Virus record (IMG/VR): IMGVR_UViG_3300042350_003263
Coordinates: 1-56,902 of that record
Length of the DNA stretch: 56,902 nucleotides
Direction: 5' to 3' (one strand)
From: a virus
Taxonomy: Duplodnaviria; Caudoviricetes
Shown: piece by piece, positions 1-56,902 of the stretch
How positions within the stretch are numbered: position 1 is the first letter of the stretch
How the letters are laid out: the number at the start of each line of letters is the position of its first letter
The notes under the pieces: model-generated
What the model was told of the DNA's origin: nothing
The model's input: only the letters and a program-made list of their open reading frames with translations
Database searches by the model: none
Program-made: the position numbers and the translations under genes

Positions 1-36
1 CGAAAGTAGTCAGTTCGATTCTGACACACACCTCCA
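1..36 (+). tRNA. 3' part of a tRNA, truncated by the window edge
   Basis: T arm GTCAG-TTCGATT-CTGAC followed by acceptor strand and TCCA. Confidence 0.75.
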
Positions 37-41
37 ATATT

Positions 42-113
42 GGTGACACGGAACGGTTCCGACTTGGGTCTCATAAGCCCGAAGAGATGGTTCGAGTCCA
101 TCTGGCACCACCA
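42..113 (+). tRNA. tRNA-Met/Ile2 (CAT)
   Basis: Anticodon loop CTCATAA, T arm GATGG-TTCGAGT-CCATC, ACCA end; atypical D arm. Confidence 0.8.
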
Positions 114-138
114 AAAATAATTCTAACAAAATGAAAAT

Positions 139-173
139 AGGGGGTTTACAAACCATAACCTATACCTTATATT
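139..173 (+). promoter_or_regulatory. Phage early promoter (GGGGTTTACA-N17-TATATT)
   Basis: TTTACA 145-150, TATATT 168-173; the motif recurs about 11 times and resembles T4 early GTTTAC(A). Confidence 0.8.
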
Positions 174-201
174 ACTACTATAAGGAACGAAAGGGAAGAA
201 C

Positions 202-366
202 ATGATCGGTTTCGCGGAAATTAAGGTTAAGACCGAAGCTGAACTGAAGAAAGATTGGACCATGTATACCTGCAATGGTTGGATTGGTATCAACAAAACA
301 ACTGGAAAGAAAATCAAGTGTGGAACGTATCATGCACTCTTGACAAAACTTTCCATCGAAGACTAG
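202..366 (+). CDS. Hypothetical protein, 54 aa (MIGFAEIKVK...)
   Basis: ATG after AAGGGA SD, just downstream of the early promoter; ends TAG. Confidence 0.65.
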   Translation: MIGFAEIKVKTEAELKKDWTMYTCNGWIGINKTTGKKIKCGTYHALLTKLSIED

Positions 367-375
367 GATAAGGAA

Positions 376-522
376 ATGAAACGAAAACATAAGGAACTAC
401 CGAAGGCACGAAACCCATTCGTCCTTCATCTTTCCAAACGTCCTTCGGGCGCACACGGGAAGACTAAAAAAGCGGAACGCCGTGATGAGAGAATGGCGCT
501 TCGAGATTGGATCCGTAGCTGA
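376..522 (+). CDS. Small basic protein, 48 aa (MKRKHKELPKARNPFVLHLSKRPSGAHGKTKK...)
   Basis: AAGGA SD; RNP...GAH.K motif; stop codon lies inside tRNA-Lys. Confidence 0.65.
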   Translation: MKRKHKELPKARNPFVLHLSKRPSGAHGKTKKAERRDERMALRDWIRS

Positions 523-584
523 GGTGGTTTTAGCACCCGACTTTTAATCGGAGTACGTCGGTTCGAGTCCGACCGGATCCACCA
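509..584 (+). tRNA. tRNA-Lys (TTT)
   Basis: GGATCCG/CGGATCC acceptor, loop CTTTTAA, ACCA. Confidence 0.92.
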
Positions 585-713
585 TTACTTTGATGATATA
601 CTGACCTGGCAAACCAGGCACAGGGCGCGACTGTGGGGGGTTCGATTCCCATTAAGTATGGTACTTGAACAAGCGACGGCGGCTCGGAGGTTCGATTCCT
701 TCACAATCCACCA
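583..713 (+). ncRNA. Acceptor piece of a permuted two-piece tRNA-like RNA (T arm plus ACAATCC-A-CCA)
   Basis: T arm 686-702, acceptor 3' strand 703-709, CCA 711-713; 583-604 is complementary (20/22) to 1179-1200. Confidence 0.6.
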
Positions 714-740
714 AATTTAACTCTATTATGAGAAAATACA

Positions 741-902
741 ATGGAAGAAGTTATTAGACAGGCTGCTCTGGCATTGGGTTCTTCCTATTACCTTATGGAA
801 GATTACAATTTTCAAAAAAGACTAGGATGGCACACATATTGGGATCCTGATATTGTTATAGCCAGAGCAGCAAAAAATGTTAAGTCGTTAATCTGGTGTT
901 AA
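741..902 (+). CDS. Hypothetical protein, 53 aa (MEEVIRQAAL...)
   Basis: Open frame filling the gap between RNA elements; weak SD. Confidence 0.5.
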   Translation: MEEVIRQAALALGSSYYLMEDYNFQKRLGWHTYWDPDIVIARAAKNVKSLIWC

Positions 903-969
903 TGGTTGTGATCGTCAAATTGATTTTGACTATCTTCCATACCAGGTTCTACAACTACCCACACCACCA
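895..969 (+). ncRNA. Non-canonical ACCA-ended structured RNA
   Basis: GGTGT/ACACC terminal stem plus ACCA, internal GTCAAA/TTTGAC hairpin; no T loop. Confidence 0.4.
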
Positions 970-971
970 AT

Positions 972-1046
972 GCAGACTTAGCTTAGTGGTAGAGCGTCAC
1001 CTCGACACGGTGAGGGTCAAAGGTTCAAATCCTTTAGTCTGCACCA
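972..1046 (+). tRNA. tRNA-Val (GAC)
   Basis: Cloverleaf; TCACC-TCGACAC-GGTGA (C33 unusual); ACCA. Confidence 0.88.
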
Positions 1047-1054
1047 GTAATATT

Positions 1055-1134
1055 GCGTCTGTATACCCTCACGCTACGAACGTGTAGAAAGGTTAACTGG
1101 ACACATGGGGGTTCGAATCCTCCCAGGCGCACCA
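1055..1134 (+). tRNA. Non-canonical tRNA-Arg (ACG), D arm missing or displaced
   Basis: GCGTCTG/CAGGCGC acceptor, CACG-CTACGAA-CGTG arm only about 8 nt after the acceptor, long segment before the T arm, ACCA. Confidence 0.7.
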
Positions 1135-1141
1135 AATACTT

Positions 1142-1200
1142 GGGTTGTAAATGGAGAGCATTTGGGTTCGATTCCTCATCAGTATATCTTCTAAGTAATG
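1142..1200 (+). ncRNA. 5' piece of the permuted two-piece tRNA-like RNA
   Basis: GGGTTGT 1142-1148 pairs with ACAATCC 703-709 (G3-U70); 1179-1200 pairs with 583-604. Confidence 0.55.
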
Positions 1201-1204
1201 AATA

Positions 1205-1270
1205 TCCCGTGACTGAGTAGCATTGAGCCTAGGCAATGCAGGGGTGGTTTGATTCCATCACACGGGGCCA
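1205..1270 (+). ncRNA. Degenerate tRNA-like RNA
   Basis: TCCCGTG/CACGGGG stem plus CCA, T-like arm GGTGG-TTTGATT-CCATC, GCATTG/CAATGC hairpin, no D arm. Confidence 0.5.
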
Positions 1271-1284
1271 ATATAGAAAGAAGT

Positions 1285-1470
1285 ATGATGAAAGACGATC
1301 TGAAACTTATTCGCCAAAAGATTCGTGCTGCTAACAAGCTTCCTGCTAACAATCCTGTTGAATATAATCTGAAACGGGATATACTTATGCACTGGAGAGG
1401 GGAACAGTACAAGCTCAAATACTGTATTGAGATGGATAAGTTGATGTTAGAAATACGGACCGGTAGCTGA
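1285..1470 (+). CDS. Hypothetical protein (MMKDDLKLIRQK...)
   Basis: ORF track 1249..1470 trimmed to ATG 1285; stop lies inside tRNA-Lys(CTT). Confidence 0.55.
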   Translation: MMKDDLKLIRQKIRAANKLPANNPVEYNLKRDILMHWRGEQYKLKYCIEMDKLMLEIRTGS

Positions 1471-1534
1471 GGTGGTTTTAGCGGCGGGCTCTTAATCCGC
1501 GACAACGTGAGTTCGAGTCTCACCCGGTTCACCA
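1457..1534 (+). tRNA. tRNA-Lys (CTT)
   Basis: GCGGG-CTCTTAA-TCCGC, T arm, ACCA. Confidence 0.92.
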
Positions 1535-1540
1535 AATATT

Positions 1541-1618
1541 TGTCCTAGAGTCGTCCAGGTGACGGCACCTGGCTGTTAACCAGGATGGAGAGAGGTTCGA
1601 GTCCTCTTAGGACAGCCA
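1541..1618 (+). tRNA. tRNA-Asn (GTT)
   Basis: CCTGG-CTGTTAA-CCAGG, GCCA end. Confidence 0.9.
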
Positions 1619-1622
1619 ATAC

Positions 1623-1698
1623 GCGGATGTAGCTCAGTTGGTAGAGCACGTGCCTGAAGAGCATGGTGTCAGGAGTTCGATTCTCTTCATCCGCACCA
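1623..1698 (+). tRNA. tRNA-Phe (GAA)
   Basis: CGTGC-CTGAAGA-GCATG, canonical cloverleaf. Confidence 0.93.
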
Positions 1699-1746
1699 AT
1701 TGTGACAGATCCGGCTGCACATTAAAAGAATTTCCGGCTGAATTTT

Positions 1747-1821
1747 TGTGGTGTAGCTCAGTGGTAGAGCAATCCCCTGATAAGGGATAGGTCGGTGGTT
1801 CAATCCCACCCACTACAACCA
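1747..1821 (+). tRNA. tRNA-Ile (GAT)
   Basis: ATCCC-CTGATAA-GGGAT, canonical cloverleaf. Confidence 0.92.
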
Positions 1822-1826
1822 AAATT

Positions 1827-1918
1827 GGGAGTGTCAAATAAGGCTATGCTGGTGCTAACAGCGGACTGTAAATCCGTTCCTGAAGAGGCAAGTTGTTCGA
1901 TTCAACACACTCCCACCA
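1827..1918 (+). tRNA. tRNA-Tyr (GTA), atypical D region
   Basis: GCGGA-CTGTAAA-TCCGT, long variable arm, GGGAGTG/CACTCCC, ACCA. Confidence 0.82.
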
Positions 1919-1925
1919 ATATAAC

Positions 1926-2002
1926 GTCCCCATAGATTACGTTGGCTAGATCATCGCCCTTTCAAGGCGAAGAAGCGGGATCGACACCCGCTGGGGATAC
2001 CA
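1926..2002 (+). tRNA. tRNA-Glu (TTC)
   Basis: TCGCC-CTTTCAA-GGCGA, ACCA. Confidence 0.9.
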
Positions 2003-2008
2003 ATCAAT

Positions 2009-2083
2009 GCCTCCATGGTGTAACGGTTTGCTCGATCCCGTGACATGGGGAAGGTCTAAGTTCGACTCTTAGTGGAGGCACCA
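2009..2083 (+). tRNA. tRNA-Val (GAC), divergent copy
   Basis: GCCTCCA/TGGAGGC acceptor, loop GTGACAT, T arm CTAAG-TTCGACT-CTTAG. Confidence 0.75.
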
Positions 2084-2088
2084 ACAAC

Positions 2089-2162
2089 GCTGCTATAGTA
2101 CAATGGTAATACACGCCCTTGGTACGGGTGAAACGGAAGTTCGATTCTTCCTAGCAGCACCA
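2089..2162 (+). tRNA. tRNA-Thr (GGT)
   Basis: CGCCC-TTGGTAC-GGGTG, ACCA. Confidence 0.92.
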
Positions 2163-2164
2163 TT

Positions 2165-2199
2165 TAGGGGTTTACATGTGGCCAAGTTTAGATTATAGT
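2165..2199 (+). promoter_or_regulatory. Phage early promoter
   Basis: AGGGG-TTTACA 2171-2176, N17, TATAGT 2194-2199. Confidence 0.75.
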
Positions 2200-2220
2200 G
2201 ATCCTACAAAGGAGACTAAG

Positions 2221-2526
2221 ATGAACATCTCGATCGATTACGATGATACCTACACCAAGGATCCACTTCTATGGAACTGGTTTGCACAGGAAGCGTTGAA
2301 CCGTGGACATAAAGTCTACTGTGTATCTGCTCGTGGAACTCAGCACATGGATGATCCGAAGATGACGATCGGTCGAGTGATCGGTGCAGAGAATTGCTTT
2401 GGAACTGGTCTTCGTCCTAAGCGACACTTTATGCATCATGTTCACAAGATCGACATCGATGTATGGATCGACGATATGCCAGAGATGATCGTTGATCCTG
2501 AAATCGAAGGTTTGTATATGCCATAA
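2221..2526 (+). CDS. Minimal HAD-superfamily phosphatase-like protein
   Basis: ISIDYDDT (DxDxT), VSAR, WIDD motifs; GGAGA SD. Confidence 0.75.
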   Translation: MNISIDYDDTYTKDPLLWNWFAQEALNRGHKVYCVSARGTQHMDDPKMTIGRVIGAENCFGTGLRPKRHFMHHVHKIDIDVWIDDMPEMIVDPEIEGLYMP

Positions 2527-2527
2527 T

Positions 2528-2600
2528 GCTTCTGCCGGCGGACCCGGTGGCGGGTCTACGAAGCCTGCTTACGAATGTTCAACTCATTCCAGGAGCGCCA
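2528..2600 (+). tRNA. tRNA-Arg (ACG), atypical D arm
   Basis: CGGGT-CTACGAA-GCCTG, GCTTCTG/CAGGAGC, GCCA. Confidence 0.8.
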
Positions 2601-2744
2601 ATAAAACGTTGTAGCGAAGGTCGACATTTGCTATGATGAGAATGCTGCATACGCCTTAGGACTACTCGGCGTATCGGGTAACACGGTCTGAGTCTTAGCT
2701 CGGATGCAGGGGTAAGAGTCCCAATTGGAGATGTCCTGAAATTT

Positions 2745-2819
2745 GCTTCCATAGCTCAACGTAAGAGCGCCAGTCTTCGAAACTGAGGGTTGAAGGTTAG
2801 AGTCCTTCTGGGAGCACCA
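2745..2819 (+). tRNA. tRNA-Arg (TCG)
   Basis: CAGT-CTTCGAA-ACTG, ACCA; T loop TTAGAGT. Confidence 0.85.
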
Positions 2820-2826
2820 ATATAAT

Positions 2827-2901
2827 GCTGGATAAGGTGTAATGGTTGCATCCCTCACTGTGACTGAGGTGGACGTGGTTCGATCCCACTATCCAGTACC
2901 A
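2827..2901 (+). tRNA. tRNA-His (GTG), no G-1, A73
   Basis: CCTCA-CTGTGAC-TGAGG; preceded by T; ends ACCA. Confidence 0.9.
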
Positions 2902-2906
2902 ATAAT

Positions 2907-2981
2907 GCGGAGGTAGCTCAGTGGTAGAGCTTCTCGTTGCCAACGAGATGGCCGTGGGTTCGAATCCCATTCTCCGCTCCA
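2907..2981 (+). tRNA. tRNA-Gly (GCC)
   Basis: TCTCG-TTGCCAA-CGAGA, TCCA. Confidence 0.93.
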
Positions 2982-2986
2982 AATAT

Positions 2987-3063
2987 GTCCTTGTAGACCA
3001 ATTGGTAGAGTCTCGTGGTTGAGGGCCACGAAGTTGGAGGTTCGAATCCTCTCAGGGACACCA
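2987..3063 (+). tRNA. tRNA-Leu (GAG), short variable loop
   Basis: CGTGG-TTGAGGG-CCACG, 77 nt, ACCA. Confidence 0.88.
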
Positions 3064-3070
3064 AATACGT

Positions 3071-3144
3071 TGCCCGTTCGTCTAACGGTAGGACGCTAGG
3101 CTCTGACCCTAGTAATCGCGGTTCGAATCCTCGACGGGCATCCA
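3071..3144 (+). tRNA. tRNA-Gln (CTG)
   Basis: CTAGG-CTCTGAC-CCTAG, U1-A72. Confidence 0.92.
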
Positions 3145-3156
3145 AAAAAATTCATT

Positions 3157-3192
3157 TAGGGGATTTACAACCCAATCTGAATAGCTTATATT
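3157..3192 (+). promoter_or_regulatory. Phage early promoter upstream of the Y-like RNA/DUF2828 unit
   Basis: TTTACA 3164-3169, N17, TATATT 3187-3192. Confidence 0.8.
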
Positions 3193-3214
3193 ACTACTAT
3201 CGAAACAATGAACA

Positions 3215-3292
3215 TAGGATCGTTACAGCATCTTAGAGCTCGTTAGAGCATTTGACTTGTAATCAAACGGAAAGCCGAAAGGCGCGATCCTG
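3215..3292 (+). ncRNA. Y-RNA-like element A (D-like arm plus Thr-UGU anticodon arm)
   Basis: TAGGATCG-TTACAGCA...CGATCCTG closing stem; GCTC-GTTA-GAGC; TTTGA-CTTGTAA-TCAAA; GCC-GAAA-GGC. Confidence 0.7.
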
Positions 3293-3309
3293 ATTAAACT
3301 ATGAAACCA

Positions 3310-3397
3310 TAGGTTGGTTTCAGCAACTAAACCCGGGAATGGTTCCCAATTTGTCTTGTAAACAAACTTAGCGGTTCGAATCCGTAAACCCAACCTG
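3310..3397 (+). ncRNA. Y-RNA-like element B (D, Thr-UGU anticodon and T arms)
   Basis: TAGGTTGG-TTTCAGCAA...CCAACCTG; GGGAATGGTTCCC; TTTGT-CTTGTAA-ACAAA; GCGG-TTCGAAT-CCGT. Confidence 0.72.
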
Positions 3398-3409
3398 AAA
3401 GGAAATATT

Positions 3410-4840
3410 ATGTCTTTTGTAAACGCAGTTAAAAATGCTAACTACTCTAAGCCCGCTCGTACCGCTAACGGTATGAAGGCTAATGCTACTTCCAAGTCCA
3501 AGGTGCTTGACTTGTTCGGCGTTATTGGTTCCGCTCGTGGTTCTGATATCTCCAAGCAGTTCGTTGCTTCTATGACTGAGAACCTTGATCTGACTGTCCG
3601 TATGCTGCTTTGGGCTCGTGACATTCGTGGAGGTGCTGGCGAACGTGCTACCTTCCGTAACTTGCTTGCTGCGCTTGAGTCTACCGACCCAACTCTTGCT
3701 GGTAAGCTGATGCACAAAGTTCCAGAGCTTGGCCGTTGGGATGACTTGTTCACTTACAAAGATCCTCTCAACCGTCGTAAGGCGTTTGCGTTCATTCGTG
3801 AAGCGCTAGCAAACCAGGACGGTCTCTGCGCGAAGTGGATGCCACGTAAAGGTCCTGTTGCTGTTGAACTGACTAAGTTCCTTGAACTTACTCCAAAACA
3901 GTATCGTAAGCTGATCGTAGGCTTGACCAACGTTGTTGAGTCTAAGATGTGTGCTAAGGAGTGGGAAGCTATCAACTTCTCTCACGTTCCTTCCGTGGCA
4001 TCCGCTCGCTACCAGAAGGCTTTCGGCCGTAACGCAAAGGAAGCATACTCTGCTTACATTGCCGAACTGAAAAAGCCTGTTGCTGAACGTGCAGATCCTA
4101 AGGTCAAGATCAACGCCGGTGCAGTTTATCCATATGACGTAGTTAAGTCTGTTGTCAAGGGTAATGCAGCAGTTGCTGATGAGCAGTGGAAGGCTTTGCC
4201 TAACTACATCGGCGATGCGAAGATCATGCCTATGGTCGACGTATCTGGTTCTATGGGTAGCCTCGGTTACTCTTACGGAAGTCAGCTTTCTCCTATCGAC
4301 ATTGCAGTCTCTCTGGGTCTGTACTGTGCTGATAAGAACACCGGCGACTTCAAGGACCTGTTCTTGACCTTCTCTGGTAAGCCTAAGATGGAACACCTGA
4401 AAGGTACTCTGTCTCAGAAGATGACTCAGATGAGCCGCGCCAACTGGGAAATGAACACCAATCTACACGCTGCTTTTGACGAGATTCTTAAGATCGCTGT
4501 TAAGGGTAACGTTGCAGAAAGTGACATGCCTCAGATGCTGTTGATTCTATCTGACATGCAGTTTGACTCTTGCACTAAGTACGATGACTCTGCTATGCAG
4601 ATGATCAAGCGTAAGTACAACGATGCAGGCTACAATGTGCCGAAGATTGTCTTCTGGAACGTTTCCATGTATGGTAAAGCAGATGGCAACACCCCAGTTC
4701 GTTTCGACGAACGTGGTACTGCTCATATCTCTGGGTTCAGCCCAGCTATCATGAAGAGCGTTCTTGCGAACGACCTTGAGGACTACACCCCATACAATGT
4801 TATGGTAAAGGCTCTTAACGTCGAGCGTTATAACTACTAA
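3410..4840 (+). CDS. DUF2828-family helical-repeat plus vWA protein (Ro60/TROVE-like RNA-binding protein)
   Basis: RDIRGGAGER, GRWDDL, AKWMPR, VPSVA motifs; vWA MIDAS DVSGSM, SDMQFD, IVFWN; AAAGGAAA SD. Confidence 0.85.
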   Translation: MSFVNAVKNANYSKPARTANGMKANATSKSKVLDLFGVIGSARGSDISKQFVASMTENLDLTVRMLLWARDIRGGAGERATFRNLLAALESTDPTLAGKLMHKVPELGRWDDLFTYKDPLNRRKAFAFIREALANQDGLCAKWMPRKGPVAVELTKFLELTPKQYRKLIVGLTNVVESKMCAKEWEAINFSHVPSVASARYQKAFGRNAKEAYSAYIAELKKPVAERADPKVKINAGAVYPYDVVKSVVKGNAAVADEQWKALPNYIGDAKIMPMVDVSGSMGSLGYSYGSQLSPIDIAVSLGLYCADKNTGDFKDLFLTFSGKPKMEHLKGTLSQKMTQMSRANWEMNTNLHAAFDEILKIAVKGNVAESDMPQMLLILSDMQFDSCTKYDDSAMQMIKRKYNDAGYNVPKIVFWNVSMYGKADGNTPVRFDERGTAHISGFSPAIMKSVLANDLEDYTPYNVMVKALNVERYNY

Positions 4841-4843
4841 TTG

Positions 4844-4863
4844 GTTAGGCCTTCGGGCCTAAC
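4844..4863 (+). terminator. Stable cUUCGg hairpin after DUF2828 (weak terminator or processing/stability hairpin)
   Basis: GTTAGGCC-TTCG-GGCCTAAC with a poor U tract. Confidence 0.55.
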
Positions 4864-4872
4864 TTCCTCAAT

Positions 4873-4972
4873 TAGGATCGTTGCCGCAACAAAGTTGATA
4901 GTGCAATGGTAGCACATTTTCCTTCTAAGAAAAAGTCGGGGGTTCGATTCCCCCTCAAAGAAAGCGATCCTG
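4873..4972 (+). ncRNA. Y-RNA-like element C with an embedded tRNA-Arg(TCT)-like cloverleaf and no CCA
   Basis: TAGGATCG-TTGCCGCAA...CGATCCTG; GTGC-AATGGTA-GCAC; TTTTC-CTTCTAA-GAAAA; GGGGG-TTCGATT-CCCCC; 4-bp TTGA/TCAA pseudo-acceptor. Confidence 0.75.
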
Positions 4973-4977
4973 TTTAG

Positions 4978-4985
4978 TATAAATA
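4978..4985 (+). promoter_or_regulatory. T4-type late promoter TATAAATA
   Basis: Exact gp55 consensus upstream of the SNase gene. Confidence 0.65.
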
Positions 4986-5010
4986 ACCTAACATTAGTTA
5001 GGAGAATACT

Positions 5011-5454
5011 ATGAAAAAATTATTACTATCGATTGCACTTATGTTTGTAGCATCTGGTGCAATTGCCGAAGTGAAGAAGCCGAAAGGTGTCATTCACGAT
5101 TTAAAGATTATTCGAATTATTGATGGTGATACTGTTGAGATTGAAGCGCCATTCTTAATTGAACCTTTGCCCAAGAAACTTTCTGTTCGCGTTTGGGGCG
5201 TAGATACACCTGAAAAAGGTGGACGTGCCAGCTGCGAAAAAGAAGCAGAAATGGGTGCAGCTGCAAGCAAGTTCACAAAGGATCTTGTTGCTAACGCTAA
5301 GACTACCCAGATCAATCTCTATGAATGGGATAAGTTTGGTGGTCGTGTACTCGGTGACGTAATCATCGATGGTAATAGCTTAACTGCTATGTTGATCGAA
5401 AAAGGTTACGCTAGAGAATACTATGGCGATGCAAAAAAATCATGGTGTGAATGA
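5011..5454 (+). CDS. SNase/thermonuclease-family nuclease with signal peptide
   Basis: IIDGDT, VRVWGVDTPE, DKFGGRVLG motifs; N-terminal signal sequence. Confidence 0.88.
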   Translation: MKKLLLSIALMFVASGAIAEVKKPKGVIHDLKIIRIIDGDTVEIEAPFLIEPLPKKLSVRVWGVDTPEKGGRASCEKEAEMGAAASKFTKDLVANAKTTQINLYEWDKFGGRVLGDVIIDGNSLTAMLIEKGYAREYYGDAKKSWCE

Positions 5455-5466
5455 AAAAAGTTCATT

Positions 5467-5502
5467 TAGGGGGTTTACAATCATAGATACATATCTTATA
5501 TT
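5467..5502 (+). promoter_or_regulatory. Phage early promoter
   Basis: TTTACA 5474-5479, TATATT 5497-5502. Confidence 0.8.
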
Positions 5503-5562
5503 ACTCCTATAAGAACAAACAAACGCTCTTTGACAATTTAGAAGAAACAGAATGAAATAATT

Positions 5563-5639
5563 TCTGTTTTCACATGCATATACGGCGAAAGGAACTCTGC
5601 AGAGTGGCCCGGTAACTGATGTATGCAGTTGAAAACAGA
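5563..5639 (+). ncRNA. Long hairpin ncRNA candidate
   Basis: TCTGTTTTCA/TGAAAACAGA and TGCATAT/GTATGCA nested stems. Confidence 0.45.
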
Positions 5640-5643
5640 GTTT

Positions 5644-5721
5644 TGCGGGGTAGACTGGAGGTGGTTCCAGCACGGTCTCATAAGCCGATTACGGAGGTTC
5701 GATTCCTCCCCACCGCAACCA
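5644..5721 (+). tRNA. tRNA-Met (CAT), initiator-like acceptor
   Basis: TGCGGGG start, CGGT-CTCATAA-GCCG, T arm, ACCA; one bulge in the acceptor. Confidence 0.82.
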
Positions 5722-5723
5722 AG

Positions 5724-5811
5724 TTTAGACTGTAGAAGTAATCACCTCTTGTGAAGGTGTCCCTGATCCGTCATCGCCGGCAGGTCAAAGCTGCAAACAG
5801 CCCAGTCTAAA
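5724..5811 (+). ncRNA. Structured ncRNA candidate with a UGU anticodon-like arm
   Basis: TTTAGACTG/CAGTCTAAA closing stem; CACCT-CTTGTGA-AGGTG; GCTG-CAAA-CAGC. Confidence 0.5.
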
Positions 5812-5909
5812 ACAAAAGCCAACGTCCTAGACATTGCGAAACCTCGGGCTTAATACGAGTTATAGATAGCTAGGAGACCAGCCATGAGGGTGCAGATTGG
5901 CAAAGATAC

Positions 5910-6001
5910 GGGAGGTTAACTCAGCTGGGCTGGGACTCGCCTTGAAAGCGATGGGTACGGTTAGTAGCCGTATGGAGTTCGATTCTACCATCCTCCCGCC
6001 A
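5910..6001 (+). tRNA. tRNA-Ser (TGA)
   Basis: TCGC-CTTGAAA-GCGA, long variable arm, GCCA. Confidence 0.85.
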
Positions 6002-6006
6002 TAATT

Positions 6007-6070
6007 TAGGATCGGTTCAGCAAACCAAAACGCTAACATATTGAAGTCTTAGCGGACCAAAACGATCCTG
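6007..6070 (+). ncRNA. Y-RNA-like element D (minimal)
   Basis: TAGGATCG-GTTCAGCAA...CGATCCTG with CGCTAA/TTAGCG inner hairpin. Confidence 0.7.
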
Positions 6071-6078
6071 TTTAATTT

Positions 6079-6154
6079 GGGCTCTTAGCTCAGCTGGGAG
6101 AGCGCCTGCCTTGCAAGCAGGAGGTCAGGAGTTCGATCCTCCTAGGGTCCACCA
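6079..6154 (+). tRNA. tRNA-Ala (TGC)
   Basis: CCTGC-CTTGCAA-GCAGG, G3-U70, ACCA. Confidence 0.94.
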
Positions 6155-6172
6155 ATACAACGGAGAAAGCAA

Positions 6173-6256
6173 ATGATTGCTTATATTTTTCTGGTAATGC
6201 TTGTAGTCGGAGTTCTCTGGCACACTGATGGTCCAGGAAAAGATCATTGGCTATAG
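6173..6256 (+). CDS. 27-aa single-TM peptide (MIAYIFLVMLVVGVLWHTDGPGKDHWL)
   Basis: GGAGA SD, hydrophobic stretch, fills a tRNA spacer. Confidence 0.5.
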   Translation: MIAYIFLVMLVVGVLWHTDGPGKDHWL

Positions 6257-6260
6257 AATT

Positions 6261-6336
6261 GGCCTGTTGGTAAAGTGGTTAATACGTCTGCCTGTCACGC
6301 AGAAGAACGCGGGTTCGATCCCCGCACAGGTCGCCA
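6261..6336 (+). tRNA. tRNA-Asp (GTC)
   Basis: TCTGC-CTGTCAC-GCAGA, GCCA. Confidence 0.93.
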
Positions 6337-6339
6337 ACT

Positions 6340-6427
6340 TACGATGGTTGTGTTAGAGTCTTGGTTGTCTTAACACGTAAACTAGCAAGAGGTACGGGTC
6401 GCTACCGTCGCTCACTATTCCATCGTA
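6340..6427 (+). ncRNA. Structured ncRNA candidate, possible pseudoknot
   Basis: TACGATGG/CCATCGTA closing stem; GTGTTA/TAACAC hairpin whose loop TCTTG can pair with the downstream CAAGA. Confidence 0.45.
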
Positions 6428-6436
6428 TTCAATAAT

Positions 6437-6511
6437 GCGGAATTAGCTCAGTGGTAGAGCCCCTCGTTTACACCGAGGTTGTCGGGAGTTCGACCCTCTC
6501 ATTCCGCACCA
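6437..6511 (+). tRNA. tRNA-Val (TAC)
   Basis: CCTCG-TTTACAC-CGAGG, ACCA. Confidence 0.93.
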
Positions 6512-6518
6512 ACTACAT

Positions 6519-6595
6519 GCCCATGTAGGCCAATTGGTAGAGTCACTGCGCTTAGAACGCAGGTGTTGGGGGTTCGAGTCCCTCCATGGGCACCA
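6519..6595 (+). tRNA. tRNA-Leu (TAG), short variable loop
   Basis: CTGCG-CTTAGAA-CGCAG, 77 nt, ACCA. Confidence 0.9.
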
Positions 6596-6610
6596 AAAAG
6601 GATAATTTAT

Positions 6611-6931
6611 ATGATAACTGCAAATAGAAGTGAATGGGAAGATTTTGTATCTGGTGATGAATCTCTTGATACGACTCACCCGTTGATCGATCGATTTGAT
6701 TATTTTTCTACTTCGCACGATGTTTCTATTCTTGTAAATGGAAAAACTTACACAAAAATTACCAGAGCGTTATATGAAGATAACGAATTAAATGCAATGC
6801 ATATAAATCCAGAAAAAGCAGAAAAAGATATTCTCTATAAAATATGCAAAGTAATAGAAATAGACAAGAATGATCATTCAAAAACCAAAATCGGTCATAA
6901 GATCATTTATTTTAAAGATGTTACCATTTAA
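6611..6931 (+). CDS. Hypothetical protein (MITANRSEWEDF...)
   Basis: ORF track 6479..6931 trimmed to the ATG after the tRNA-Leu; AT-rich. Confidence 0.6.
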   Translation: MITANRSEWEDFVSGDESLDTTHPLIDRFDYFSTSHDVSILVNGKTYTKITRALYEDNELNAMHINPEKAEKDILYKICKVIEIDKNDHSKTKIGHKIIYFKDVTI

Positions 6932-6935
6932 GATT

Positions 6936-7125
6936 TAGAATGTTTACAGCAACAAAACAAAACTATCGGTTCGATTCCGATACTCCCCACCATGGATACA
7001 CTGCGACCACTCGTTATATCCACTAGAGTGCACGCTAGACGCTAAAGGATGAACTCAGTGTATCTTTGATGGGGAGTATGGCAAGGTGCCGCTAAGAGCA
7101 ATCTTAGCTTTCCCCAAACATTCTG
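6936..7125 (+). ncRNA. Y-RNA-like element E with YrlA-type permuted tRNA domain
   Basis: TAGAATGT-TTACAGCAA...ACATTCTG; T arm ATCGG-TTCGATT-CCGAT, ACTCCCC-ACCA, insert, GGGGAGT, D-like GGC-AAGGT-GCC, GCTAAGA/TCTTAGC. Confidence 0.72.
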
Positions 7126-7147
7126 TTATATAATATAGGAGAGCACG

Positions 7148-7381
7148 ATGCGCGATAGAGCTTTTCGACGATTTCAAGAACTTAAGAAGAAGCAGTGGGT
7201 TCGAAAGTTTTTCTCTAAACATCGAGCTCGTGATCTAACCGATGCCGATGTTGGAGTCTATGCTCATACCCCGCATCTGTGTTCCTGCTACGTATGTGGC
7301 AATCCTCGCAAGTGGTGGGATCAAAAGACTCTTCAAGAAAAGAAGATGGAAGACTTTTACAAAGCAACTGATGAAGACTAA
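7148..7381 (+). CDS. Small basic Cys-motif phage protein
   Basis: AGGAGA SD; CSCYVCGNPRK motif. Confidence 0.72.
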   Translation: MRDRAFRRFQELKKKQWVRKFFSKHRARDLTDADVGVYAHTPHLCSCYVCGNPRKWWDQKTLQEKKMEDFYKATDED

Positions 7382-7382
7382 T

Positions 7383-7470
7383 GGATCGTGGGCAGGATGG
7401 TAATGCAGCAGATTGCTAATCTGTAGAACGAGCAATCGTTCACTGGGTTCGATTCCCAGACGATCCGCCA
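7383..7470 (+). tRNA. tRNA-Ser (GCT)
   Basis: GCAGA-TTGCTAA-TCTGT, long variable arm, GCCA. Confidence 0.92.
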
Positions 7471-7519
7471 ATAAAGATCTGAAACAGGATCTAAAAGAAC
7501 AATAAAATTGAAGGTGATT

Positions 7520-8992
7520 ATGGACGGTATTATTTTTTCTGGATTTACTTTTTCTGCGACAAGAAGGGGAAATATCCAATCTCCACAATTAGGTCCTTAT
7601 AGAATGAGAACCTATCTAGAAGAAAATGGTTATACTTGCGACATTATAGATTGGTTTGACTTTTGGACAGAAGAAGAAATATTACAACTAATAAAAAACC
7701 GTTACCACGAGAATCTAAAATTTATTGGGTTTAGTGTTACATTCCAAAAAATTCAGAATATCAGTACAGATTTACTGAAAAAAATTAAAACGTCTTTTCC
7801 TAGTTTGAAAATAGTCTTTGGAAGTCAAGAACCTAATGAAACTCTTTGTGGGGAACATCCGCAAAAATCAAGATATATTGATATCGTTTTCTATGGTCAT
7901 TCTGAAGTAGCATTTCTAGAATATATTAAACACCTTGATGGTAAACCAAGTAAGCACAAAGCAGAGAAATTTTCTACTGGCGTTGATTATGTAATATCTC
8001 CAAATGTGTTACCATATACAGATACATCTAACCTTACTACTATCTGGAAACCTGATGATCCTTTAAAATATTTTAAAGGTGGTAGTGTAGAGATATCTCG
8101 GGGTTGTATGTTTAAATGTAAATTCTGTTATTCCCCTCTTATTGGAAGGAAAAGAGCAGATTATACAAGATCTGTAGAAAATTTAGCAGATGAGTTAAAA
8201 AGGAACTACGATTTATTCGGTATCAACCATTATGTTTTTTCAGATGACACACTGAATGAGAGTACTGAGAAACTACTTAATATAAAAAAAGCTATTGAGC
8301 TATCAAGAGTGGATATTACTTTCACTGCATATATAAGATACGAAATCTTAAATACTCATTTCGATCAAGTAAAGATTATGTCTGATATGGGATGGATAGG
8401 TGGAATACTTGGTCTTGAAACGTTTAATCCTGAGTCAAGAAAAGCTATTGGCAAAGGTCTTACTACAGAAAAGATTTTAGATCTTCTTTATAGGGTAAAA
8501 CAGTTTAATAAGGATCTGCATTTATCTTCAGGTTTTATCGTAGGTTTACCTGGTGAAACAGAACAAACAACTACTGAATACTTTCAGGAATTTCTTAAGC
8601 TGAATAAGGATCATGAATATCTAGATTCTTTTTATTGGACACCTCTTTATATCTTAGAACCATATAAGTATCTTAACAGTATCTTTACAAAAGAAGCTAG
8701 TTCTTATGGATATAGTGTTATACCTGGTGCTGGTAAATGGACTAACAATAAATATGAAATAAAATCATGGGATGAAGCTTATCAAATATCTAATCGTTTG
8801 AACAATATGTGTAGGGATAACTTAGGAACCTCTGTTCAAATTTCAGAAGTTTTAAGTTTAGGTGTAGATAGAAATAAATTCAGACATATAAGATTTGGCG
8901 AAGAGATGAGAGAGCTCGTCAAATATAAAAAAGAAAAGATATGGAAATCTTATAGAGAAGAGAAATTAAATTATAAGATTTCCCGGGTGTAG
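7520..8992 (+). CDS. B12-binding-type radical SAM protein
   Basis: EISRGCMFKCKFC (CxxxCxxC), DDTLN, GLETF, GFIVGLPGET; N-terminal B12-binding-like region. Confidence 0.85.
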   Translation: MDGIIFSGFTFSATRRGNIQSPQLGPYRMRTYLEENGYTCDIIDWFDFWTEEEILQLIKNRYHENLKFIGFSVTFQKIQNISTDLLKKIKTSFPSLKIVFGSQEPNETLCGEHPQKSRYIDIVFYGHSEVAFLEYIKHLDGKPSKHKAEKFSTGVDYVISPNVLPYTDTSNLTTIWKPDDPLKYFKGGSVEISRGCMFKCKFCYSPLIGRKRADYTRSVENLADELKRNYDLFGINHYVFSDDTLNESTEKLLNIKKAIELSRVDITFTAYIRYEILNTHFDQVKIMSDMGWIGGILGLETFNPESRKAIGKGLTTEKILDLLYRVKQFNKDLHLSSGFIVGLPGETEQTTTEYFQEFLKLNKDHEYLDSFYWTPLYILEPYKYLNSIFTKEASSYGYSVIPGAGKWTNNKYEIKSWDEAYQISNRLNNMCRDNLGTSVQISEVLSLGVDRNKFRHIRFGEEMRELVKYKKEKIWKSYREEKLNYKISRV

Positions 8993-9059
8993 CTCAGTTT
9001 GGTATAGCGCTTGGTTTGGGACCAAGATGTCGTGGGTTCGATTCCTACTACATCCGCCA
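8983..9059 (+). tRNA. tRNA-Pro (TGG) with a misregistered or chimeric acceptor, possibly a pseudogene
   Basis: CTTGG-TTTGGGA-CCAAG; 3' end TACATCCGCCA does not pair in canonical register. Confidence 0.6.
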
Positions 9060-9082
9060 AAAATAATTCAGGAAAATGAAAA

Positions 9083-9118
9083 TAGGGGGTTTACATTCCA
9101 GGTTACATAGCTTATATT
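9083..9118 (+). promoter_or_regulatory. Phage early promoter
   Basis: TTTACA 9090-9095, TATATT 9113-9118. Confidence 0.8.
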
Positions 9119-9138
9119 ACTCTTATCAACAGAGGAAC

Positions 9139-9543
9139 ATGACAATGTACACTTTCGATGAAACGATCGTCTCCGACCTCCACAAAGAAGCTTATGGCAC
9201 GCGTCCTACCTCTTTCTGGTGGCAGTGCTGGAATGAAGCTACTGACGCAGAAAAGCAGGCAGAGTGGGATGATCTGCTCGAAGTTCATGCTCAAACTATG
9301 GATCGCGAAGCTCAAGAGCAGATCGCTGCTATCAACTCTTTCGAGCTTGAAATCGCGACCGCGCTCGACGTAGGCGCTCGCTCGCGCGAAGATGCCGTTC
9401 GCTGGATCGTTCAGGGTTTGGAACTTGATGACGTCGATATGATGTACGGTGGTAGTGCCATCTGCTATCGTAAAGGTTTGCCTTATCGTATGGCCGCTAT
9501 GTTTGACAATGCAATCAACTATCTTCGCGCTGAGGTGATCTAA
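9139..9543 (+). CDS. Conserved phage early hypothetical protein (MTMYTFDETIVSDLHKEAYGTRP...)
   Basis: GAGGA SD after early promoter; SDLHK.AYG.RP motif seen in T4-like phages. Confidence 0.75.
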   Translation: MTMYTFDETIVSDLHKEAYGTRPTSFWWQCWNEATDAEKQAEWDDLLEVHAQTMDREAQEQIAAINSFELEIATALDVGARSREDAVRWIVQGLELDDVDMMYGGSAICYRKGLPYRMAAMFDNAINYLRAEVI

Positions 9544-9544
9544 T

Positions 9545-9763
9545 ATGAACGTACAAACTGTCTCCGTTTCCGATCTTTCGTTGGATATCCTCCTGAATGA
9601 ACTTCATCTTCCTTTGGTAGATGGTAAAGCAAATCGGGAAAAGATCGAAGAAGCAATTACGATTGGAATGCTCGAAGGTGCATTGGGTTACGTAGACGAA
9701 GAAACTGTCAATCTTGCTATTGGTATGATTGATGATATTATTGTAGAATATCGCGTTCAATAG
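9545..9763 (+). CDS. Hypothetical protein
   Basis: GAGGTG SD, tight coupling to the upstream ORF. Confidence 0.7.
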   Translation: MNVQTVSVSDLSLDILLNELHLPLVDGKANREKIEEAITIGMLEGALGYVDEETVNLAIGMIDDIIVEYRVQ

Positions 9764-9785
9764 CGCATATATAAAATAAGATTAT

Positions 9786-9861
9786 TTCCTGATAGCTCAG
9801 TTGGTAGAGCAGATGACTGTTAATCATCGGGTCCGTGGTTCGAGCCCACGTCAGGGAGCCA
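9786..9861 (+). tRNA. tRNA-Asn (GTT)
   Basis: GATGA-CTGTTAA-TCATC, GCCA. Confidence 0.94.
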
Positions 9862-9865
9862 ATAT

Positions 9866-9942
9866 CGGAGTATAGCACAGTTTGGTAGTGCGCTAGTTTT
9901 GGGTACTAGAGGTCGATGGTTCGAATCCTTCTACTCCGACCA
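9866..9942 (+). tRNA. tRNA-Pro (TGG)
   Basis: CGGAGTA/TACTCCG, CTAGT-TTTGGGT-ACTAG, ACCA. Confidence 0.92.
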
Positions 9943-9948
9943 AAAATT

Positions 9949-10014
9949 TAGGATCGGTTCAGCAAACAAAAACGCTAAATCGTATTGGATGTCTTAGCGG
10001 ACAAAACGATCCTG
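9949..10014 (+). ncRNA. Y-RNA-like element F (paralog of D)
   Basis: TAGGATCG-GTTCAGCAA...CGATCCTG; near-identical to 6007-6070 except the apical loop. Confidence 0.7.
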
Positions 10015-10042
10015 TTATAGATAAACAGTAGGAAGGTTCACA

Positions 10043-10309
10043 ATGGAAGAAAATAAAGAAATTATCGAAGATGGGTCTTTAAAGAATGTACATGCAGAAC
10101 TAGTCAAAAAGGGTGATAAAGTGGCAGTTCACTTCACCTATTGGTTTGCTTGGTTCTGGGGCATTATTAGTGCCATTTATTTCTTTGCAGTGACATTCAT
10201 TACAGTGCCACCAGCTGGAGAAAACTTTGCCAATATTATCCTAGGCTTCTTGCTTGGTACTGCGGTTTCTACTATCATAAACTTCTTCTTTGGTAGTAGC
10301 GAGAAATAA
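10043..10309 (+). CDS. Two-TM membrane protein, holin-like
   Basis: Two hydrophobic helices and a C-terminal FFFGSS motif; close to the endolysin. Confidence 0.65.
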   Translation: MEENKEIIEDGSLKNVHAELVKKGDKVAVHFTYWFAWFWGIISAIYFFAVTFITVPPAGENFANIILGFLLGTAVSTIINFFFGSSEK

Positions 10310-10384
10310 GTCCCTAGAGCATGATGGTTATGCACGCGCCTCTAAAACGCTGAAATGCAGGTTCAATTCCTGTTAGGGACACCA
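10310..10384 (+). tRNA. Amber suppressor tRNA (anticodon CTA)
   Basis: GTCCCTA/TAGGGAC-ACCA, GCAT/ATGC D stem, loop CTCTAAA on a weak 3-bp stem, T arm GCAGG-TTCAATT-CCTGT. Confidence 0.75.
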
Positions 10385-10544
10385 AGAATCCGACTTTATG
10401 AGTCCATGTGGAAGAGTAACCGAGACAACTTCTGCATTCTCATATTCACTAACGCTGTATATGCTGGCAAAGCCGATAAATACCTTCTCAGGTTGTGCAT
10501 ATGTTAGAGCCGGATAACTAACCTTTAATAAAGGAGAAATACAA

Positions 10545-10583
10545 ATGAAGAGATATCACTTGTAGATTACTAGACCGCCCTAA
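10545..10583 (+). promoter_or_regulatory. Leader peptide MKRYHL-[TAG]-ITRPP-TAA and putative translational attenuator
   Basis: Strong AAGGAG SD; CCTAAATTGG 10579-10588 is the exact complement of CCAATTTAGG 10615-10624, which overlaps the SD of the next gene. Confidence 0.65.
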
Positions 10584-10632
10584 ATTGGGCCTTACATTAT
10601 GAAGAACCAATGAACCAATTTAGGAGAATAAA

Positions 10633-11064
10633 ATGTCTGTAGAACTTAAAATTAAATCTAAACACCTTTCAGAAGAAGCTCGTATCATTCGTTTTGAAGA
10701 GCGTAAAGTAAAGAGACAAATGAACTGGCACAAAGACCGTCAGCAACCATTTGAAAAAGAAGCTTCGCTTTATCATTCTTTGAACGCTCACCGTCGTTGG
10801 GAAGTGCGTAACGAGAATCGTGCTACCTTCCTTGCTCGTGCTTATCTTGCTGGTAAAGAATATAAGACCATTGAGAATAAGTGCCACGATCCTATGGTGC
10901 TTCGTGCTTACATCCTTCCTCGTGTATGCGAGATGGTAAACAAGTACGGTCCAACTGCTGGCAAACTGAGTAAGAAATGGAACAGAGAGCGTATGCGTTA
11001 TGAGTATGATGCAGAACCTTGGAAAGCTCACTGCGATAAAGTGAAAGCTTGGACTGAAAGTTGA
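10633..11064 (+). CDS. Conserved basic phage protein of unknown function (MSVELKIKSKHLSEEARIIR...)
   Basis: TAGGAG SD, 143-aa ORF with phage-like codon use. Confidence 0.8.
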   Translation: MSVELKIKSKHLSEEARIIRFEERKVKRQMNWHKDRQQPFEKEASLYHSLNAHRRWEVRNENRATFLARAYLAGKEYKTIENKCHDPMVLRAYILPRVCEMVNKYGPTAGKLSKKWNRERMRYEYDAEPWKAHCDKVKAWTES

Positions 11065-11074
11065 TATATACTAT

Positions 11075-11162
11075 TTGGATGGATACTGCAACCAATTTGT
11101 AGGGGTAATAACCTACTGTTCAAGCGGTTAGATAGTATCATCGAAATCCACAGACCATCCAG
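11075..11162 (+). ncRNA. Possible Y-RNA-like element G
   Basis: TTGGATGG-ATACTGCAA...CCATCCAG matches the family stem and motif with compensatory changes. Confidence 0.5.
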
Positions 11163-11276
11163 TCTTACAACTTGTGGATAGTACGTGATATGAGTCTAAC
11201 CCACGTTACACTAGCGTGAAGTGATCCTTGGCTCCGGCTCTATGGATCGGTGTGACAGCTCGGAGAGACGGGCGCT
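11163..11276 (+). ncRNA. Structured ncRNA candidate ending GTGACAGCTCGGAGAGACGGGC
   Basis: GATCC/GGATC and GCTCG/CGGGC stems; GTGGAT can pair with ATCCAC near 11146. Confidence 0.4.
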
Positions 11277-11279
11277 TAT

Positions 11280-11352
11280 GCGGGTGAGGCTATGGTAGCC
11301 AACCAGCCTTCCAAGCTGTAGGAGACCAGTTCGATTCTGGCCACCCGCTCCA
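11280..11352 (+). tRNA. tRNA-Gly (TCC)
   Basis: CAGC-CTTCCAA-GCTG, GCGGGTG/CACCCGC, TCCA. Confidence 0.9.
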
Positions 11353-11374
11353 ATCATATTTCATAGGGGCTCAT

Positions 11375-12268
11375 ATGGATTTTTTCAAAGAAGAACATCT
11401 TGCAGCTATGATTCCTGGCAATAAGAATGCTTCCGCATGGTATAAAGCCATGACGGAACTTTTTCCTAAGTACGAGATTAATACTCCAAACCGTATTGCT
11501 GGTTTCATCGCACAGTGCGCGCACGAGAGCGCAAACTTTACTGCACTTGAAGAAAATTTAAATTATAAAGAAGAAACACTTCTGAAAGTGTTTGGTCGTT
11601 ACTTTGGTACTGGTGCTGGTAAGCGTGATGCAAAAGAGTATGCTCGCAACCCAGAGAAGATCGCTAACTATGTCTATATGGACGAATTCCGTAAGTCAAA
11701 GATGGGTAACGTAAAAGAAGGTGACGGCTGGAGATTCCGCGGCCGTGGTCTAAAGCAGCTTACTGGGCGTGATAACTATACCGCCTTTGGTAAGTCTGTT
11801 GGTATGACTGCAGAAGAAGCAGCTGAATATGTTGCAACCGAAAAAGGTGCGATTGAAAGTGCTTGCTGGTTCTGGGGCAATAAGAAGCTGAATGCAATTG
11901 CAGACACTGGTGACATTGTCAAAATGACTAAGATCATTAATGGTGGTGATATCGGTCTTGCTGATCGCCAACAGCGCTGGGAAAAAGCTCTTGCTATTCT
12001 CGGTGGTAAGGTAAGCGTAAGTGCTGCTCCTGCTGCAAAAGCTGCTGCTACTGCCACACCTGCTGCAAAAGTTGCTGAGCCAACTACCGTTAAGATTGGT
12101 TCAAAAGGTAAAATCGTTGAGAAACTCCAGGCAGCTTTGAATCTAAAAGCTGATGGGGATTTTGGCCCTGCTACTGAAGCAAAACTAAAGGAATGGCAGA
12201 CCCGCAATGGTCTTACCGCTGATGGTATTGCTGGACCAAAAACTTTGGCTCGCTTAGGTATTAAGTAA
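11375..12268 (+). CDS. Endolysin: GH19 (chitinase-like) domain plus C-terminal peptidoglycan-binding domain
   Basis: FIAQCAHES, FRGRGLKQLTGRDNY, TKIINGG; ADGDFGPAT and DGIAGPKT PG_binding_1 repeats. Confidence 0.9.
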   Translation: MDFFKEEHLAAMIPGNKNASAWYKAMTELFPKYEINTPNRIAGFIAQCAHESANFTALEENLNYKEETLLKVFGRYFGTGAGKRDAKEYARNPEKIANYVYMDEFRKSKMGNVKEGDGWRFRGRGLKQLTGRDNYTAFGKSVGMTAEEAAEYVATEKGAIESACWFWGNKKLNAIADTGDIVKMTKIINGGDIGLADRQQRWEKALAILGGKVSVSAAPAAKAAATATPAAKVAEPTTVKIGSKGKIVEKLQAALNLKADGDFGPATEAKLKEWQTRNGLTADGIAGPKTLARLGIK

Positions 12269-12273
12269 ATAAA

Positions 12274-12298
12274 AGGTGATACATATTAGTGTATCACC
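12274..12298 (+). terminator. Hairpin after the endolysin
   Basis: GGTGATACA-TATTAG-TGTATCACC. Confidence 0.4.
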
Positions 12299-12301
12299 AA
12301 T

Positions 12302-12377
12302 GCCGGTATAGCTCAGTTGGTAGAGCAGTTGCCTTGTAAGCATCAGGTCCGGGGTTCGAAGCCTCGTGCCGGCACCA
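12302..12377 (+). tRNA. tRNA-Thr (TGT)
   Basis: Loop CTTGTAA, GCCGGTA/TGCCGGC, ACCA. Confidence 0.92.
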
Positions 12378-12394
12378 TTATTAGGGAATAGTTT

Positions 12395-12994
12395 ATGGCT
12401 AATTTTGATTTAGAAAGAGTTCTCGGAAGATTCGCCCATTATTCTTACGTCTCTGGAAAAACCTCCTTATCTGAAAGTCTAAGATCAAATCAACTGAAAA
12501 GTAAGAAATGGCTAGTGTACGAGATTACCAAGTTTAAGACCAAGTTTAAAAAGGTTGCTGTTCTTGGTAGTTGGAATTCGGTTCTATTATACGAACTCAT
12601 GAGTGATAAAGCGAAAGTAGATTCTTGGGACTTCTTTGATCTAGATCAAACTGCTCATGATAGTCGTGATCAGTATTTTATTCATAATCAAATGAAAATG
12701 AACTATAACAGTTTTACCCTTGACGTAACTCAACTGTTTGATAAACCAGAGATAGCACAATCTTATGACTTGATTATTAATCCTTCATGTGAACACATGA
12801 CAGATCTTACTGCCATTGAAGGGCCTATGTACGCCTTAACATCAAATAATTATGTGACCGTAAAAGATCATATTAATACAATTGGTCACCACGAGGATCT
12901 GGCTGTTAAGAATGGAATAAGAAATGTTTTCTACCAAGGCACACTGAAACTACCGAACTATGAAAGATATTGTGTAATAGGATATGCGAAATGA
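12395..12994 (+). CDS. Class I SAM-dependent methyltransferase-like protein
   Basis: QLKSKKWL, VAVLGSW, FDLD, LIINPSCEHM motifs typical of T4-like phage MTase-like ORFs. Confidence 0.65.
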   Translation: MANFDLERVLGRFAHYSYVSGKTSLSESLRSNQLKSKKWLVYEITKFKTKFKKVAVLGSWNSVLLYELMSDKAKVDSWDFFDLDQTAHDSRDQYFIHNQMKMNYNSFTLDVTQLFDKPEIAQSYDLIINPSCEHMTDLTAIEGPMYALTSNNYVTVKDHINTIGHHEDLAVKNGIRNVFYQGTLKLPNYERYCVIGYAK

Positions 12995-13218
12995 GTGATC
13001 TTTTCGACTTTGGATTTACTGCTGTAAACGAAGATGAATTATCTGCAGTAACAGTTGATGAGCTTCAATCTAGACTTGATAAGTTATATAAAGCCATGAT
13101 TCCTCTACTCAATAATCTAAAAAAGAATCCAGATAAAGACTATATATTATGGCCTGATCGATTAAAGAAGGTCGAAGAATTCGAATCCCATCTCCGTAAG
13201 ATATACGAGGGCAATTAA
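12991..13218 (+). CDS. Conserved T4-like hypothetical protein (FDFGFTAV.EDEL)
   Basis: PLLNNLKKNP.KDYI.WP.R motif; ATGA overlap. Confidence 0.75.
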   Translation: MSDLFDFGFTAVNEDELSAVTVDELQSRLDKLYKAMIPLLNNLKKNPDKDYILWPDRLKKVEEFESHLRKIYEGN

Positions 13219-13424
13219 TGTTAACTGCAATGATTCTAGCTTGTACCTTAGATATGAATGGGGAGGAGATGTGCATTGTCTTCTCATCGGGGTATGTATC
13301 GTATTCCATAGAAGAGTGTGCAGAAGACCTAAGTATAGGTTATGGATTTGTGAAGGAAAAAGGATGGGAGATACGAGCCTATGAGTGTTATGATTGGACA
13401 AAAAGAAAAGGTTCATCATTTTGA
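13218..13424 (+). CDS. Hypothetical protein
   Basis: TAATG coupling. Confidence 0.6.
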   Translation: MLTAMILACTLDMNGEEMCIVFSSGYVSYSIEECAEDLSIGYGFVKEKGWEIRAYECYDWTKRKGSSF

Positions 13425-13427
13425 TTC

Positions 13428-13462
13428 AGGCGGTTTACAACCGCCTTTTTTTATGGTAAAGT
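13428..13462 (+). terminator. Rho-independent terminator containing the -35 of an early-type promoter
   Basis: AGGCGGTT-TAC-AACCGCCT plus a T run; GGTTTACA then N17 then TAAAGT. Confidence 0.7.
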
Positions 13463-13487
13463 AAACGGGTAAGGAAAGGAATGTAAG

Positions 13488-13961
13488 ATGTTTACCCAGA
13501 AACAAATCGAAGATATCGTAGATCTGCTTGTTACTCTCAACAGTAACACAAGAATCTATCTTGGTTGTGACTCTGTTAGATACATGAAGGGTTCGGACGC
13601 GTACGCGCGATTCGCAACAGTTCTTATCATTCACAAGAATGGTAACTCTGGTTGCCGTATCTTCTCGAACGTTTCACACGAACGCGATTACGATCTGAAA
13701 AAGAATCGTCCTCGTATGCGTATGATGAACGAAGTACAGAAGGTCTGTGAACTCTATAATCAGATTGCGCCCTTTATCGACGAGTTTGAAGTGGAAATCC
13801 ACTTGGACGTAAACACCGATCCGAAGCACGGTTCGAACTGCGCTGCTACTGAAGCTGCCGGTTATGTTCTTGGTATGACTGGCATCGAACCAAAGCTCAA
13901 GCCCCACGGCTTTGCTGCTAGTTACGGTGCCGATGGTGTAGCACACGGGAGAGGCACATGA
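13488..13961 (+). CDS. RNase H-like YkuK/DUF458-family protein
   Basis: IYLGCDS, EIHLDVN, KP.GFAASYGAD motifs. Confidence 0.8.
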   Translation: MFTQKQIEDIVDLLVTLNSNTRIYLGCDSVRYMKGSDAYARFATVLIIHKNGNSGCRIFSNVSHERDYDLKKNRPRMRMMNEVQKVCELYNQIAPFIDEFEVEIHLDVNTDPKHGSNCAATEAAGYVLGMTGIEPKLKPHGFAASYGADGVAHGRGT

Positions 13962-14176
13962 ATCTATCAAAGCTAAAAGAATGGTTTAAGAGAACCTTTG
14001 AGGATTACTATGTCGTAGAAATCTATGAAGAAGGTAAGACTAAACCCAGAACCTTTCATATGAAGTATATCAAACGTATCGATAATAATTCCCTTCGAGG
14101 TAAACTTCTCGAAGGGAATGAAATCAACTTCTGTACTGACAAGCCCTTTACCTATTACGTGAAAAAGATCTATTGA
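13958..14176 (+). CDS. Hypothetical protein
   Basis: ATGA overlap, SD. Confidence 0.65.
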   Translation: MNLSKLKEWFKRTFEDYYVVEIYEEGKTKPRTFHMKYIKRIDNNSLRGKLLEGNEINFCTDKPFTYYVKKIY

Positions 14177-14183
14177 GGTTATT

Positions 14184-14399
14184 ATGACATATGTGACAGT
14201 AGATATTTCTCTCGATTGCATTGACGACGACGATCTAATCGATGAGATTGAACACAGGGGATATCATGTGGTCGAGGACGATGAATATACTCCTGGTGAC
14301 CTGATTCCGGAAGAGGTTGACTTTATCTTAGCAACGTTTTCAACCTATGCACCTGGTACGATGGGTTACCACATTTATGAGAAATTGAGGAAAAGATGA
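14184..14399 (+). CDS. Hypothetical protein
   Basis: GAGG SD; DDDLIDEIE.RG motif. Confidence 0.65.
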   Translation: MTYVTVDISLDCIDDDDLIDEIEHRGYHVVEDDEYTPGDLIPEEVDFILATFSTYAPGTMGYHIYEKLRKR

Positions 14400-15046
14400 C
14401 ACTGACGAGACTAATTGGCGATATCCACGGCCAGATCAGTGAATATCTGGTGTATGGTATCGATAAGTTCGAAGGTCCTACGATCCAGATCGGTGACTTT
14501 GGTATCGGCTTCGGCCAGTCAGATTACTGGCACGAGCGTATTAATAAACTCCATACTGATGAACCGCACCGCTTTATCCGCGGTAACCACGATAATCCTG
14601 CTAAGTGCAAAGAGATGGTTGGTTGGATCAAGGACGGCACCGTAGAGAACGATGTAATGTTCATCGGTGGTGCGTGGAGCATTGATAACCCCGATGCTCC
14701 TCCTGGCTGGTATAAGCGTACGAAAGATGTTGACTGGTGGGACGATGAAGAGTGCTCGGATGAGCAGTTTGCACAGATGCTTGACATCTATAAGATGACC
14801 AAGCCTAGTATCATGATTACTCATGACTGCCCTCATGAGATTGCCACTCAGATGTTCTGGGATACTGGTTTCCTGAAAGGCCCTCGTTACAACACTCGTA
14901 CTGGTGACTTTCTGCAAACTTTGTACGAGATTCATCAGCCAGAGTACTGGTTCTTTGGGCATTGGCACAAGACTATGCAGCATCGCAGTGGTCGTACATT
15001 GTTCCACTGCCTTGGCATTTATGATTATGTGGATGTTGAATTGTAA
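14396..15046 (+). CDS. Calcineurin-like metallophosphoesterase
   Basis: GDIHG, GDFG, GNHD, THDCP, FGHWH motifs. Confidence 0.88.
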   Translation: MTLTRLIGDIHGQISEYLVYGIDKFEGPTIQIGDFGIGFGQSDYWHERINKLHTDEPHRFIRGNHDNPAKCKEMVGWIKDGTVENDVMFIGGAWSIDNPDAPPGWYKRTKDVDWWDDEECSDEQFAQMLDIYKMTKPSIMITHDCPHEIATQMFWDTGFLKGPRYNTRTGDFLQTLYEIHQPEYWFFGHWHKTMQHRSGRTLFHCLGIYDYVDVEL

Positions 15047-15056
15047 AAAAATGAAA

Positions 15057-15092
15057 ATAGGGGTTTACATTCGGGGTGTTTTGTTGTATAAA
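15057..15092 (+). promoter_or_regulatory. Phage early promoter
   Basis: TTTACA 15064-15069, N17, TATAAA 15087-15092. Confidence 0.7.
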
Positions 15093-15118
15093 GAGTATAA
15101 CAACGAGAGGAACCTATC

Positions 15119-15313
15119 ATGCCTACTAATCATGAAGGCACTTGGCAAGACAAAGAAGACTTCGAAGCCTACAGACCTGGCGAATCCGTCAGCTTTGATA
15201 GATCTTATCCTGATGGGGGATTGCGCGTTGCTATCGACGGATATACGATAGAGACTTTTCACATGAGTGCTGAGCAGTTTGCGGCATTCAAACAGTGGAT
15301 CATGGAGAGCTGA
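15119..15313 (+). CDS. Hypothetical protein
   Basis: GAGGA SD after the promoter. Confidence 0.65.
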   Translation: MPTNHEGTWQDKEDFEAYRPGESVSFDRSYPDGGLRVAIDGYTIETFHMSAEQFAAFKQWIMES

Positions 15314-15314
15314 G

Positions 15315-15563
15315 ATGAAACTGGAAACTCGCTACTACATTGCTAAACGGACTGAGGACGGCCTGCTCAAGATCGCCCATGAAGAGATTGGGCCTTACTA
15401 CGACACTGACGTGCTAATCAGTGCAAAAGGCTACGATACTCGGGAAGCAGCTTTGGCAGCTGTGGAAGGATATATCAAGGCGTATAACGGTCGCTATGGT
15501 TGGTTTCCAAGCTATACCTTCGTTGTCTTGGAAGAATTAACAGCTTTTGAGGATGGAGAATGA
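15315..15563 (+). CDS. Hypothetical protein
   Basis: GGAG SD; trimmed from ORF 15267. Confidence 0.65.
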   Translation: MKLETRYYIAKRTEDGLLKIAHEEIGPYYDTDVLISAKGYDTREAALAAVEGYIKAYNGRYGWFPSYTFVVLEELTAFEDGE

Positions 15564-15805
15564 TGTATAGTATTATTGGACATACTCCTGTCACTGTAGA
15601 ACAGGTCAAGCAATGGCGTAAGCAAGGAACGGATCAAGAAGTTCCTATGATGGTCGCAAGACATAACGCACAGGTATCAAATCTGCTTGGCGAACTGAAC
15701 GATATCCGTTATACTCGTGTGGTTGATGTTGATGATGTGAACAATAAGATTGATAAACTAATCGAAATACTCATTCGTGGAGTTAATTTTAAGGATGCAT
15801 ACTAA
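15560..15805 (+). CDS. Hypothetical protein
   Basis: ATGA overlap. Confidence 0.65.
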   Translation: MMYSIIGHTPVTVEQVKQWRKQGTDQEVPMMVARHNAQVSNLLGELNDIRYTRVVDVDDVNNKIDKLIEILIRGVNFKDAY

Positions 15806-15963
15806 TGGAAATTTTTAATATCGTACTACTTGTTATCCCATATATCTTTATAATGTTTCATGTTATTTCTGCAATACGAGCAAAGGCTGAGATTACTGAG
15901 ATTAAACATACTCTCTATGTTATTATGTGGCTCGTAGTTTCTATCGGAGATAGGTTAGTATAA
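15805..15963 (+). CDS. Small two-TM membrane protein, 52 aa
   Basis: TAATG coupling; hydrophobic translation MEIFNIVLLVIPYIF... Confidence 0.55.
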   Translation: MEIFNIVLLVIPYIFIMFHVISAIRAKAEITEIKHTLYVIMWLVVSIGDRLV

Positions 15964-16127
15964 TGATCCGTCTAATTCAACTACTCTTTTTTGGTCATAT
16001 CCATAAATGGAAGATCATCGATAAACGTAGAGTTAATTATACAGGCGATTTTTCAAGTGGTTCGTGCGATCGCTACATTCTTCAATGTGAACACTGTGGA
16101 AATATTAAAGTAAAGGATACTAAGTGA
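15963..16127 (+). CDS. Small Zn-ribbon-like protein, 54 aa
   Basis: TAATG coupling; HIHKW...CEHCG. Confidence 0.6.
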   Translation: MIRLIQLLFFGHIHKWKIIDKRRVNYTGDFSSGSCDRYILQCEHCGNIKVKDTK

Positions 16128-16408
16128 TGATCGATACACGTACTTTTGAACAATACGCGTTTGAGCTCGAACAAGCTGCTCGGGACTATACAAAGGCTGC
16201 GAACGAGATTAAACGAATCAAAGAAGCTGCAATCGAGCGTATCAAGGTCGTTGGTACAGACGGTCTTGAGACGAAAGAAATCCTTGATAAAATGATTGAA
16301 GAAGTGACTGATCGTGAGGACACGATGAGGTTTGCTCAAACAGTGTTTCGTAAGACTAAAGATGAGATGATTGCTATGATTAGCAAGATTGAGTTGCCGA
16401 GGGGGTAA
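16127..16408 (+). CDS. Hypothetical coiled-coil protein
   Basis: Coupled ORF. Confidence 0.65.
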   Translation: MIDTRTFEQYAFELEQAARDYTKAANEIKRIKEAAIERIKVVGTDGLETKEILDKMIEEVTDREDTMRFAQTVFRKTKDEMIAMISKIELPRG

Positions 16409-16410
16409 TT

Positions 16411-16581
16411 ATGAGAGACCTAATTGATCAGATACCGGTGATTTTGCTTGCCGTTGTTGCAATCTTCTTTATGTGGGGTCTAGGTTATATTGTTATTAAT
16501 GATATGGCTGAATCTCGAGAATTTAAACAGCAATGTATCGAAAGTGGTATGCAATATATTAGTGGGAACTGTGTGAAATGA
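16411..16581 (+). CDS. Small membrane protein, 56 aa
   Basis: GAGG SD; one TM helix and two Cys. Confidence 0.55.
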   Translation: MRDLIDQIPVILLAVVAIFFMWGLGYIVINDMAESREFKQQCIESGMQYISGNCVK

Positions 16582-17006
16582 AACCGTTTAAAGTGAATCG
16601 TGACTCTTGGCACTATAAGCTGAATCAACACTTCTTTAATGAACGTGGTAATAACGAATGGTATATGCGAGACACTTGGGAGCAAAAGCACAATAACTTC
16701 TGTGCATACTGGCGAGTGACTATGTTTCGTTTGGTAGTTGCAACGTCGATGTCGGCCGGTATTCTATCGTTTCTTTTCGTTATTGGTGTAGTTGCCTATC
16801 AGCATCCTTGGGATACTTTTGTGACTGTAGGTATCGCAGTTGGTGCAATTTTGGCATTTGGTACGATCGGCGCATGTGGAATGTTTCTTAGCGAGTATTT
16901 TGAAAAGCGTAAGTACCAAAACAAAGAAGTTCCAGACTCTCTGTTCGTTGCAAAGTATAAGTCGTACAAGTCAAAGGTCTGTCCGATGGTGGAGTACGAT
17001 AAGTGA
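16578..17006 (+). CDS. Membrane protein
   Basis: Two TM segments; SWHYKL, FCAYWR, KSKVCP motifs. Confidence 0.7.
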   Translation: MKPFKVNRDSWHYKLNQHFFNERGNNEWYMRDTWEQKHNNFCAYWRVTMFRLVVATSMSAGILSFLFVIGVVAYQHPWDTFVTVGIAVGAILAFGTIGACGMFLSEYFEKRKYQNKEVPDSLFVAKYKSYKSKVCPMVEYDK

Positions 17007-17332
17007 ATAAAGAAGACCGCAATAAGGCAATCGAGAAGATTCAGTCTGATGTTGAAGATATCAAGCGTGATGTTGCTTGGATCATTCAGCATCTCCTTAA
17101 GAAAGATGAACCCAATCCAATTCCTCCTCATGTTCCATATCCTCCCAATGACATTGATCCTTACTTTGGTGTAACGAGATGTCAAAAGTGTGGAATGGAG
17201 TTTAGAGGAGTAATGGGATATGTCTGTGCTGATATTCACTGTCCTACGTTTATGAGACCGTATTACGGCACGAAAATTGTCACCACAGGGTACACTCCCT
17301 GGCAATCATATAATGAGGAATCTAAAGAATGA
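17003..17332 (+). CDS. Hypothetical Zn-finger-like protein
   Basis: CQKCG...MGYVC...CP; GTGA overlap. Confidence 0.65.
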   Translation: MNKEDRNKAIEKIQSDVEDIKRDVAWIIQHLLKKDEPNPIPPHVPYPPNDIDPYFGVTRCQKCGMEFRGVMGYVCADIHCPTFMRPYYGTKIVTTGYTPWQSYNEESKE

Positions 17333-17820
17333 GCAATATGTTGAAATGGGCGGAAGCCGAACTTAAACTGGCTGGATACGATATCAATGATCCAGAAGAT
17401 GGACCGAACCGTTGGCTTGCAGAAGGAACACTCGAGCTTCTGAAAGTGTTCTCAGAACAAGGTCACAGCGGTATGTCAGCACCGTATGCAGTAGCTCTGT
17501 TTGAGAAGCTTGCATCGTGGAAACCTATTGCTCCTTTGACTGGCGAATCTGACGAGTGGACGGAAGTCAGCGCAGACATGTGGCAGAACAAACGCTCTAG
17601 CAATGTGTTCAAAGGTGAAGACGGTCGACCATACTGGATGGATGGTCGAGTGTTCTGGGAATGGTATTCGTCGCCTGATATTGACGAAGGTAAACCATAT
17701 AAGAGCTACTATACGGGTCGTGAAAGCCGAGTGTTTATCGAGTTTCCGTGGACACAGCCAGAAAAGCCTGAGTATGTGTTTGTGCCAACTGATGAATTTC
17801 CAAACGAGGTGATTGAATGA
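17329..17820 (+). CDS. Conserved phage hypothetical protein
   Basis: FSEQGHSGMSA, PLTGESDEW, QNKR motifs. Confidence 0.75.
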   Translation: MSNMLKWAEAELKLAGYDINDPEDGPNRWLAEGTLELLKVFSEQGHSGMSAPYAVALFEKLASWKPIAPLTGESDEWTEVSADMWQNKRSSNVFKGEDGRPYWMDGRVFWEWYSSPDIDEGKPYKSYYTGRESRVFIEFPWTQPEKPEYVFVPTDEFPNEVIE

Positions 17821-18476
17821 AAGTATACATAGGACCTTACCGCTACCGTTGGATTTCTAATATCCACGATCGCTGGATGAATAGAAAGTACGCCGAGACT
17901 TGGTGGGATATGGATGATGACAAGTTCTCTCGTATGGACAGGATTGTTCACAAACTTGAGCGTGGGCTTCAAACCATCTACAACAAAACCATTAATAAGT
18001 ATCTTGACAAAGCTCAGCGCAAAGTTAAGATACACGTTGACGGATATGATGTTTGGGGTGCTGATCATACGATTGCAATGCTTGTTCATCCTTTGCTATT
18101 GAAGCTGAAAGAGAACAAGCATGGTGCTCCTTACGTAGATGATGAGGATGTTCCTGAGCATCTTCGTAGCACTGCTGCACCACCAAAAAAGGATGAGTGG
18201 GATATTGATGATAACCACTCTAAGCGTTGGGACTGGGTTCTCGACGAGATGATCTGGGCCTTTGAACAATGTGCAAAGGAAGATACTGGTGACGATCAAT
18301 TCTATTCTGGTGAAGTGGATTGGACGTTTGTAAAAGAAGACGACAAATACTCTAGAATGGAATATGGCCCGAACCATACGTTCAAGATTGACGAAGAAGG
18401 TAAGAAGGCTCATTACGAACGTATCAAGAATGGACACAGACTATTTGGAAAATATTACTTCTCTTTGTGGGACTAG
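17817..18476 (+). CDS. Conserved phage hypothetical protein
   Basis: MKVYIGPY, YDVWGADHT, RWDWVLDEMIWAF, LFGKYYFSLWD. Confidence 0.8.
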   Translation: MKVYIGPYRYRWISNIHDRWMNRKYAETWWDMDDDKFSRMDRIVHKLERGLQTIYNKTINKYLDKAQRKVKIHVDGYDVWGADHTIAMLVHPLLLKLKENKHGAPYVDDEDVPEHLRSTAAPPKKDEWDIDDNHSKRWDWVLDEMIWAFEQCAKEDTGDDQFYSGEVDWTFVKEDDKYSRMEYGPNHTFKIDEEGKKAHYERIKNGHRLFGKYYFSLWD

Positions 18477-18508
18477 GGGTTTACAAACCATTTCGAATCC
18501 CTTATATT
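18475..18508 (+). promoter_or_regulatory. Phage early promoter
   Basis: TTTACA 18480-18485, TATATT 18503-18508. Confidence 0.8.
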
Positions 18509-18534
18509 GATAATGTAATAGGAGGAATAAAATA

Positions 18535-18750
18535 ATGAATCTACGACCAATAATGCTGAATGCTGTTCGGCGGCATGCGTCAGCACACATTGAGAAACAT
18601 CGAATTAATATTGAGGTATACTTGGCCAATCCTGTTGGGATTGGCGAACATTCTGATATCATGGATGCTATTGAAAAAGAACTAGAAGAAATGGCAAAGT
18701 ATCACGACCATCTCGAGATTCTTGACAAATATTTTTCAGGGGATGAATAA
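18535..18750 (+). CDS. Conserved T4-like small protein (NPVGIGEHSDI)
   Basis: AGGAGG SD; motif common in marine T4-like phages. Confidence 0.8.
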   Translation: MNLRPIMLNAVRRHASAHIEKHRINIEVYLANPVGIGEHSDIMDAIEKELEEMAKYHDHLEILDKYFSGDE

Positions 18751-19881
18751 ATGGATTTCTATATCGTTACATCAAGTGAGAAGCTCTACAAGCTGGACAC
18801 GAAAGGTAAAGTACGTGTCTGGCGTGGAGAGACTGGCACTGACGGTGACCGTTGGGCTTGGAGGTCAATTGCTGGTTTACAAGATGGCAAACACGTAACA
18901 TCTGAGTGGCTAGTTGTAGAACAAAAGAACGTAGGTCGTGCAAACGAAACTTCTCTTAAACACCAGGCACTCTTTGAGATGATGGCAGAGTTTAAGAAGA
19001 AAGAAGATACCGGCTATTTCTCTAACATCGATATGATCCATACATTCGATAAGTTTAAGCCGATGTTGGCAGAGAAGTACGATGAAGTTCCTATTAACTG
19101 GTCAAAGGGATATATCTACAGTCAGCCGAAGCTTGATGGCATTCGTTGTATTGCTCGTAAGGATGGTCTGTGGACACGGTCTGGTAAAGAGATTGTAGCT
19201 GTCCCACATATCTGGGAATCGCTGAAGTCATTCTTTGCTGATTATCCTGATATGATTCTTGATGGCGAACTCTATAACCACGAACTGAAAGACGACTTCA
19301 ATACGATCGTATCGCTTGTTCGTAAGACTAAGCCGAAGGATGAAGATCTAGTTAAATCAAAAGAACTGGTCCAGTACCATGTCTATGACGTATACCACTT
19401 GGATAACATTAATATGCCTTTCCGTCAGCGTGAAGCATTGCGTTGGAAAGCCCACACGAACTATATCCATATCGTTCCTACGATGCAGGTTACAGACCCT
19501 AAGTCGATCGATAGTTTGTATGAAGGTTATCTGGAACATGGCTATGAAGGACAGATGATTCGCACGGACTCCGCGTACGCGAACAAGCGCACGAAGGATC
19601 TTTTGAAACGAAAAGAATTCCTTACTGATGAATTCGAGGTTGTCGAGTTGCTCGAAGGTCTTGGTAACTGGCAAGGGTGTGTCAAACATCTTGTTCTTAA
19701 ACTGAATGATACTACTACGTTCCAAGCTGGTATTCGTGGTGATCTACAGACTCTTGGTGATATGTGGAAGAACCAGGATAAGCCTGATTGGGTTACACTG
19801 CGTTACTTTACTCCTACCCCCGATGGCATTCCTCGTTTCCCTGTCGTAATTGATTGGGGAAAAGGAAAAAGATTGGATTAA
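18751..19881 (+). CDS. gp30: ATP-dependent DNA ligase
   Basis: PMLA, QPKLDGIR (KxDG), LDGELY, YEGQMIR, LLKRK, PRFP motifs. Confidence 0.92.
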   Translation: MDFYIVTSSEKLYKLDTKGKVRVWRGETGTDGDRWAWRSIAGLQDGKHVTSEWLVVEQKNVGRANETSLKHQALFEMMAEFKKKEDTGYFSNIDMIHTFDKFKPMLAEKYDEVPINWSKGYIYSQPKLDGIRCIARKDGLWTRSGKEIVAVPHIWESLKSFFADYPDMILDGELYNHELKDDFNTIVSLVRKTKPKDEDLVKSKELVQYHVYDVYHLDNINMPFRQREALRWKAHTNYIHIVPTMQVTDPKSIDSLYEGYLEHGYEGQMIRTDSAYANKRTKDLLKRKEFLTDEFEVVELLEGLGNWQGCVKHLVLKLNDTTTFQAGIRGDLQTLGDMWKNQDKPDWVTLRYFTPTPDGIPRFPVVIDWGKGKRLD

Positions 19882-19888
19882 TTTGAAA

Positions 19889-19924
19889 TAGGGGGTTTAC
19901 ATTTCGTTTTAGATAGATTATATC
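19889..19924 (+). promoter_or_regulatory. Phage early promoter
   Basis: TTTACA 19896-19901, TATATC 19919-19924. Confidence 0.75.
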
Positions 19925-19952
19925 TACATTATAGGGAACGAAAGGAAACCCA

Positions 19953-20303
19953 ATGATTACCATCTACCAGATCCAACTGACCGACGATCAGATCCTCGCG
20001 ATCAATGCAGGTCGTAACGTGGAAGCTTTCACCGTTCGTAATCGGATGGGTCTGGGGTTTGATAACTCTAAGTTCTCCGAAGATTACCTGAAGCACTACG
20101 TCAAAGGTTGGGAAATCGATACCACCGACCTGGACGAAGCGTTCGAAGTTTCGAATGGGATTGGTGATCGCTATAAGGGTAATCGCATCGGTCGTGCACA
20201 TTCTGGTTCGGTTGGCGATATCTTCGTCGATGATAACGGTGATTGCTTCATCTGCGACACCTTTGGATTTGTAGCTGTTGGCTACTACAAAATGGAGGCT
20301 TGA
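19953..20303 (+). CDS. Hypothetical early protein (YodL-like SVGDI motif)
   Basis: AAGGA SD; IYQI...LDEAFE...HSGSVGDI. Confidence 0.7.
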   Translation: MITIYQIQLTDDQILAINAGRNVEAFTVRNRMGLGFDNSKFSEDYLKHYVKGWEIDTTDLDEAFEVSNGIGDRYKGNRIGRAHSGSVGDIFVDDNGDCFICDTFGFVAVGYYKMEA

Positions 20304-20305
20304 TC

Positions 20306-20470
20306 GTGTACAAGATCTATGCACACTACGAAGAATTTGATCGTAAGACAGGTAATCGCTACGAATCTTACGATCTTTTCAAAGCAGATACCAAAGACGA
20401 GGCTGAAAAACTAGTTGAAGGTCTTGACAAAACGTACTATGAATACATTGAAATCGTAAAGGCTCTCTAA
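20306..20470 (+). CDS. Hypothetical protein
   Basis: GGAGG SD then GTG (or TTG at 20300). Confidence 0.55.
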   Translation: MYKIYAHYEEFDRKTGNRYESYDLFKADTKDEAEKLVEGLDKTYYEYIEIVKAL

Positions 20471-20914
20471 ATGCTGATCGTATTTGATATCGATGGAACG
20501 CTCGCTAACATCGAACACAGGCTGCATCACGTTCGTAGCAAGCCTAAGAACTGGCCAGCATTTGATGCTGGCATTCCGAATGATAAGGTAAATGAGCCTG
20601 TCGCAGAAGCATTCCGCTCGCTGTCTGCATTTAACACTATCATTCTTGCGAGTGGGCGGAATGAGCGTAGTCGCTCTGCTACTGAAAAGTGGCTACAGAG
20701 CAATGGGTTTTATGAATACGAAAAACTCTACATGCGGAAGGCAGACGACTTCCGCGGCGACGATGTTGTAAAGCAGGAAATCTTGGATCAAATCGTTGCT
20801 GACTATGGTAAGAAGCCAGACATGGTGTTTGACGATAGACCCCGTGTGGTTCGCATGTGGCGTGATAACGGTATCTTTGTGTTTAACGTCTATCAAGGCG
20901 AGGAGGACTTCTAA
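20471..20914 (+). CDS. Stand-alone HAD 3'-phosphatase (PseT/PNKP C-terminal-like)
   Basis: FDIDGTL, SGR, MRKADDFRGDDVVK, FDDRPRVV.MWR. Confidence 0.85.
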   Translation: MLIVFDIDGTLANIEHRLHHVRSKPKNWPAFDAGIPNDKVNEPVAEAFRSLSAFNTIILASGRNERSRSATEKWLQSNGFYEYEKLYMRKADDFRGDDVVKQEILDQIVADYGKKPDMVFDDRPRVVRMWRDNGIFVFNVYQGEEDF

Positions 20915-21072
20915 TGAATGAACATTTCGCTAAACTTGTATTCTTTCTTCTTGAGCTTGAAAGGGAAAAACCATATACAATGTATGCAACATGGCGAGTT
21001 AATGAAGTAGTTGATAGCCTTGCTGCTATTATGAATGTAGAACCATATCAACTGAGGGACCTGGTAAAATGA
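20914..21072 (+). CDS. Hypothetical protein, 52 aa
   Basis: TAATG coupling, GGAGG SD. Confidence 0.55.
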   Translation: MNEHFAKLVFFLLELEREKPYTMYATWRVNEVVDSLAAIMNVEPYQLRDLVK

Positions 21073-21236
21073 TTAACACATCAGGCGCATATATTCTTGT
21101 TCTGATCTACACTTGGAACGCCTCTGCTATGATAACGATAGAATTCCCTAATTATGATTCTTGCAAAGCTGCTATTACGCAACTTGAACCGGTGCACACC
21201 TTGCAAGGATATTGTATTGCAAAGGAAGTAAAATGA
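21069..21236 (+). CDS. Small membrane or exported protein, 55 aa
   Basis: ATGA overlaps at both ends; hydrophobic N-terminus and two Cys. Confidence 0.55.
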   Translation: MINTSGAYILVLIYTWNASAMITIEFPNYDSCKAAITQLEPVHTLQGYCIAKEVK

Positions 21237-21553
21237 GTGACGAAGAATTGATTAAGAAGCTGCGACAGCACAGATACAATACATGGAATGATGATTTAGG
21301 CCCAGAACGAGACAAAGCACTTGCCGCCGACCGTATTGAATATCTCTCGAAGAAGCTAAAACTTCTCGAGAAGACCGACCTGTATATGAAGACGATGTAT
21401 CCTGAACATACAGGATTCTACTTCATCTGTGGTGAAGGTGGAACAAAGGATGACAATGGTCTTCCTGAACGTCTGCACGTCTGTCCTGCATATGGAGCAG
21501 ACTGGATAATGGTATATACACGAACCGATAAAACCTCTGGACCGGAGTATTGA
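21233..21553 (+). CDS. Hypothetical protein
   Basis: ATGA overlap; AADRIE and FICGEGG.KD.NGLPE motifs. Confidence 0.7.
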   Translation: MSDEELIKKLRQHRYNTWNDDLGPERDKALAADRIEYLSKKLKLLEKTDLYMKTMYPEHTGFYFICGEGGTKDDNGLPERLHVCPAYGADWIMVYTRTDKTSGPEY

Positions 21554-21554
21554 G

Positions 21555-21881
21555 ATGACCAAATATGCAATCGTAACTGCTATCTCGTCTTACCGTATGC
21601 GTTACTGCATTCCAGTAGATGAACTGCAACAACTGAACACCGAGGTTCCTATCGAAGGTCACGAGATTGAGTGGGCTGAAGACTGTGTTACCTGTGGCGA
21701 AGTAGAGGAATTCTCTCAGAAGCACATTGGTGAACAGATCATCGATGCAGTTGTTATCGATGAAGATGCTATGCTTGGACAGTTTGATAAAGATAATGAC
21801 TATCTTGTCGAATGGACCAAAGAGAAAAAGATCCAGCACGTACGCAACTGGAAGTTTGATAAAACAGGATACAGCCTATAA
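21555..21881 (+). CDS. Hypothetical protein
   Basis: GGAG SD; EEFSQKHIGEQI motif. Confidence 0.72.
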   Translation: MTKYAIVTAISSYRMRYCIPVDELQQLNTEVPIEGHEIEWAEDCVTCGEVEEFSQKHIGEQIIDAVVIDEDAMLGQFDKDNDYLVEWTKEKKIQHVRNWKFDKTGYSL

Positions 21882-22324
21882 TGACTACGATCTATAAAGG
21901 TGTAGTGTCGAAGGAGTTTGTCACTCGTCGTGATAAGCAAGTCGCAGAAGATAAGCGGGACTATGATACTGCTATGAGACAGTGGGACTTCGAATATCCG
22001 GAGTATCATCAATCCAAAGTCGGTGGTCATACCATCTATCATGGTTACGAATACGACACCAAACATCCTTTCTTCGGCAACTGTGACTTCAAACACGTCA
22101 ACAGATTCGATGAAATCCATATCTCTCCATACATCCTTAAGCAACTGCAGAAGGGTAAGATCAATCACATTGTGGCATGGAGGTTCCTTGAAAAGGATTG
22201 GGGCAAATCCTTACAAGAAGGTGACGAAGTCAAGTATTCGATCCTAGAATATATTCCTACCTCTGAAATACTTACTGCTATTCAGGAAAAAAGTGAAGCT
22301 AGGGGGTTTACAATTAAGACGTAA
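21881..22324 (+). CDS. Hypothetical protein
   Basis: TAATG coupling. Confidence 0.7.
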   Translation: MTTIYKGVVSKEFVTRRDKQVAEDKRDYDTAMRQWDFEYPEYHQSKVGGHTIYHGYEYDTKHPFFGNCDFKHVNRFDEIHISPYILKQLQKGKINHIVAWRFLEKDWGKSLQEGDEVKYSILEYIPTSEILTAIQEKSEARGFTIKT

Positions 22325-22335
22325 AGTCTTATATT
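22300..22335 (+). promoter_or_regulatory. Phage early promoter
   Basis: TTTACA 22307-22312, TATATT 22330-22335. Confidence 0.8.
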
Positions 22336-22360
22336 AGTAAGGTAACAGAGGAGATACATC

Positions 22361-22543
22361 ATGAACGGCTTCGATATCCAATCCGCTTCTGAAGTTGCTA
22401 ACCGCCTTCGCGCTATCACTCGTCGTGCAAAGACTTTCAATCACGACCGGGAACGGATCTTGGAAGAGATTATCTTTATGGCAGAAAACTTTGAACTCCT
22501 TGCCCTTCGCATCGGTGACGAGATGGAAAGGGAAATGGCATGA
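22361..22543 (+). CDS. Hypothetical protein
   Basis: GAGGAG SD. Confidence 0.7.
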   Translation: MNGFDIQSASEVANRLRAITRRAKTFNHDRERILEEIIFMAENFELLALRIGDEMEREMA

Positions 22544-22647
22544 TTGGAAAGTTTATAGATGGGTTTATCGAGGGGTTGATTAAGTCCCTTCCTTATTCCC
22601 TTGCATTTTGGTGTGGATTTTATTTAGGTATTTTGTATATGTTGTGA
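22540..22647 (+). CDS. 35-aa membrane peptide
   Basis: ATGA overlap; hydrophobic. Confidence 0.45.
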   Translation: MIGKFIDGFIEGLIKSLPYSLAFWCGFYLGILYML

Positions 22648-22649
22648 AA

Positions 22650-22685
22650 TAGGGGGTTTACATTCCTATCACAAGGCCTTATATA
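22650..22685 (+). promoter_or_regulatory. Phage early promoter
   Basis: TTTACA 22657-22662, TATATA 22680-22685. Confidence 0.78.
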
Positions 22686-22709
22686 AAGAACGTAACCAAG
22701 GAGAATCCC

Positions 22710-22979
22710 ATGACGATCGCAGTCACCTACGAAGAACGTATCGCTCTTATCAAGCGCATTGCTGAACGCAAAAAGACTTTGACTAAGGTCAAGACTAAGT
22801 CGCAGTCTGTCTTTGATATCATGGACAAGTACGAAGATACGGAAAAGCGTAACGCTAAGTTCGTAGAAGAAGATAAATCCAAGAATGATAACCACTGGAC
22901 TGACGCTCCTAAGTACGCAAAGGAGCACTACGGTGAAGTCTATCACGCAACTACGAGGTACGACAATGACTGGGAATGA
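22710..22979 (+). CDS. Hypothetical protein
   Basis: AAGGAG SD. Confidence 0.72.
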   Translation: MTIAVTYEERIALIKRIAERKKTLTKVKTKSQSVFDIMDKYEDTEKRNAKFVEEDKSKNDNHWTDAPKYAKEHYGEVYHATTRYDNDWE

Positions 22980-23142
22980 TAGAACGCACATTATCCTTTT
23001 CGAACTAAAGGATGAAATCCAAGAACTACAATGGAACATTAAAGAGCTTAGTGGCGTTGTCGCTGAGCTCTCTCGTGATGTAAAGGTCCTTAAACATAGG
23101 GTCGATGAGATTAATATGCATACCGAAGGAGATGGTAAATGA
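22966..23142 (+). CDS. Small coiled-coil protein
   Basis: GAGG SD; heptad pattern. Confidence 0.55.
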   Translation: MTGNDRTHIILFELKDEIQELQWNIKELSGVVAELSRDVKVLKHRVDEINMHTEGDGK

Positions 23143-23387
23143 CTCGTGAAGAGATGATGGAACAATTAGTCAAGCGTGAATGTCGAGTGATCTTCCGCAA
23201 GGCAAACGGTGAAGAGCGTGATATGATCTGCACTCTTCAAGAGTCCGTGGTTCCTGCTGCAACCAAGGCAGATCCGCTTTCCCAAACGAAGGTGCGGTCA
23301 ATCAATGAAGAAGTTATTCCTGTCTGGGATGTGAAAGCACAAGGTTGGCGGTCGTTCCGTGTTGATAGTGTAATCTCTTTCTCGTGA
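23139..23387 (+). CDS. WYL_2/DUF2693-like SH3-fold protein
   Basis: VIFRKANGEERDMICTL...VWDV...WRSFR. Confidence 0.78.
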   Translation: MTREEMMEQLVKRECRVIFRKANGEERDMICTLQESVVPAATKADPLSQTKVRSINEEVIPVWDVKAQGWRSFRVDSVISFS

Positions 23388-23397
23388 TTGTAATCTG

Positions 23398-23405
23398 TAT
23401 AAATA
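23398..23405 (+). promoter_or_regulatory. T4-type late promoter TATAAATA
   Basis: Exact consensus in intergenic space. Confidence 0.65.
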
Positions 23406-23429
23406 GTCTGAACTACATTGGAGTACAAA

Positions 23430-23675
23430 ATGTGGATTGACCCCATCACTTTAAACTGGATCATCATTGGTGTCGCATCCTTTGTGGCTATGATGATCGG
23501 TTACTCCGTTGGACGTAAAGGCAATGAGTCTATTATCGCAGGTACAATTTCATATCTTTCCGATGAAGGGTTTGTCAAGTCTTATACAGACGAAGAAGGC
23601 GAACTCCACCTAGTTAAACTGAATGAGGATATGCCCAATGGCCGCCGTCGTAAGAAGAACGCAACCAAAGCGTAA
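23430..23675 (+). CDS. Small membrane protein
   Basis: GGAG SD; N-terminal TM. Confidence 0.65.
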   Translation: MWIDPITLNWIIIGVASFVAMMIGYSVGRKGNESIIAGTISYLSDEGFVKSYTDEEGELHLVKLNEDMPNGRRRKKNATKA

Positions 23676-24783
23676 GAAAGCTACCCCACTTCCTCGCAAA
23701 CCCAGAACTGGTATCTTAGCAGCACCCACTGAGTCATATCAGTGGTTTGCTGAATACCTTCGTACGGATGTCGAGAAGAAAGAGATTGCTGGGGTAATCC
23801 GTAACTACATCAAAGAGAATTATAAAGGGGAAGAACGTACTCTTCTCCTGAATGCTCCTGACTATTACTATACGAGCGAGTATGGTGTAGCTGCTACTAT
23901 CCAGTGGAAGAGCCTAGGATACCCATGGCCCGACCGGTGGGATGGTAATAAGAAGATCCAGTCTTACATCGACCGTACTCGTGCTGCTGCTCTGAAGAAG
24001 CTGCTGGACAAGCAAGAGGATAGTGATACACCCAAGATCACTCAACGTTCTCCAATGGAAGTGGTGAAGGAAAGAACTACTGACTTCATTGCAAACATCG
24101 AAGAGGTGTTGGACCTTTTCTATAAAGGTGTACATGTTGACATCGAAAACTATTCTGTCTATAATGAGATGATCAAGGCAGATCTGAATTCGTTCTCTGC
24201 CAAGCACGTTCTGGATTATTATATCCCTCTACAAAAAGAGGTAGAGGAACTGGTGAATGAAAAGACCGGCGATTTAGTTGAAGGTTATCGTCATATGCCA
24301 GTTGCTGAACGTCGTAGATATCTTACTCTGGTACAGAAGATTGTCGATGATACGAAGCGCTATCTGCTTTCTAAGAAGGCGAAGCGCGCTCCAGCAAAGC
24401 CGAAGGTAAAGACTGCTGATAAGCAGATTACCAAGATCGTCTATGCAAAGGATTCTGCTGAGTTTAAACTTACATCGATTAACCCCATGCAGATCATCGG
24501 TGCTAAGAGGTTGTTTACTTTCAACGTAAAAGAACGTATAATTACAGAGTACGTTACACGATCCTCAAAAGGATTCGAGATGAAGGGAACTACACTCCAG
24601 CTTTTCGATGAGGAGCAATCCCGATCCATTCGTCTACGTAAGCCAGATGAGTCTCTGACGATCTTCCTTACGAAACCGAAGACATATATCCATAAGCATT
24701 GGGATACGCTTACTACGAAGGCAACTAAACCAACCGGACGTATCAACAAGGATACAATCATTTTAAGAGTAATGGATGCATGA
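23638..24783 (+). CDS. Conserved T4-like hypothetical protein upstream of gp33
   Basis: DLVEGY, LTSINPMQIIGA, KGTTL, LRKPDE, GRINKDTIIL motifs. Confidence 0.8.
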   Translation: MAAVVRRTQPKRKKATPLPRKPRTGILAAPTESYQWFAEYLRTDVEKKEIAGVIRNYIKENYKGEERTLLLNAPDYYYTSEYGVAATIQWKSLGYPWPDRWDGNKKIQSYIDRTRAAALKKLLDKQEDSDTPKITQRSPMEVVKERTTDFIANIEEVLDLFYKGVHVDIENYSVYNEMIKADLNSFSAKHVLDYYIPLQKEVEELVNEKTGDLVEGYRHMPVAERRRYLTLVQKIVDDTKRYLLSKKAKRAPAKPKVKTADKQITKIVYAKDSAEFKLTSINPMQIIGAKRLFTFNVKERIITEYVTRSSKGFEMKGTTLQLFDEEQSRSIRLRKPDESLTIFLTKPKTYIHKHWDTLTTKATKPTGRINKDTIILRVMDA

Positions 24784-25001
24784 ATAACTTTTTAACTAAA
24801 TCGGAATTTTCTAGGATCGTAGAGAAGCATGTGCTTGATCGAAAGATGAGCTATATGGAAGCAGCACTATGTGCTTGTGAAGATCATGGCATTGATCCAG
24901 AAGACATAAAGAAATTTGTATCTACTCCTATCCGCGACAAGATCGAAGGTGAAGCTATGAAGCTGAATTTGATCCCTCGAAGTAATGAGCTTTTCTTTTG
25001 A
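24780..25001 (+). CDS. gp33: Late-promoter transcription coactivator
   Basis: FSRIVE...MSYMEA...CEDHGIDPE...KIEGEAMKLNLI; near gp32. Confidence 0.85.
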   Translation: MNNFLTKSEFSRIVEKHVLDRKMSYMEAALCACEDHGIDPEDIKKFVSTPIRDKIEGEAMKLNLIPRSNELFF

Positions 25002-25666
25002 TGAAAAAGTTCGTAGTCACAGGAACCCCTAGAAGTGGTACTACCTTTCTATGTGATTGTATAGCTAAACTTGATAATGTTTATATGAATGAGTCTAATC
25101 ACTATGAGCCATTCATATATGGTAGCAACATCTTAGATGAAGCTAAATATCTCTACAATCTAGAAAAAAACTATCCGAACAAGATCGTGGGATTTAAAGC
25201 ATTCCTTGGGGATTCTTTTTTCTTGCAAGATCATATGAAATCCTACGATCCTATTGTTATTATAAGACGGGATGTGAGTAAGGTTTTTCTGAGTCAATTG
25301 ATCTTAGGGAAAAAGGGAGCTGATAAAAATTTCAGTAGTAAAAATAGAAAAGGTATTGAATCTGTAGAATTCAATCGCAGATCACTTCAGTTCAATGCTA
25401 AAACTCTTTTGAAATGGTACTACTATGGGGAATTGATTCCTGCAAAGGTTAAACTTTATTTCGAAGATATCTTAGAGGGAAAGACCTATCCGGAGCTTGA
25501 TCAATATTTCGGAAATAAAATTGATTTGAATACGAATTACCAAGAGGCAGACCTTAGTGTCTATCACTCTGACTATGCCCCACTAATTAAATTCCTGAGA
25601 GATACTGCAATTTCTCTAGGACCGGAAAATTTTCCTGATTATATAAGGGAAAATCTGCATATATAG
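25001..25666 (+). CDS. Sulfotransferase-family (P-loop) protein
   Basis: VVTGTPRSGTTFL PAPS-binding motif, EPF, GFK, IIRRD, LYFED. Confidence 0.7.
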   Translation: MKKFVVTGTPRSGTTFLCDCIAKLDNVYMNESNHYEPFIYGSNILDEAKYLYNLEKNYPNKIVGFKAFLGDSFFLQDHMKSYDPIVIIRRDVSKVFLSQLILGKKGADKNFSSKNRKGIESVEFNRRSLQFNAKTLLKWYYYGELIPAKVKLYFEDILEGKTYPELDQYFGNKIDLNTNYQEADLSVYHSDYAPLIKFLRDTAISLGPENFPDYIRENLHI

Positions 25667-25732
25667 TATGTACTTCGGTACACATATATGGTATAATACA
25701 CTGTTCATACAACGCAATATAAGGAACATAAC

Positions 25733-26647
25733 ATGTCTTTTGCAAATCTCAAGCGCAGCCGCAACTCTATCGACAAGCTCGTTCAAGCAGCTCAGTCCGC
25801 AGGCGGTGGCGAAAAATCCTCCTACAAAGATGATCGTCTCTGGAAGCCAACTGTCGATAAGATGGGTAATGGCTATGCGGTCATTCGTTTCCTTCCTGCA
25901 GCTGAAGGTCAAGATCTACCTTGGACTCGTTACTGGGATCACGGCTTCAAAGGCCCAACCGGTAAGTGGTACATCGAACGTTCTCTGACGACTCTCGGTC
26001 AAGAAGATCCTGTTGGTAAGCTCAACAGCAAACTCTGGAATATGTCTGATGACGATAAGTCAGAGACTCGTAAGCAAGCACGTGACCAGAAGCGTCGACT
26101 GCACTATGTTGCTAACGTTCTGGTTGTCTCAGATCCTGCTAACCCAGACAACGAAGGTAAAGTCTTCTTGTACGAGTTTGGTAAGAAGATCTTTGATAAG
26201 GTTATGGACGCCATGCAGCCTCAGTACGCTGATGAAACTCCTATGAACCCATTCGACTTCTGGGCTGGTGCTAACTTTAAGATCAAGATCCGTAAAGTCG
26301 ATGGTTGGGTCAACTATGATAAGTCAGAGTTTGATTCCCCTAGCGAACTCTTCGATGGTGATGAAACTAAGCTTGAAGGCACCTACAACTCCCTTCACGA
26401 TCTGGGCGAATATACCGATCCGAAGAACTATAAGAGCTACGCAGAGCTTGAGCGTAAGATGAATGAGGTGCTTGGCACTGATAAGGTTCTTACACCTACT
26501 CAAGAGGTTCAGCTTGGTAATCAATCATCTTCACGTACTATGCGTGAAGCTCCTCCACAGAACATCGAAGAGATGGTTTCCGAAGAGGATGAAGATGATA
26601 GCCAAGAGGATGTTACGAGTTACTTTGCTCGTCTCGCAAACGGTTAA
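25733..26647 (+). CDS. gp32: Single-stranded DNA-binding protein
   Basis: DDRLWKPTVDK.GNGYAVIRFLP, GKKIFDK, NPFDFW.GANF, acidic tail YFARLA. Confidence 0.97.
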   Translation: MSFANLKRSRNSIDKLVQAAQSAGGGEKSSYKDDRLWKPTVDKMGNGYAVIRFLPAAEGQDLPWTRYWDHGFKGPTGKWYIERSLTTLGQEDPVGKLNSKLWNMSDDDKSETRKQARDQKRRLHYVANVLVVSDPANPDNEGKVFLYEFGKKIFDKVMDAMQPQYADETPMNPFDFWAGANFKIKIRKVDGWVNYDKSEFDSPSELFDGDETKLEGTYNSLHDLGEYTDPKNYKSYAELERKMNEVLGTDKVLTPTQEVQLGNQSSSRTMREAPPQNIEEMVSEEDEDDSQEDVTSYFARLANG

Positions 26648-28455
26648 GGTAGAGCCTCGATATACTGAACATCCATTGAGCTTAGGCCGTCGCCTGCACC
26701 AATTTGATTGTTCTGTACAGTAGTGCTACCAGCATTATAGGTTGATCCGAATACTACATTATTAGAGGCGGCTCCGGCCGCCTTCATATTTGCTACTTCT
26801 TCCTCGAGTTGTTTCATCTCTGATGATTTTGGTGGTGGTGTATAAGGGGTTACCCCACTCTGAAGATCCGCTCCGCTAGATGCGAATCTTCCACGACCAG
26901 CATATCCTGCAGCTCGCGCACCCGCGTAAGATTTCGTTCTAGTGATATTATCTGCTTTGAATTGATCATGTAACACAACTGCAGCTTCTTCAAGCTGCTT
27001 ACCGGTCATATTGGCGACATCTTTCAGACCTAATTCATCAATAACCCGAGGTTCCAGTTGTTTTAAGTTATTATGAAGTAGTTTTATATCTTCAATCTTA
27101 CTTGGGCCACCTTCACGCATCATCAAAATCATATCATTATAGGTTTTTGCTCCAAAGCCAGTACGGGTCCCGTCGGCTAAGTCAGAAGGCATTAATGCAA
27201 GTTGGGCTGCTAGAAGTGACCCAGATCCTAATACTCTTGCTGTAGTCCCAGCTGCTCTGGCGACGCTAGCGCCTGTAGCTGTGGAAGATTTGCTAGCAAT
27301 CGATGCTGTAACACGAGCTGCTTCTTCAGCCTGGCCGATTGGATCTAGTAAATTTAATCCTCTAAGACCGGTGTCTGCACCAACTCTCCCCATATCTCCT
27401 GCACTAATACCAGCAGGTTTTTTAGTTGGTATATTTTTTAGGGCATCTTCAACAGAAACAAATTTACCAGATGCATCTTTTAGTTGAGCCCCAGTCTTGT
27501 TGTTAACAACGGTGTATCCCTTAGCCTCAAGTTCTTTTAAAACATCAGCAGAGATTTCACTAATTTTTGTTTTAGGTTTCTTAACAGTAGATTCGATTGG
27601 GGCTGCTGATTTAGTTTCCGATTCATTTATAGTATAAGCAGCAACCCCTCTCATTTCAGCTAAGGCTTTAGCTTGAACTTTTTTGTCCTGTAAATTTTTA
27701 GTTGCCTTTGCTTCCATCTCTATTTTCTTAAGATCAGCTTCTCTTTGTTTAGCTTCGAATCTCTTTACTTCTGCATTTGTAGCTGCATTGGCCTTTGCTA
27801 TTTTTTCTTTTTCGGCTGCTTCTGCTACACGTATTTTGTCTTGAGCCTCTTGAACCCTCCCCTGGCGGTTCATAGCTTTAGCTTCTTTTTCTGCTAATTT
27901 TTGTCTCTTATTGGCTTCAGCAGATTCTGATCTTAGTCTTTCTTCTTGTCTTTTTAGACGTTCAGCTTCTGCACGTTCCACTAATCTTTGATCTTTTGAT
28001 TTTCTACGGAGTTCTTCTGCCTCTGCTCTTTGAATACCTCTTTGAGTTTTTACTCTATCATCAAATACATTTTTTAATGCTTTTGCAGATTCAGATAAAC
28101 CAGTTAAAGCTACCGCCAAACCACCAGCAACCAGGCCTCTTAATGCTGCAAAAGCCGCTGCGATTAATGCAAAATCCTTTAACGAATCTAAAACATTTTT
28201 TGCTTCTTTTTTAGAAGTTTCGGCTAATCCGCTAGCTAATGTATCAGGTTTTTCCTTTGCAAACCCTTTTAAAAGCTTATTTCTTTCACGCTCGGCTTCT
28301 AGTTCATCTCCTCTACGATTTTTTATATCCTGAAGGAAGGCCTTCAGATTGTTATCAATCCTACCCAGAGATTCATTACCAGTTTTTTGACCTTCGAGAA
28401 TTTTTTTATCATTCTCTTGGATCAATTCGCCGATTTCTTTTAACGTGATAGTCAT
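26644..28455 (-). CDS. Tape-measure/gp29-like coiled-coil tail protein
   Basis: Long Ala/Lys/Glu helical region; position after gp26/gp51. Confidence 0.6.
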   Translation of the reverse strand: MTITLKEIGELIQENDKKILEGQKTGNESLGRIDNNLKAFLQDIKNRRGDELEAERERNKLLKGFAKEKPDTLASGLAETSKKEAKNVLDSLKDFALIAAAFAALRGLVAGGLAVALTGLSESAKALKNVFDDRVKTQRGIQRAEAEELRRKSKDQRLVERAEAERLKRQEERLRSESAEANKRQKLAEKEAKAMNRQGRVQEAQDKIRVAEAAEKEKIAKANAATNAEVKRFEAKQREADLKKIEMEAKATKNLQDKKVQAKALAEMRGVAAYTINESETKSAAPIESTVKKPKTKISEISADVLKELEAKGYTVVNNKTGAQLKDASGKFVSVEDALKNIPTKKPAGISAGDMGRVGADTGLRGLNLLDPIGQAEEAARVTASIASKSSTATGASVARAAGTTARVLGSGSLLAAQLALMPSDLADGTRTGFGAKTYNDMILMMREGGPSKIEDIKLLHNNLKQLEPRVIDELGLKDVANMTGKQLEEAAVVLHDQFKADNITRTKSYAGARAAGYAGRGRFASSGADLQSGVTPYTPPPKSSEMKQLEEEVANMKAAGAASNNVVFGSTYNAGSTTVQNNQIGAGDGLSSMDVQYIEALP

Positions 28456-28614
28456 TTACTTCATCTCTTTCATTCGTTGTTCTCGTTCTTTCATCTGATT
28501 AATCACAAGAGTAACATAAACTTCCCTTTCCCACGGAATCATATTGTAAAGATCATCCAGTGAATAATTATGATTTTCCATTAATTGAAAATTAGTTTCA
28601 TAATGATTCAACAA
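28456..28614 (-). CDS. gp51: Baseplate hub assembly catalyst
   Basis: NHYETNFQLMENHNYSLDDLYNMIPWEREVYV motif; no good start codon, possibly reached by -1 frameshift from gp26. Confidence 0.8.
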   Translation of the reverse strand: MLNHYETNFQLMENHNYSLDDLYNMIPWEREVYVTLVINQMKEREQRMKEMK

Positions 28615-28631
28615 AGAGTCATGGGAAAGGC

Positions 28632-29354
28632 CTATTCGAAAAAACTTGCTAATCCCCTAACAGTTGTTTTGTTATCATAACCGCAAGATCCGCATTTATA
28701 TTTTATATCCAATTTTAGTTCTGGCATATTCAGAACAAATTTACGGAGTTTTTCAAACTGAGCAGAAGTCATTCCATTGACAAATTCTTCAATCGCTTCC
28801 TTTGACTCTTCCTTCATAACTACCCGTTCATCTTCAGCAAGAACAGCTTCAATACTGTTAATGATTATATTGTAGATTCTATCCACGTCAGTTTCACTGT
28901 TTCTTAATTCTGGGATATTCATAATATCGAAGTACGAAAGATATTTCATTTCAATTGATACTTTATTTGTCAGTTCAATTATATTACTAACTTCTTTATC
29001 GATTTCAACTTCAACATCATTTAGATTAACAGTTACTCTATTTTCGTGCTCACAGTTATCTTCAGCACATAGCAATATTAATTCTACGGTTTCCCCTACG
29101 GATTTCGATCTAATCTGTAAAAATAAATACTCAGCATCAAATGAAGTTAATTTTTTTACATCTATTTCATCTTCTAGACAAGATTTTATCAGATCCAGTG
29201 TGGCTCTTGTTATTTGATTTATATCGCCAGTCTCGGCAGCTATTAATAGTACTTTTTCTTCTTTTACTAGATAAGGCCTAAATCTTGTTTTCCTGTTCAT
29301 TGAAGGTATAACCAAATCATACTTAGGGGTATCATTTAACTTAGGTAGTGCCAT
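28632..29354 (-). CDS. gp26: Baseplate hub subunit
   Basis: MALPKL..PKY, FRPYLVKEEKVLL, FDAEYLFLQIRSKSVGE, GLASFF. Confidence 0.92.
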   Translation of the reverse strand: MALPKLNDTPKYDLVIPSMNRKTRFRPYLVKEEKVLLIAAETGDINQITRATLDLIKSCLEDEIDVKKLTSFDAEYLFLQIRSKSVGETVELILLCAEDNCEHENRVTVNLNDVEVEIDKEVSNIIELTNKVSIEMKYLSYFDIMNIPELRNSETDVDRIYNIIINSIEAVLAEDERVVMKEESKEAIEEFVNGMTSAQFEKLRKFVLNMPELKLDIKYKCGSCGYDNKTTVRGLASFFE

Positions 29355-29372
29355 TTCAATCGTCCTTATAAT

Positions 29373-30083
29373 TTAGAATATTTTATTCAAGAGTTCTTCA
29401 GCTTTGTTTTCTAAAAAGCTTTCTAGCTTATATAGCGGATTTACAGTAGATTCCCAATTTCTGTAGGAAAGTTGTACGGTTAATTCGATTACATCATCGG
29501 TTCTAGCATTTCCTAGTTCAATCGCATTCATAGTGGTAGGAAATGCATTTTTTAATACACATTCATAAACAATCTGATTACCGCCTAAAAAGGATACGTC
29601 TAAACTCCCTTGAGCGAGATTAATCGGTCCTAGACTTGGTAACTTCTTCGCTATAAGACTTGGTATAAAAGGTATATTAATAGGGGTTTGGTATATCGGT
29701 AGATCGAAGCCTTTGGTCAGCTGCTGGATTCTTATATCAAAGGCATAGTCCTTTAAATATCCTACTTCCAGTGAAGACTGATTAATACAAAGATTCTGCC
29801 AGCGCTCGAAGTATGTTCGAATACCATAATCGTTTAAGAGTAAGAATGTAAGTGAAACATCATCATAGGCTTGGTCATAAGCAATCTTCTGATTAATTAG
29901 ACCGATCTTTTTCTCCTGAGTCATAATCTGACGGCCAGGAATATTCACTGAGCTACAAAGAAGATTCACCTCTTCAGAAGTAGCGCCAGCGATTGCAGGA
30001 AAGAATACTCTATAGACGTTCCCACGGGCGATGCCATACTTTCTCGATACTAGCGATTTCAGTTTATCGATCGAATCAGCCAT
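29373..30083 (-). CDS. Tail-tube-fold protein (gp54/gp19-like tube initiator)
   Basis: LCSSVNIPG, FERWQ, NAFPT..AIEL, VQLSYRNW. Confidence 0.75.
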   Translation of the reverse strand: MADSIDKLKSLVSRKYGIARGNVYRVFFPAIAGATSEEVNLLCSSVNIPGRQIMTQEKKIGLINQKIAYDQAYDDVSLTFLLLNDYGIRTYFERWQNLCINQSSLEVGYLKDYAFDIRIQQLTKGFDLPIYQTPINIPFIPSLIAKKLPSLGPINLAQGSLDVSFLGGNQIVYECVLKNAFPTTMNAIELGNARTDDVIELTVQLSYRNWESTVNPLYKLESFLENKAEELLNKIF

Positions 30084-30666
30084 TTATTTTCCTTCTAGAA
30101 TCTCTATAGACCTGCGTCTTTGTAGCTTTTTGGAAATCAGCTGTTGGTAGAAATGTAGCAATTTCCCATTCTGGCGATTCAACCATCGCAAACCTTGATC
30201 TTACCTGTGAATTCAGATAATGCTTTATACAGGGTTTAAAATATTTCATCTTACCCGCTCTTTGTAGCATATTATAGGTCACGTTAAATTTCGTGGTCTC
30301 GTTATAGATTTTATTATTCGTTACATCTAGAAGAGAATCTAAGAACTTTGCTCTTAAAACTGGCGGAAGGTAGTGTAGGTTTAACCCCAGGAATCCACCT
30401 TCCGCCGGACCGATTACAATCACTAAAGGGAAAGTGTCATAATAAGGCAAAGTATCTTTATGTTTTGGATCATAATAAAACATGTACATGTTTCCTATGA
30501 CTCCCCTATTCTTTAACTGAATAGGTTCTTCTTTCATTAATTGACTACGATTAATATTTTTTAACTGCGCAGATTTCAGTCTGAACCATTCGCGAGATTC
30601 GCGGGTTCGAAGAGTTAACCCCTTACGGAAAGCTTCGATTTCGAGTGTATAGAATAAATTTGACAT
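30076..30666 (-). CDS. gp2: DNA end protector protein
   Basis: YDPKHKDTLPYYDTFPL, GLNLHYLPP, PCIKHYL. Confidence 0.93.
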   Translation of the reverse strand: MSNLFYTLEIEAFRKGLTLRTRESREWFRLKSAQLKNINRSQLMKEEPIQLKNRGVIGNMYMFYYDPKHKDTLPYYDTFPLVIVIGPAEGGFLGLNLHYLPPVLRAKFLDSLLDVTNNKIYNETTKFNVTYNMLQRAGKMKYFKPCIKHYLNSQVRSRFAMVESPEWEIATFLPTADFQKATKTQVYRDSRRKING

Positions 30667-30674
30667 GCTACTAT

Positions 30675-31160
30675 TTATGTTGATTTCTTAGGCTTTTTGT
30701 AAGGCTTTAATTGTTTTGTAGATTTTGGCTTAATACCCATTTGCTCTAGTGTATCTTCTGTCCAGATTTGAAATCCCCATCCATTGTCCGCTGCAAACTT
30801 CTGTGCTGCAGCCCATTTGTTCATATTCTTTACGTAGGTCAGGCCTTCGTTAATGTACTGCTTTGTTTTTCTACCAGCAAATGTAGGCGGGGTGGTTTCT
30901 TTCTTCGGCTTAATCTCCACAAGAACTGTAGTGTTGTTCGAGAAAGTTATTTTTAGATCCATAAAATAGCGATGGTACTTCTTATCTACCTCGTAGAAAT
31001 ATGGTATAACAACCTCTTCACTTGACCAGCTTTTTACCTCATTACTTTCATCACACCATTTAAAGCAATACTTCTCCCAAAGCGATCTATACACCACATT
31101 GGTAAAATCGCCTTTATATTTACTTGCGTTTTTAACGCGGTATTTCCCAGAATAAGCCAT
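30675..31160 (-). CDS. gp4: Head completion nuclease
   Basis: AYSGKY...KYKGD, YRSLWE, WSSEE, HRYFMD, EIKP, KWAAA. Confidence 0.93.
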   Translation of the reverse strand: MAYSGKYRVKNASKYKGDFTNVVYRSLWEKYCFKWCDESNEVKSWSSEEVVIPYFYEVDKKYHRYFMDLKITFSNNTTVLVEIKPKKETTPPTFAGRKTKQYINEGLTYVKNMNKWAAAQKFAADNGWGFQIWTEDTLEQMGIKPKSTKQLKPYKKPKKST

Positions 31161-31169
31161 AAAATTCCA

Positions 31170-31199
31170 TATAAATAATGCTAGATTCCATTATTTATA
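31170..31199. promoter_or_regulatory. Pair of opposed late promoters serving the divergent gp48 (+) and gp4 (-) units
   Basis: TATAAATA on + at 31170-31177; TATTTATA at 31192-31199 (TATAAATA on -). Confidence 0.8.
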
Positions 31200-31209
31200 A
31201 GGAAACCAC

Positions 31210-32217
31210 ATGAAGGGTTTTTTCACATACCCCTTAGAGAATCAAGATGATTATAAGGGGAAGATGATATTTCAAGTGGTAAATGAAGCCGCTGAAAGAA
31301 ATATCCAGATTGATTATGGGGGATTTGCTGGTTCTGTCATATCAGCCGCTGCGGAAACGGTAGCTACTGTAGCTGAAGCAGGTTTAACTGCTATCGGTAC
31401 AGGCATCGCACAAGCTACTGGTATTGGTTCTACGCCTGGATCTTTTGCTTTTAATAGAACAGGCAATGAATATAAAGGGGCTAGTAAAGAGCTTACTGCT
31501 CTTACCGATAGGAAAGTGACCCTTTATCTCCCACAAGCGATTCAGATTCAAGATGCTGCGACATATGATAACAACGTAGAGCTTGGTGCTATCGGTGGTG
31601 GCATTATGAATTCTGCTGAAAATAATAGAAATAATTTCAATATTGGTAATGCAATCTCCAGTGCAACTACGAGTATTAACAATACTATAAAAGCTCTTTC
31701 GAGAGGTGACGTAACTGCTATTTCCCAAGAACAAGCCTCTATTGCTTCTCAGATGCTTCTGAAGAATGCTGGTGCAACTGGAGCATCCGCCGGTCTTGCT
31801 CTCGGAGCTATTACCGGGGTCACAGCTAACCCGAATCTTAGAACTCTGTTTAGATCTGTTCCTATTCGTAACTTCTCTTTTACATTTACACTAATGCCAT
31901 CGAGTCAAAGAGAAGCCGAACAGATTAGATCAATCGTTCAGTTCTTCAGAGAAGAGTTATACCCAGAAGCATTATCCGTTGGCGGGATCGATTATGGATA
32001 TAAATTCCCGAATCGAATGCTGATAAAAATGATCTATAAAGATAGGGAAATACCAGGTATTAAATTCTTACCTGTGTATCTTCAAAACTTTAATGCTGTC
32101 TATAACCCAAATGGTATGGGAATGCACAAAGACGGTAATTGGTCGGAAGTACAGATTACAATGACATTCACCGAGACTAAGCCACTTGCAAAACAAGATA
32201 TCGAAAGAGGCTACTAA
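31210..32217 (+). CDS. gp48: Baseplate tail tube cap
   Basis: LYLPQ, NPN..LF..V..RNFSFTF.LMP.S..EA, FTET. Confidence 0.85.
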   Translation: MKGFFTYPLENQDDYKGKMIFQVVNEAAERNIQIDYGGFAGSVISAAAETVATVAEAGLTAIGTGIAQATGIGSTPGSFAFNRTGNEYKGASKELTALTDRKVTLYLPQAIQIQDAATYDNNVELGAIGGGIMNSAENNRNNFNIGNAISSATTSINNTIKALSRGDVTAISQEQASIASQMLLKNAGATGASAGLALGAITGVTANPNLRTLFRSVPIRNFSFTFTLMPSSQREAEQIRSIVQFFREELYPEALSVGGIDYGYKFPNRMLIKMIYKDREIPGIKFLPVYLQNFNAVYNPNGMGMHKDGNWSEVQITMTFTETKPLAKQDIERGY

Positions 32218-32954
32218 TGTCTAAATTCTTCAATAATTTTCCACTACTCGCCTATAATTTTGGTGATGAAAATAAGCCTTCTATTTTCCAAAACATCTCT
32301 GCCTATATCTCAATCATAGATGAGATAAAAGACGAAGTTTCTGCTTATAATACGATTTTCATTGATGACGATGAAAGACCAGATACACTATCATATAAGT
32401 TATACAACGATGAAAGCTATTACTGGACTTTCTTCTACTTGAATGAGGATATCCGTGAAAGCGGCTGGCCGATGAATGAATTAGAGATTTACGATAAAGC
32501 AAAATTATATTATCCAAACTACACAGTTACCACAAGAGCACCAATATATGATATCTTTTTAGAAGGTGATACCGTTCTTGGTTTATCCTCTGGTACAACT
32601 GGCGTGGTGGTAAAAAGATATCTGGATCTAGGTCAAATTGTTATTGCAAAAGATACGACTACTAGAGAATTCAGACAGACTGAATTGATTCGTGCAAATA
32701 ATAATATCGCAGACCAGGTTGCTTTAACTAGTTCTGTGGTGCAATATAATTCGGTACATCACTATGAAAACTCCTCGAAGATCTGGGTGGACATCGATCC
32801 ATTTAGTCCTAGTCTTTCGGGTCTTACCCCTATAACCTACCTCGATCGAATCCTTGCTAAGAATACCGAGTTAAGAGAAATAAAAGTCTTTACAACAGAA
32901 ACAGTTACTCAGATCCAATCTGAGTTTAATAAGCTTCTTCTGAGAGGAACCTAA
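32217..32954 (+). CDS. gp53: Baseplate wedge subunit
   Basis: FFNNFP, DERPDTLSYKLY, YYWTFF.LN, GWP, VHHYE. Confidence 0.88.
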   Translation: MSKFFNNFPLLAYNFGDENKPSIFQNISAYISIIDEIKDEVSAYNTIFIDDDERPDTLSYKLYNDESYYWTFFYLNEDIRESGWPMNELEIYDKAKLYYPNYTVTTRAPIYDIFLEGDTVLGLSSGTTGVVVKRYLDLGQIVIAKDTTTREFRQTELIRANNNIADQVALTSSVVQYNSVHHYENSSKIWVDIDPFSPSLSGLTPITYLDRILAKNTELREIKVFTTETVTQIQSEFNKLLLRGT

Positions 32955-34279
32955 TGGTTAAGCCATATCAGTCTTCTACCGATTATATCATAAAGTCCGT
33001 GGAGATAACAGGGGACAATGGCGTAGTAATTAATTGTGCCAACCTTATCGCACAGTTAGAGATTTTTGAAAATCTAGACAGACCATTCCTCACTGGCAAG
33101 ATGATGATGCGGGATGATATAAATTTCTTCGATGGGATTTACTTCAATGGAACCGAAAGATGTAAGATTCTTTTAGAGCAACCCATATCAAATGGGATTT
33201 CAGTTGAGTTAAATTTTATTCTTCGTAAGGTAGATGCTGTAAGAAAAACGAACGATCAAACAGAAGTAATGAGTATATCACTACTTGAGGAGAATGCGTT
33301 TAACTCTCAGTTAAGAAAGATTTCTAAATCTTTCAGTGGTTCACCTGATGAGATAATAGAAAAGCTTATGACCGAAATAGGTCAGTCAGTTGATATGCCA
33401 GCTATCAAGCCAGCTCAGTCCGGCTCTATTAAATACCTTGTCCCATATCTTACTGCATTCCAAGCAGCAGATACGGTAAAGAATAGAACAAGCACCGAGA
33501 ACGGATTACCATATTTTCTATTTAAAACGATGAGTAATAAGAATATCCAATTTAAGTCATTAGAAGAGATGATGACTACCCCACCATGGAATCAGAACAA
33601 GCCTTATCGATATTCGAAAGCTTTCGCCGCTCAGTCATTGAATTTGACCCAAGAAGAAGCTTCCTATATTGTAGAGCAGTTCTCCTATGCGGCAAAAGAT
33701 GATACTATGACTTTAATAGAAGCAGGCTCGGTATCAGCGGTTGTGGATATGATTGATGTTACGAGCGGGGTAAAAGAAAGATTCAGTTATAATGCTGAAG
33801 AGATGTTTCAGAAACTATATGACGCGAACGTATTAGAAGCGGGATATAATCCTGTCATTTCTTCTAGCTATAAGAATGGGGATTTAAATCTAGTCAATGC
33901 ACCAGCTAAGAATATTAGTAGAATTGTTATGAATTCTACATATAGCGATTATAAGAATCTATCCCAAGAAGAAACTGCCGGGCAATTTAAATTAGATTTT
34001 ATGAGAAGAGCTTTTAAAAATCTACTCTTTAAAAATTCTATCACAATAAGAGTTCCGGGGGTTCACTATCTACAAGGTGTGAATAGAAGTATTGGCACAC
34101 AGATCGAATTCTATTATCCTAATAACAATGCTGCAGCTCTTGAAGGTTTAGGTTCTGACAGAGACCTAAAAGATCGTAAGCGCTCTGGTAAATACGTAAT
34201 ATATAGCGCAAGACATTTATTCGTTGCAAATAAACATACTGTTGATCTTACAGCAGTTAAGTTAGGGAATGAAAAGTAA
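32954..34279 (+). CDS. Baseplate hub protein (gp27-like)
   Basis: IFENLDRPFLTG, SGKYVI..ARH; lies between gp53 and gp5. Confidence 0.72.
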   Translation: MVKPYQSSTDYIIKSVEITGDNGVVINCANLIAQLEIFENLDRPFLTGKMMMRDDINFFDGIYFNGTERCKILLEQPISNGISVELNFILRKVDAVRKTNDQTEVMSISLLEENAFNSQLRKISKSFSGSPDEIIEKLMTEIGQSVDMPAIKPAQSGSIKYLVPYLTAFQAADTVKNRTSTENGLPYFLFKTMSNKNIQFKSLEEMMTTPPWNQNKPYRYSKAFAAQSLNLTQEEASYIVEQFSYAAKDDTMTLIEAGSVSAVVDMIDVTSGVKERFSYNAEEMFQKLYDANVLEAGYNPVISSSYKNGDLNLVNAPAKNISRIVMNSTYSDYKNLSQEETAGQFKLDFMRRAFKNLLFKNSITIRVPGVHYLQGVNRSIGTQIEFYYPNNNAAALEGLGSDRDLKDRKRSGKYVIYSARHLFVANKHTVDLTAVKLGNEK

Positions 34280-35295
34280 TGGATATTATTAGTAATGAAT
34301 TCTATGGTGATACTACCAGATGGTTTATTGGAGTAGTAGAAGAAGTAGGAAATGACGAACCGAGATTAGGTAGAGTCCGTGTACGAATATATGGAATACA
34401 CAGTGGAAGAGGTGACATACCTACCGAAGACCTTCCTTATGCACACACCGTTATTCCGACGACCGAGCCCGGTGTTTCTGGCTTAGGGAGAAACCCTTAT
34501 CTTGCACCAGGTGCTACAGTTTTCGGTATTTTTCTAGATGGTAAACTTTCCCAGTTACCTTTAGTAATTGGTTCTATACCTACAATGCAAACTCCCTCTA
34601 TTAACCAGATCAATAGTCAATCTCAAGATGAACTCTTTAATAGTGTCACAAAGAGTAGTCAGGGTTTTGATATACCGGGAGTTCCTGGTTCGGGCACGGG
34701 CGGGCGTACGGGAATTAAGAGTGCTCTCGTAGAAGGATTAGACAGTTATAACTATGATCCAGATGCGCCAGCCGGGAGAAACGTACAACTTTCCTGGGAA
34801 TATTTAGTTGGACTAAATAAATATACTCCGGTGGCAGTTGCTGGTCTTATCGGAAACTTCTTAGCTGAATCAGGAAGCGGTAACCCGATTGACTTAAATA
34901 TTACTGCAGTTGGTGATATTGGTTTAAGGTCAGCAGGGGATCTATCTTTTGGTATTGCACAATGGTATAATGGAACCGATCGATACAATAATCTAGAAAA
35001 ATTTGCTGCAAGAAGAGGTAGATCAAAGGAAGATCTATTCACTCAGCTCGCATTCGTCGACTATGAATTATCTACTGTTCCTTTCTTTAGAGGTGCGGAG
35101 TTAAACAATATCCCTACCCCAACCTTAGCAGCTATACATGTAAGAAGATATTACGAAATTCCTGCTTGGGATGGTAATAAGATTAGTCCGGTCGATGGTA
35201 AACGTATGAGACTTGGAGAAGCAAAAGCAATTAATTATGCAAAGATGGTGTATAATCACTTTACCCGTAAGACTAAAGAGAGTGCTGCAGTATGA
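34279..35295 (+). CDS. gp5: gp5 N-terminal OB-fold plus phage tail lysozyme domain
   Basis: WFIGVVE...LGRVRVRIYGIH...LPYA; AGLIGNFLAES...FGIAQW. Confidence 0.85.
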   Translation: MDIISNEFYGDTTRWFIGVVEEVGNDEPRLGRVRVRIYGIHSGRGDIPTEDLPYAHTVIPTTEPGVSGLGRNPYLAPGATVFGIFLDGKLSQLPLVIGSIPTMQTPSINQINSQSQDELFNSVTKSSQGFDIPGVPGSGTGGRTGIKSALVEGLDSYNYDPDAPAGRNVQLSWEYLVGLNKYTPVAVAGLIGNFLAESGSGNPIDLNITAVGDIGLRSAGDLSFGIAQWYNGTDRYNNLEKFAARRGRSKEDLFTQLAFVDYELSTVPFFRGAELNNIPTPTLAAIHVRRYYEIPAWDGNKISPVDGKRMRLGEAKAINYAKMVYNHFTRKTKESAAV

Positions 35296-37079
35296 CAATT
35301 ATCTCAACTGAAGAGTTATCTAGACAATTAAATATTCTGAATAAGGTTACAAGTTCTTTTGAAGCGAACTCTGCGATATTAAATGTTGCTGAAGGATTTA
35401 AAAGTGCTGGACAAATGTCTCTAGGTGGAATATCAGATACTATTCCGAATCTTACAGATCAAGTAAAGAACGGTATTTCTTCGGAACTAGCTTCTCAGTT
35501 AACTGAAACCCTTGGTGGATTACCACAACTCAATTCACTCTTTTCTGGCAATTCACCAGTCTTAGCCGAGCTTGGTAAATTAAAAATGCTAGAAAATTTT
35601 GGTCCACCGAAGGGTGGTGTTCAGGCTCTTATGAAGTCTGCTGATGATCCGATTGATGAGCTCGACGCGAATTCTAGACCTGTATTAGCTAAAGTTGACG
35701 AATCTATGTCAGATCTAATACCAGATTTGAAAACAGAAATTTCTGGCGCCGATCTTGCAAATATGGATAAGATATTTTCAAATGAGAATATTACTATATC
35801 TTCCATATATGATAAAGGCACCCCGATGTTAGAGAATAATTCTGCAGTTACCAAGGATGTATATTCTGATGGATCTGTAGAAGCAATTGGTGGTGAACTG
35901 AAAAGAATCACTGGAAAAGATTTCAAACAATTAAACTCGGTCTTAAATAAATTAGGTCCAGTAGATTCTACACAGCCAATCGAAGAAATATTAGAAAAGA
36001 AAGAATCTAAACAATTTCAGAACCTAATGAAGACTAGCATTACGAAGCTTGAAACTGATTTAAATAAATCTCTGTCCCAACTAACAAGTGGTGGATCCGT
36101 AAAAGGGGTTGCTGAAAATCTTACAAATAATATTGCGACCACGCTTCGTGGACTTGGTATACCCGGTGCTGATTCACCCCAGATCAAGAACCTTATACTT
36201 GCCGGGAAAACCGAGGAAGCAATTAACGAGGTTCTGAAGAAAATACCAGTTCCTGATAGTATTGAGGAACTACTTGGTACTGTGGTAATTACGGACAGAT
36301 TCTCGTATTATTATATAGTACAAGAAGGGAAGCGTCTCGCGAGCACCCCAGAACAGATTGCGGATGTAAACGAATTCGAAAGAAAAGGTGAAGCGGTTAT
36401 AAATGCAATTACACCTGAATTGGGTAAGCTTTCTGGCACTGTAACCACTGCTACTAACCAAACCCCTTCGAATCCCAATCCTGTTAAGAATTCAAATAAA
36501 TTCCAAACTGCGCAAACGTTAAATTCTGAAGAAGAAATTGTGAAGCTTCTCCAAGCTGTAAACAGAGAAATTACTTCAATTAAGATTATCCCTGGTAAAC
36601 TTTCTTCTTCTTGGTCTTCGGCTACAGCAAGCGAATACGCTGAAGCGGTGTTCGGTACATATCAAGGAGCTTTAGCAGGTCTTGAGAATGATGGCCCAGC
36701 ACATTTCTTTATAAGATCTGATGGTACAATTGAGACTATGAGAGATTTAAACAAACCAGCTATACCATCCGGGGATTTAACTGGGAACGAATACCTAGTC
36801 GAGATAATCTATAATAATGCCGGCGGTAAAACTACTATTTCACAAAATGCTTCGCTAAAAAAGATAGTTAGTGCTTTTTACAAATATGTTCCTGTCGGCG
36901 AGGTTTATACAAGTTCAAATAATTCATTTGATGCATCTCAATGGATTAAAACGAATTTTAATAAAACCAATGTACAAGATCCTACCCAAAGTCAAAAATA
37001 TCTAAGTAAAGAAGAGTTAATTCAATTTAAGAATGAAACCTCTGAAAATACAAATAGAGAAATTAAGGATAACAATTAA
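35292..37079 (+). CDS. Baseplate-associated protein with a degenerate amidase-like C-terminus
   Basis: AHFFIRSDGTIETMR resembles the Amidase_2 core; lies between the gp5 halves. Confidence 0.6.
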   Translation: MTIISTEELSRQLNILNKVTSSFEANSAILNVAEGFKSAGQMSLGGISDTIPNLTDQVKNGISSELASQLTETLGGLPQLNSLFSGNSPVLAELGKLKMLENFGPPKGGVQALMKSADDPIDELDANSRPVLAKVDESMSDLIPDLKTEISGADLANMDKIFSNENITISSIYDKGTPMLENNSAVTKDVYSDGSVEAIGGELKRITGKDFKQLNSVLNKLGPVDSTQPIEEILEKKESKQFQNLMKTSITKLETDLNKSLSQLTSGGSVKGVAENLTNNIATTLRGLGIPGADSPQIKNLILAGKTEEAINEVLKKIPVPDSIEELLGTVVITDRFSYYYIVQEGKRLASTPEQIADVNEFERKGEAVINAITPELGKLSGTVTTATNQTPSNPNPVKNSNKFQTAQTLNSEEEIVKLLQAVNREITSIKIIPGKLSSSWSSATASEYAEAVFGTYQGALAGLENDGPAHFFIRSDGTIETMRDLNKPAIPSGDLTGNEYLVEIIYNNAGGKTTISQNASLKKIVSAFYKYVPVGEVYTSSNNSFDASQWIKTNFNKTNVQDPTQSQKYLSKEELIQFKNETSENTNREIKDNN

Positions 37080-39625
37080 TGATTGAAGATCTTGATCCAC
37101 CAGTAAATCCACCGAGTATACCAAGTGGAGGTTACGATGATCCTAGAGGCGAATACCCTACACCGAAATACTGGAATTCCCCATCTCTGAATAAAGAAGT
37201 AACTGGGGAAGAAAAAACCGCAGTCGAGGTCGGTGGTGGGGATATTGGTATTGATGCATTCGGTGAGATTGATGATGAAATCCCATCAGAATATGGTAGG
37301 ATACAAGTCCAAGAAACACCAGGTGGTCATAAGATCATTATGGATGATACACCAGGCGGGGAAAGATTAATCCTTAAACATAGAACTGGTGCAGGTATTT
37401 CTATAGCTGCAAATGGTTCTGTGAATATACGATCTACTAATAATATGGTAATATCGGTTGATGCAAATGGTGGTATTATCGTAGAGGGCAACTTAAATAT
37501 CTCCTCGAAGAATCTAAAGGTCGATGTTACAGGGGACTTGGATTTAAATATTACAGGTGATTGGAATACAACAGTTGCTGGTAATAAGAATGAAACTGTC
37601 TACGGACACCATCGTACTACAGTTAGTGGCAATATGAGTGAAACGGTTTCTGGAAGTAAATCCGAGACAGTGGTTCAATCTCAGACAAATACTATCCTTG
37701 GAACATGTACTGATGTTGTAAAAGGCGATAGAAGAAATACAACTGGTGGTAATCTATTCCAATCTACTGGTGGTAATTTCAAAGGATCCGCACAAGGTGA
37801 ATACACTGTGGCAGCTCCTAGCATGAATATGTCTGCTGCTGATATGACAATTATTGGTGCTGGTGGAACTATAGGTGGCGAGAATATTATTATGTACAAC
37901 TATAACATGTATGCTGGTCATAGTGTATATGCTGGTGATACATTTAGTGCACCTACCGGAAACATTACCAGATTAAATGGTACTTCAGCCCATTATACGA
38001 CTTTCCACGGATCTCTGAGTGGGACAGCATCAAGTGCACTCGCAGCTAACGTTGCTGCAGGTGTTGGCGGTGGCGGAGCTACTGTAACAACCTCGACCGC
38101 AACTAACGTTGCCAATGATACAAGAGCTAGCTATAAGCCAGATGCTGATTTAATGGGTAAGATTCTTTCGTATAGTACTCGTGGTATCAATGAGGTGTCT
38201 ATTGATGCGGGAGATTATATTAAGAATAAGATAGACCGTACTGCAGTCATGGGTGGCATTGCAAATCGTAAGCTAACCCCAGAAGAAGCCCGAATGAAGT
38301 TGAAAGATAATATCAACTCAAATAACGAAGACTTCATAGCTTCATTAGTGGCCGATGGATCTGTAAGTGAAACTTATTTCTCTAGCAAAGTACCGCCAGC
38401 AGTAGGAAGATCTTATTCAGGTTCGGGATCAGTGTCATTCGCTCCTGCAGGCGATTATACCTATGCATCTTCGTCTGGAGCAAACAAATATATTACTGGT
38501 ACTCGGGATTTCCTAGGATTCAGTCCAGACCCACAGTACAATCCACAGGATGCAGATCCAAGAAAAGGTGCATTATCAATCGATGGTAAAACATTAGTTG
38601 GTAACGGTATACCAATCTCAACCTTCTTAGGTTCAAAGGGTGGATCGACGAATCTTGCTCATTTAGTTACTCTAGAAGAAAGACAAGCGTTGGCAAGACA
38701 GTTACTTCTGCAAGCCGAGGTTCTTAAGATAGCTAAACAGAACCAATATCAGTTTAGAAGATTCAGAGCGGTTGTTGCAGAAGGTGTTTATAAAAAAGCT
38801 TCGGGCGAGACATTAGAATCTGAATCAGTAACTGCTTTAGCCCAGACCGGAAGAGCAATTACTTACGAATTATACGATGCTAACAACAAATCCTATAATG
38901 AAGTAACCTACGAATTTGCAGAATATCTTGCAGAATATCTAACGGGTTATGATAAGATTATACTTTCATATGACACACTAGATCCAAGAAGCAGTTCGAT
39001 GCAAAGTCAAGTAACAGTGATTATGCCAGAGGTAGATCAATACTTTAAGATTGTAGGAAAATCTAAACCAGACTTCGGTCTAAAAACAATATACAATGGT
39101 AAGAGCCTATCTGAAACCGATCTGGTAGAAGTAGATCCGTATGGTAACGTAGTTGACGAAGACCAGTTAGCAACTGCTCAAGAAGCTGCGGGGATTGTCG
39201 AGTATCAGCTCGGTGGTATTCGAAACAAGAAAGTTAAACCTGCTCTTGAAATAATCCTAGCTTCAGCTGCAAGAAGAGCAAAGATTGATAAAGTAGTAAT
39301 CACTTCTGGACTGCAACCAGGCTATTCCGGTCGTAGAACTGGTTCTACAAGACACGACACAGGTTTGGCAGCAGACCTATATCTTATCTCAAATGGATCT
39401 GTGGTAACATTAGACACCACTCGTGGTAGAGAGATTATCTCTAGCTTTATAAGAGAAGCTGTAAATCTGGGTGTAAGAGGTGGTGGAATGAGCTCAGGAT
39501 ATATGGGTAATAGAGTGATGCACCTGGATCTACTTGGACAAGATGCTGGCGGTGGAAGATATAATCCTGATGTTAAGGTTGTTTGGAAGAGTGATTCTTG
39601 GTTTAGATCAGCTTTTTATGCTTAA
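37079..39625 (+). CDS. gp5 C-terminal beta-helix protein plus M15-type peptidase domain
   Basis: ETPGGH.IIMDDTPGGERL...HRTG, V.G beta-helix repeats; ITSG...RHDTGLAAD...MHLD (LAS zinc motif). Confidence 0.8.
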   Translation: MIEDLDPPVNPPSIPSGGYDDPRGEYPTPKYWNSPSLNKEVTGEEKTAVEVGGGDIGIDAFGEIDDEIPSEYGRIQVQETPGGHKIIMDDTPGGERLILKHRTGAGISIAANGSVNIRSTNNMVISVDANGGIIVEGNLNISSKNLKVDVTGDLDLNITGDWNTTVAGNKNETVYGHHRTTVSGNMSETVSGSKSETVVQSQTNTILGTCTDVVKGDRRNTTGGNLFQSTGGNFKGSAQGEYTVAAPSMNMSAADMTIIGAGGTIGGENIIMYNYNMYAGHSVYAGDTFSAPTGNITRLNGTSAHYTTFHGSLSGTASSALAANVAAGVGGGGATVTTSTATNVANDTRASYKPDADLMGKILSYSTRGINEVSIDAGDYIKNKIDRTAVMGGIANRKLTPEEARMKLKDNINSNNEDFIASLVADGSVSETYFSSKVPPAVGRSYSGSGSVSFAPAGDYTYASSSGANKYITGTRDFLGFSPDPQYNPQDADPRKGALSIDGKTLVGNGIPISTFLGSKGGSTNLAHLVTLEERQALARQLLLQAEVLKIAKQNQYQFRRFRAVVAEGVYKKASGETLESESVTALAQTGRAITYELYDANNKSYNEVTYEFAEYLAEYLTGYDKIILSYDTLDPRSSSMQSQVTVIMPEVDQYFKIVGKSKPDFGLKTIYNGKSLSETDLVEVDPYGNVVDEDQLATAQEAAGIVEYQLGGIRNKKVKPALEIILASAARRAKIDKVVITSGLQPGYSGRRTGSTRHDTGLAADLYLISNGSVVTLDTTRGREIISSFIREAVNLGVRGGGMSSGYMGNRVMHLDLLGQDAGGGRYNPDVKVVWKSDSWFRSAFYA

Positions 39626-39639
39626 TCCATAATAATTAA

Positions 39640-39647
39640 TATAAATA
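39640..39647 (+). promoter_or_regulatory. T4-type late promoter TATAAATA
   Basis: Exact consensus upstream of gp25. Confidence 0.8.
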
Positions 39648-39665
39648 AAAGAAAAAGAGATTTTA

Positions 39666-40106
39666 ATGGCAAGAGCTTTTTCGCTAGAGGATAAGAATCT
39701 TAATACTTCCTCTATTACCACATCTAGAAATAGACTCTATAAAGATGTAGATCTGACCTTAGCTATTAAGGGTAATGGAGACGTATATAAGAAATTAGAT
39801 GCGGCGGCGGTAAAACAGTCTATTCGAAATCTCATTTTAACTAATCACGGTGATAAGCCATTCCGTTATAATTATGGTGGTAATCTTAGGGATTTACTTT
39901 TTGACCTAGCGGATGATGAAACAGAGTTTGATATAGAATCAGCTATTATATCTACAATAGAAAGATTTGAGCCAAGAGCACAAGTTATAAATGTAAATGC
40001 TAAATCAGATCCAGATAATAATTCTGTGGCAGTCACAATTGTTTTTAATATAGTAAATACAAAAGAAAAAGTTACCTTTACTACAATCCTTGCGAGGCTC
40101 AGATAA
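39666..40106 (+). CDS. gp25: Baseplate wedge subunit
   Basis: YKDVDL, AVKQSIRNLILTN.G.KPF, RFEPRA. Confidence 0.92.
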   Translation: MARAFSLEDKNLNTSSITTSRNRLYKDVDLTLAIKGNGDVYKKLDAAAVKQSIRNLILTNHGDKPFRYNYGGNLRDLLFDLADDETEFDIESAIISTIERFEPRAQVINVNAKSDPDNNSVAVTIVFNIVNTKEKVTFTTILARLR

Positions 40107-41933
40107 ATGGCTACAACTATTAAATCAACAGCTCTTGATTTTGATAACATCAAAGAAGCCTTAAAAGATTATTTTAAATCCACAGATGAATTTGCTGATT
40201 ATGATTTTGCGGCATCTGGATTAAATAACCTGATGGACGTTTTAGCTTATAACACCCATCTAAATGGATTAATAGCAAACTTTACCCTTAACGAATCTTT
40301 CCTGGGCACTGCCCAATTAAGATCATCACTTGTGTCACTCGCTACAGGTATTGGATATATCCCAGACACTAAAACAGCTTCTCGCGCGATCATCCGCGTG
40401 CGTGCGAACTTATCGGCTGTTACCTCTCGACCATCAGTTATTTCTTTACCGAAATATACTAGATTCACCGCTACTCTAGATGATGTATCCTATACATTCC
40501 AGACAATTGAAAACTATGATGCAGAAGATAATGGTTCAGGTATCTATTACTTTAAGACTGATACAGGCAGTGAAGAAATTCCTATTTACGAAGGATCTGT
40601 AAGAACAAAGACCTTCTTGGTTGGCGAATATAGTGAAAATGATGTTTATATCATACCTGACGTAAACCTTGATGCTGATACAGTAGAGGTAAACGTTTAC
40701 GAGTCTCCATCAGCTAGTGAATTTACAGCCTATCAGAATATCATTGACACAGTTTCTGTAAATGAAAATTCTACCCTTTATATTCTAAAAGAATCTCCGA
40801 ATGGTTTCTACCAGCTTTCTTTTGGTGCAAATGATATTCTCGGGCGGGCGCCTCGCGCGGGGAATGCTATTCAGGTGAAATACCTTTCAACGAAAGGTGC
40901 TGTAGCTGATGGTATTACTTCATTCACCCCACAGGATACAATAGTAGTAGACGGTTCTAATCGTAGCCTTCTTATCTCTACTATATCACCTTCAGCAGGG
41001 GGTGATGAAAAAGAAACGATTGAATCTATCCGTCGTAATGCCCCATTCCAATATGCTACCCAAAATAGAATGGTTACACCAGAAGATTATACGTCGATCA
41101 TACTTCGTAACTTCTCTACACTAATAAAAGATATAAAATCCTGGGGCGGAGAAGATAATCCTAAGCCGAAATTTGGCACAGTTTTTTCTTCCATTCTTTT
41201 TAAGGATGATGTTTCCACGGCACAAATACAATCCGTAAAAAACCAGATAGCTGATCTAGTAGATCAACTTGCTATTGTTTCATTTAATGTGGAATTTGCA
41301 GATCCGGTAGAAACCTTCGTAGAAACTTCAGTGTTCTTTCAGGTTAACCCTAGACTTACCCCTCTTTCTTTAAACACAATTAAAACAGAAGTAAGATCTG
41401 TTGTATCAAATTATTTTGATAACACCATTGGTAATTTTGATCAATCATTCAGAAGATCGAATCTTTTGACTTTGGTCGACGATGTTAGCCCAGCTGTTCT
41501 GTCTTCTCGAGCTGATGTGAAAATCCAACAAAGAATAACCCCAGTACTGAATTCCAGAAATACTTTTACATTAACCTTCCCAGCTGATCTTCGTGCACCG
41601 GATGACGAATTACCGGTAATTACTAGTAGCACATTTATTGTTAACAATACTGCAGCTATTATTCGTAATAAACTTTCTAGCACTATTTTACAGGTAGTTG
41701 CTGTTGGTACAAATGAGATTGTAGTTGATAATATAGGCTCATACGATCCGATTGCTAAATCTGTTCAAATTGTTTCTTTAAAACCAAGCGGCATTTCCGG
41801 GGCGGCAAATTATATAAAAATCTCTGCAGTTCCGGCAAACCAATCTTTTATTACTCCCACCTTAAATGATATCCTAAAATATGATGCCGAAGCTTCTTCA
41901 GTACAACCAGTAATTACAACGGCGATTAGCTAA
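40107..41933 (+). CDS. gp6: Baseplate wedge subunit
   Basis: LDFDNIK, DYDF.ASGL..LMDVLAYNTH, QNRMVT.EDY, WGGED. Confidence 0.95.
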   Translation: MATTIKSTALDFDNIKEALKDYFKSTDEFADYDFAASGLNNLMDVLAYNTHLNGLIANFTLNESFLGTAQLRSSLVSLATGIGYIPDTKTASRAIIRVRANLSAVTSRPSVISLPKYTRFTATLDDVSYTFQTIENYDAEDNGSGIYYFKTDTGSEEIPIYEGSVRTKTFLVGEYSENDVYIIPDVNLDADTVEVNVYESPSASEFTAYQNIIDTVSVNENSTLYILKESPNGFYQLSFGANDILGRAPRAGNAIQVKYLSTKGAVADGITSFTPQDTIVVDGSNRSLLISTISPSAGGDEKETIESIRRNAPFQYATQNRMVTPEDYTSIILRNFSTLIKDIKSWGGEDNPKPKFGTVFSSILFKDDVSTAQIQSVKNQIADLVDQLAIVSFNVEFADPVETFVETSVFFQVNPRLTPLSLNTIKTEVRSVVSNYFDNTIGNFDQSFRRSNLLTLVDDVSPAVLSSRADVKIQQRITPVLNSRNTFTLTFPADLRAPDDELPVITSSTFIVNNTAAIIRNKLSSTILQVVAVGTNEIVVDNIGSYDPIAKSVQIVSLKPSGISGAANYIKISAVPANQSFITPTLNDILKYDAEASSVQPVITTAIS

Positions 41934-42916
41934 TGGATAAGACGTTAAAGGATAAGAATAGACGAGAGCTTGTATTCTCGCGGGATTACGTAGAGAGAGT
42001 TCTTCCTACGTATTTTGCGGAAGATTATCCTCAGTTTATTCAGTTTCTAAAAACTTATTATGAGTATTTAGATCAGGATGGTAATTTCGGCGATATCCTA
42101 AAAAATCTCGAGACTACTCGAGATATCGGTCAAACGAAGAAATCCAATCTAACCTTTATCGAGGATGAGCTTCTTCTTGGTCAAAACTACCTGGAAGGAA
42201 TTCTTGACACCAGAACCGGTGCAGAACTTTCGAATAATTATTATAGAACAAAGGGTACTAAGTATTCTATTCAAAGATTCTTTAGAGCTTTCTTTGGGAC
42301 AGATCCAGAAGTTATTTACGGTAAGAATTTTGTTTTTAATGTAGGCGAATCTCAGATAGGTCCGAACTCGCAGAAATATATCATTGATGATAAAGTATAT
42401 CAATTTTGGGGCTTATTGATTAAGACTGATAGAGCTAGAAAAGAATGGATAGACCTCTATAAACTATTTGCTCATCCTGGTGGTATGTACGTCGGCTCTC
42501 AGGTTCAAGTTGTTTCTGTTAACGAAGACGCTAGCTTTGATACTATGCCTATCGCAATACCGCCAGCTTCTTCTATCCCGGTGTATACCTCTATTGCATA
42601 TGCTCAATTCTCCCCACTCGGAGAATACTCTGGCCTTATCGCTTCAGAAGTTGATTCTTCAGGCTTTATGCGTATTGACCTCGATAGATCTCGTGTTGGA
42701 GACTTTATCGATACTACACCAACAGATACATATGGCACTGTTGAATATCTTGATACACACTATCAGAATATTAGAGACATGATAAAAGAAACCTCTCCAC
42801 GCATGGACGAAGATTCAGGCGAAAGTGTAGGTGATCTATCAGCTATGAAGATTAGTAATAATCAAATTAGAATGGACGTGGATGCATTTGATTATTATGC
42901 GGATTCCTCCTATTAA
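41933..42916 (+). CDS. Baseplate wedge subunit (gp7-like)
   Basis: YPQFIQFLKTYYEY, YRTKGT..S..RFFR.FF, HPGG. Confidence 0.78.
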   Translation: MDKTLKDKNRRELVFSRDYVERVLPTYFAEDYPQFIQFLKTYYEYLDQDGNFGDILKNLETTRDIGQTKKSNLTFIEDELLLGQNYLEGILDTRTGAELSNNYYRTKGTKYSIQRFFRAFFGTDPEVIYGKNFVFNVGESQIGPNSQKYIIDDKVYQFWGLLIKTDRARKEWIDLYKLFAHPGGMYVGSQVQVVSVNEDASFDTMPIAIPPASSIPVYTSIAYAQFSPLGEYSGLIASEVDSSGFMRIDLDRSRVGDFIDTTPTDTYGTVEYLDTHYQNIRDMIKETSPRMDEDSGESVGDLSAMKISNNQIRMDVDAFDYYADSSY

Positions 42917-42921
42917 TTATG

Positions 42922-42929
42922 TATAAATA
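42922..42929 (+). promoter_or_regulatory. T4-type late promoter TATAAATA
   Basis: Exact consensus in intergenic space. Confidence 0.8.
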
Positions 42930-42953
42930 CAACTATTAAAGATAGGGACAAAT

Positions 42954-44030
42954 ATGTCAAGACAGCATATTAACGTTGGCACTAATGCGAATGATGGAAC
43001 CGGTGATACACTTAGAACCACCGGTCAGAAGATCAACTCTAACTTCGTTGAGCTATACAGAGTGCTCGGCGGGGATTCAGATCTTTTATCCAGCACGGTT
43101 CTTCTTGGTCCGAACCAGATTACCTTCGAAGGTCTTTCGTTTAATAATTTCGAAACAGTATTAACTACGGTTGAACCTACACAAGATAATCTTATCACTT
43201 TCCCAGATTCTACTGGTGAAGTAGTTCTTACTACCGCTGATCAAGATCTTTATAATAAGCATCTTTACAATGTTAAAATAGATGGTGATTTAAGATTACA
43301 TGGAGTATCTGGTACTGGATATTACCTAATTAAATATAAAGGTGTAGTTGATTCTGATTCCGATCTTAATGTTAATATCCCTAATTTATTAGATAGTGAT
43401 ACTTTAGTATTTCAGAAACATACCCAAACTCTGACAAATAAAACACTGACATCCCCTACCATCAATAACCCTAGAATCGGAACAACAGTTCTTGATATAG
43501 CAGGGAATACTATATTAGCTTTGCCTACTACTGCATCCGCTGTGAATCACATTGAAATATCTGCTGCTACTACTGGTAATAAACCGACAATTAATACTCT
43601 TGGAACAGATACGAATATTGATCTAATGATCTCAGCAAAGGGAACGGGTGTAATCGAATTAGACGATCCTCTCCGCCTTGCACGTAGTAATTATTCAACT
43701 AATTCTACCATTTCGTTACAAGATAATATCGCACTGTTTAGCGGAACTTCTGGCACAAATACTTTCAAACTCCCGAGAGGAACCGGGAGAAACAACGTTC
43801 CTATGCTCTTTGTAAATGCAGGCGGTTCTGTTGCAACTGTGAGTGTAGATTCTAACGGTTCTGGAACCACTTGGTTTGGTCATACAGGATACAAAAATTT
43901 TACACTGAGAGAAAAAGCCTCTATCATGGGTATCTACAGTACTGAAACTTCAGGTGGGGCTACTGAAGGTTGGTATTTAATTGGACTGGACTCTGCTCGT
44001 GGTCTAGGTAATAGAGTCATTCTATCTTAA
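42954..44030 (+). CDS. Baseplate/tail-fibre connector (gp9/gp10 N-terminal domain)
   Basis: INVGTNANDGTGDTLR..G.KINSNFVELY; QTLTNKTLTSP. Confidence 0.8.
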   Translation: MSRQHINVGTNANDGTGDTLRTTGQKINSNFVELYRVLGGDSDLLSSTVLLGPNQITFEGLSFNNFETVLTTVEPTQDNLITFPDSTGEVVLTTADQDLYNKHLYNVKIDGDLRLHGVSGTGYYLIKYKGVVDSDSDLNVNIPNLLDSDTLVFQKHTQTLTNKTLTSPTINNPRIGTTVLDIAGNTILALPTTASAVNHIEISAATTGNKPTINTLGTDTNIDLMISAKGTGVIELDDPLRLARSNYSTNSTISLQDNIALFSGTSGTNTFKLPRGTGRNNVPMLFVNAGGSVATVSVDSNGSGTTWFGHTGYKNFTLREKASIMGIYSTETSGGATEGWYLIGLDSARGLGNRVILS

Positions 44031-44041
44031 GGAAAATATAA

Positions 44042-45442
44042 ATGGTTGCTATAATCACAGACGCAATTAAAAGACAGTTTATTCAAGAAATTTATGATGA
44101 TCTATCAGACTCTGCAGCGTCTAGATATTATGTGGCCGTTGCTAAATCTGAAGATTGGAACGACTCTGATATCCCAGTCAATCCATCAAATACCGATAGA
44201 GAAGCCAGAAACTTTAGACTTGGTATGCAAGCCATAAAGCGTATTACCGATTACTCATTTACAGTTCCTAGATATAACTGGTCTTTCGGTACTACCTATT
44301 CAGCATATAACGATAATACTTCAGGATATCCTACTATCCCATATTACGTTTTAACCGAAGATAATGCTGTCTATATCTGTCTAAAGCAAGCAAAAACAGA
44401 TGGTGGTATTGCTCAACCTTCTACGGTTAAACCAACCGGAACCTTAGTAAGAGAATATACAGCAGCTGATGGTTATGTCTGGAAGTTCCTTTACACCATT
44501 GGTACACTATCAGCTACAAAATTTCTAACCGCTAACTATATGCCGGTGCAGAAAATCCTGACAACCGACTCAGACTCATTAGCGGTAGAGATTGAACAGA
44601 AAGCTATACAAGATGCTGCGATTCCAGGCCAGGTAATTGGACTTCGAATCGTGAATGGTGGTGCTGGTTATGATGATGCACCTGTTCCTACTATTACCAT
44701 TGTTGGAAACGGTACTGCTGCTCAGGGCTTAACTTGGGTTACTGGTGGGGTAATCACTAAAGTAGAAATGGATGAATCAGACGGCGAGATAATTGCTGGA
44801 TCTGGATATAGTTGGGCTGAAGCTGTTATATCAGGTGGATCACCTACCACTGCTGCTAGTGTATTACCTATCCTAAGTCCAAAGAATGGATTTGGTGCTG
44901 ATCCACGCATTGACCTAAAAGCAACAGCAATCATGTTTAACGTTATTCCTGATAGTGATGAGAATGGTGAATGGGTTATCGGTAACTCATTCCGTCAACT
45001 TGGTATTCTTAAAAATCCTAAGGTGGGTGATATAAGCAGCGATTCAGACTATATTGCCGCGGCGGGTAATACATTAAGAGGTTTACGTTTTGCTTCGGTC
45101 TCGACCGCATTTACAGTAGGCTCTACAATTCAAGGTGCAACATCTTCTGCAAAGGCACTAGTGGATAAAATCAGCGGAACTGGAAGTAGTACTATAATCT
45201 ACTATCACCAATCAGAAGCTACTGGCTTTACCCAATTCCAGGAAGCAGAAGCTATTACAGAATTAAATGGACTTCCTGGTAGTGGTATTCTAAAAGCTGG
45301 GGCTTTTGACGCTGATTCTAGAGCTTATGACTATCCATCCGCAGATCCTTTCTCTGGCGAATTACTCTATATAGATAACAGAGCAAAGATTGATCGCGAT
45401 GAGGGTCAAGCAGAAGACATTAAAATAATCATTCAGTTATAA
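44042..45442 (+). CDS. gp8: Baseplate wedge subunit
   Basis: VPRYNW, YYVLT...VYICL, DGYVWKFLY, SGELLYIDNR, EDIKIII. Confidence 0.9.
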   Translation: MVAIITDAIKRQFIQEIYDDLSDSAASRYYVAVAKSEDWNDSDIPVNPSNTDREARNFRLGMQAIKRITDYSFTVPRYNWSFGTTYSAYNDNTSGYPTIPYYVLTEDNAVYICLKQAKTDGGIAQPSTVKPTGTLVREYTAADGYVWKFLYTIGTLSATKFLTANYMPVQKILTTDSDSLAVEIEQKAIQDAAIPGQVIGLRIVNGGAGYDDAPVPTITIVGNGTAAQGLTWVTGGVITKVEMDESDGEIIAGSGYSWAEAVISGGSPTTAASVLPILSPKNGFGADPRIDLKATAIMFNVIPDSDENGEWVIGNSFRQLGILKNPKVGDISSDSDYIAAAGNTLRGLRFASVSTAFTVGSTIQGATSSAKALVDKISGTGSSTIIYYHQSEATGFTQFQEAEAITELNGLPGSGILKAGAFDADSRAYDYPSADPFSGELLYIDNRAKIDRDEGQAEDIKIIIQL

Positions 45443-45451
45443 GGACTAAAA

Positions 45452-48400
45452 ATGGTAAGTCAAGTAATTAAAGACAGTTTCCTAAACATCTATAAGGATG
45501 ATTATAGGGACAGTGACAACTATTATAAAATCCTATTTAATAATGGTAGAGCGCTACAACAGCGAGAGCTTAACCAGATGCAGACTATCATTAATAAGGA
45601 TATAAAATCCTTTGCTGGATATATGCTTGATCCCGGTGCTGCTACAGAAGGCGGTGCAATTGCTGTACTAAAAGTTCCATTTATTAGATTAAATCTAGTT
45701 TCCAACCCACTACCTGCTAATCCTACATCAATTGAAAATGTCGTGTTTGAAGAAACCTCTACCGGTATTCAATTTAGAGTAGAGAAAGTTACCGCTGCTA
45801 CTGGTATCATATATGTGACTTATATTGACCAAGCCGGAGAAGTAGTTACTGATACTGCAATATCAATCACAAATACAAATAGTACTTTAGTGGCTCAAGA
45901 TGGGTCTGGGGTTACTCTTTCTACCTCTGCAACAAATACGCTAGTTTCTCCTATGACAGGGGAAGGTCTTCTGTGTATTCAGAATCCAGGTAGATTCTAC
46001 GTTGATGAGCATTTCATCTATAGTCCAAGACAAATTATTATTCTTTCCGCTACAAGCTCGAATGCTGATGTCGTAGTAGGTCATAAAGTTTCCGAATCAA
46101 TCGTAACAGTAAACGATAATGAAGACCTATATGACAACTCTGGTGCAAACTTAAACATCTCAGCGCCGGGTGCAGATAGATATAGAATTACTCTAGAACT
46201 TACTACTCAAGATTTAGTAGATTCATCTGATTATTTCATCCCGCAAATTAAAGTTGCTGATGGTAAGGTCGTTAGTGATAAAAATGCTGGGGCTAGCGGA
46301 TTAAAAGCTACAGAAGATTTCCTTGCTATTCGTTTAAGAGAAATCCATGGTAACTTTACCCAACAGAATTTTATTATTACTTTCGAAGATGATCCAAATA
46401 ACGCTGACGCTTTTAAAGTAATTATTAACCCGGGTAAGGCTTATGTTGGCGGTCACAGAGTTCATTTAAGAGAGCGTCTGGTCCTTACAGAAGCTCGTCC
46501 TAGAACTACCCAGGTTATTAATAATGAAACAACAACTGTAACTTACGGTAACTACGTTGTCGTAAGCGGTATGCAAAGTCTATTCGATGTCGGATCTTTC
46601 GAGAAAGTAAATATTAAACAAAGCTCTACTACCATTGGTACAGCTTATGTTAGAGCTATTGAAGAATTTGGCAGCAATTATAAAATTTACCTATTTGAAG
46701 TAAAAATGAATGCTGGTAAAAACTTTTCATCAGCTACCTCTATTCAAGATTCTACGAGTAATGCTGCAACTATCGTCCTAGAAAATGGTGTCGCTAGACT
46801 TTACGGTCAAGAAGATAGAAATCTGCTCTTTGGATTAAATCGTATTCGCCCAAAAAGTTTCTCAGATATCGTCTTCACTACTCAGAAGCATTTTGCCGCT
46901 CAAACCGCTGCAAGTAACCAGATTACCGTTTTAGCCGGTACAGGTAAAGCATTTGATGACACTGGTTCTTGGATAATTGTTAATGAAACTACCGACACAG
47001 TAGTAACTCCTACGATCACACTTTCTGGTGGAGGTAGTACTGCAGTTATTGGTGGTTTAACTAACGGGGAAAGTTATGCAGTACATGCCTATGTTCAACA
47101 TTCCGGTACTTCTGGTTCAGTAAGAACTAAAACATTAACAAATAGAACAGATTCGGGATTATCTGTATCTGGTGGTGTAGTAACATTATCTCAGGTTGAT
47201 GTGTACTCTATTACTTCTGTTATCGATAATACAACTAGTGCTGACATTACAAACAATTTCAAATTTTATAATGGCCAGACAGACAACTATTATGACTATG
47301 GTACACTAACCTTAAAAGGTGGTGCACCTACGCCAGCAAGCACAGTCACCGTAACTTATAGGCATTTCAACTGGGGTACTTCAGGAGACTTCTTCGCAGC
47401 ATCAAGCTACACTGGAACTATTGACTATGAGGATATTCCAGCCTTTAGACTGAATAATGGTAATACTGTAGAGTTAAGAGAAGTATTAGACTTCAGACCG
47501 AAAAGATCAGGTTCAACATTCAGCGGATTTGCTCTTCCTAGAAATGGTGATCTAATTACTATGGACGTAGAATACTACCTCCCAGTCAGAGGTAGAATAT
47601 TCATAACACGTGATGAAGTATTCGGGGTTTATTTCGGCGATCCAGCCTTTGATCCTAAGTTGAGAGATTTAGGAAATGACCTTGATACTATGGAAATCGC
47701 GAACTTCTATGCTAATCCTTATATGCTTAATACAGGGGATTTAGTTCTTAACTATACCCAGAATAAGCGATATACTATGAAAGAAATCTCTAACATTGAT
47801 GAAAGATTAAAAGAACTAAAAGAATTCACTACTCTTTCGTTATTAGAGCTCGGAGCAGTAAATAAGAATGTTCTTGATGCTGAAGGATTCAATAGACTAA
47901 AAACAGGTATTACCGCTGACAACTTTAAAGACCACTTCCAGACCGATACGGCTGATGAAGAACATAGAGCTGCTATAGACTTCATCGAAGGCGTGGTTAG
48001 ACCACAAACAACACAGAATTCTATTGATCTGGTTTTTGATTCTGATCTATCTAGCGGTGTTGTAAAGGTAGGCGATATAATTATCCTTGATTATGATGAA
48101 GAGGTTTGGAAGAACCAATCTTCAGTTTCTAGATCTATCCCTTTAGATGATACTATCTTGAAAAAATATCAAGGTGCTATTACAATGTCCCCTGGTACTG
48201 ATAACTGGAAAGATACCAAAACTCTTCCCGATAAAGTGATTACCGGTAACCCAAGAATTGAGCCTAAGATAAATAACACCTTTAACTATAACTCAGTTAG
48301 CTGGCAGGGTATTAAAGCAGGTGATCTAGCAAATGCACAAAATGGAACTGTAGTAGCTACCGGTACTTCAACCTCATCTACTACTTCAACCGGTGGCGTA

Positions 48401-49837
48401 ACAACTACTAAAACTGTAGGAGTAAAGGGTGGTACAAATACCATTACTACTACTACGGCTAAGCGAGAAACAACTGTTACTAAAACCCCAGTTTATAAAT
48501 TGGAGGGAAGTACTTATCTTTCAGAATCTCTGGGTGAGTTTGTTCGCGCAAGAATTTCTATTCCTTATATGAGATCCAGATTCGTATCCTTTAAAGCGAC
48601 CGGCTTAAGACCGAATACGCGTCACTTCGCATTCTTTGGTTCGACAGCGGTAGATGATTGGGTATACGCAGCGACTGGCCCAAGTGAATTCACAAGAGCT
48701 TCTGATCTTTCTAGAACTAGTGATTTCAGAAAATGCGGACCAGAACTTTCTAACTTTACTCAGTATCCTTTTGATGGGGGGGCAACCCAAATTGTGACCG
48801 ACGCAAACGGTACAGTATCAGGTTGGTTCCTGATCCCAAATACAAGTAGTATTCGATTTAAAACCGGAAGAGTTACTTTTAGATTACTCGATATCAGTAT
48901 ATTAAGTGATGTAGGTGCAACATCTACAGCAAGTTTTGTCTATGAAGCGAATGGTACTTTAGAGCAAGTTCAAGAAGAAGTGCTTTCTACTAGAGTATAT
49001 CAGATTTCTACGGCTATTGATACCGATACTTCTACAAAAGTTATTCCTGAAAGATCAAATACCGTCTTTACCCCAAATCCAGTACCAGTAAAGGTAGAAA
49101 AAGAATCCTGCTTTGTAAAAGGCACAAAGGTTAAGATGTTCGATGGTTCTGAAAAGAATATCGAAGACATACAGATCTTCGATATGCTGATGGGTCAGAC
49201 TGGCCCTAATATGGTACTATCTTATGACCACTGGCCATTAGGAGGAAGAGATTTAATTGGTATTAATGGATCTGGACCTTTCAAAACTCCTGAACATCCT
49301 TTGATGACAAAAGAAGGTTGGAAAGCATATGATAGTGAACTTACTCAAATCCAAAAACCAGAGATTGCCCATCTAATGGTAAACGGCAGTTTAAAAATTG
49401 GCGACGAAATTTTCATGGGTAATGATACTTGGGTAAGAATAGAATCTCTTGAAGTTCACTCAAATGAACCAGAACAGGTAGTTTATAACTTCTATCTAAA
49501 CGGAGACAACACTTATTATGCTAATGGTATGTTAGCACATAATAGATGTGGTACACCTCCGGGTAATCCAAGTTGTCATGGTGGCGGCGGGTATACCAGT
49601 GGACCTGGCTGGAGTGGAAGTGATATTAGACTGAAATCTGATATTCAGTATCTTTATAATATGGATGATATTAAGATCTATTCATTTAAATATCTATGGG
49701 ACACCGTCACCAAGCATATTGGTGTAATGGCTCAAGATCTAATCGGAACTAAATATGCTAATGCTGTAGCTACCGATGAGAATGGATATTATAAAGTCGA
49801 TTATAGTCAACTTCCGAATATACCTGGTAGAGATTAA
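45452..49837 (+). CDS. VrlC/DUF4815-like structural protein with C-terminal Hint and S74 chaperone domains
   Basis: YKDDY...YYKILF..GRALQQRELNQMQ, APGADRY, RYTMKEI; CFVKGT...YYANGMLAHN; SDIRLK. Confidence 0.85.
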   Translation: MVSQVIKDSFLNIYKDDYRDSDNYYKILFNNGRALQQRELNQMQTIINKDIKSFAGYMLDPGAATEGGAIAVLKVPFIRLNLVSNPLPANPTSIENVVFEETSTGIQFRVEKVTAATGIIYVTYIDQAGEVVTDTAISITNTNSTLVAQDGSGVTLSTSATNTLVSPMTGEGLLCIQNPGRFYVDEHFIYSPRQIIILSATSSNADVVVGHKVSESIVTVNDNEDLYDNSGANLNISAPGADRYRITLELTTQDLVDSSDYFIPQIKVADGKVVSDKNAGASGLKATEDFLAIRLREIHGNFTQQNFIITFEDDPNNADAFKVIINPGKAYVGGHRVHLRERLVLTEARPRTTQVINNETTTVTYGNYVVVSGMQSLFDVGSFEKVNIKQSSTTIGTAYVRAIEEFGSNYKIYLFEVKMNAGKNFSSATSIQDSTSNAATIVLENGVARLYGQEDRNLLFGLNRIRPKSFSDIVFTTQKHFAAQTAASNQITVLAGTGKAFDDTGSWIIVNETTDTVVTPTITLSGGGSTAVIGGLTNGESYAVHAYVQHSGTSGSVRTKTLTNRTDSGLSVSGGVVTLSQVDVYSITSVIDNTTSADITNNFKFYNGQTDNYYDYGTLTLKGGAPTPASTVTVTYRHFNWGTSGDFFAASSYTGTIDYEDIPAFRLNNGNTVELREVLDFRPKRSGSTFSGFALPRNGDLITMDVEYYLPVRGRIFITRDEVFGVYFGDPAFDPKLRDLGNDLDTMEIANFYANPYMLNTGDLVLNYTQNKRYTMKEISNIDERLKELKEFTTLSLLELGAVNKNVLDAEGFNRLKTGITADNFKDHFQTDTADEEHRAAIDFIEGVVRPQTTQNSIDLVFDSDLSSGVVKVGDIIILDYDEEVWKNQSSVSRSIPLDDTILKKYQGAITMSPGTDNWKDTKTLPDKVITGNPRIEPKINNTFNYNSVSWQGIKAGDLANAQNGTVVATGTSTSSTTSTGGVTTTKTVGVKGGTNTITTTTAKRETTVTKTPVYKLEGSTYLSESLGEFVRARISIPYMRSRFVSFKATGLRPNTRHFAFFGSTAVDDWVYAATGPSEFTRASDLSRTSDFRKCGPELSNFTQYPFDGGATQIVTDANGTVSGWFLIPNTSSIRFKTGRVTFRLLDISILSDVGATSTASFVYEANGTLEQVQEEVLSTRVYQISTAIDTDTSTKVIPERSNTVFTPNPVPVKVEKESCFVKGTKVKMFDGSEKNIEDIQIFDMLMGQTGPNMVLSYDHWPLGGRDLIGINGSGPFKTPEHPLMTKEGWKAYDSELTQIQKPEIAHLMVNGSLKIGDEIFMGNDTWVRIESLEVHSNEPEQVVYNFYLNGDNTYYANGMLAHNRCGTPPGNPSCHGGGGYTSGPGWSGSDIRLKSDIQYLYNMDDIKIYSFKYLWDTVTKHIGVMAQDLIGTKYANAVATDENGYYKVDYSQLPNIPGRD
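49109..49543 (+). other. Hint (intein-like, BIL-type) domain
   Basis: CFVKGTKVKM, TPEHP, VYNF, HN followed by Arg. Confidence 0.8.
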
Positions 49838-49856
49838 ATAGGCGAACCAAAAAGTC

Positions 49857-49864
49857 TATAAATA
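49857..49864 (+). promoter_or_regulatory. T4-type late promoter TATAAATA
   Basis: Exact consensus between the two VrlC-like ORFs. Confidence 0.8.
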
Positions 49865-49891
49865 ACAAGATAAGTTTATTAGGGAATTTCC

Positions 49892-51493
49892 ATGAGTGAA
49901 TCAAAACACGTAAGTCCGATGTTTCAGACATTTTATGTCGAAAACAAATTCGGGGTTTATATCACAAAAATCGGATTATTTTTCAGAACAAAATCTGACA
50001 AAGATGGCGTCAGAATTAATATCCGTGACTCATTTAAGGCCGGCCAATTAAGCCCGAACACCTTGGATATTATTCCTGGGACAGACGTATTTAAATCTGC
50101 TTCAGAAATTACTGTTTCAGAAAATGCTTCAGCAGAAACAATTTTTGAATTCGAAGAGCCTATTTATCTTTTCCCTGATAAATTCTATGCAATTGCCATT
50201 ATTACAAATGATGGGGTCGGCTATGAAATTTGGTCAGCTACCGTCGGTGATTTTAACCTCGGCACCACCACTTCTAGAGTTTCTCAAGATCCTGACACTG
50301 GGGTATTATTCCGGGCAGCTGGTGGTTTAGCTAAAATCCCAGAAGGTATTACTGATCTAAAATATAAAATTTATAGAGCCAAGTTTAAATCTACCGGTGG
50401 TACAGTCGTATTAAAAGATGCTAATCCATCGAGACAATTACTCGAGACTAATCCGTTCCTTACCACTAACGCTTCAGCTGTTGTTCGTGTATATCACCCA
50501 GATCACGGTTTCCAGATAAACGATAAAGTGCATATCACCGGATTAACAGCCGGAACTTCTTATAATGGTATCACAGGTGCTCAAATGCTTGGCACTAGAA
50601 CGGTTACCCAAATAGACGCTACCGGATATAAATTCACTGCTGGAGGTACTGCTTCTTCAAGTGGAAGAGTTGGTGGTGCGGCAGTGAAAGTAACAGAGCA
50701 ATATGTATTCGATTTACTAACCCCTACTATCGATCATTACATTCCGAGAAACGTTGCAAAGGTAACTTATAGCGGACAGTTCTGTACTTCTACCTCTTTT
50801 GCAGCAGACTCTGATGATGAACAAAGATATGCAACTACTTCTAATATTGAATTAATTCCTAGTCAGACCATTACTTTTGAACAGCCTCATGTTATTCTCC
50901 AGGATTCAAACGAGACAGTACATTTTGGTGGAAATGAATCTACCAGAATTACTGCTACTTTGACTAACCTAACTACAAACGACTATATTTCACCTTACAT
51001 TGATATGCAGCGTGCTAGTCTTGTGGTTATGAATAACTTAATCGATAGACAAGATTCTGCTGCTTCGGTTGGATTTAGTACTCCGATAGATTTCGTTCCT
51101 GAAACTAATCCTTCTGGTGGTACCGAACTTGCTAAACATATTACTAAGCCAGTTGTTTTAGAAAATCCAGCGAATGGCCTAAAGATCAGCTTTGGTGCTC
51201 ATACCCCAATTGGCGGACAGATTGATACGTACTATAGAATTACTAAAGTTGGTGCGGATTCTGATATTCAATTGAAGAATTGGGTTTATATTAATTACGA
51301 CGAAACCCCTATTACCGACAAAGATCCGAACGTCTTTAGAGAATATGAAGCAAATCTCGGTGGGGAATATTATGACCAGCTAGATCACTTCGATCAATAT
51401 CAGCTTAAACTTGTTATGAGATCGCAATCGTCTTCTAGAGTCCCTAAGATTCAAGATCTAAGAACTATTGCTCTTGGTGTAGATTCAGCCTAA
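49892..51493 (+). CDS. Structural protein resembling the C-terminal half of VrlC-like proteins
   Basis: PMFQTF, YITKIGLFF, DLKYKIYRAKF, AKHITKPV.L, PKIQDLRTIAL. Confidence 0.8.
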   Translation: MSESKHVSPMFQTFYVENKFGVYITKIGLFFRTKSDKDGVRINIRDSFKAGQLSPNTLDIIPGTDVFKSASEITVSENASAETIFEFEEPIYLFPDKFYAIAIITNDGVGYEIWSATVGDFNLGTTTSRVSQDPDTGVLFRAAGGLAKIPEGITDLKYKIYRAKFKSTGGTVVLKDANPSRQLLETNPFLTTNASAVVRVYHPDHGFQINDKVHITGLTAGTSYNGITGAQMLGTRTVTQIDATGYKFTAGGTASSSGRVGGAAVKVTEQYVFDLLTPTIDHYIPRNVAKVTYSGQFCTSTSFAADSDDEQRYATTSNIELIPSQTITFEQPHVILQDSNETVHFGGNESTRITATLTNLTTNDYISPYIDMQRASLVVMNNLIDRQDSAASVGFSTPIDFVPETNPSGGTELAKHITKPVVLENPANGLKISFGAHTPIGGQIDTYYRITKVGADSDIQLKNWVYINYDETPITDKDPNVFREYEANLGGEYYDQLDHFDQYQLKLVMRSQSSSRVPKIQDLRTIALGVDSA

Positions 51494-51508
51494 TACGGAG
51501 AAAAGATT

Positions 51509-51718
51509 ATGATTCCTGTTGAAGGTCAAGAAGGATTATACAGAGATCCGAAAACTGACGCTATAATTTTGATAAATAAGGATGAAATCAAAAAACGTCA
51601 AGCAATTAAAGCTGCAAGACGTAAACAGAAGTTAGAGCAGAAACAAGAAATCCAATATTTAAAAAATGAAATAAATGAACTGAAGGATTTAGTTAAGCAG
51701 CTATTAGAAAAGAGATGA
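51509..51718 (+). CDS. Small conserved coiled-coil virion-region protein
   Basis: VEGQEGLYRD..T.AII.IN...EINELK.L. Confidence 0.8.
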   Translation: MIPVEGQEGLYRDPKTDAIILINKDEIKKRQAIKAARRKQKLEQKQEIQYLKNEINELKDLVKQLLEKR

Positions 51719-51719
51719 A

Positions 51720-53924
51720 ATGGCACCTAATCCAAAAGAATATGTTCGCTTAAACACCAGAATAGATCAATGGCAAGAACTATTTAATGATATCACAAAC
51801 GATGTCGGCGACCTGACGAAACTTACAACTGGTGGATATGTCAGTAAAGGTGGTGCGCAAGGTAGAACAGATTCTGCGGCAACAGCAGGATATGTCTTTT
51901 CCGGTGCTGATTCAGATATAGTAACAGCAATTAATGAAGTCGATTATAGACTTGACTCTATCGACGATAGAATAGATCAATTCGTTAAAACTAGCTCGAA
52001 CGTTAACTTCAATCAGATTACCGTTGGCCCATGGAATAATGGAACACCAACTTCTACAAATCCAGTATACAGTACTTCTGGTGTAACTACAACAAACTCT
52101 GCTGGTTATACGATCGATGCATCATTAGATATTATTCTAGATGCTGATGGCGCAAATGTTACCATTATGGATAATGGGGTAACTCAGTTTGATTTTTCAA
52201 ATAATGGAACTGATAAGACACTAAACATCCCAACCGGTAATCTAATCGTTACTACTGGTACTGATATTATTCTTCGTCCTACAGGTGATACGGTCTTTAT
52301 GCAAGGCGTCACTAGTGGCGAACAGCTACAGTTTGAACTTGGTACTGCTACCCAGACAATTACTGCATCTGATGATATGTCACTTGAAGCTGCTGGAGAT
52401 ATCTATCTCAAGCCAACCGGTGATGATGTCTTTATGCAAGGTATTACCAGTGGCGAACAACTTCGATTCACATTAGCTGATGCGACTCAAACCATTGCTG
52501 CTTCAGACGCTCTTTCGCTAACTGCTACAACAACTATTACACTAGCTGGAACGGATATCACTCTCGATGCATCTGGGGATGTTATTCTTGATGCAGATGG
52601 TGCTGATGTTATACTTAGAGATGGTGGGGTACAATACGCAGCATTTACAAATAATGCTGGTAATCTGATTGTTAAATCAGGTAGCACTACAGCAGCTACA
52701 TTTACCGGTGCTGATGTATCATTCGCATCAAATGTCTATATGACAGATAGCTCGCGTGCGAACTCTAATTTTAGTATCGGTGGTAATTTAACAGTTGGTG
52801 GTAATACCCAAATTAACGGGACACTTACCGTTGAAGGTGCAGTTAACTTTAAAGCGGGAACTTCTGGTACGGTCACAATCGGTGATGCGAATACTGATAA
52901 CGTAGTCTTTAACGCAGATATTAACTCAAGTCTTGTACCAAACACCAATAACGCTTATAATCTCGGTTCTCCTACCCAAGAATGGCAGAATATCTGGGTA
53001 ACCGGAAACGGTAATATAGATAATCTTCTAGCAGATAGTGCCACCATTACAGGTGACCTAGATGTTCAAGGTATTACTACGCTCGATTCGGCAACTGTAG
53101 ATGGTGCGCTTAGTGTTACGCGTACGCTCGGGGTAACTGGTATAGTTACTGCTAATGCTGGCGTAAAAGTAGATAATATCACAATTGATGGAACAGAGAT
53201 TGATCTTTCATCTGGGGATTTCACACTTGATGTAGCTGGTGATATCAACCTAGACGCTGACGGTGGTGATGTTATCCTTAGAGATGGTGGTACTGAATTT
53301 GGAAGACTCACCAATCAAGGTACACAGCTAAGAATTACGAGTCAGAACTCTCAGTGGATGACCTTTACGGCTGCTGGTGTAAGATTCAGTGGAATCATTG
53401 CAGACTCAGATCTTGTTACCACTTCCAAATCAGTAGTTGCAGGTATAAATGAACTTAGTGGTAGAATTGATCTACTTGATTCGGCTGACTCTGCTTCTAC
53501 TGCAGCAGTCTTTGCAGCAATTGGCGATCTAAATAGTTTAACTACAACTGCTAAATCCAGTCTAGTCGCAGCTGTCAATGAAATTAACAATGGATTTGAT
53601 ACCCGCGCGAAGGGATTACTTTCTGCGACAACTTCTGGAACTGGTTATGGCGGGCTAACTTATAGCACATCTACCGGTGCATTCACATATGCTAAAGTAA
53701 CAGATGCTAACATCAGGGAAAGACTTGTTGCAGGTAATGCTATTACCTATACCTCTGCTACAGGAACTATTGCGGTTACGAGTGATGCAATTGAAGCTGA
53801 TGAACTAGCCGTTACTGGTAATGGTACTTCTGGTCAAGCTCTAATTTCAGATGGGGATGGAACATTCAGTTGGGGAAGAAAAGTCCCGAATGTATATGAT
53901 TCAGCTGGATCACTCTTAAATTAA
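51720..53924 (+). CDS. Tail fibre or structural protein with internal repeats
   Basis: Repeated DI.LDADG.DV.L.DGG units, duplicated PTGD.VFMQG.TSGEQL, SLVAAVNE. Confidence 0.75.
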   Translation: MAPNPKEYVRLNTRIDQWQELFNDITNDVGDLTKLTTGGYVSKGGAQGRTDSAATAGYVFSGADSDIVTAINEVDYRLDSIDDRIDQFVKTSSNVNFNQITVGPWNNGTPTSTNPVYSTSGVTTTNSAGYTIDASLDIILDADGANVTIMDNGVTQFDFSNNGTDKTLNIPTGNLIVTTGTDIILRPTGDTVFMQGVTSGEQLQFELGTATQTITASDDMSLEAAGDIYLKPTGDDVFMQGITSGEQLRFTLADATQTIAASDALSLTATTTITLAGTDITLDASGDVILDADGADVILRDGGVQYAAFTNNAGNLIVKSGSTTAATFTGADVSFASNVYMTDSSRANSNFSIGGNLTVGGNTQINGTLTVEGAVNFKAGTSGTVTIGDANTDNVVFNADINSSLVPNTNNAYNLGSPTQEWQNIWVTGNGNIDNLLADSATITGDLDVQGITTLDSATVDGALSVTRTLGVTGIVTANAGVKVDNITIDGTEIDLSSGDFTLDVAGDINLDADGGDVILRDGGTEFGRLTNQGTQLRITSQNSQWMTFTAAGVRFSGIIADSDLVTTSKSVVAGINELSGRIDLLDSADSASTAAVFAAIGDLNSLTTTAKSSLVAAVNEINNGFDTRAKGLLSATTSGTGYGGLTYSTSTGAFTYAKVTDANIRERLVAGNAITYTSATGTIAVTSDAIEADELAVTGNGTSGQALISDGDGTFSWGRKVPNVYDSAGSLLN

Positions 53925-53935
53925 GGAATTAGATA

Positions 53936-55681
53936 ATGGTTGTTGATCGCTTAGTAAAGAGATCCGGATCATACGATCTGAGAAGAATTAGTGGAGCGGA
54001 AGAAAATTACCTTGCTTGGCAAGTTGCAAATAATCTTTTCAGTTCTGTAGCTGGCGAAGCTGGTGTACTAAGTGGTTCTAGTACTAACGGTACTTCTGTT
54101 GGTACTCACACAAATACCTTTTATAACCAGCCAGTAGGCACTCACCCTAGTACATCACTTACTACTTCTTCAACAGTAACTACTTTATATCAGAATTTTT
54201 CTGGTAATGCCATAGAAGCAAACATATATCCAGTTATTAATGAGAATAGCTCGATTGATTTTAAAGCAGTAAATGATGCTGAATTAAACACAATTGCTGA
54301 TAGACTATTAGCAAAGGTCTTTGGTTCAGATTACTTTTCTTATAAGATTGGGTCTTCTGCCCCAGCTGGTTATACCTTATTTGTATCTTCTATCTTTACT
54401 GACACCAGAACAGATGGCACAAGCGTAGCTTATAATCTTTATAAAAAGAATTTATCGGCTATGCCTACAGTAGTTAGACCGTTGAAATTAGACGGTGCTG
54501 ACTTTAGAACTATGACTGATACAGAGATTCGTAATCTGTTTGCCCAGAGAGTAAAGAATAGAATTGTCCAAAATGGTATTGGTTCTTATCAACTCCGTAC
54601 TTCTATTCAAGGTGCACCAATCGCCGCTGGCACTTGGGTTGCAATGGGTACTGCTCTCGACACGAGACAGAATACCGCTGATCAAAACTATACAAGAATT
54701 AGTACAAGAGATTCTACCCTTATCTCTACTCGCGGTAGTACAAATAACTTTCTTAGAACATCCCAGACACCTTTTACATCAAACTTCTTAGGTAACTTTC
54801 TAGGAAATTATCTAGCAGATGTAGACTTTTCTGCGGACTACACTGGTAACTATGCTTCTGGACCTACTAACATTGCTGGCGATTATACTATCGATAGCAC
54901 TATTAATTCTACTAGAACATCAGAAGTCAATTATACACGAACAAGCAATACAGATTTTACAAGAATCTCCAACGTTATCTTTACCAGAGATACACAGATT
55001 AACTATACCAGAATATCTGAGGTTAACTATACGAGAGATTCTACTGTAATTTTCGATTCACCGGATAATGTTAATTTTACAAGAGTTAGTACTGTAGTCA
55101 GTGCACGGGATCCAGCCTTTGCAACTTTTACCGGTAACTACACCGGGGATTACGTAGCTGGTGCCATCTATACTAGAATTTCTACTGTAGTCAGTGCACG
55201 GGATCCAGCCTTTGCATCTTTCACCGGTGACTTCGTCGGAAATTACGCTGGGCCTACACCATTTCAAGGTAATTTCATTGGTGATTATACCGGCGGGTTC
55301 GTAGGAGACTATATCGGCAACTTCGTTGGTAACTATACCGCCGATTATGGTGGTAACTATATTGCTGACTATGCCGGGGATTATATCGGCGGTAACTTCC
55401 TTGGTGATTATATCGGTAACTACGTTGGAAACTACGTAGCTGATGATTATGTAGGAAATTATACCGGTAACTATATATCTATTGTAGATTATACTAGAGA
55501 TACTATTACTGACTTCGTCGGCGATTTTGTAGCCGATTATATTGGTAATTATGAAGGTGGCTTTGAGGGTGATTACCTAGGTAACTTCATTGGGGATTAT
55601 ACCGGGGATTATGCTGGAGAAACTATTCAGTCTACCTCCTCGACTATAGAGATATATACATTATATCTTCGAACAGCATAA
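53936..55681 (+). CDS. Structural protein with YTRxS octapeptide and G(N/D)(Y/F)x tetrapeptide repeats
   Basis: Translation shows long periodic repeats in the C-terminal 60 percent. Confidence 0.8.
   Translation: MVVDRLVKRSGSYDLRRISGAEENYLAWQVANNLFSSVAGEAGVLSGSSTNGTSVGTHTNTFYNQPVGTHPSTSLTTSSTVTTLYQNFSGNAIEANIYPVINENSSIDFKAVNDAELNTIADRLLAKVFGSDYFSYKIGSSAPAGYTLFVSSIFTDTRTDGTSVAYNLYKKNLSAMPTVVRPLKLDGADFRTMTDTEIRNLFAQRVKNRIVQNGIGSYQLRTSIQGAPIAAGTWVAMGTALDTRQNTADQNYTRISTRDSTLISTRGSTNNFLRTSQTPFTSNFLGNFLGNYLADVDFSADYTGNYASGPTNIAGDYTIDSTINSTRTSEVNYTRTSNTDFTRISNVIFTRDTQINYTRISEVNYTRDSTVIFDSPDNVNFTRVSTVVSARDPAFATFTGNYTGDYVAGAIYTRISTVVSARDPAFASFTGDFVGNYAGPTPFQGNFIGDYTGGFVGDYIGNFVGNYTADYGGNYIADYAGDYIGGNFLGDYIGNYVGNYVADDYVGNYTGNYISIVDYTRDTITDFVGDFVADYIGNYEGGFEGDYLGNFIGDYTGDYAGETIQSTSSTIEIYTLYLRTA
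55090..55216 (+). repeat. 34-nt exact direct repeat, 93-nt period
   Basis: TACTGTAGTCAGTGCACGGGATCCAGCCTTTGCA at 55090-55123 and 55183-55216. Confidence 0.85.
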
Positions 55682-55690
55682 GAACCCAAT

Positions 55691-56902
55691 ATGAGTAATA
55701 ATACTCCTTTAAAGTTAAAAGACGCATTCGGCAATTTACAACAATTTGATATGACAGTACCCGAATGGGATTATACTGCATATCAATCTGGATTGTGGCT
55801 TTCAACAAACACTAGCTATTGGTCTATGTCCACTACTAGTGGTACAGCAAATATCGGTTCTTATACAGATACATTTTACAATCAAGCTGTTGGTGATCAT
55901 GGTCTTCTGACTACAGGTCAGACAGTTACTAATCTCTACCAATCCTATTCAAATCCATCTCAAGCTGAATTCCGTCCAGTTTCATACGACGGTAGTTCGA
56001 TTTACGAGATGGCAGATTCTGATATGACTGTCTTATCAGATCTTATGATATCTCATATTTTTACAAATGACTATCCGGGAACTTATAGATTAGCAACCTC
56101 TAGCCCAGGTGCAGGTTGGACTAGTTATATCACAAATGCCTTCACCGATACACGCACTGATGGTACAAGTGTAAACTACCACATCTGGAAAAGAACCTCC
56201 TATACAGCACCGACCACAGTCAGACCGATGAGAACAAAGTACTTGAGTTCTGTGTTTTCCGGTCTACAGGAAATGTCCGATTCGGATATTGGTGATGCAT
56301 TTGGGTATTGGTTAACAAGCAGAGTTGCGACTAGTGGTGTCGGGAAATACCAACTTCGTAGTTCTGTACAAGGTGCTCCGACGGATCCTGGAACATGGGT
56401 ATCAAAGGGAACTGCGCTGGACACAAGACAGCAAGTCGCAGAAGAAGATTACACCCGTGATAGCACTAGTGTTTTTACGAGAGATAGTACGGCAAACTTT
56501 ACCCGGATAAGTACTAGACTTTCAAACCTAAACTTTACTAGAACAAGTAACGTCAATTTCTCTTCTGATTTTACTCGAGTAACACCTATTGGATTCATAG
56601 GCAATTATATCAGAGATAGCACCGCTACTTTTGCAAATGATTTTACTCGAGATAGTACGCAGAATTTTACAACTCCGTTTGCTGGAAATTATACACGTGT
56701 CAGTCAAACGGCCTTTATAAGAGACAGTTTAAACACCTTTACGAACGACTTTACTCGTAACAGTCAGAGAACATCTCAGACTGATTTTACTCGTACTAGA
56801 CAATCCACGTTCGCGGGGGCGTACGCGGGAGATTATGTTGGAGAATATATTGGCGGTAACTTCTTAGGTGAATATACTGCTGATTATGCTGGTAACTATA
56901 CT
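55691..56902 (+). CDS. Paralog of the upstream repeat protein, 3' truncated by the window
   Basis: MSNNTPLKLKD...TFYNQAVG.H, FTDTRTDGTSV.Y, YQLRSS.QGAP..GTWV..GTALDTRQ, then the same repeats. Confidence 0.82.
   Translation, partial: MSNNTPLKLKDAFGNLQQFDMTVPEWDYTAYQSGLWLSTNTSYWSMSTTSGTANIGSYTDTFYNQAVGDHGLLTTGQTVTNLYQSYSNPSQAEFRPVSYDGSSIYEMADSDMTVLSDLMISHIFTNDYPGTYRLATSSPGAGWTSYITNAFTDTRTDGTSVNYHIWKRTSYTAPTTVRPMRTKYLSSVFSGLQEMSDSDIGDAFGYWLTSRVATSGVGKYQLRSSVQGAPTDPGTWVSKGTALDTRQQVAEEDYTRDSTSVFTRDSTANFTRISTRLSNLNFTRTSNVNFSSDFTRVTPIGFIGNYIRDSTATFANDFTRDSTQNFTTPFAGNYTRVSQTAFIRDSLNTFTNDFTRNSQRTSQTDFTRTRQSTFAGAYAGDYVGEYIGGNFLGEYTADYAGNYT

Follow-up and report, generated by a model that had tools for sequence, protein, structure and literature searches.

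Organization of the locus

The window analysed here is the whole stretch of 56,902 nt given as positions 1 to 56,902 of the virus record IMGVR_UViG_3300042350_003263 (Caudoviricetes), and it carries, close to its left end, a tRNA array with parts of two phage-specific small-RNA genes, for which F and S are our own labels. The features of this interval are listed below, with the basis of each in brackets.

509..584, + strand: tRNA-Lys(UUU) (ARAGORN; Rfam tRNA, 61 bits)
583..604, + strand: constant stem of S, 5′ strand (repeat search, 20-mer search, table of 31 distinct S-RNAs)
605..635, + strand: head X of S, two hairpins, CCTGG-CAAA-CCAGG at 605-618 and CACAG-GGCGCGA-CTGTG at 619-635 (sequence)
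636..650, + strand: T-loop hairpin A, probably chimeric (5′ strand derived from X, 3′ strand derived from F; word GGGTTCGATTCC at 638-649)
651..713, + strand: 3′ part of F (score of model R1; identity to L164)
654-666, 673-679 and 682-685, + strand: elements of the 3′ part of F, being an AAGTA-TGG-TACTT hairpin, GCGACGG and GCTC, respectively
686-702, + strand: T arm of F (GGAGG 686-690, TTCGATT 691-697, CCTTC 698-702)
703-713, + strand: acceptor 3′ strand of F, ACAATCC 703-709, then A73 at 710 and CCA at 711-713 (sequence)
741..902, + strand: spacer ORF of 53 aa (ORF list)
972..1046, + strand: tRNA-Val(GAC), inside the spacer (ARAGORN; Rfam, 69.2 bits)
1055..1134, + strand: tRNA-like gene that lacks a D arm and has a loop CTACGAA, a long variable region and CCA at 1132-1134
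1142..1162, + strand: 5′ part of F (identity to L164; R1 alignment)
within the 5′ part of F, + strand: acceptor 5′ strand 1142-1148, AA, ATGGA, GAGC 1156-1159 and ATT
1163..1178, + strand: T-loop hairpin B, probably chimeric (5′ strand derived from F, 3′ strand derived from X; word GGGTTCGATTCC at 1164-1175)
1179..1200, + strand: constant stem of S, 3′ strand (repeat search, S-RNA table)
1204..1273, + strand: next tRNA-like gene, acceptor TCCCGTG/CACGGGG and 8-nt loop AGCCTAGG (sequence)

The S stem opens with the last two bases of the CCA of tRNA-Lys(UUU), at 583-584, and its 3′ end would be fixed by the 5′ end of the tRNA-like gene at 1204-1273, for which neither ARAGORN nor Rfam made a call. 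A promoter-like site was located at 145-173, and no terminator-like site was seen in 1-2400. The spacer between the two pieces of F is 428 nt long (714-1141); an earlier note on this DNA had placed in it an ORF, which is indeed there, and three tRNA or tRNA-like genes, where two tRNA-type genes were counted. The 53-aa product of the ORF has no family match and no PHROG match, and its homologues in viral contigs are confined to the contigs of L054 and L126, with one more in the metagenome contig L180. The tRNA-like gene at 1055-1134 received no ARAGORN call and scored 27 bits over 1055-1131 with the Rfam tRNA model, under the gathering score of 29, while blastn returned matches of 60-62 nt with 82-86% identity in Streptomyces and Microbacterium phages.

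The long-range pairing reported earlier was reproduced, as 583-604 is complementary to 1179-1200 at 20 of 22 positions by direct reading, and the repeat search retrieved the same inverted pair (22 nt, with 91% complementarity and a distance of 574 nt). Of the 19 inverted pairs in 1-13000 of the window, no other reaches both ≥20 nt and ≥90% complementarity, and the 20-mer of the 5′ arm, with up to three mismatches allowed, matched solely 583-602 (+) and 1181-1200 (-), against a shuffle expectation of 0.02. The assignment of GGGTTGT (1142-1148) as the 5′ acceptor strand also held, with 7/7 pairs to 703-709, G3-U70, A73 and CCA at 711-713. Taken alone, this match is within chance when G-U pairs are allowed (0.375^7 per site, about one per 1,000 sites), and the two halves are placed together because of their homology to contiguous relatives rather than the 7-nt pairing. 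The statement that the T-arm piece has no local 5′ half was nearly right, except that the covariance model uses CGACTGT at 628-634 with 5/7 pairs.

F, a family of contiguous tRNA-like RNAs

A total of 26 distinct contiguous relatives of F were obtained, which are anticodon-less tRNA-like RNAs of 95-102 nt (about 98 nt). Their elements follow the order of a 7-bp acceptor (G3-U70, A73, CCA), AAAUGGA, a GAGC/GCUC helix, an extra T-loop hairpin, a GUA-UGG-UAC hairpin and a T arm, and the family pattern embodied in model R1 reads acceptor, AAAUGGnGAGy, T-loop hairpin, GUA-UGG-UAC hairpin, RCUC, T arm, acceptor. Both parts of this pattern are present in the window in permuted order, with ATGGA as a D-loop-like segment containing GG, and GAGC (1156-1159) pairing with GCTC (682-685). 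There is no anticodon arm in F; a hairpin with the loop TTCGATT occupies its position. F has two T-loops and also two UGG elements. R1 yielded 39 matches across 60 loci.

The proposed structure is supported by standard pairs in 96.3% of cells in seven aligned contiguous members, against 36-53% with slid partners. On 28 distinct rows, in an alignment that is model-fitted and hence biased towards the proposed structure, the share is 95.3% against 46-56%, with double changes in 16 of 23 pairs, a count reached by none of 500 shuffles. Without exception, the 26 distinct contiguous members have 7/7 pairs in the acceptor stem, and their 3:70 pair is G-U in 14, A-U in 10 and otherwise composed in two. 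The alanine determinant named by the earlier note, which the window retains as G3-U70 with A73, is thus kept in 14/26 members while the adjacent acceptor pairs covary, and alanine identity may fairly be inferred from sequence for this subgroup, although F is unable to read codons.

F escapes the detectors of canonical tRNAs: ARAGORN made no call at 585-713, at 1142-1200 or on the F of Limnohabitans phage DC31, a cultured system, where RF00005 gave 19.9 bits against a threshold of 29. The F pattern gave no match among 32.2 million contigs of cellular genomes, and its distribution is patchy, with one weak match only in 22 S-bearing loci. Neither F nor S is present in Rfam (Rfam 15), and the two are added here as phage-only families.

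S, a stem-closed family with variable heads

S is a cassette lying flush between two tRNA genes, in which a constant stem of about 20-22 bp (22 bp in the window, 583-604/1179-1200) with U-U mismatches at positions 9 and 12 closes a variable head. The stem 20-mer was found in 24 viral-contig stretches, and the partner strand is present in 22 of the 26 loci that hold the 20-mer, 40-108 nt downstream in 21 of them and 574 nt downstream in L054, which is of the window type. The heads are largely unrelated (17 distinct among 21 loci), and the 574-nt head of the window compares with 40-108 nt elsewhere. The stem is near letter-identical across unrelated phage contigs, with a head that is different almost every time. 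It always starts at the CA of a tRNA CCA, with the next tRNA-type gene following within a few bases, and two contigs carry two copies each with differing interiors (L202/L203 and L211/L217).

Among 31 distinct S-RNAs, double changes were observed at stem positions 5, 6, 8, 17, 18, 19 and 20, the U-U at position 12 is retained in 29/31, and the one-sided changes comprise nine of the G-U type and none of the A-C type, which fits a helix formed in RNA of the tRNA-coding strand and not a DNA repeat. Position 17 is C-G in 28/31 and U-A in the window, a double change that preserves the pair. In L164, S combines this stem with another head, of 76 nt, and shows two compensatory changes relative to the window.

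In the window lineage, the head (X) consists of two hairpins and a T arm. No homologue of X was found by blastn among 50,697 phage records, and an exact 19-mer scan of viral contigs returned only the contigs of L054 and L126; X is known only from window-type contigs and one contig of the DNA run X13. One S-RNA examined had no Rfam match at E up to 10, a blastn search of cultured phages with one S-RNA yielded nothing beyond a chance match of 24 nt, and the 20-mer gave two chance matches in the coding DNA of cellular genomes, where both the partner strand and a neighbouring tRNA are missing. A mini-ORF in the S 5′ arm (AUG AUA YAC UGA) was considered and rejected, the stop being present in 11/18 copies against about 3/8 expected, with no ribosome-binding site seen.

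Permutation of F and recurrence of the arrangement

The 3′ two-thirds of F (636-713) lie upstream of its 5′ third (1142-1178) in the window. R1 scored 60.9 bits on 628-713, while 1142-1178 aligned to model positions 1-35, and the R1 scan found no intact F at any other place in the 56.9 kb of the window. In L164, the contiguous F is identical to 1142-1175 (34/34; L164 2627-2660) and to 638-714 (77/77), and that of L146 is 97% and 98.7% identical to the two halves, respectively. The earlier proposal that the T arm/ACCA piece and the GGGTTGT piece form one tRNA-like RNA in permuted order is borne out by these contiguous homologues, above all by L164, which matches both halves. The identity to F begins at 638 and stops at 1175, and the longest word shared between the two junctions is GGGTTCGATTCC, 12 nt long, at 638-649 and 1164-1175.

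A contig of X13 joins 638 to 1165 with 11 shared letters (depth 68.7, one other letter in 139 nt), continues to 1199 and then runs straight into a tRNA-Lys(CUU)-like start. It is the uninterrupted S head, that is, the empty site, seen in one contig of one run that was mapped at 85% likeness, the contig itself being 99% identical. The X head reconstructed from it folds into a predicted perfect four-way junction (-40.6 kcal/mol, z -5.9). None of the listed contigs of X13 crosses the window-type junctions, and the coverage hole at 645-673 in this run does not count as evidence.

The interval is therefore very probably a chimera of two small-RNA genes of a phage tRNA array, both in its origin and in its anatomy. 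A reciprocal exchange would have occurred inside GGGTTCGATTCC, common to the T loop of X and the extra T-loop hairpin of F, joining the 5′ part of X to the 3′ two-thirds of F and the 5′ third of F to the 3′ part of X, with the ORF, the tRNA-Val and the tRNA-like gene left between the junctions. F is accordingly permuted circularly at the DNA level, and the long-range pairing is the own stem of S, which is older than the event. Possible routes to the window form include insertion of a circle and two unequal crossovers; the forms in L126 and L180 could likewise be derived from that of the window or could have given rise to it. That both halves are perfectly identical to the F of L164 could reflect a very recent event, which would carry no message on function, or continued selection on both halves, which would speak for a functional two-piece RNA. 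In L126 (a 55-kb contig) and L180 (the whole of an 11.7-kb contig), the first piece is kept, the second is absent and no intact F was found in the available sequence. A reading of T599C and A676C in L126 as decay was dropped because C at stem position 17 is the common state of the family and the matching position of L144 also differs.

An identical arrangement was found in the independent viral contig L054. A 523-nt contig of run X10, which belongs to a separate study, extends across the right junction, and the left junction recurs in L126 and L180. By the share of sampled words (≥0.6), with possible source samples left out, the arrangement was detected in 13 runs of 10 studies, which are lake metagenomes of 2020-2025. 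X10 also contains joints from 598 to 1185 and from 602 to 1181, the intervening sequence of which is not given; these are read as the same stem with other heads.

Relationship to tmRNA

Genes for two-piece permuted tmRNA are known from Alphaproteobacteria, some Betaproteobacteria and Cyanobacteria and are represented in Rfam by alpha_tmRNA, beta_tmRNA, cyano_tmRNA and tmRNA_permuted. The window resembles them in that the T arm/ACCA piece lies upstream of the 5′ acceptor piece, in having G3-U70, A73 and CCA without an anticodon, and in that its pieces would be joined by base pairing after processing. F also shares with the tRNA-like domain of tmRNA the 7-bp acceptor with G3-U70, the T arm, the CCA and a D-loop without a D stem. 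However, the tmRNA relationship suggested earlier found no support in the searches, as none of the 25 ARAGORN calls in the window is a tmRNA and all 27 Rfam matches at the gathering score are tRNAs. A permissive scan gave 21 bits for tmRNA_permuted (cut-off 47), 10.9 for tmRNA and 10 for beta_tmRNA, the 21-bit match being the T arm of tRNA-Lys, and the contiguous F of DC31 matched no tmRNA model at E up to 10. At 95-102 nt, contiguous F has no room for a tag frame or pseudoknots, and it is fully explained by five short helices with no mRNA-like domain. Unlike the case of permuted tmRNA, the parent is an RNA of about 98 nt, contiguous forms are the rule and the permutation appears to be accidental, recent and confined to a single lineage; the clamp helix comes from a different gene, and the spacer carries working tRNA genes.

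The view that the 22-bp pairing holds the halves together found no support, since 30 further small RNAs, unrelated in their heads, are closed by this stem, so the pairing is older than the split. The pairing is conserved in relatives, as had been expected, for the different reason that the stem belongs to S, and the close relatives L126 and L180 are without the second piece.

Alternative explanations and function of the two pieces

Several readings compete with a chimera of F and S. The placement of the CCA piece first, the G3-U70/A73/CCA acceptor and the topology of F, with its D-loop without a D stem and a helix strand preceding the T arm, would suit a purpose-built two-piece tmRNA relative, with a flanking helix evolved to join the pieces and SmpB as partner on stalled ribosomes. 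With negative detectors (21 against 47 bits at best, and no model for the F of DC31), contiguous members too short for a tag frame or pseudoknots and a helix common to 30 other RNAs, we consider it highly improbable. Somewhat less remote, though still improbable, is a mobile DNA element, for instance a cassette or miniature transposon bounded by inverted repeats, whose 574-nt interior would be variable cargo and whose arms would form no RNA helix; it would account for constant arms with variable interiors over many phage contigs and for the contigs with two copies each, and terminal repeats bound by one protein would covary too. The ratio of nine to zero between G-U-type and A-C-type one-sided changes in the stem interior speaks against it, as do the start fixed at the CA of the tRNA CCA with the next tRNA-type gene within a few bases, the retention of U-U at position 12 in 29/31 and the finding of no target-site duplication. 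An assembly artefact, in which a repeated T-loop word produced a chimeric contig, can draw on the 12-nt repeat common to both junctions, but 12 nt is less than the usual assembly k-mers, and the recurrence in L054, X10, L126 and L180 makes the probability of an artefact close to negligible. It is likewise very improbable that the first piece is functional alone, in which case CGACTGT at 628-634 would serve as a weak acceptor strand on the 5′ side and GGGTTGT would be an unrelated remnant. R1 did align 628-634 in this role (5/7 pairs), and the piece is kept singly in L126 and L180; nevertheless, the 7-bp stem would hold two mismatches, pair 1-72 included, AAAUGGA with its resemblance to a D-loop and the strand GAGC would both be absent, 628-634 already serves as the 3′ strand of the hairpin CACAG/CTGTG, and all 26 distinct contiguous members pair 7/7.

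Given the chimera, the pieces may or may not work together. The tRNA array would be transcribed as a single RNA, from which RNase P-type and 3′-end processing of the flanking tRNA-type genes would free fragments of about 585-713 and 1142-1200, and these could re-anneal through 22 + 7 bp. Co-folding predicted both intermolecular helices at -73.2 kcal/mol, with a gain of -27.1 against -5.4 ± 3.0 for 200 shuffles. A working two-piece RNA may thus have arisen by exaptation, with the S stem as a clamp; the annealed fragments would rebuild the acceptor/T-arm and GAGC/GCUC helices, be charged by the host AlaRS and act as contiguous F, still alanine-accepting. We hold this reading as tentative and rather unlikely. 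It is favoured by the 29 intermolecular bp and a co-fold gain far beyond the shuffles, by all four fragment ends abutting tRNA-type processing sites, by the lack of any difference between either half and the contiguous F of L164, by the pair-keeping double change at stem position 17 (U-A against C-G in 28/31), by the recurrence in the lake metagenomes of 10 studies and by the native F connectivity preserved after hairpin A. Against this, L126 and L180 retain the first piece without the second and without an intact F in the available sequence, the split puts a 22-bp helix and three extra hairpins at the core junction of F, the identity to L164 may merely mean a recent event, and F is patchy among S-bearing loci. 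Otherwise F would be disabled, and the arrangement a tolerated by-product of tRNA-array shuffling.

RNA-labelled runs gave small word shares only. In X16, which is labelled as RNA and flagged as probably DNA, pieces of 35-41 nt with 3-6 mismatches cover tRNA-type parts and two pieces of 100% identity fall within 786-971, all of these being contigs in which RNA ends are not visible.

More doubtful still is the wider model in which the clamped fragments are a working alanine-accepting two-piece tRNA mimic, few mutations from its birth, and the S-RNAs a new phage class with a constant stem and a hypervariable head, possibly serving as Y-RNA-like partners of the Ro60-fold protein of the array or as decoys in conflicts between phage and host. 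If true, the two-piece tRNA mimic would provide the first viral example of a split tRNA-like RNA.

Comparison with other RNA systems

To our knowledge, permuted two-piece RNAs, such as alphaproteobacterial tmRNA and the tRNAs of a red alga, are known only as finished products. In the lake-water phages, the parent (contiguous F), the recipient (uninterrupted S head) and the product (the window) coexist in related genomes, together with the partial derivatives L126 and L180. A route by which two-piece RNAs can arise is therefore directly visible, consisting of a probable crossover within 12 nt shared by two T loops, together with a helix that already existed and could serve as a clamp. The permuted tRNA genes of Cyanidioschyzon merolae are cut at a bulge-helix-bulge and pass through a circular RNA intermediate to a normal one-piece tRNA. 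The window is like them in encoding the 3′ half upstream of the 5′ half, with flanks that pair and unite the outer ends, and unlike them in that no bulge-helix-bulge motif or enzyme is indicated, the stem being a plain helix with two U-U mismatches, and in that the parent RNA is non-decoding. Integrative elements of the Campbell type cross over in the T-loop to 3′-end segment of tRNA genes. The proposed crossover in the window likewise lies in a short identical T-loop segment, with two chimeric junctions around inserted DNA; in contrast, no integrase is indicated, the identity covers 12 nt only, both partners are small RNA genes of one array and the product is a permuted RNA gene.

F and S raise the question of which roles phage tRNA arrays have beyond tRNA supply. 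Non-decoding stable RNAs within a phage tRNA cluster are also found in T4, namely rnaC and rnaD (species 1 and 2), of which rnaC ends in a T-arm-like hairpin. They were rejected as homologues of F, since R1 gave 14 bits on rnaC against 18-20 for ordinary T4 tRNAs and had no match on rnaD at E up to 10. No description of F, S or a permuted tRNA-like gene in a phage was found in the literature searched; F and S may be among the 8,495 candidate structured RNAs catalogued from IMG/VR (PMC10690425).

A gene for a Ro60-fold protein is located at 3410-4840, 2.2 kb downstream of the interval. The bacterial Y RNAs YrlA and Yrn1 are bound by Ro60/Rsr, and the contact motif for Rsr, expected near the 5′ end in the YrlA type, is GNCGAAN0-1G (PMC4201824). 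As compared with that account, the window shares the closure of the 5′ and 3′ ends by a stem, a tRNA-like module with a T arm, the occurrence in phages and the Ro60-fold gene nearby, and it differs in that the motif was not seen by eye in the S stem and the S-RNA examined, as stated above, is without an Rfam match. An obligate link of S or F to the Ro60-fold protein was ruled out, as both S-bearing phage genomes that are ≥90% complete (2/2) encode no TROVE or DUF7788 protein and the complete genome of DC31 contains F without a Ro60-fold protein. S lies ≤8 kb from a Ro60-fold gene in 18 of 80 loci.

Long-Range Pairing and Spacer Content

The stretches 583–604 and 1179–1200 are complementary at 20/22 positions, as the earlier note had reported, and form the best long-range inverted repeat of the first 13 kb, with only 0.02 such matches expected from shuffles. 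A T arm followed by ACAATCC-A-CCA lies at 686–713, and GGGTTGT at 1142–1148 pairs with this acceptor 3′ strand at 7/7 positions, including G3-U70, also as had been read. A 7-nt partner is, with wobble allowed, found by chance at about 1 per 1,000 sites, therefore the acceptor pairing alone proves nothing. The spacer had been said to hold an ORF and three tRNA or tRNA-like genes; the ORF was found, but the three genes were reduced to a tRNA-Val and one sub-threshold tRNA-like gene. Two tRNA-like genes were observed in and beside the spacer:

1055–1134 (+), tRNA-like gene without a D arm, with a CTACGAA loop and a long variable region
1204–1273 (+), tRNA-like gene without a D arm, with the acceptor TCCCGTG/CACGGGG

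The former scores 27 bits with the Rfam tRNA model against a threshold of 29, its loop possibly holds an ACG anticodon, and its blastn matches (60–62 nt, 82–86% identity) are unannotated in Streptomyces and Microbacterium phages. The latter, called by no detector, has a 6-bp stem whose 8-nt loop reads AGCCTAGG and a T arm with TTTGATT as its loop; a start resembling its own (AATATCCCGTGACTGG) comes after the S-RNAs (described below) of L211 and L217.

RNA F and Its Permuted Form

F, an anticodon-less tRNA-like RNA, was aligned from seven members, from which the covariance model R1 was built. R1 gave 60.9 bits on 628–713, which takes in the hairpin and all of F on its 3′ side, the 5′ third of F aligned from 1142 onward, and the R1 scan found no intact F elsewhere in the window. 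The contiguous F of the metagenome contig L164 matches 1142–1175 at 34/34 and 638–714 at 77/77 positions, and that of L146 has one difference from the window in each of the two parts, so that the proposal of one permuted RNA made of the T arm/CCA piece and the GGGTTGT piece is borne out by contiguous homologues. Its tmRNA-like reading is not, since ARAGORN detected no tmRNA in the window and the 27 Rfam matches at gathering score were all tRNA, with no other family. The identity of the window to F has 638 as its first and 1175 as its last position, the identical 12-nt word GGGTTCGATTCC stands at both junctions, and each half keeps a hairpin with one F-derived strand and the other from adjacent sequence.

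The cultured Limnohabitans phage DC31 carries, by blastn, a contiguous unannotated F of ~95 nt adjoining tRNA-Met. Pattern scans revealed further copies in viral contigs and 48 metagenome stretches, and none in 185,579 prokaryote genomes. Besides its 7-bp acceptor stem and T arm, F comprises a GAGY/RCUC helix, a hairpin with a T-loop sequence as its loop and a GUA-UGG-UAC hairpin, and it has no anticodon arm. Standard pairs occupy 96% of cells in the seven-member alignment versus 36–53% with partners slid, and 95% versus 46–56% in a model-fitted alignment of 28 distinct rows, where 16 of the 23 pairs show double changes. F scores 19.9 bits with the Rfam tRNA model and matches no other Rfam family. 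Of 26 distinct contiguous members, 14 have G3-U70, unchanged while pairs 4–6 covary, and ten have A-U instead; alanine identity, whose determinant the window has as noted earlier, can therefore reasonably be inferred for its subgroup, not for the whole family. Our best guess is that the F of this subgroup would be a substrate mimic charged by AlaRS. The two T-loops and two invariant UGG elements of F suggest, by inference only, two tRNA-elbow-like contacts.

The S Cassette

The 22-bp pairing, which had been made part of the two-piece RNA, is, judged by comparison of loci, that of a separate gene, S, a cassette between tRNA genes with a constant stem that closes unrelated heads elsewhere. In L164 the stem comes after tRNA-Lys(UUU) and closes an unrelated 76-nt head, with two base pairs that differ from those of the window in both strands. 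The 20-mer of the 5′ arm is present in 24 viral-contig stretches, and the partner arm was located downstream in 22 of the 26 loci examined, at a spacing of 40–108 nt in 21 loci and 574 nt in the window-type contig L054. The stem always starts with the CA of a tRNA CCA, the next tRNA-type gene lies a few bases beyond, most heads are unrelated, with 17 distinct ones in the 21 loci of short spacing, and some contigs harbor two copies. Among 31 distinct S-RNAs, including variants near Ro60-like genes, the stem shows double changes at seven positions, one-sided changes are of the G-U type in nine cases and the A-C type in none, and the U-U mismatch at position 12 is retained in 29; this pattern is characteristic of a helix formed in RNA of the tRNA strand. 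S-RNA has no Rfam match, and we can only guess that S might be a processing or insulating helix by which a small RNA of variable sequence is released from the array.

In L245 (12689–12790, +), an S-stem variant has both U-U closed to U-A/A-U and three further pairs altered on both sides, resulting in a perfect 20-bp helix. The 5′ arms in L199 (9394 onward) and L206 (6076 onward, both +) have no partner in <1,500 nt downstream, that of L199 being followed at once by the 3′ portion of a tRNA-like sequence, which looks like another rearrangement at the cassette.

Recipient Form, Proposed Exchange and Partial Forms

One contig of the DNA run X13 (depth 68.7; 139 nt at 99% identity) covers 500–638 and then 1165–1199, joining 638 to 1165 with 11 shared letters, and beyond 1199 enters a tRNA-Lys(CUU)-like gene. 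From its sequence, this contig is read as S with the uninterrupted head X of the window lineage, i.e., the recipient form. Rebuilt by slicing, X is predicted to fold at −40.6 kcal/mol (z −5.9), with two hairpins and a T arm meeting the 22-bp stem in a perfect four-way junction. The right junction of the window is crossed by a 523-nt contig of run X10, from a different study, the whole arrangement is identical in L054, and at least 0.6 of sampled window words were present in 13 runs from 10 studies, with possible source samples left out. The contig alignments to the window covered four runs.

A reciprocal exchange within the T-loop word common to F and X, by circle insertion or two unequal crossovers, probably placed the 3′ part of F behind the 5′ part of X and the 5′ part of F before the 3′ part of X. 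L126 and L180 contain the left junction and the spacer ORF, lack the right junction, differ from each other in downstream boundary, and have no intact F in their available sequence. L180 keeps the U of the window at stem position 17 with its compensating partner lost, which weakly suggests derivation from a form having both arms.

That the split F still works as two pieces is possible but doubtful. Modeled together, the pieces form 29 pairs with each other and gain −27.1 kcal/mol on co-folding, versus −5.4 ± 3.0 for shuffles, and their four ends are all at tRNA-type processing sites, but the split adds a long helix and three hairpins at the core junction. The window-type allele is widespread and its F halves are undamaged; however, their identity to L164 may reflect only a young event, and two lineages (L126, L180) have dispensed with the second piece.

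Ro60-Fold Protein of the Array

3410–4840 (+), 476-aa protein of predicted Ro60/TROVE fold, with DUF2828 and DUF7788 (Pfam) and phrog_850 ‘RNA-binding protein’

The best 13 PDB matches of this product, whose assignment comes from its structure model (mean pLDDT 73.5), were all Ro60 or TROVE structures (E 7e-9 to 1e-5, TM ~0.5). The family is very abundant: at E ≤ 1e-10 it counts at least 8,000 proteins in the database. Ligands described for Ro60 proteins include the stem-closed, tRNA-like Y RNAs (PMC4201824; PMC7824862). S lies ≤8 kb from a Ro60-fold gene in 18 of 80 loci, two near-complete S-bearing genomes encode no protein of this type, and DC31 has F and no Ro60-fold protein; a link of S or F to the protein is a lead only.

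Second tRNA-Like Class and Literature

A second tRNA-like class in phages carries, in place of the anticodon loop, a ~55-nt module in the order AGGGTAGTAT, T-loop hairpin, GAAAGTATGGTAC and then ACGTAAATCCGCA.

Second-class loci: L131, L133, L134, L138, L148, L157, L160–L162, L166–L168, L171, L181, L183, L185, L188

By eye, a canonical D arm is seen in at least L133 and L138 and an anticodon stem in L131, L134 and L138, the remaining loci being grouped by how far the module lies from the local 5′ acceptor strand (28–55 nt). The T-loop hairpin and GUAUGGUAC are common to this module and F, and the class has no G3-U70. The literature searched, with the supplementary tables of PMC10690425 (a large viral structured-RNA catalogue) outside its scope, described neither F nor S nor any permuted tRNA-like gene of a phage.

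Array and Transcription

The window record (56.9 kb, completeness estimate 31%) begins with a tRNA array of 12.4 kb on the + strand, containing 25 tRNA genes by ARAGORN. Near-identical promoter-like sites at 145–173 and 2171–2199 (+) flank its first block, each with TTTACA, 17 nt and TATATT or TATAGT, preceded by GGGG. Because of these sites, and with no terminator-like site found in 1–2400, 202–2160 could plausibly be a single transcription unit. A basic 48-aa ORF at 376–522 (+), starting MKRKHKELPKARNPF, directly precedes tRNA-Lys(UUU) and the S cassette; PHROG gave no match for it, and it is also present in L054, L126 and L180, with diverged versions in L146 and L164. A 494-aa radical-SAM protein encoded between array tRNA genes (7508–8992, +) may be a tRNA-modifying enzyme, and a tRNA with a CUA anticodon at 10310–10384 (+), labeled tRNA-Pyl by ARAGORN (Rfam tRNA 48.4 bits), is possibly an amber suppressor.

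What the first reader, a model, noticed from the sequence alone, without database searches (positions are those of the whole stretch)
10310..11064. Putative amber-readthrough-sensing translational attenuator beside an amber suppressor tRNA
Seen: a strong SD (AAGGAG) precedes ATG AAG AGA TAT CAC TTG TAG ATT ACT AGA CCG CCC TAA (10545-10583), i.e. MKRYHL*ITRPP*. CCTAAATTGG (10579-10588), spanning the last Pro and the stop, is perfectly complementary to CCAATTTAGG (10615-10624), which covers part of the SD of the 143-aa gene. A CUA-anticodon tRNA ends 160 nt upstream. Known: Pro-Pro-stop contexts slow termination, and leader peptides can expose a downstream SD. Inference: ribosomes ending at TAG leave the SD occluded, while readthrough to RPP-stop melts the helix and switches the gene on. 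It would sense suppressor activity or RF1 shortage.
Basis: partly seen in the sequence, partly recalled or inferred. Interest (0 to 1): 0.88.

Follow-up and report, generated by a model that had tools for sequence, protein, structure and literature searches.

The report
Suppressor-tRNA-gated translational switch in phages
A phage carries a stop-codon-reading tRNA next to a tiny leader gene containing that same stop codon, arranged so that the neighbouring gene can probably be translated only when the tRNA works; the same device recurs in dozens of diverged phages, including a version built on a four-base codon.

Summary

- **Conservation.** Homologs of the 143-aa protein gave 82 distinct upstream regions. 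In 76, a leader has an in-frame TAG followed in frame by Pro-Pro. In 3 more, an in-frame TGA-A is followed by Pro-Pro in the +1 frame. One has TAG without Pro-Pro and two have no leader. A control gave 1 of 686 other ORFs.
- **Helix.** A helix starting at the leader's end sequesters the downstream SD. It has many different sequences, and own arms pair far better than swapped arms (-13.4 vs -7.5 kcal/mol; 0 of 10,000 permutations).
- **Geometry.** The helix always begins 13 nt or more after TAG and mostly at the terminal stop.
- **tRNA linkage.** A tRNA(CUA) lies upstream in 79 of 95 loci. TGAA leaders go with tRNAs that have an 8-nt UUCA loop. In one 99%-complete 69-kb phage that is the only tRNA.
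- **Genetic code.** These phages use the standard code.

The best reading is a switch gated by a cognate suppressor tRNA. The function of the 143-aa protein remains unknown. No natural precedent turned up in six literature searches. Nothing has been tested experimentally.

The parts
10310..10384 (+). tRNA with anticodon CUA (amber suppressor), CCA encoded
   Evidence: ARAGORN (anticodon cta); Rfam RF00005 at 48.4 bits. A CUA or odd-loop tRNA lies upstream of the homologous gene in 79 of 95 loci with at least 450 nt of upstream sequence.
10385..10522 (+). Conserved structured RNA of about 135 nt directly 3' of the tRNA. It is optional: absent where the tRNA sits about 30 nt from the leader. Its role is unknown.
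   Evidence: RNAalifold on 11 sequences gave 31 pairs, 10 with compensatory changes and none broken. No Rfam match at E<=1. Contigs from RNA libraries cover 10310-10517.
10531..10536 (+). Shine-Dalgarno sequence AAGGAG of the leader ORF, 8 nt before its ATG
   Evidence: Sequence.
10545..10583 (+). Leader ORF M-K-R-Y-H-L-[TAG]-I-T-R-P-P-[TAA]. TAG is at 10563-10565, Pro-Pro at 10575-10580 and TAA at 10581-10583.
   Evidence: The same architecture is found in 65 of 82 distinct upstream regions by a strict pattern, and in 76 of 82 once inspected variants are counted. There are 52 distinct leader peptides, and only TAG and Pro-Pro are constant. A control gave 1 of 686 other ORFs.
10579..10588 (+). 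5' arm of the anti-SD helix, overlapping the last Pro codon and the TAA
   Evidence: In 58 of 58 distinct arm pairs the first paired base lies 13-27 nt after the T of TAG. In 45 of 58 it lies within -2..+6 nt of the terminal stop.
10615..10624 (+). 3' arm of the helix. Its last three bases belong to the SD AGGAG (10622-10626) of the 143-aa gene.
   Evidence: At least 3 of 4 SD core bases are paired in 55 of 58 relatives. Own versus swapped arms give -13.39 versus -7.51 kcal/mol, and 0 of 10,000 permutations reach the own value.
10633..11064 (+). Gated gene: a 143-aa basic protein of unknown function with a near-invariant N-terminus MS[VI]ELKIK
   Evidence: No Pfam, PHROG, NCBIfam or PDB match. 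2920 cluster representatives at E<=0.001. Every source name among the 120 listed hits is 'hypothetical protein'.

Best explanation
The tRNA(CUA), the leader ORF and the 143-aa gene form one module: a translational switch gated by the module's own suppressor tRNA.

The leader has its own SD and is translated. If release factor 1 ends translation at the in-frame UAG (codon 7), the ribosome never reaches the helix, which starts 16 nt further on. The SD of the 143-aa gene stays paired and the gene is off.

If the charged suppressor tRNA reads UAG, the ribosome goes on for five codons to Pro-Pro-UAA. There it sits on the 5' arm of the helix and frees the SD, so other ribosomes can initiate and the gene is on. 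The conserved Pro-Pro before the stop most likely slows termination. The ribosome would then hold the helix open for longer and amplify rare readthrough events.

The output therefore reports the ratio of active suppressor tRNA to release factor.

A sister clade uses the same design with an in-frame UGA-A, Pro-Pro in the +1 frame, and a neighbouring tRNA with an 8-nt loop and anticodon UUCA. That would be a four-base decoding event.

Shown here: the anatomy, its conservation, helix covariation, the geometry, the tRNA linkage, the anticodon/site match, and standard-code usage. Inferred: that readthrough happens, that Pro-Pro-stop stalls, and that the switch turns the gene on. Unknown: what the 143-aa protein does.
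For: 1. **Anatomy** at the stated coordinates.

2. **Conservation.** 108 loci with at least 120 nt upstream gave 82 distinct upstream regions. 65 match a strict pattern of start, 0-10 codons, TAG, 1-9 codons, CCN-CCN, then a stop. Inspection adds L055 and L057, L058 (two TAGs), L066, and 7 regions where TAG at codon 3-6 gates an 81-84-codon ORF ending Pro-Pro-stop plus an anti-SD arm. That makes 76 of 82. The control was 1 of 686 other ORFs.

3. **Only TAG and Pro-Pro are constant** among 52 distinct leader peptides. The Pro codons vary at the third position: first codon CCA 35, CCT 13, CCG 8, CCC 7; second codon CCC 28, CCT 27, CCA 8. The helix arm starts after the Pro-Pro codons in 17 of 58 cases and uses 4 or more of their 6 bases in only 7 of 58. 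Pairing therefore does not explain their conservation.

4. **Helix covariation.** For 58 distinct arm pairs, own mean is -13.39 and swapped mean -7.51 kcal/mol. No permutation of 10,000 reaches the own value.

5. **Geometry.** The first paired base is 13-27 nt (mode 16) after the T of TAG in 58 of 58. It is within -2..+6 of the terminal stop in 45 of 58. At least 3 of 4 SD bases are paired in 55 of 58.

6. **TAG context.** The base after TAG is A 45, G 11, C 7, T 0 of 63. A review passage states that the 3' base affects RF1 recognition and that poly-Pro C-termini lower termination efficiency the most (PMC6412442).

7. **tRNA linkage.** ARAGORN finds a CUA or odd-loop tRNA upstream in 79 of 95 loci. 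Ten of the other 16 show a tRNA-like sequence with a CUA loop by inspection.

8. **Anticodon and site change together.** Eight distinct leaders have an in-frame TGA-A with Pro-Pro 3-7 codons later in the +1 frame: L027, L122, L115, L124, L125, L133, L134, L135. tRNAs with the loop CUUUCAA(U/A) lie upstream in 4 of them. The L027 contig is 99% complete and 69 kb, and that tRNA is its only tRNA.

9. **Not general recoding.** The window's baseplate and tail genes and two complete relatives read in table 11. Each complete genome has exactly one such device.

10. **Cultured phages.** Two carry tRNA(CUA) plus the leader plus the gene: Bacteriophage DSS3_MAL1 and Synechococcus phage BUCT-ZZ01.
Against: - There is no experimental evidence. 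Readthrough, stalling and induction are all inferred.
- The window's helix alone is only modestly better than shuffles (z = -1.66 and -2.04).
- Two of 82 regions have no leader (L022, and L048 although a tRNA(CUA) sits 24 nt upstream). One has TAG without Pro-Pro (L098).
- In some variants Pro-Pro is not followed closely by a stop (L051, L052, L055, L057, L125, L135). The stop itself is therefore not essential.
- Phage NCTB has a TGA-A leader but no tRNA anywhere in its 258-kb record by Rfam. Four of the 8 TGA-A loci show no 8-nt-loop tRNA within the sequence fetched.
- Six of 95 loci show no CUA tRNA in the flank held.
- L017 has a tRNA with a 6-nt loop.
- Many loci are related, so the permutation test overstates independence.
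- The amino-acid identity and the charging of the suppressor are unknown (one search was inconclusive).
- TAG ends 50 of 308 long ORFs in the complete relative. Strong suppression would therefore be costly for the phage.
Confidence: 0.8

Rival explanations
1. The leader senses release-factor availability or termination efficiency. Its readthrough or frameshift does not depend on the phage tRNA. RF1 shortage (RF2 shortage for UGA-A) or near-cognate host tRNAs would let ribosomes pass.
For: The design necessarily reads the tRNA-to-RF ratio. Phage NCTB has a TGA-A leader but no tRNA in its whole record. 6 of 95 loci show no CUA tRNA in the flank held. An in-frame stop sensed by RF competition is how prfB works (recalled, from no call).
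Against: Gene and tRNA(CUA) are tightly linked: 79 of 95 by ARAGORN plus 10 by inspection. The recoding site matches the anticodon type, UAG with CUA and UGAA with UUCA. A 69-kb phage has the matching 8-nt-loop tRNA beside the leader as its single tRNA. The codons before TGA-A (TGG, AAC, CGC, ACC, TTC) would not re-pair in the +1 frame, as P-site slippage would need (inference).
Confidence: 0.1
2. Translation always ends at TAG. The conserved sequence after it, including CCNCCN, is a purely RNA-level element, such as an extended anti-SD or a binding site. A trans-acting protein or sRNA opens the helix.
For: CCNCC resembles an anti-SD sequence, and swapped arms still average -7.5 kcal/mol. In the window the helix arm overlaps the second Pro codon.
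Against: The arm starts after the Pro-Pro codons in 17 of 58 cases and uses 4 or more of their 6 bases in only 7 of 58. The variable positions are the third codon positions, in frame with TAG. In 7 distinct regions an 81-84-codon ORF with a conserved protein sequence lies between TAG and Pro-Pro-stop and has no conserved internal start. In the TGA-A clade Pro-Pro is always in the +1 frame despite different leader lengths.
Confidence: 0.04
3. These phages read TAG as a sense codon throughout (code-15-like recoding). The leader would then be an ordinary upstream ORF giving translational coupling, with TAG incidental.
For: Suppressor tRNAs are typical of TAG-recoded phages (Borges et al. preprint 10.1101/2021.08.26.457843, passages seen).
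Against: The window's long late genes (848, 608 and 1461 aa, baseplate and tail) are open in table 11. + strand ORFs of 80 aa or more cover 0.757 of the window in table 11. ORFs of 100 aa or more cover 0.88 of the complete 218-kb relative, and TAG ends 50 of 308 of them. No other TAG-gated ORF was found in the window or in the two complete genomes. TAG is never replaced by a sense codon in any leader seen.
Confidence: 0.03
4. The helix is a transcription terminator or an RNase processing site, or the leader encodes a functional micropeptide. On this view the link to the SD is incidental.
For: The region lies in a tRNA array, where RNA processing is frequent. Weak point: contigs from RNA libraries break around 10517-10564 in several runs.
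Against: No U-run follows the 3' arm. The 3' arm covers at least 3 of 4 SD bases in 55 of 58 relatives. The leader peptide sequence is not conserved apart from Pro-Pro. One RNA-library contig spans 10564-10706 without any difference.
Confidence: 0.03

Closest known systems
Leader-peptide translational attenuation (ermC, cat, cmlA type), and secM-secA
   Same: A short leader ORF has its own SD. A ribosome held at a defined place in the leader occupies one arm of a helix that otherwise sequesters the SD of the downstream gene. (Recalled, from no call.)
   Different: In those systems the trigger is an antibiotic or the secretion status acting on an arrest peptide. Here the ribosome must first pass an in-frame stop (or a four-base site) that a tRNA encoded next door can read. 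No family-specific arrest sequence is present apart from Pro-Pro.
prfB (RF2) autoregulatory +1 frameshift at an in-frame UGA
   Same: An early in-frame stop is a decision point between termination and a recoding event, so expression reports release-factor activity. The TGA-A clade even needs a +1 frame change. (Recalled, from no call.)
   Different: In prfB the product is the release factor itself, and the shift is P-site slippage on CUU U helped by an internal SD. Here the product matches no release-factor family. The recoding agent appears to be a dedicated tRNA. The recoded ORF is only a leader that unmasks another gene.
Termination stalling at C-terminal proline (tnaC Pro-stop; cytomegalovirus uORF2 Pro-Pro-stop; SsrA tagging after C-terminal Pro-Pro)
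   Same: The conserved Pro-Pro immediately before the stop is a context in which termination is slow. The review PMC6412442 (passage seen) says poly-Pro C-termini lower termination efficiency the most in E. coli. The named examples are recalled.
   Different: No small-molecule effector is implied. Stalling has not been shown here, and in some variants the stop does not follow Pro-Pro directly.
Synthetic switches with a UAG placed in a leader peptide and an orthogonal tRNA(CUA)
   Same: Translation of a leader beyond an inserted UAG, which depends on a suppressor tRNA, turns a downstream gene on (PMC6412442, section 6 and the Figure 8 legend, passages seen).
   Different: Those are engineered and act through transcription termination (rut unmasking). 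This one is natural, widespread in phages, and acts on an SD-sequestering helix.
Stop-codon-recoded phages carrying suppressor tRNAs (Borges et al., preprint 10.1101/2021.08.26.457843)
   Same: A phage-encoded suppressor tRNA is proposed to time the expression of phage genes (passages seen).
   Different: In those phages many genes carry in-frame stops. Here the genomes use the standard code and only one site per genome is gated. That paper's main text has no occurrence of 'leader', 'attenuat', 'Shine-Dalgarno' or 'sensor'.
Frameshift-suppressor and quadruplet-decoding tRNAs with 8-nt anticodon loops (sufD/sufJ type; engineered quadruplet tRNAs)
   Same: The relatives' tRNAs have the loop C-U-U-U-C-A-A-(U/A), whose four-base anticodon UUCA is complementary to UGAA. 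The abstract of PMC9094753 (search listing only) says four-base decoding occurs in natural and synthetic systems.
   Different: The known cases are laboratory mutants or engineered tRNAs. Here the tRNA is a wild-type phage gene paired with a conserved cognate site. Decoding has not been shown.

Membership tests
Leader-ORF translational attenuation (SD unmasked by a ribosome placed on the leader) | Short leader ORF with its own SD just upstream of the regulated gene | tested here: met
   AAGGAG at 10531-36 and ATG at 10545. Leaders with an SD-like sequence occur in 65 of 82 distinct relatives by strict pattern.
Leader-ORF translational attenuation (SD unmasked by a ribosome placed on the leader) | A helix sequesters the SD of the regulated gene, and one arm lies in or at the end of the leader ORF | tested here: met
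   10579-88 pairs with 10615-24. Own versus swapped arms give -13.39 versus -7.51 kcal/mol, 0 of 10,000 permutations. At least 3 of 4 SD bases are paired in 55 of 58, and the arm lies within -2..+6 nt of the stop in 45 of 58.
Leader-ORF translational attenuation (SD unmasked by a ribosome placed on the leader) | The ribosome pauses or stalls at a defined leader position in response to a signal | not testable with these tools
   Pro-Pro before the stop is conserved (76 of 82 regions, plus 3 in the +1 frame). Stalling and the response to the tRNA need toeprinting or reporter assays.
prfB-type autoregulatory recoding | An early in-frame stop must be bypassed for expression | tested here: met
   TAG is at codon 7 of the leader. 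0-10 codons precede TAG in relatives.
prfB-type autoregulatory recoding | The product is the release factor that reads that stop (a closed feedback loop) | tested here: not met
   No Pfam, NCBIfam, PHROG or PDB match of the 143-aa family to any release factor or any other family.
Stop-codon-recoded (code-15-like) phage | Many genes, especially late ones, carry in-frame TAG | tested here: not met
   The window's late genes are open in table 11. The complete relatives G001 and G002 are 0.88 and 0.92 covered by standard-code ORFs of 100 aa or more. There is one gated site per genome.
Stop-codon-recoded (code-15-like) phage | The phage encodes a suppressor tRNA | tested here: met
   tRNA(CUA) at 10310-10384.
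Quadruplet-decoding (frameshift suppressor) tRNA with a cognate site - sister clade only, not the window | 8-nt anticodon loop with a four-base anticodon complementary to the site | tested here: met
   The loop CUUUCAA(U/A) is flanked by three complementary bases on each side in L027, L122, L125 and L133. TGA-A lies in frame in 8 distinct leaders. ARAGORN calls two of the tRNAs Glu(ttc) with a 7-nt loop, so the loop size rests on my reading of the stems.
Quadruplet-decoding (frameshift suppressor) tRNA with a cognate site - sister clade only, not the window | The four-base codon is actually decoded, with a +1 frame change | not testable with these tools
   The only support is that Pro-Pro is always in the +1 frame, 3-7 codons after TGA-A, in 8 of 8 leaders.

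The most novel reading that the evidence does not exclude
The tRNA, the leader and the gene form a self-contained, orthogonal translational switch, and the suppressor tRNA's main or only job is regulatory. On this reading the tRNA is a trans-activator of one gene, not a decoder of the phage proteome. That would explain 'orphan' suppressor tRNAs in standard-code phages. It would also include the first natural, programmed four-base (UGAA) decoding by a wild-type tRNA with a dedicated target site. The switch would act as a timer or checkpoint that reports that the phage tRNA island has been transcribed, processed and charged, or that the host has not destroyed its tRNAs.
Probability: 0.45. Interest if true: 0.95.

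Novelty: new variant of a known kind. Interest (0 to 1): 0.9.

Why it matters
If the reading is right, four things follow.

- **New role for a phage tRNA.** Phages would be using a tRNA as a dedicated regulator: a stop-codon-reading or four-base-reading tRNA would switch on one neighbouring gene through a leader that contains its cognate site. This would explain why suppressor tRNAs occur in phages that plainly use the standard code.
- **Natural counterpart of an engineered design.** Synthetic biologists built orthogonal tRNA/UAG-leader switches by design, and this would be the same logic found in nature.
- **Natural four-base decoding.** The sister clade would be a wild-type case of four-base decoding with a defined function.
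- **Possible route to recoding.** A single gated site together with a sensor of suppressor activity could be a stepping stone towards stop-codon recoding.

The idea is directly testable. Two cultured phages carry the module: DSS3_MAL1 on Ruegeria pomeroyi and BUCT-ZZ01 on Synechococcus elongatus PCC 7942. The gated protein belongs to a large uncharacterised phage family (2920 cluster representatives), and its function becomes an obvious target.

Tried and rejected
**Function of the 143-aa protein: nothing found.**
- Pfam, PHROGs, NCBIfam and the PDB sequence search gave no match.
- The ESM Atlas gave no usable feature hit. For relative P0247 only a low-confidence model exists (pTM 0.44), with structural neighbours at TM 0.41 or lower.
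- The 81-84-aa protein gated by TAG in one clade also has no Pfam or PHROG match.
- Gene neighbours in L027 were uninformative: small terminase and tail-fibre-like genes.

**tRNA identity.** Pairwise comparison with the window's other 24 tRNAs was inconclusive (best 71%, with Asn).

**Other TAG-gated genes.** Searches of the window, G001 and G002 found none beyond the leader.

**General TAG recoding.** Rejected.

**Column-wise covariation.** The MAFFT alignment A2 places the helix arms in different columns. I did not use it for counting and used own-versus-swapped duplex energies instead.

**Hairpin at the leader start.** It pairs the bases before the leader AUG with the bases ending in UAG. 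It is clade-specific (18 of 45 with z < -1.5) and is not part of the general model.

**RNA-library contigs.** They cover parts of the region but cannot show translation, transcript ends or strand. Parts without cover mean nothing.

**Tools and sources not available or not used.**
- Complex prediction was not used. I claim no binding partner, and a stand-in host release factor seemed a poor use of the one job.
- Supplementary files of papers were not opened. Supplements of the recoding papers might list tRNA neighbourhoods that I could not see.

**Literature.** Six full-text searches found no natural leader that senses a suppressor tRNA. Absence from that library does not prove absence from print.
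Full report
**1. The observation**

One search confirms each element.
- The SD AAGGAG is at 10531-36.
- The leader ORF runs 10545-10583 and reads M K R Y H L [TAG] I T R P P [TAA].
- The 10-nt arm at 10579-88 is perfectly complementary to 10615-24, which overlaps the SD AGGAG (10622-26) of the 143-aa ORF at 10633-11064.
- A tRNA with anticodon CUA is at 10310-10384.

On its own this copy is not significant. The motif occurs once against 0.27 expected, and 22 of 100 shuffles have at least one. The fold z-scores are -1.66 and -2.04.

The window is a 57-kb fragment of an IMG/VR virus record, estimated 31% complete. It carries 25 tRNA genes and tail and baseplate genes.

**2. Relatives**

The 143-aa protein has no Pfam, PHROG, NCBIfam or PDB match. 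It nevertheless belongs to a large family: 2920 cluster representatives at E<=0.001, 1495 at E<=1e-10 and 84 at E<=1e-30. Every source name among the 120 listed hits is 'hypothetical protein'.

I fetched loci from these sources:
- viral contigs: 29 loci;
- metagenomes: the best 80 of 250 relatives;
- species genomes: 2 loci;
- deposited phages: 3 records;
- the diverged sister clade.

**3. Conservation of the leader**

Of 115 loci with a defined gene start, 7 had under 120 nt upstream. The other 108 gave 82 distinct 110-nt upstream regions.
- 65 of 82 fit a strict pattern: an SD-like sequence, a start codon, 0-10 sense codons, TAG, 1-9 sense codons, CCN-CCN, then a stop or a run into the gene.
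- The other 17, by inspection:
  - L055 and L057: TAG and Pro-Pro but no stop before the gene;
  - L058: two in-frame TAGs, then Pro-Pro-TAA;
  - L066: TAG, Pro-Pro, TAA, with the start off the contig or further than 10 codons away;
  - seven regions (L069, L070, L075, L081, L086, L096, L103): M-x(1-4)-TAG is followed by an 81-84-codon ORF with a conserved protein sequence, ending Pro-Pro-TAA plus an anti-SD arm;
  - three TGA-A leaders (L027, L122, L115);
  - L098: TAG without Pro-Pro;
  - L022 and L048: no leader.

In total 76 of 82 regions have TAG followed in frame by Pro-Pro, and 3 more have the TGA-A form. The same pattern search upstream of 686 other ORFs of 100 aa or more, in the same loci and genomes, matched once.

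The 65 strict leaders encode 52 different peptides. Only TAG and Pro-Pro are constant. The window and L001 share an identical leader although their proteins are 71% identical and their upstream contexts and tRNA scaffolds differ.

**4. Is Pro-Pro there as codons?**

Third positions vary freely. The first codon is CCA 35, CCT 13, CCG 8, CCC 7. The second is CCC 28, CCT 27, CCA 8. The helix arm begins after these six bases in 17 of 58 cases and uses four or more of them in only 7 of 58. Pairing therefore does not explain their conservation.

No start codon recurs between TAG and Pro-Pro: the residues after TAG are I 28, V 10, P 5, T 4 and others. Translating Pro-Pro therefore needs readthrough of TAG. 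The residue before Pro-Pro is K or R in 31 of 52 peptides.

**5. The helix**

For 58 distinct arm pairs, the duplex energy of own arms averages -13.39 kcal/mol against -7.51 for swapped partners. The own partner is best or tied best of 58 in 20 cases, with median rank 1. No permutation of 10,000 reaches the own mean. The loci are related, so these are not 58 independent events. By my reading of the output, however, the helix has more than 20 different sequences.

Geometry:
- the first paired base lies 13-27 nt (mode 16) after the T of TAG in 58 of 58;
- it lies within -2..+6 nt of the first base of the terminal stop in 45 of 58;
- at least 3 of the 4 SD core bases are paired in 55 of 58.

From recalled knowledge of ribosome geometry (mRNA is unwound to about +11, and protected to about +15, from the first P-site base), a ribosome with UAG in its A site reaches only about 8-12 nt past the T of TAG. 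A ribosome with the terminal stop in its A site covers the arm. The spacer of mostly three codons plus Pro-Pro (45 of 63) is what this two-position logic needs.

**6. The TAG context**

The base after TAG is A 45, G 11, C 7 and never T, of 63. A review passage states that the 3' base affects RF1 recognition of UAG and that poly-Pro C-termini decrease termination efficiency the most in E. coli (PMC6412442). That a following purine favours amber suppression is recalled, not tested.

**7. Link to the tRNA**

ARAGORN finds a CUA or odd-loop tRNA upstream in 79 of 95 loci that have at least 450 nt of upstream sequence. In 10 of the other 16, a tRNA-like sequence with a CUA loop is visible by inspection. 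Six show none in the flank held. The tRNA scaffolds differ between clades while the leader architecture stays the same.

**8. The sister clade**

Eight distinct leaders have an in-frame TGA followed by A, with Pro-Pro 3-7 codons later in the +1 frame. There are 2-5 codons before the site (counting from the proximal ATG), so the start is always in frame with TGA rather than with Pro-Pro. The eight are L027, L122, L124, L125, L133, L134, L135 and phage NCTB (L115).

A helix again joins the end of the leader to the SD or, in L027, to the start codon.

In L027, L122, L125 and L133 an upstream tRNA has the loop C-U-U-U-C-A-A-(U/A), flanked by three complementary bases on each side. That is an 8-nt loop whose four-base anticodon UUCA is complementary to UGAA. 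ARAGORN reports two of them as 'ttca' or odd and two as Glu(ttc), so they look derived from tRNA-Glu.

The L027 contig (69 kb, 99% complete) has exactly one tRNA, and it is this one, beside the leader.

Three points count against or complicate this:
- NCTB has no tRNA at all by Rfam;
- four of the eight loci show no such tRNA in the sequence fetched;
- L126 may be a UAG-A version (Pro-Pro in the +1 frame), with no tRNA found.

**9. Not general recoding**

In the window, 52 + strand ORFs of 80 aa or more cover 0.757 of the sequence in table 11, and TAG ends 5 of them. Tail and baseplate genes of 608, 848 and 1461 aa are open.

The complete 218-kb relative G001, which has an identical leader, is 0.88 covered by 308 standard-code ORFs of 100 aa or more, 50 of which end in TAG. 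G002 is 0.92 covered. Each of these two genomes has exactly one leader-like device, and the window has no other TAG-gated ORF.

**10. Mechanism**

Termination at UAG leaves the SD paired. Readthrough by the neighbouring tRNA carries the ribosome to Pro-Pro-stop, on the 5' arm, and this frees the SD.

Pro-Pro probably prolongs occupancy and so amplifies the signal. A variant in which the same ribosome scans on to the gene's start cannot be excluded. The switch reads the ratio of suppressor activity to release factor.

The anatomy and its conservation are shown. Readthrough, stalling and the direction of the switch are inferred.

**11. Purpose**

The genomes use the standard code, there is one site per genome, and one phage has the special tRNA as its only tRNA. 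I therefore favour the view that the tRNA is largely a regulatory part of this module: a timer or checkpoint for expression, processing and charging of the tRNA island, or a sentinel for host attack on tRNAs. The function of the gated protein is unknown, so a feedback loop on suppression itself cannot be excluded.

**12. Weak transcription evidence**

Contigs from four metatranscriptome libraries cover the tRNA plus spacer (10310-10517). One covers 10564-10706 without any difference. Such contigs may contain DNA and cannot show transcript ends or translation.

**13. Comparison with what is known**

The device works like ermC- or secM-type SD unmasking (recalled). Its decision point resembles the in-frame stop of prfB (recalled). 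It has the same logic as engineered UAG-in-leader switches (PMC6412442).

It is not a member of the prfB system, because the product is not a release factor. It is not a code-15 phage either.

Six full-text searches found no natural example. The main text of the Borges et al. preprint has no occurrence of 'leader', 'attenuat', 'Shine-Dalgarno' or 'sensor'.

**14. Verdict**

- Novelty: a new variant of a known kind of switch, with a new kind of input.
- Interest is high, because the device is widespread, unreported as far as my searches reach, includes a likely natural four-base decoding case, and can be tested in two cultured phages.

Noticed in passing
window 10385-10522: A conserved, structured RNA of about 135 nt starts a few bases after the CCA of the suppressor tRNA. 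RNAalifold on 11 sequences gives 31 pairs, 10 with compensatory changes and none broken. There is no Rfam match. It follows the tRNA even in L001, where the leader is 900 nt away, and it is absent where the tRNA sits about 30 nt from the leader. Contigs from RNA libraries cover it. It recalls the stable RNAs of unknown function in the T4 tRNA cluster (recalled).
   Followed up: partly
L069, L070, L075, L081, L086, L096, L103 (e.g. L081 418-681): In one clade the 'leader' is a whole small gene. M-x(1-4)-TAG is followed by an 81-84-codon ORF with a conserved protein sequence, ending Pro-Pro-TAA plus the anti-SD arm. The protein has no Pfam or PHROG match. This looks like a protein-coding gene that can only be made by amber suppression.
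   Followed up: partly
L138-L141 (G002, 69,458 bp, 99% complete); tRNA at G002:C1:8460-8534: This phage has a single tRNA gene in its whole genome, and it is the 8-nt-loop UUCA tRNA next to the TGA-A leader.
   Followed up: partly
L134 681-1043; L125 2018-2395; L135 2639-2703: Phage-encoded tmRNA genes lie within 1-1.2 kb of the gated gene in three loci of the TGA-A clade: Rfam alpha_tmRNA 130 bits, tmRNA 96 bits, and permuted tmRNA 52 bits cut by the contig end. Pro-Pro-stop stalls are a known trigger of tmRNA tagging (recalled), so a link is conceivable.
   Followed up: no
window 10540-10565 and relatives: In the window's subclade a small hairpin pairs the bases just before the leader AUG (…UACAA / CUAC…) with the bases ending in UAG. 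The amber codon is thus paired with a CUA triplet in the mRNA. 18 of 45 distinct leaders have z < -1.5, and the hairpin is not found family-wide.
   Followed up: partly
L009 about 2680-2755, L035, L042, L087, L093, L078, L080; L017 2742-2817: Several tRNA-like genes carry a CUA triplet in odd anticodon arms: three-base-pair stems with 9-10-nt loops, or a 6-nt loop in L017. ARAGORN missed them or could not name them. Suppressor tRNAs in these phages may often be non-canonical.
   Followed up: no
L126 about 1400-1500: The leader M-T-TAG-A has Pro-Pro only in the +1 frame (C-R-S-P-P…, like the TGA-A clade) and an anti-SD helix. It may be a UAGA four-base version. No tRNA was found in the locus.
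   Followed up: partly
L051, L052, L054 (e.g. L051 597-1130): Here the leader frame after TAG and Pro-Pro runs without a stop, in frame, into the main gene. Readthrough would make an N-terminally extended protein as well as opening the helix.
   Followed up: no
window 11065-11279: A 215-nt stretch with no ORF of note lies between the gated gene and tRNA-Gly(UCC). A contig from an RNA library covers 11086-11282. It was not analysed.
   Followed up: no
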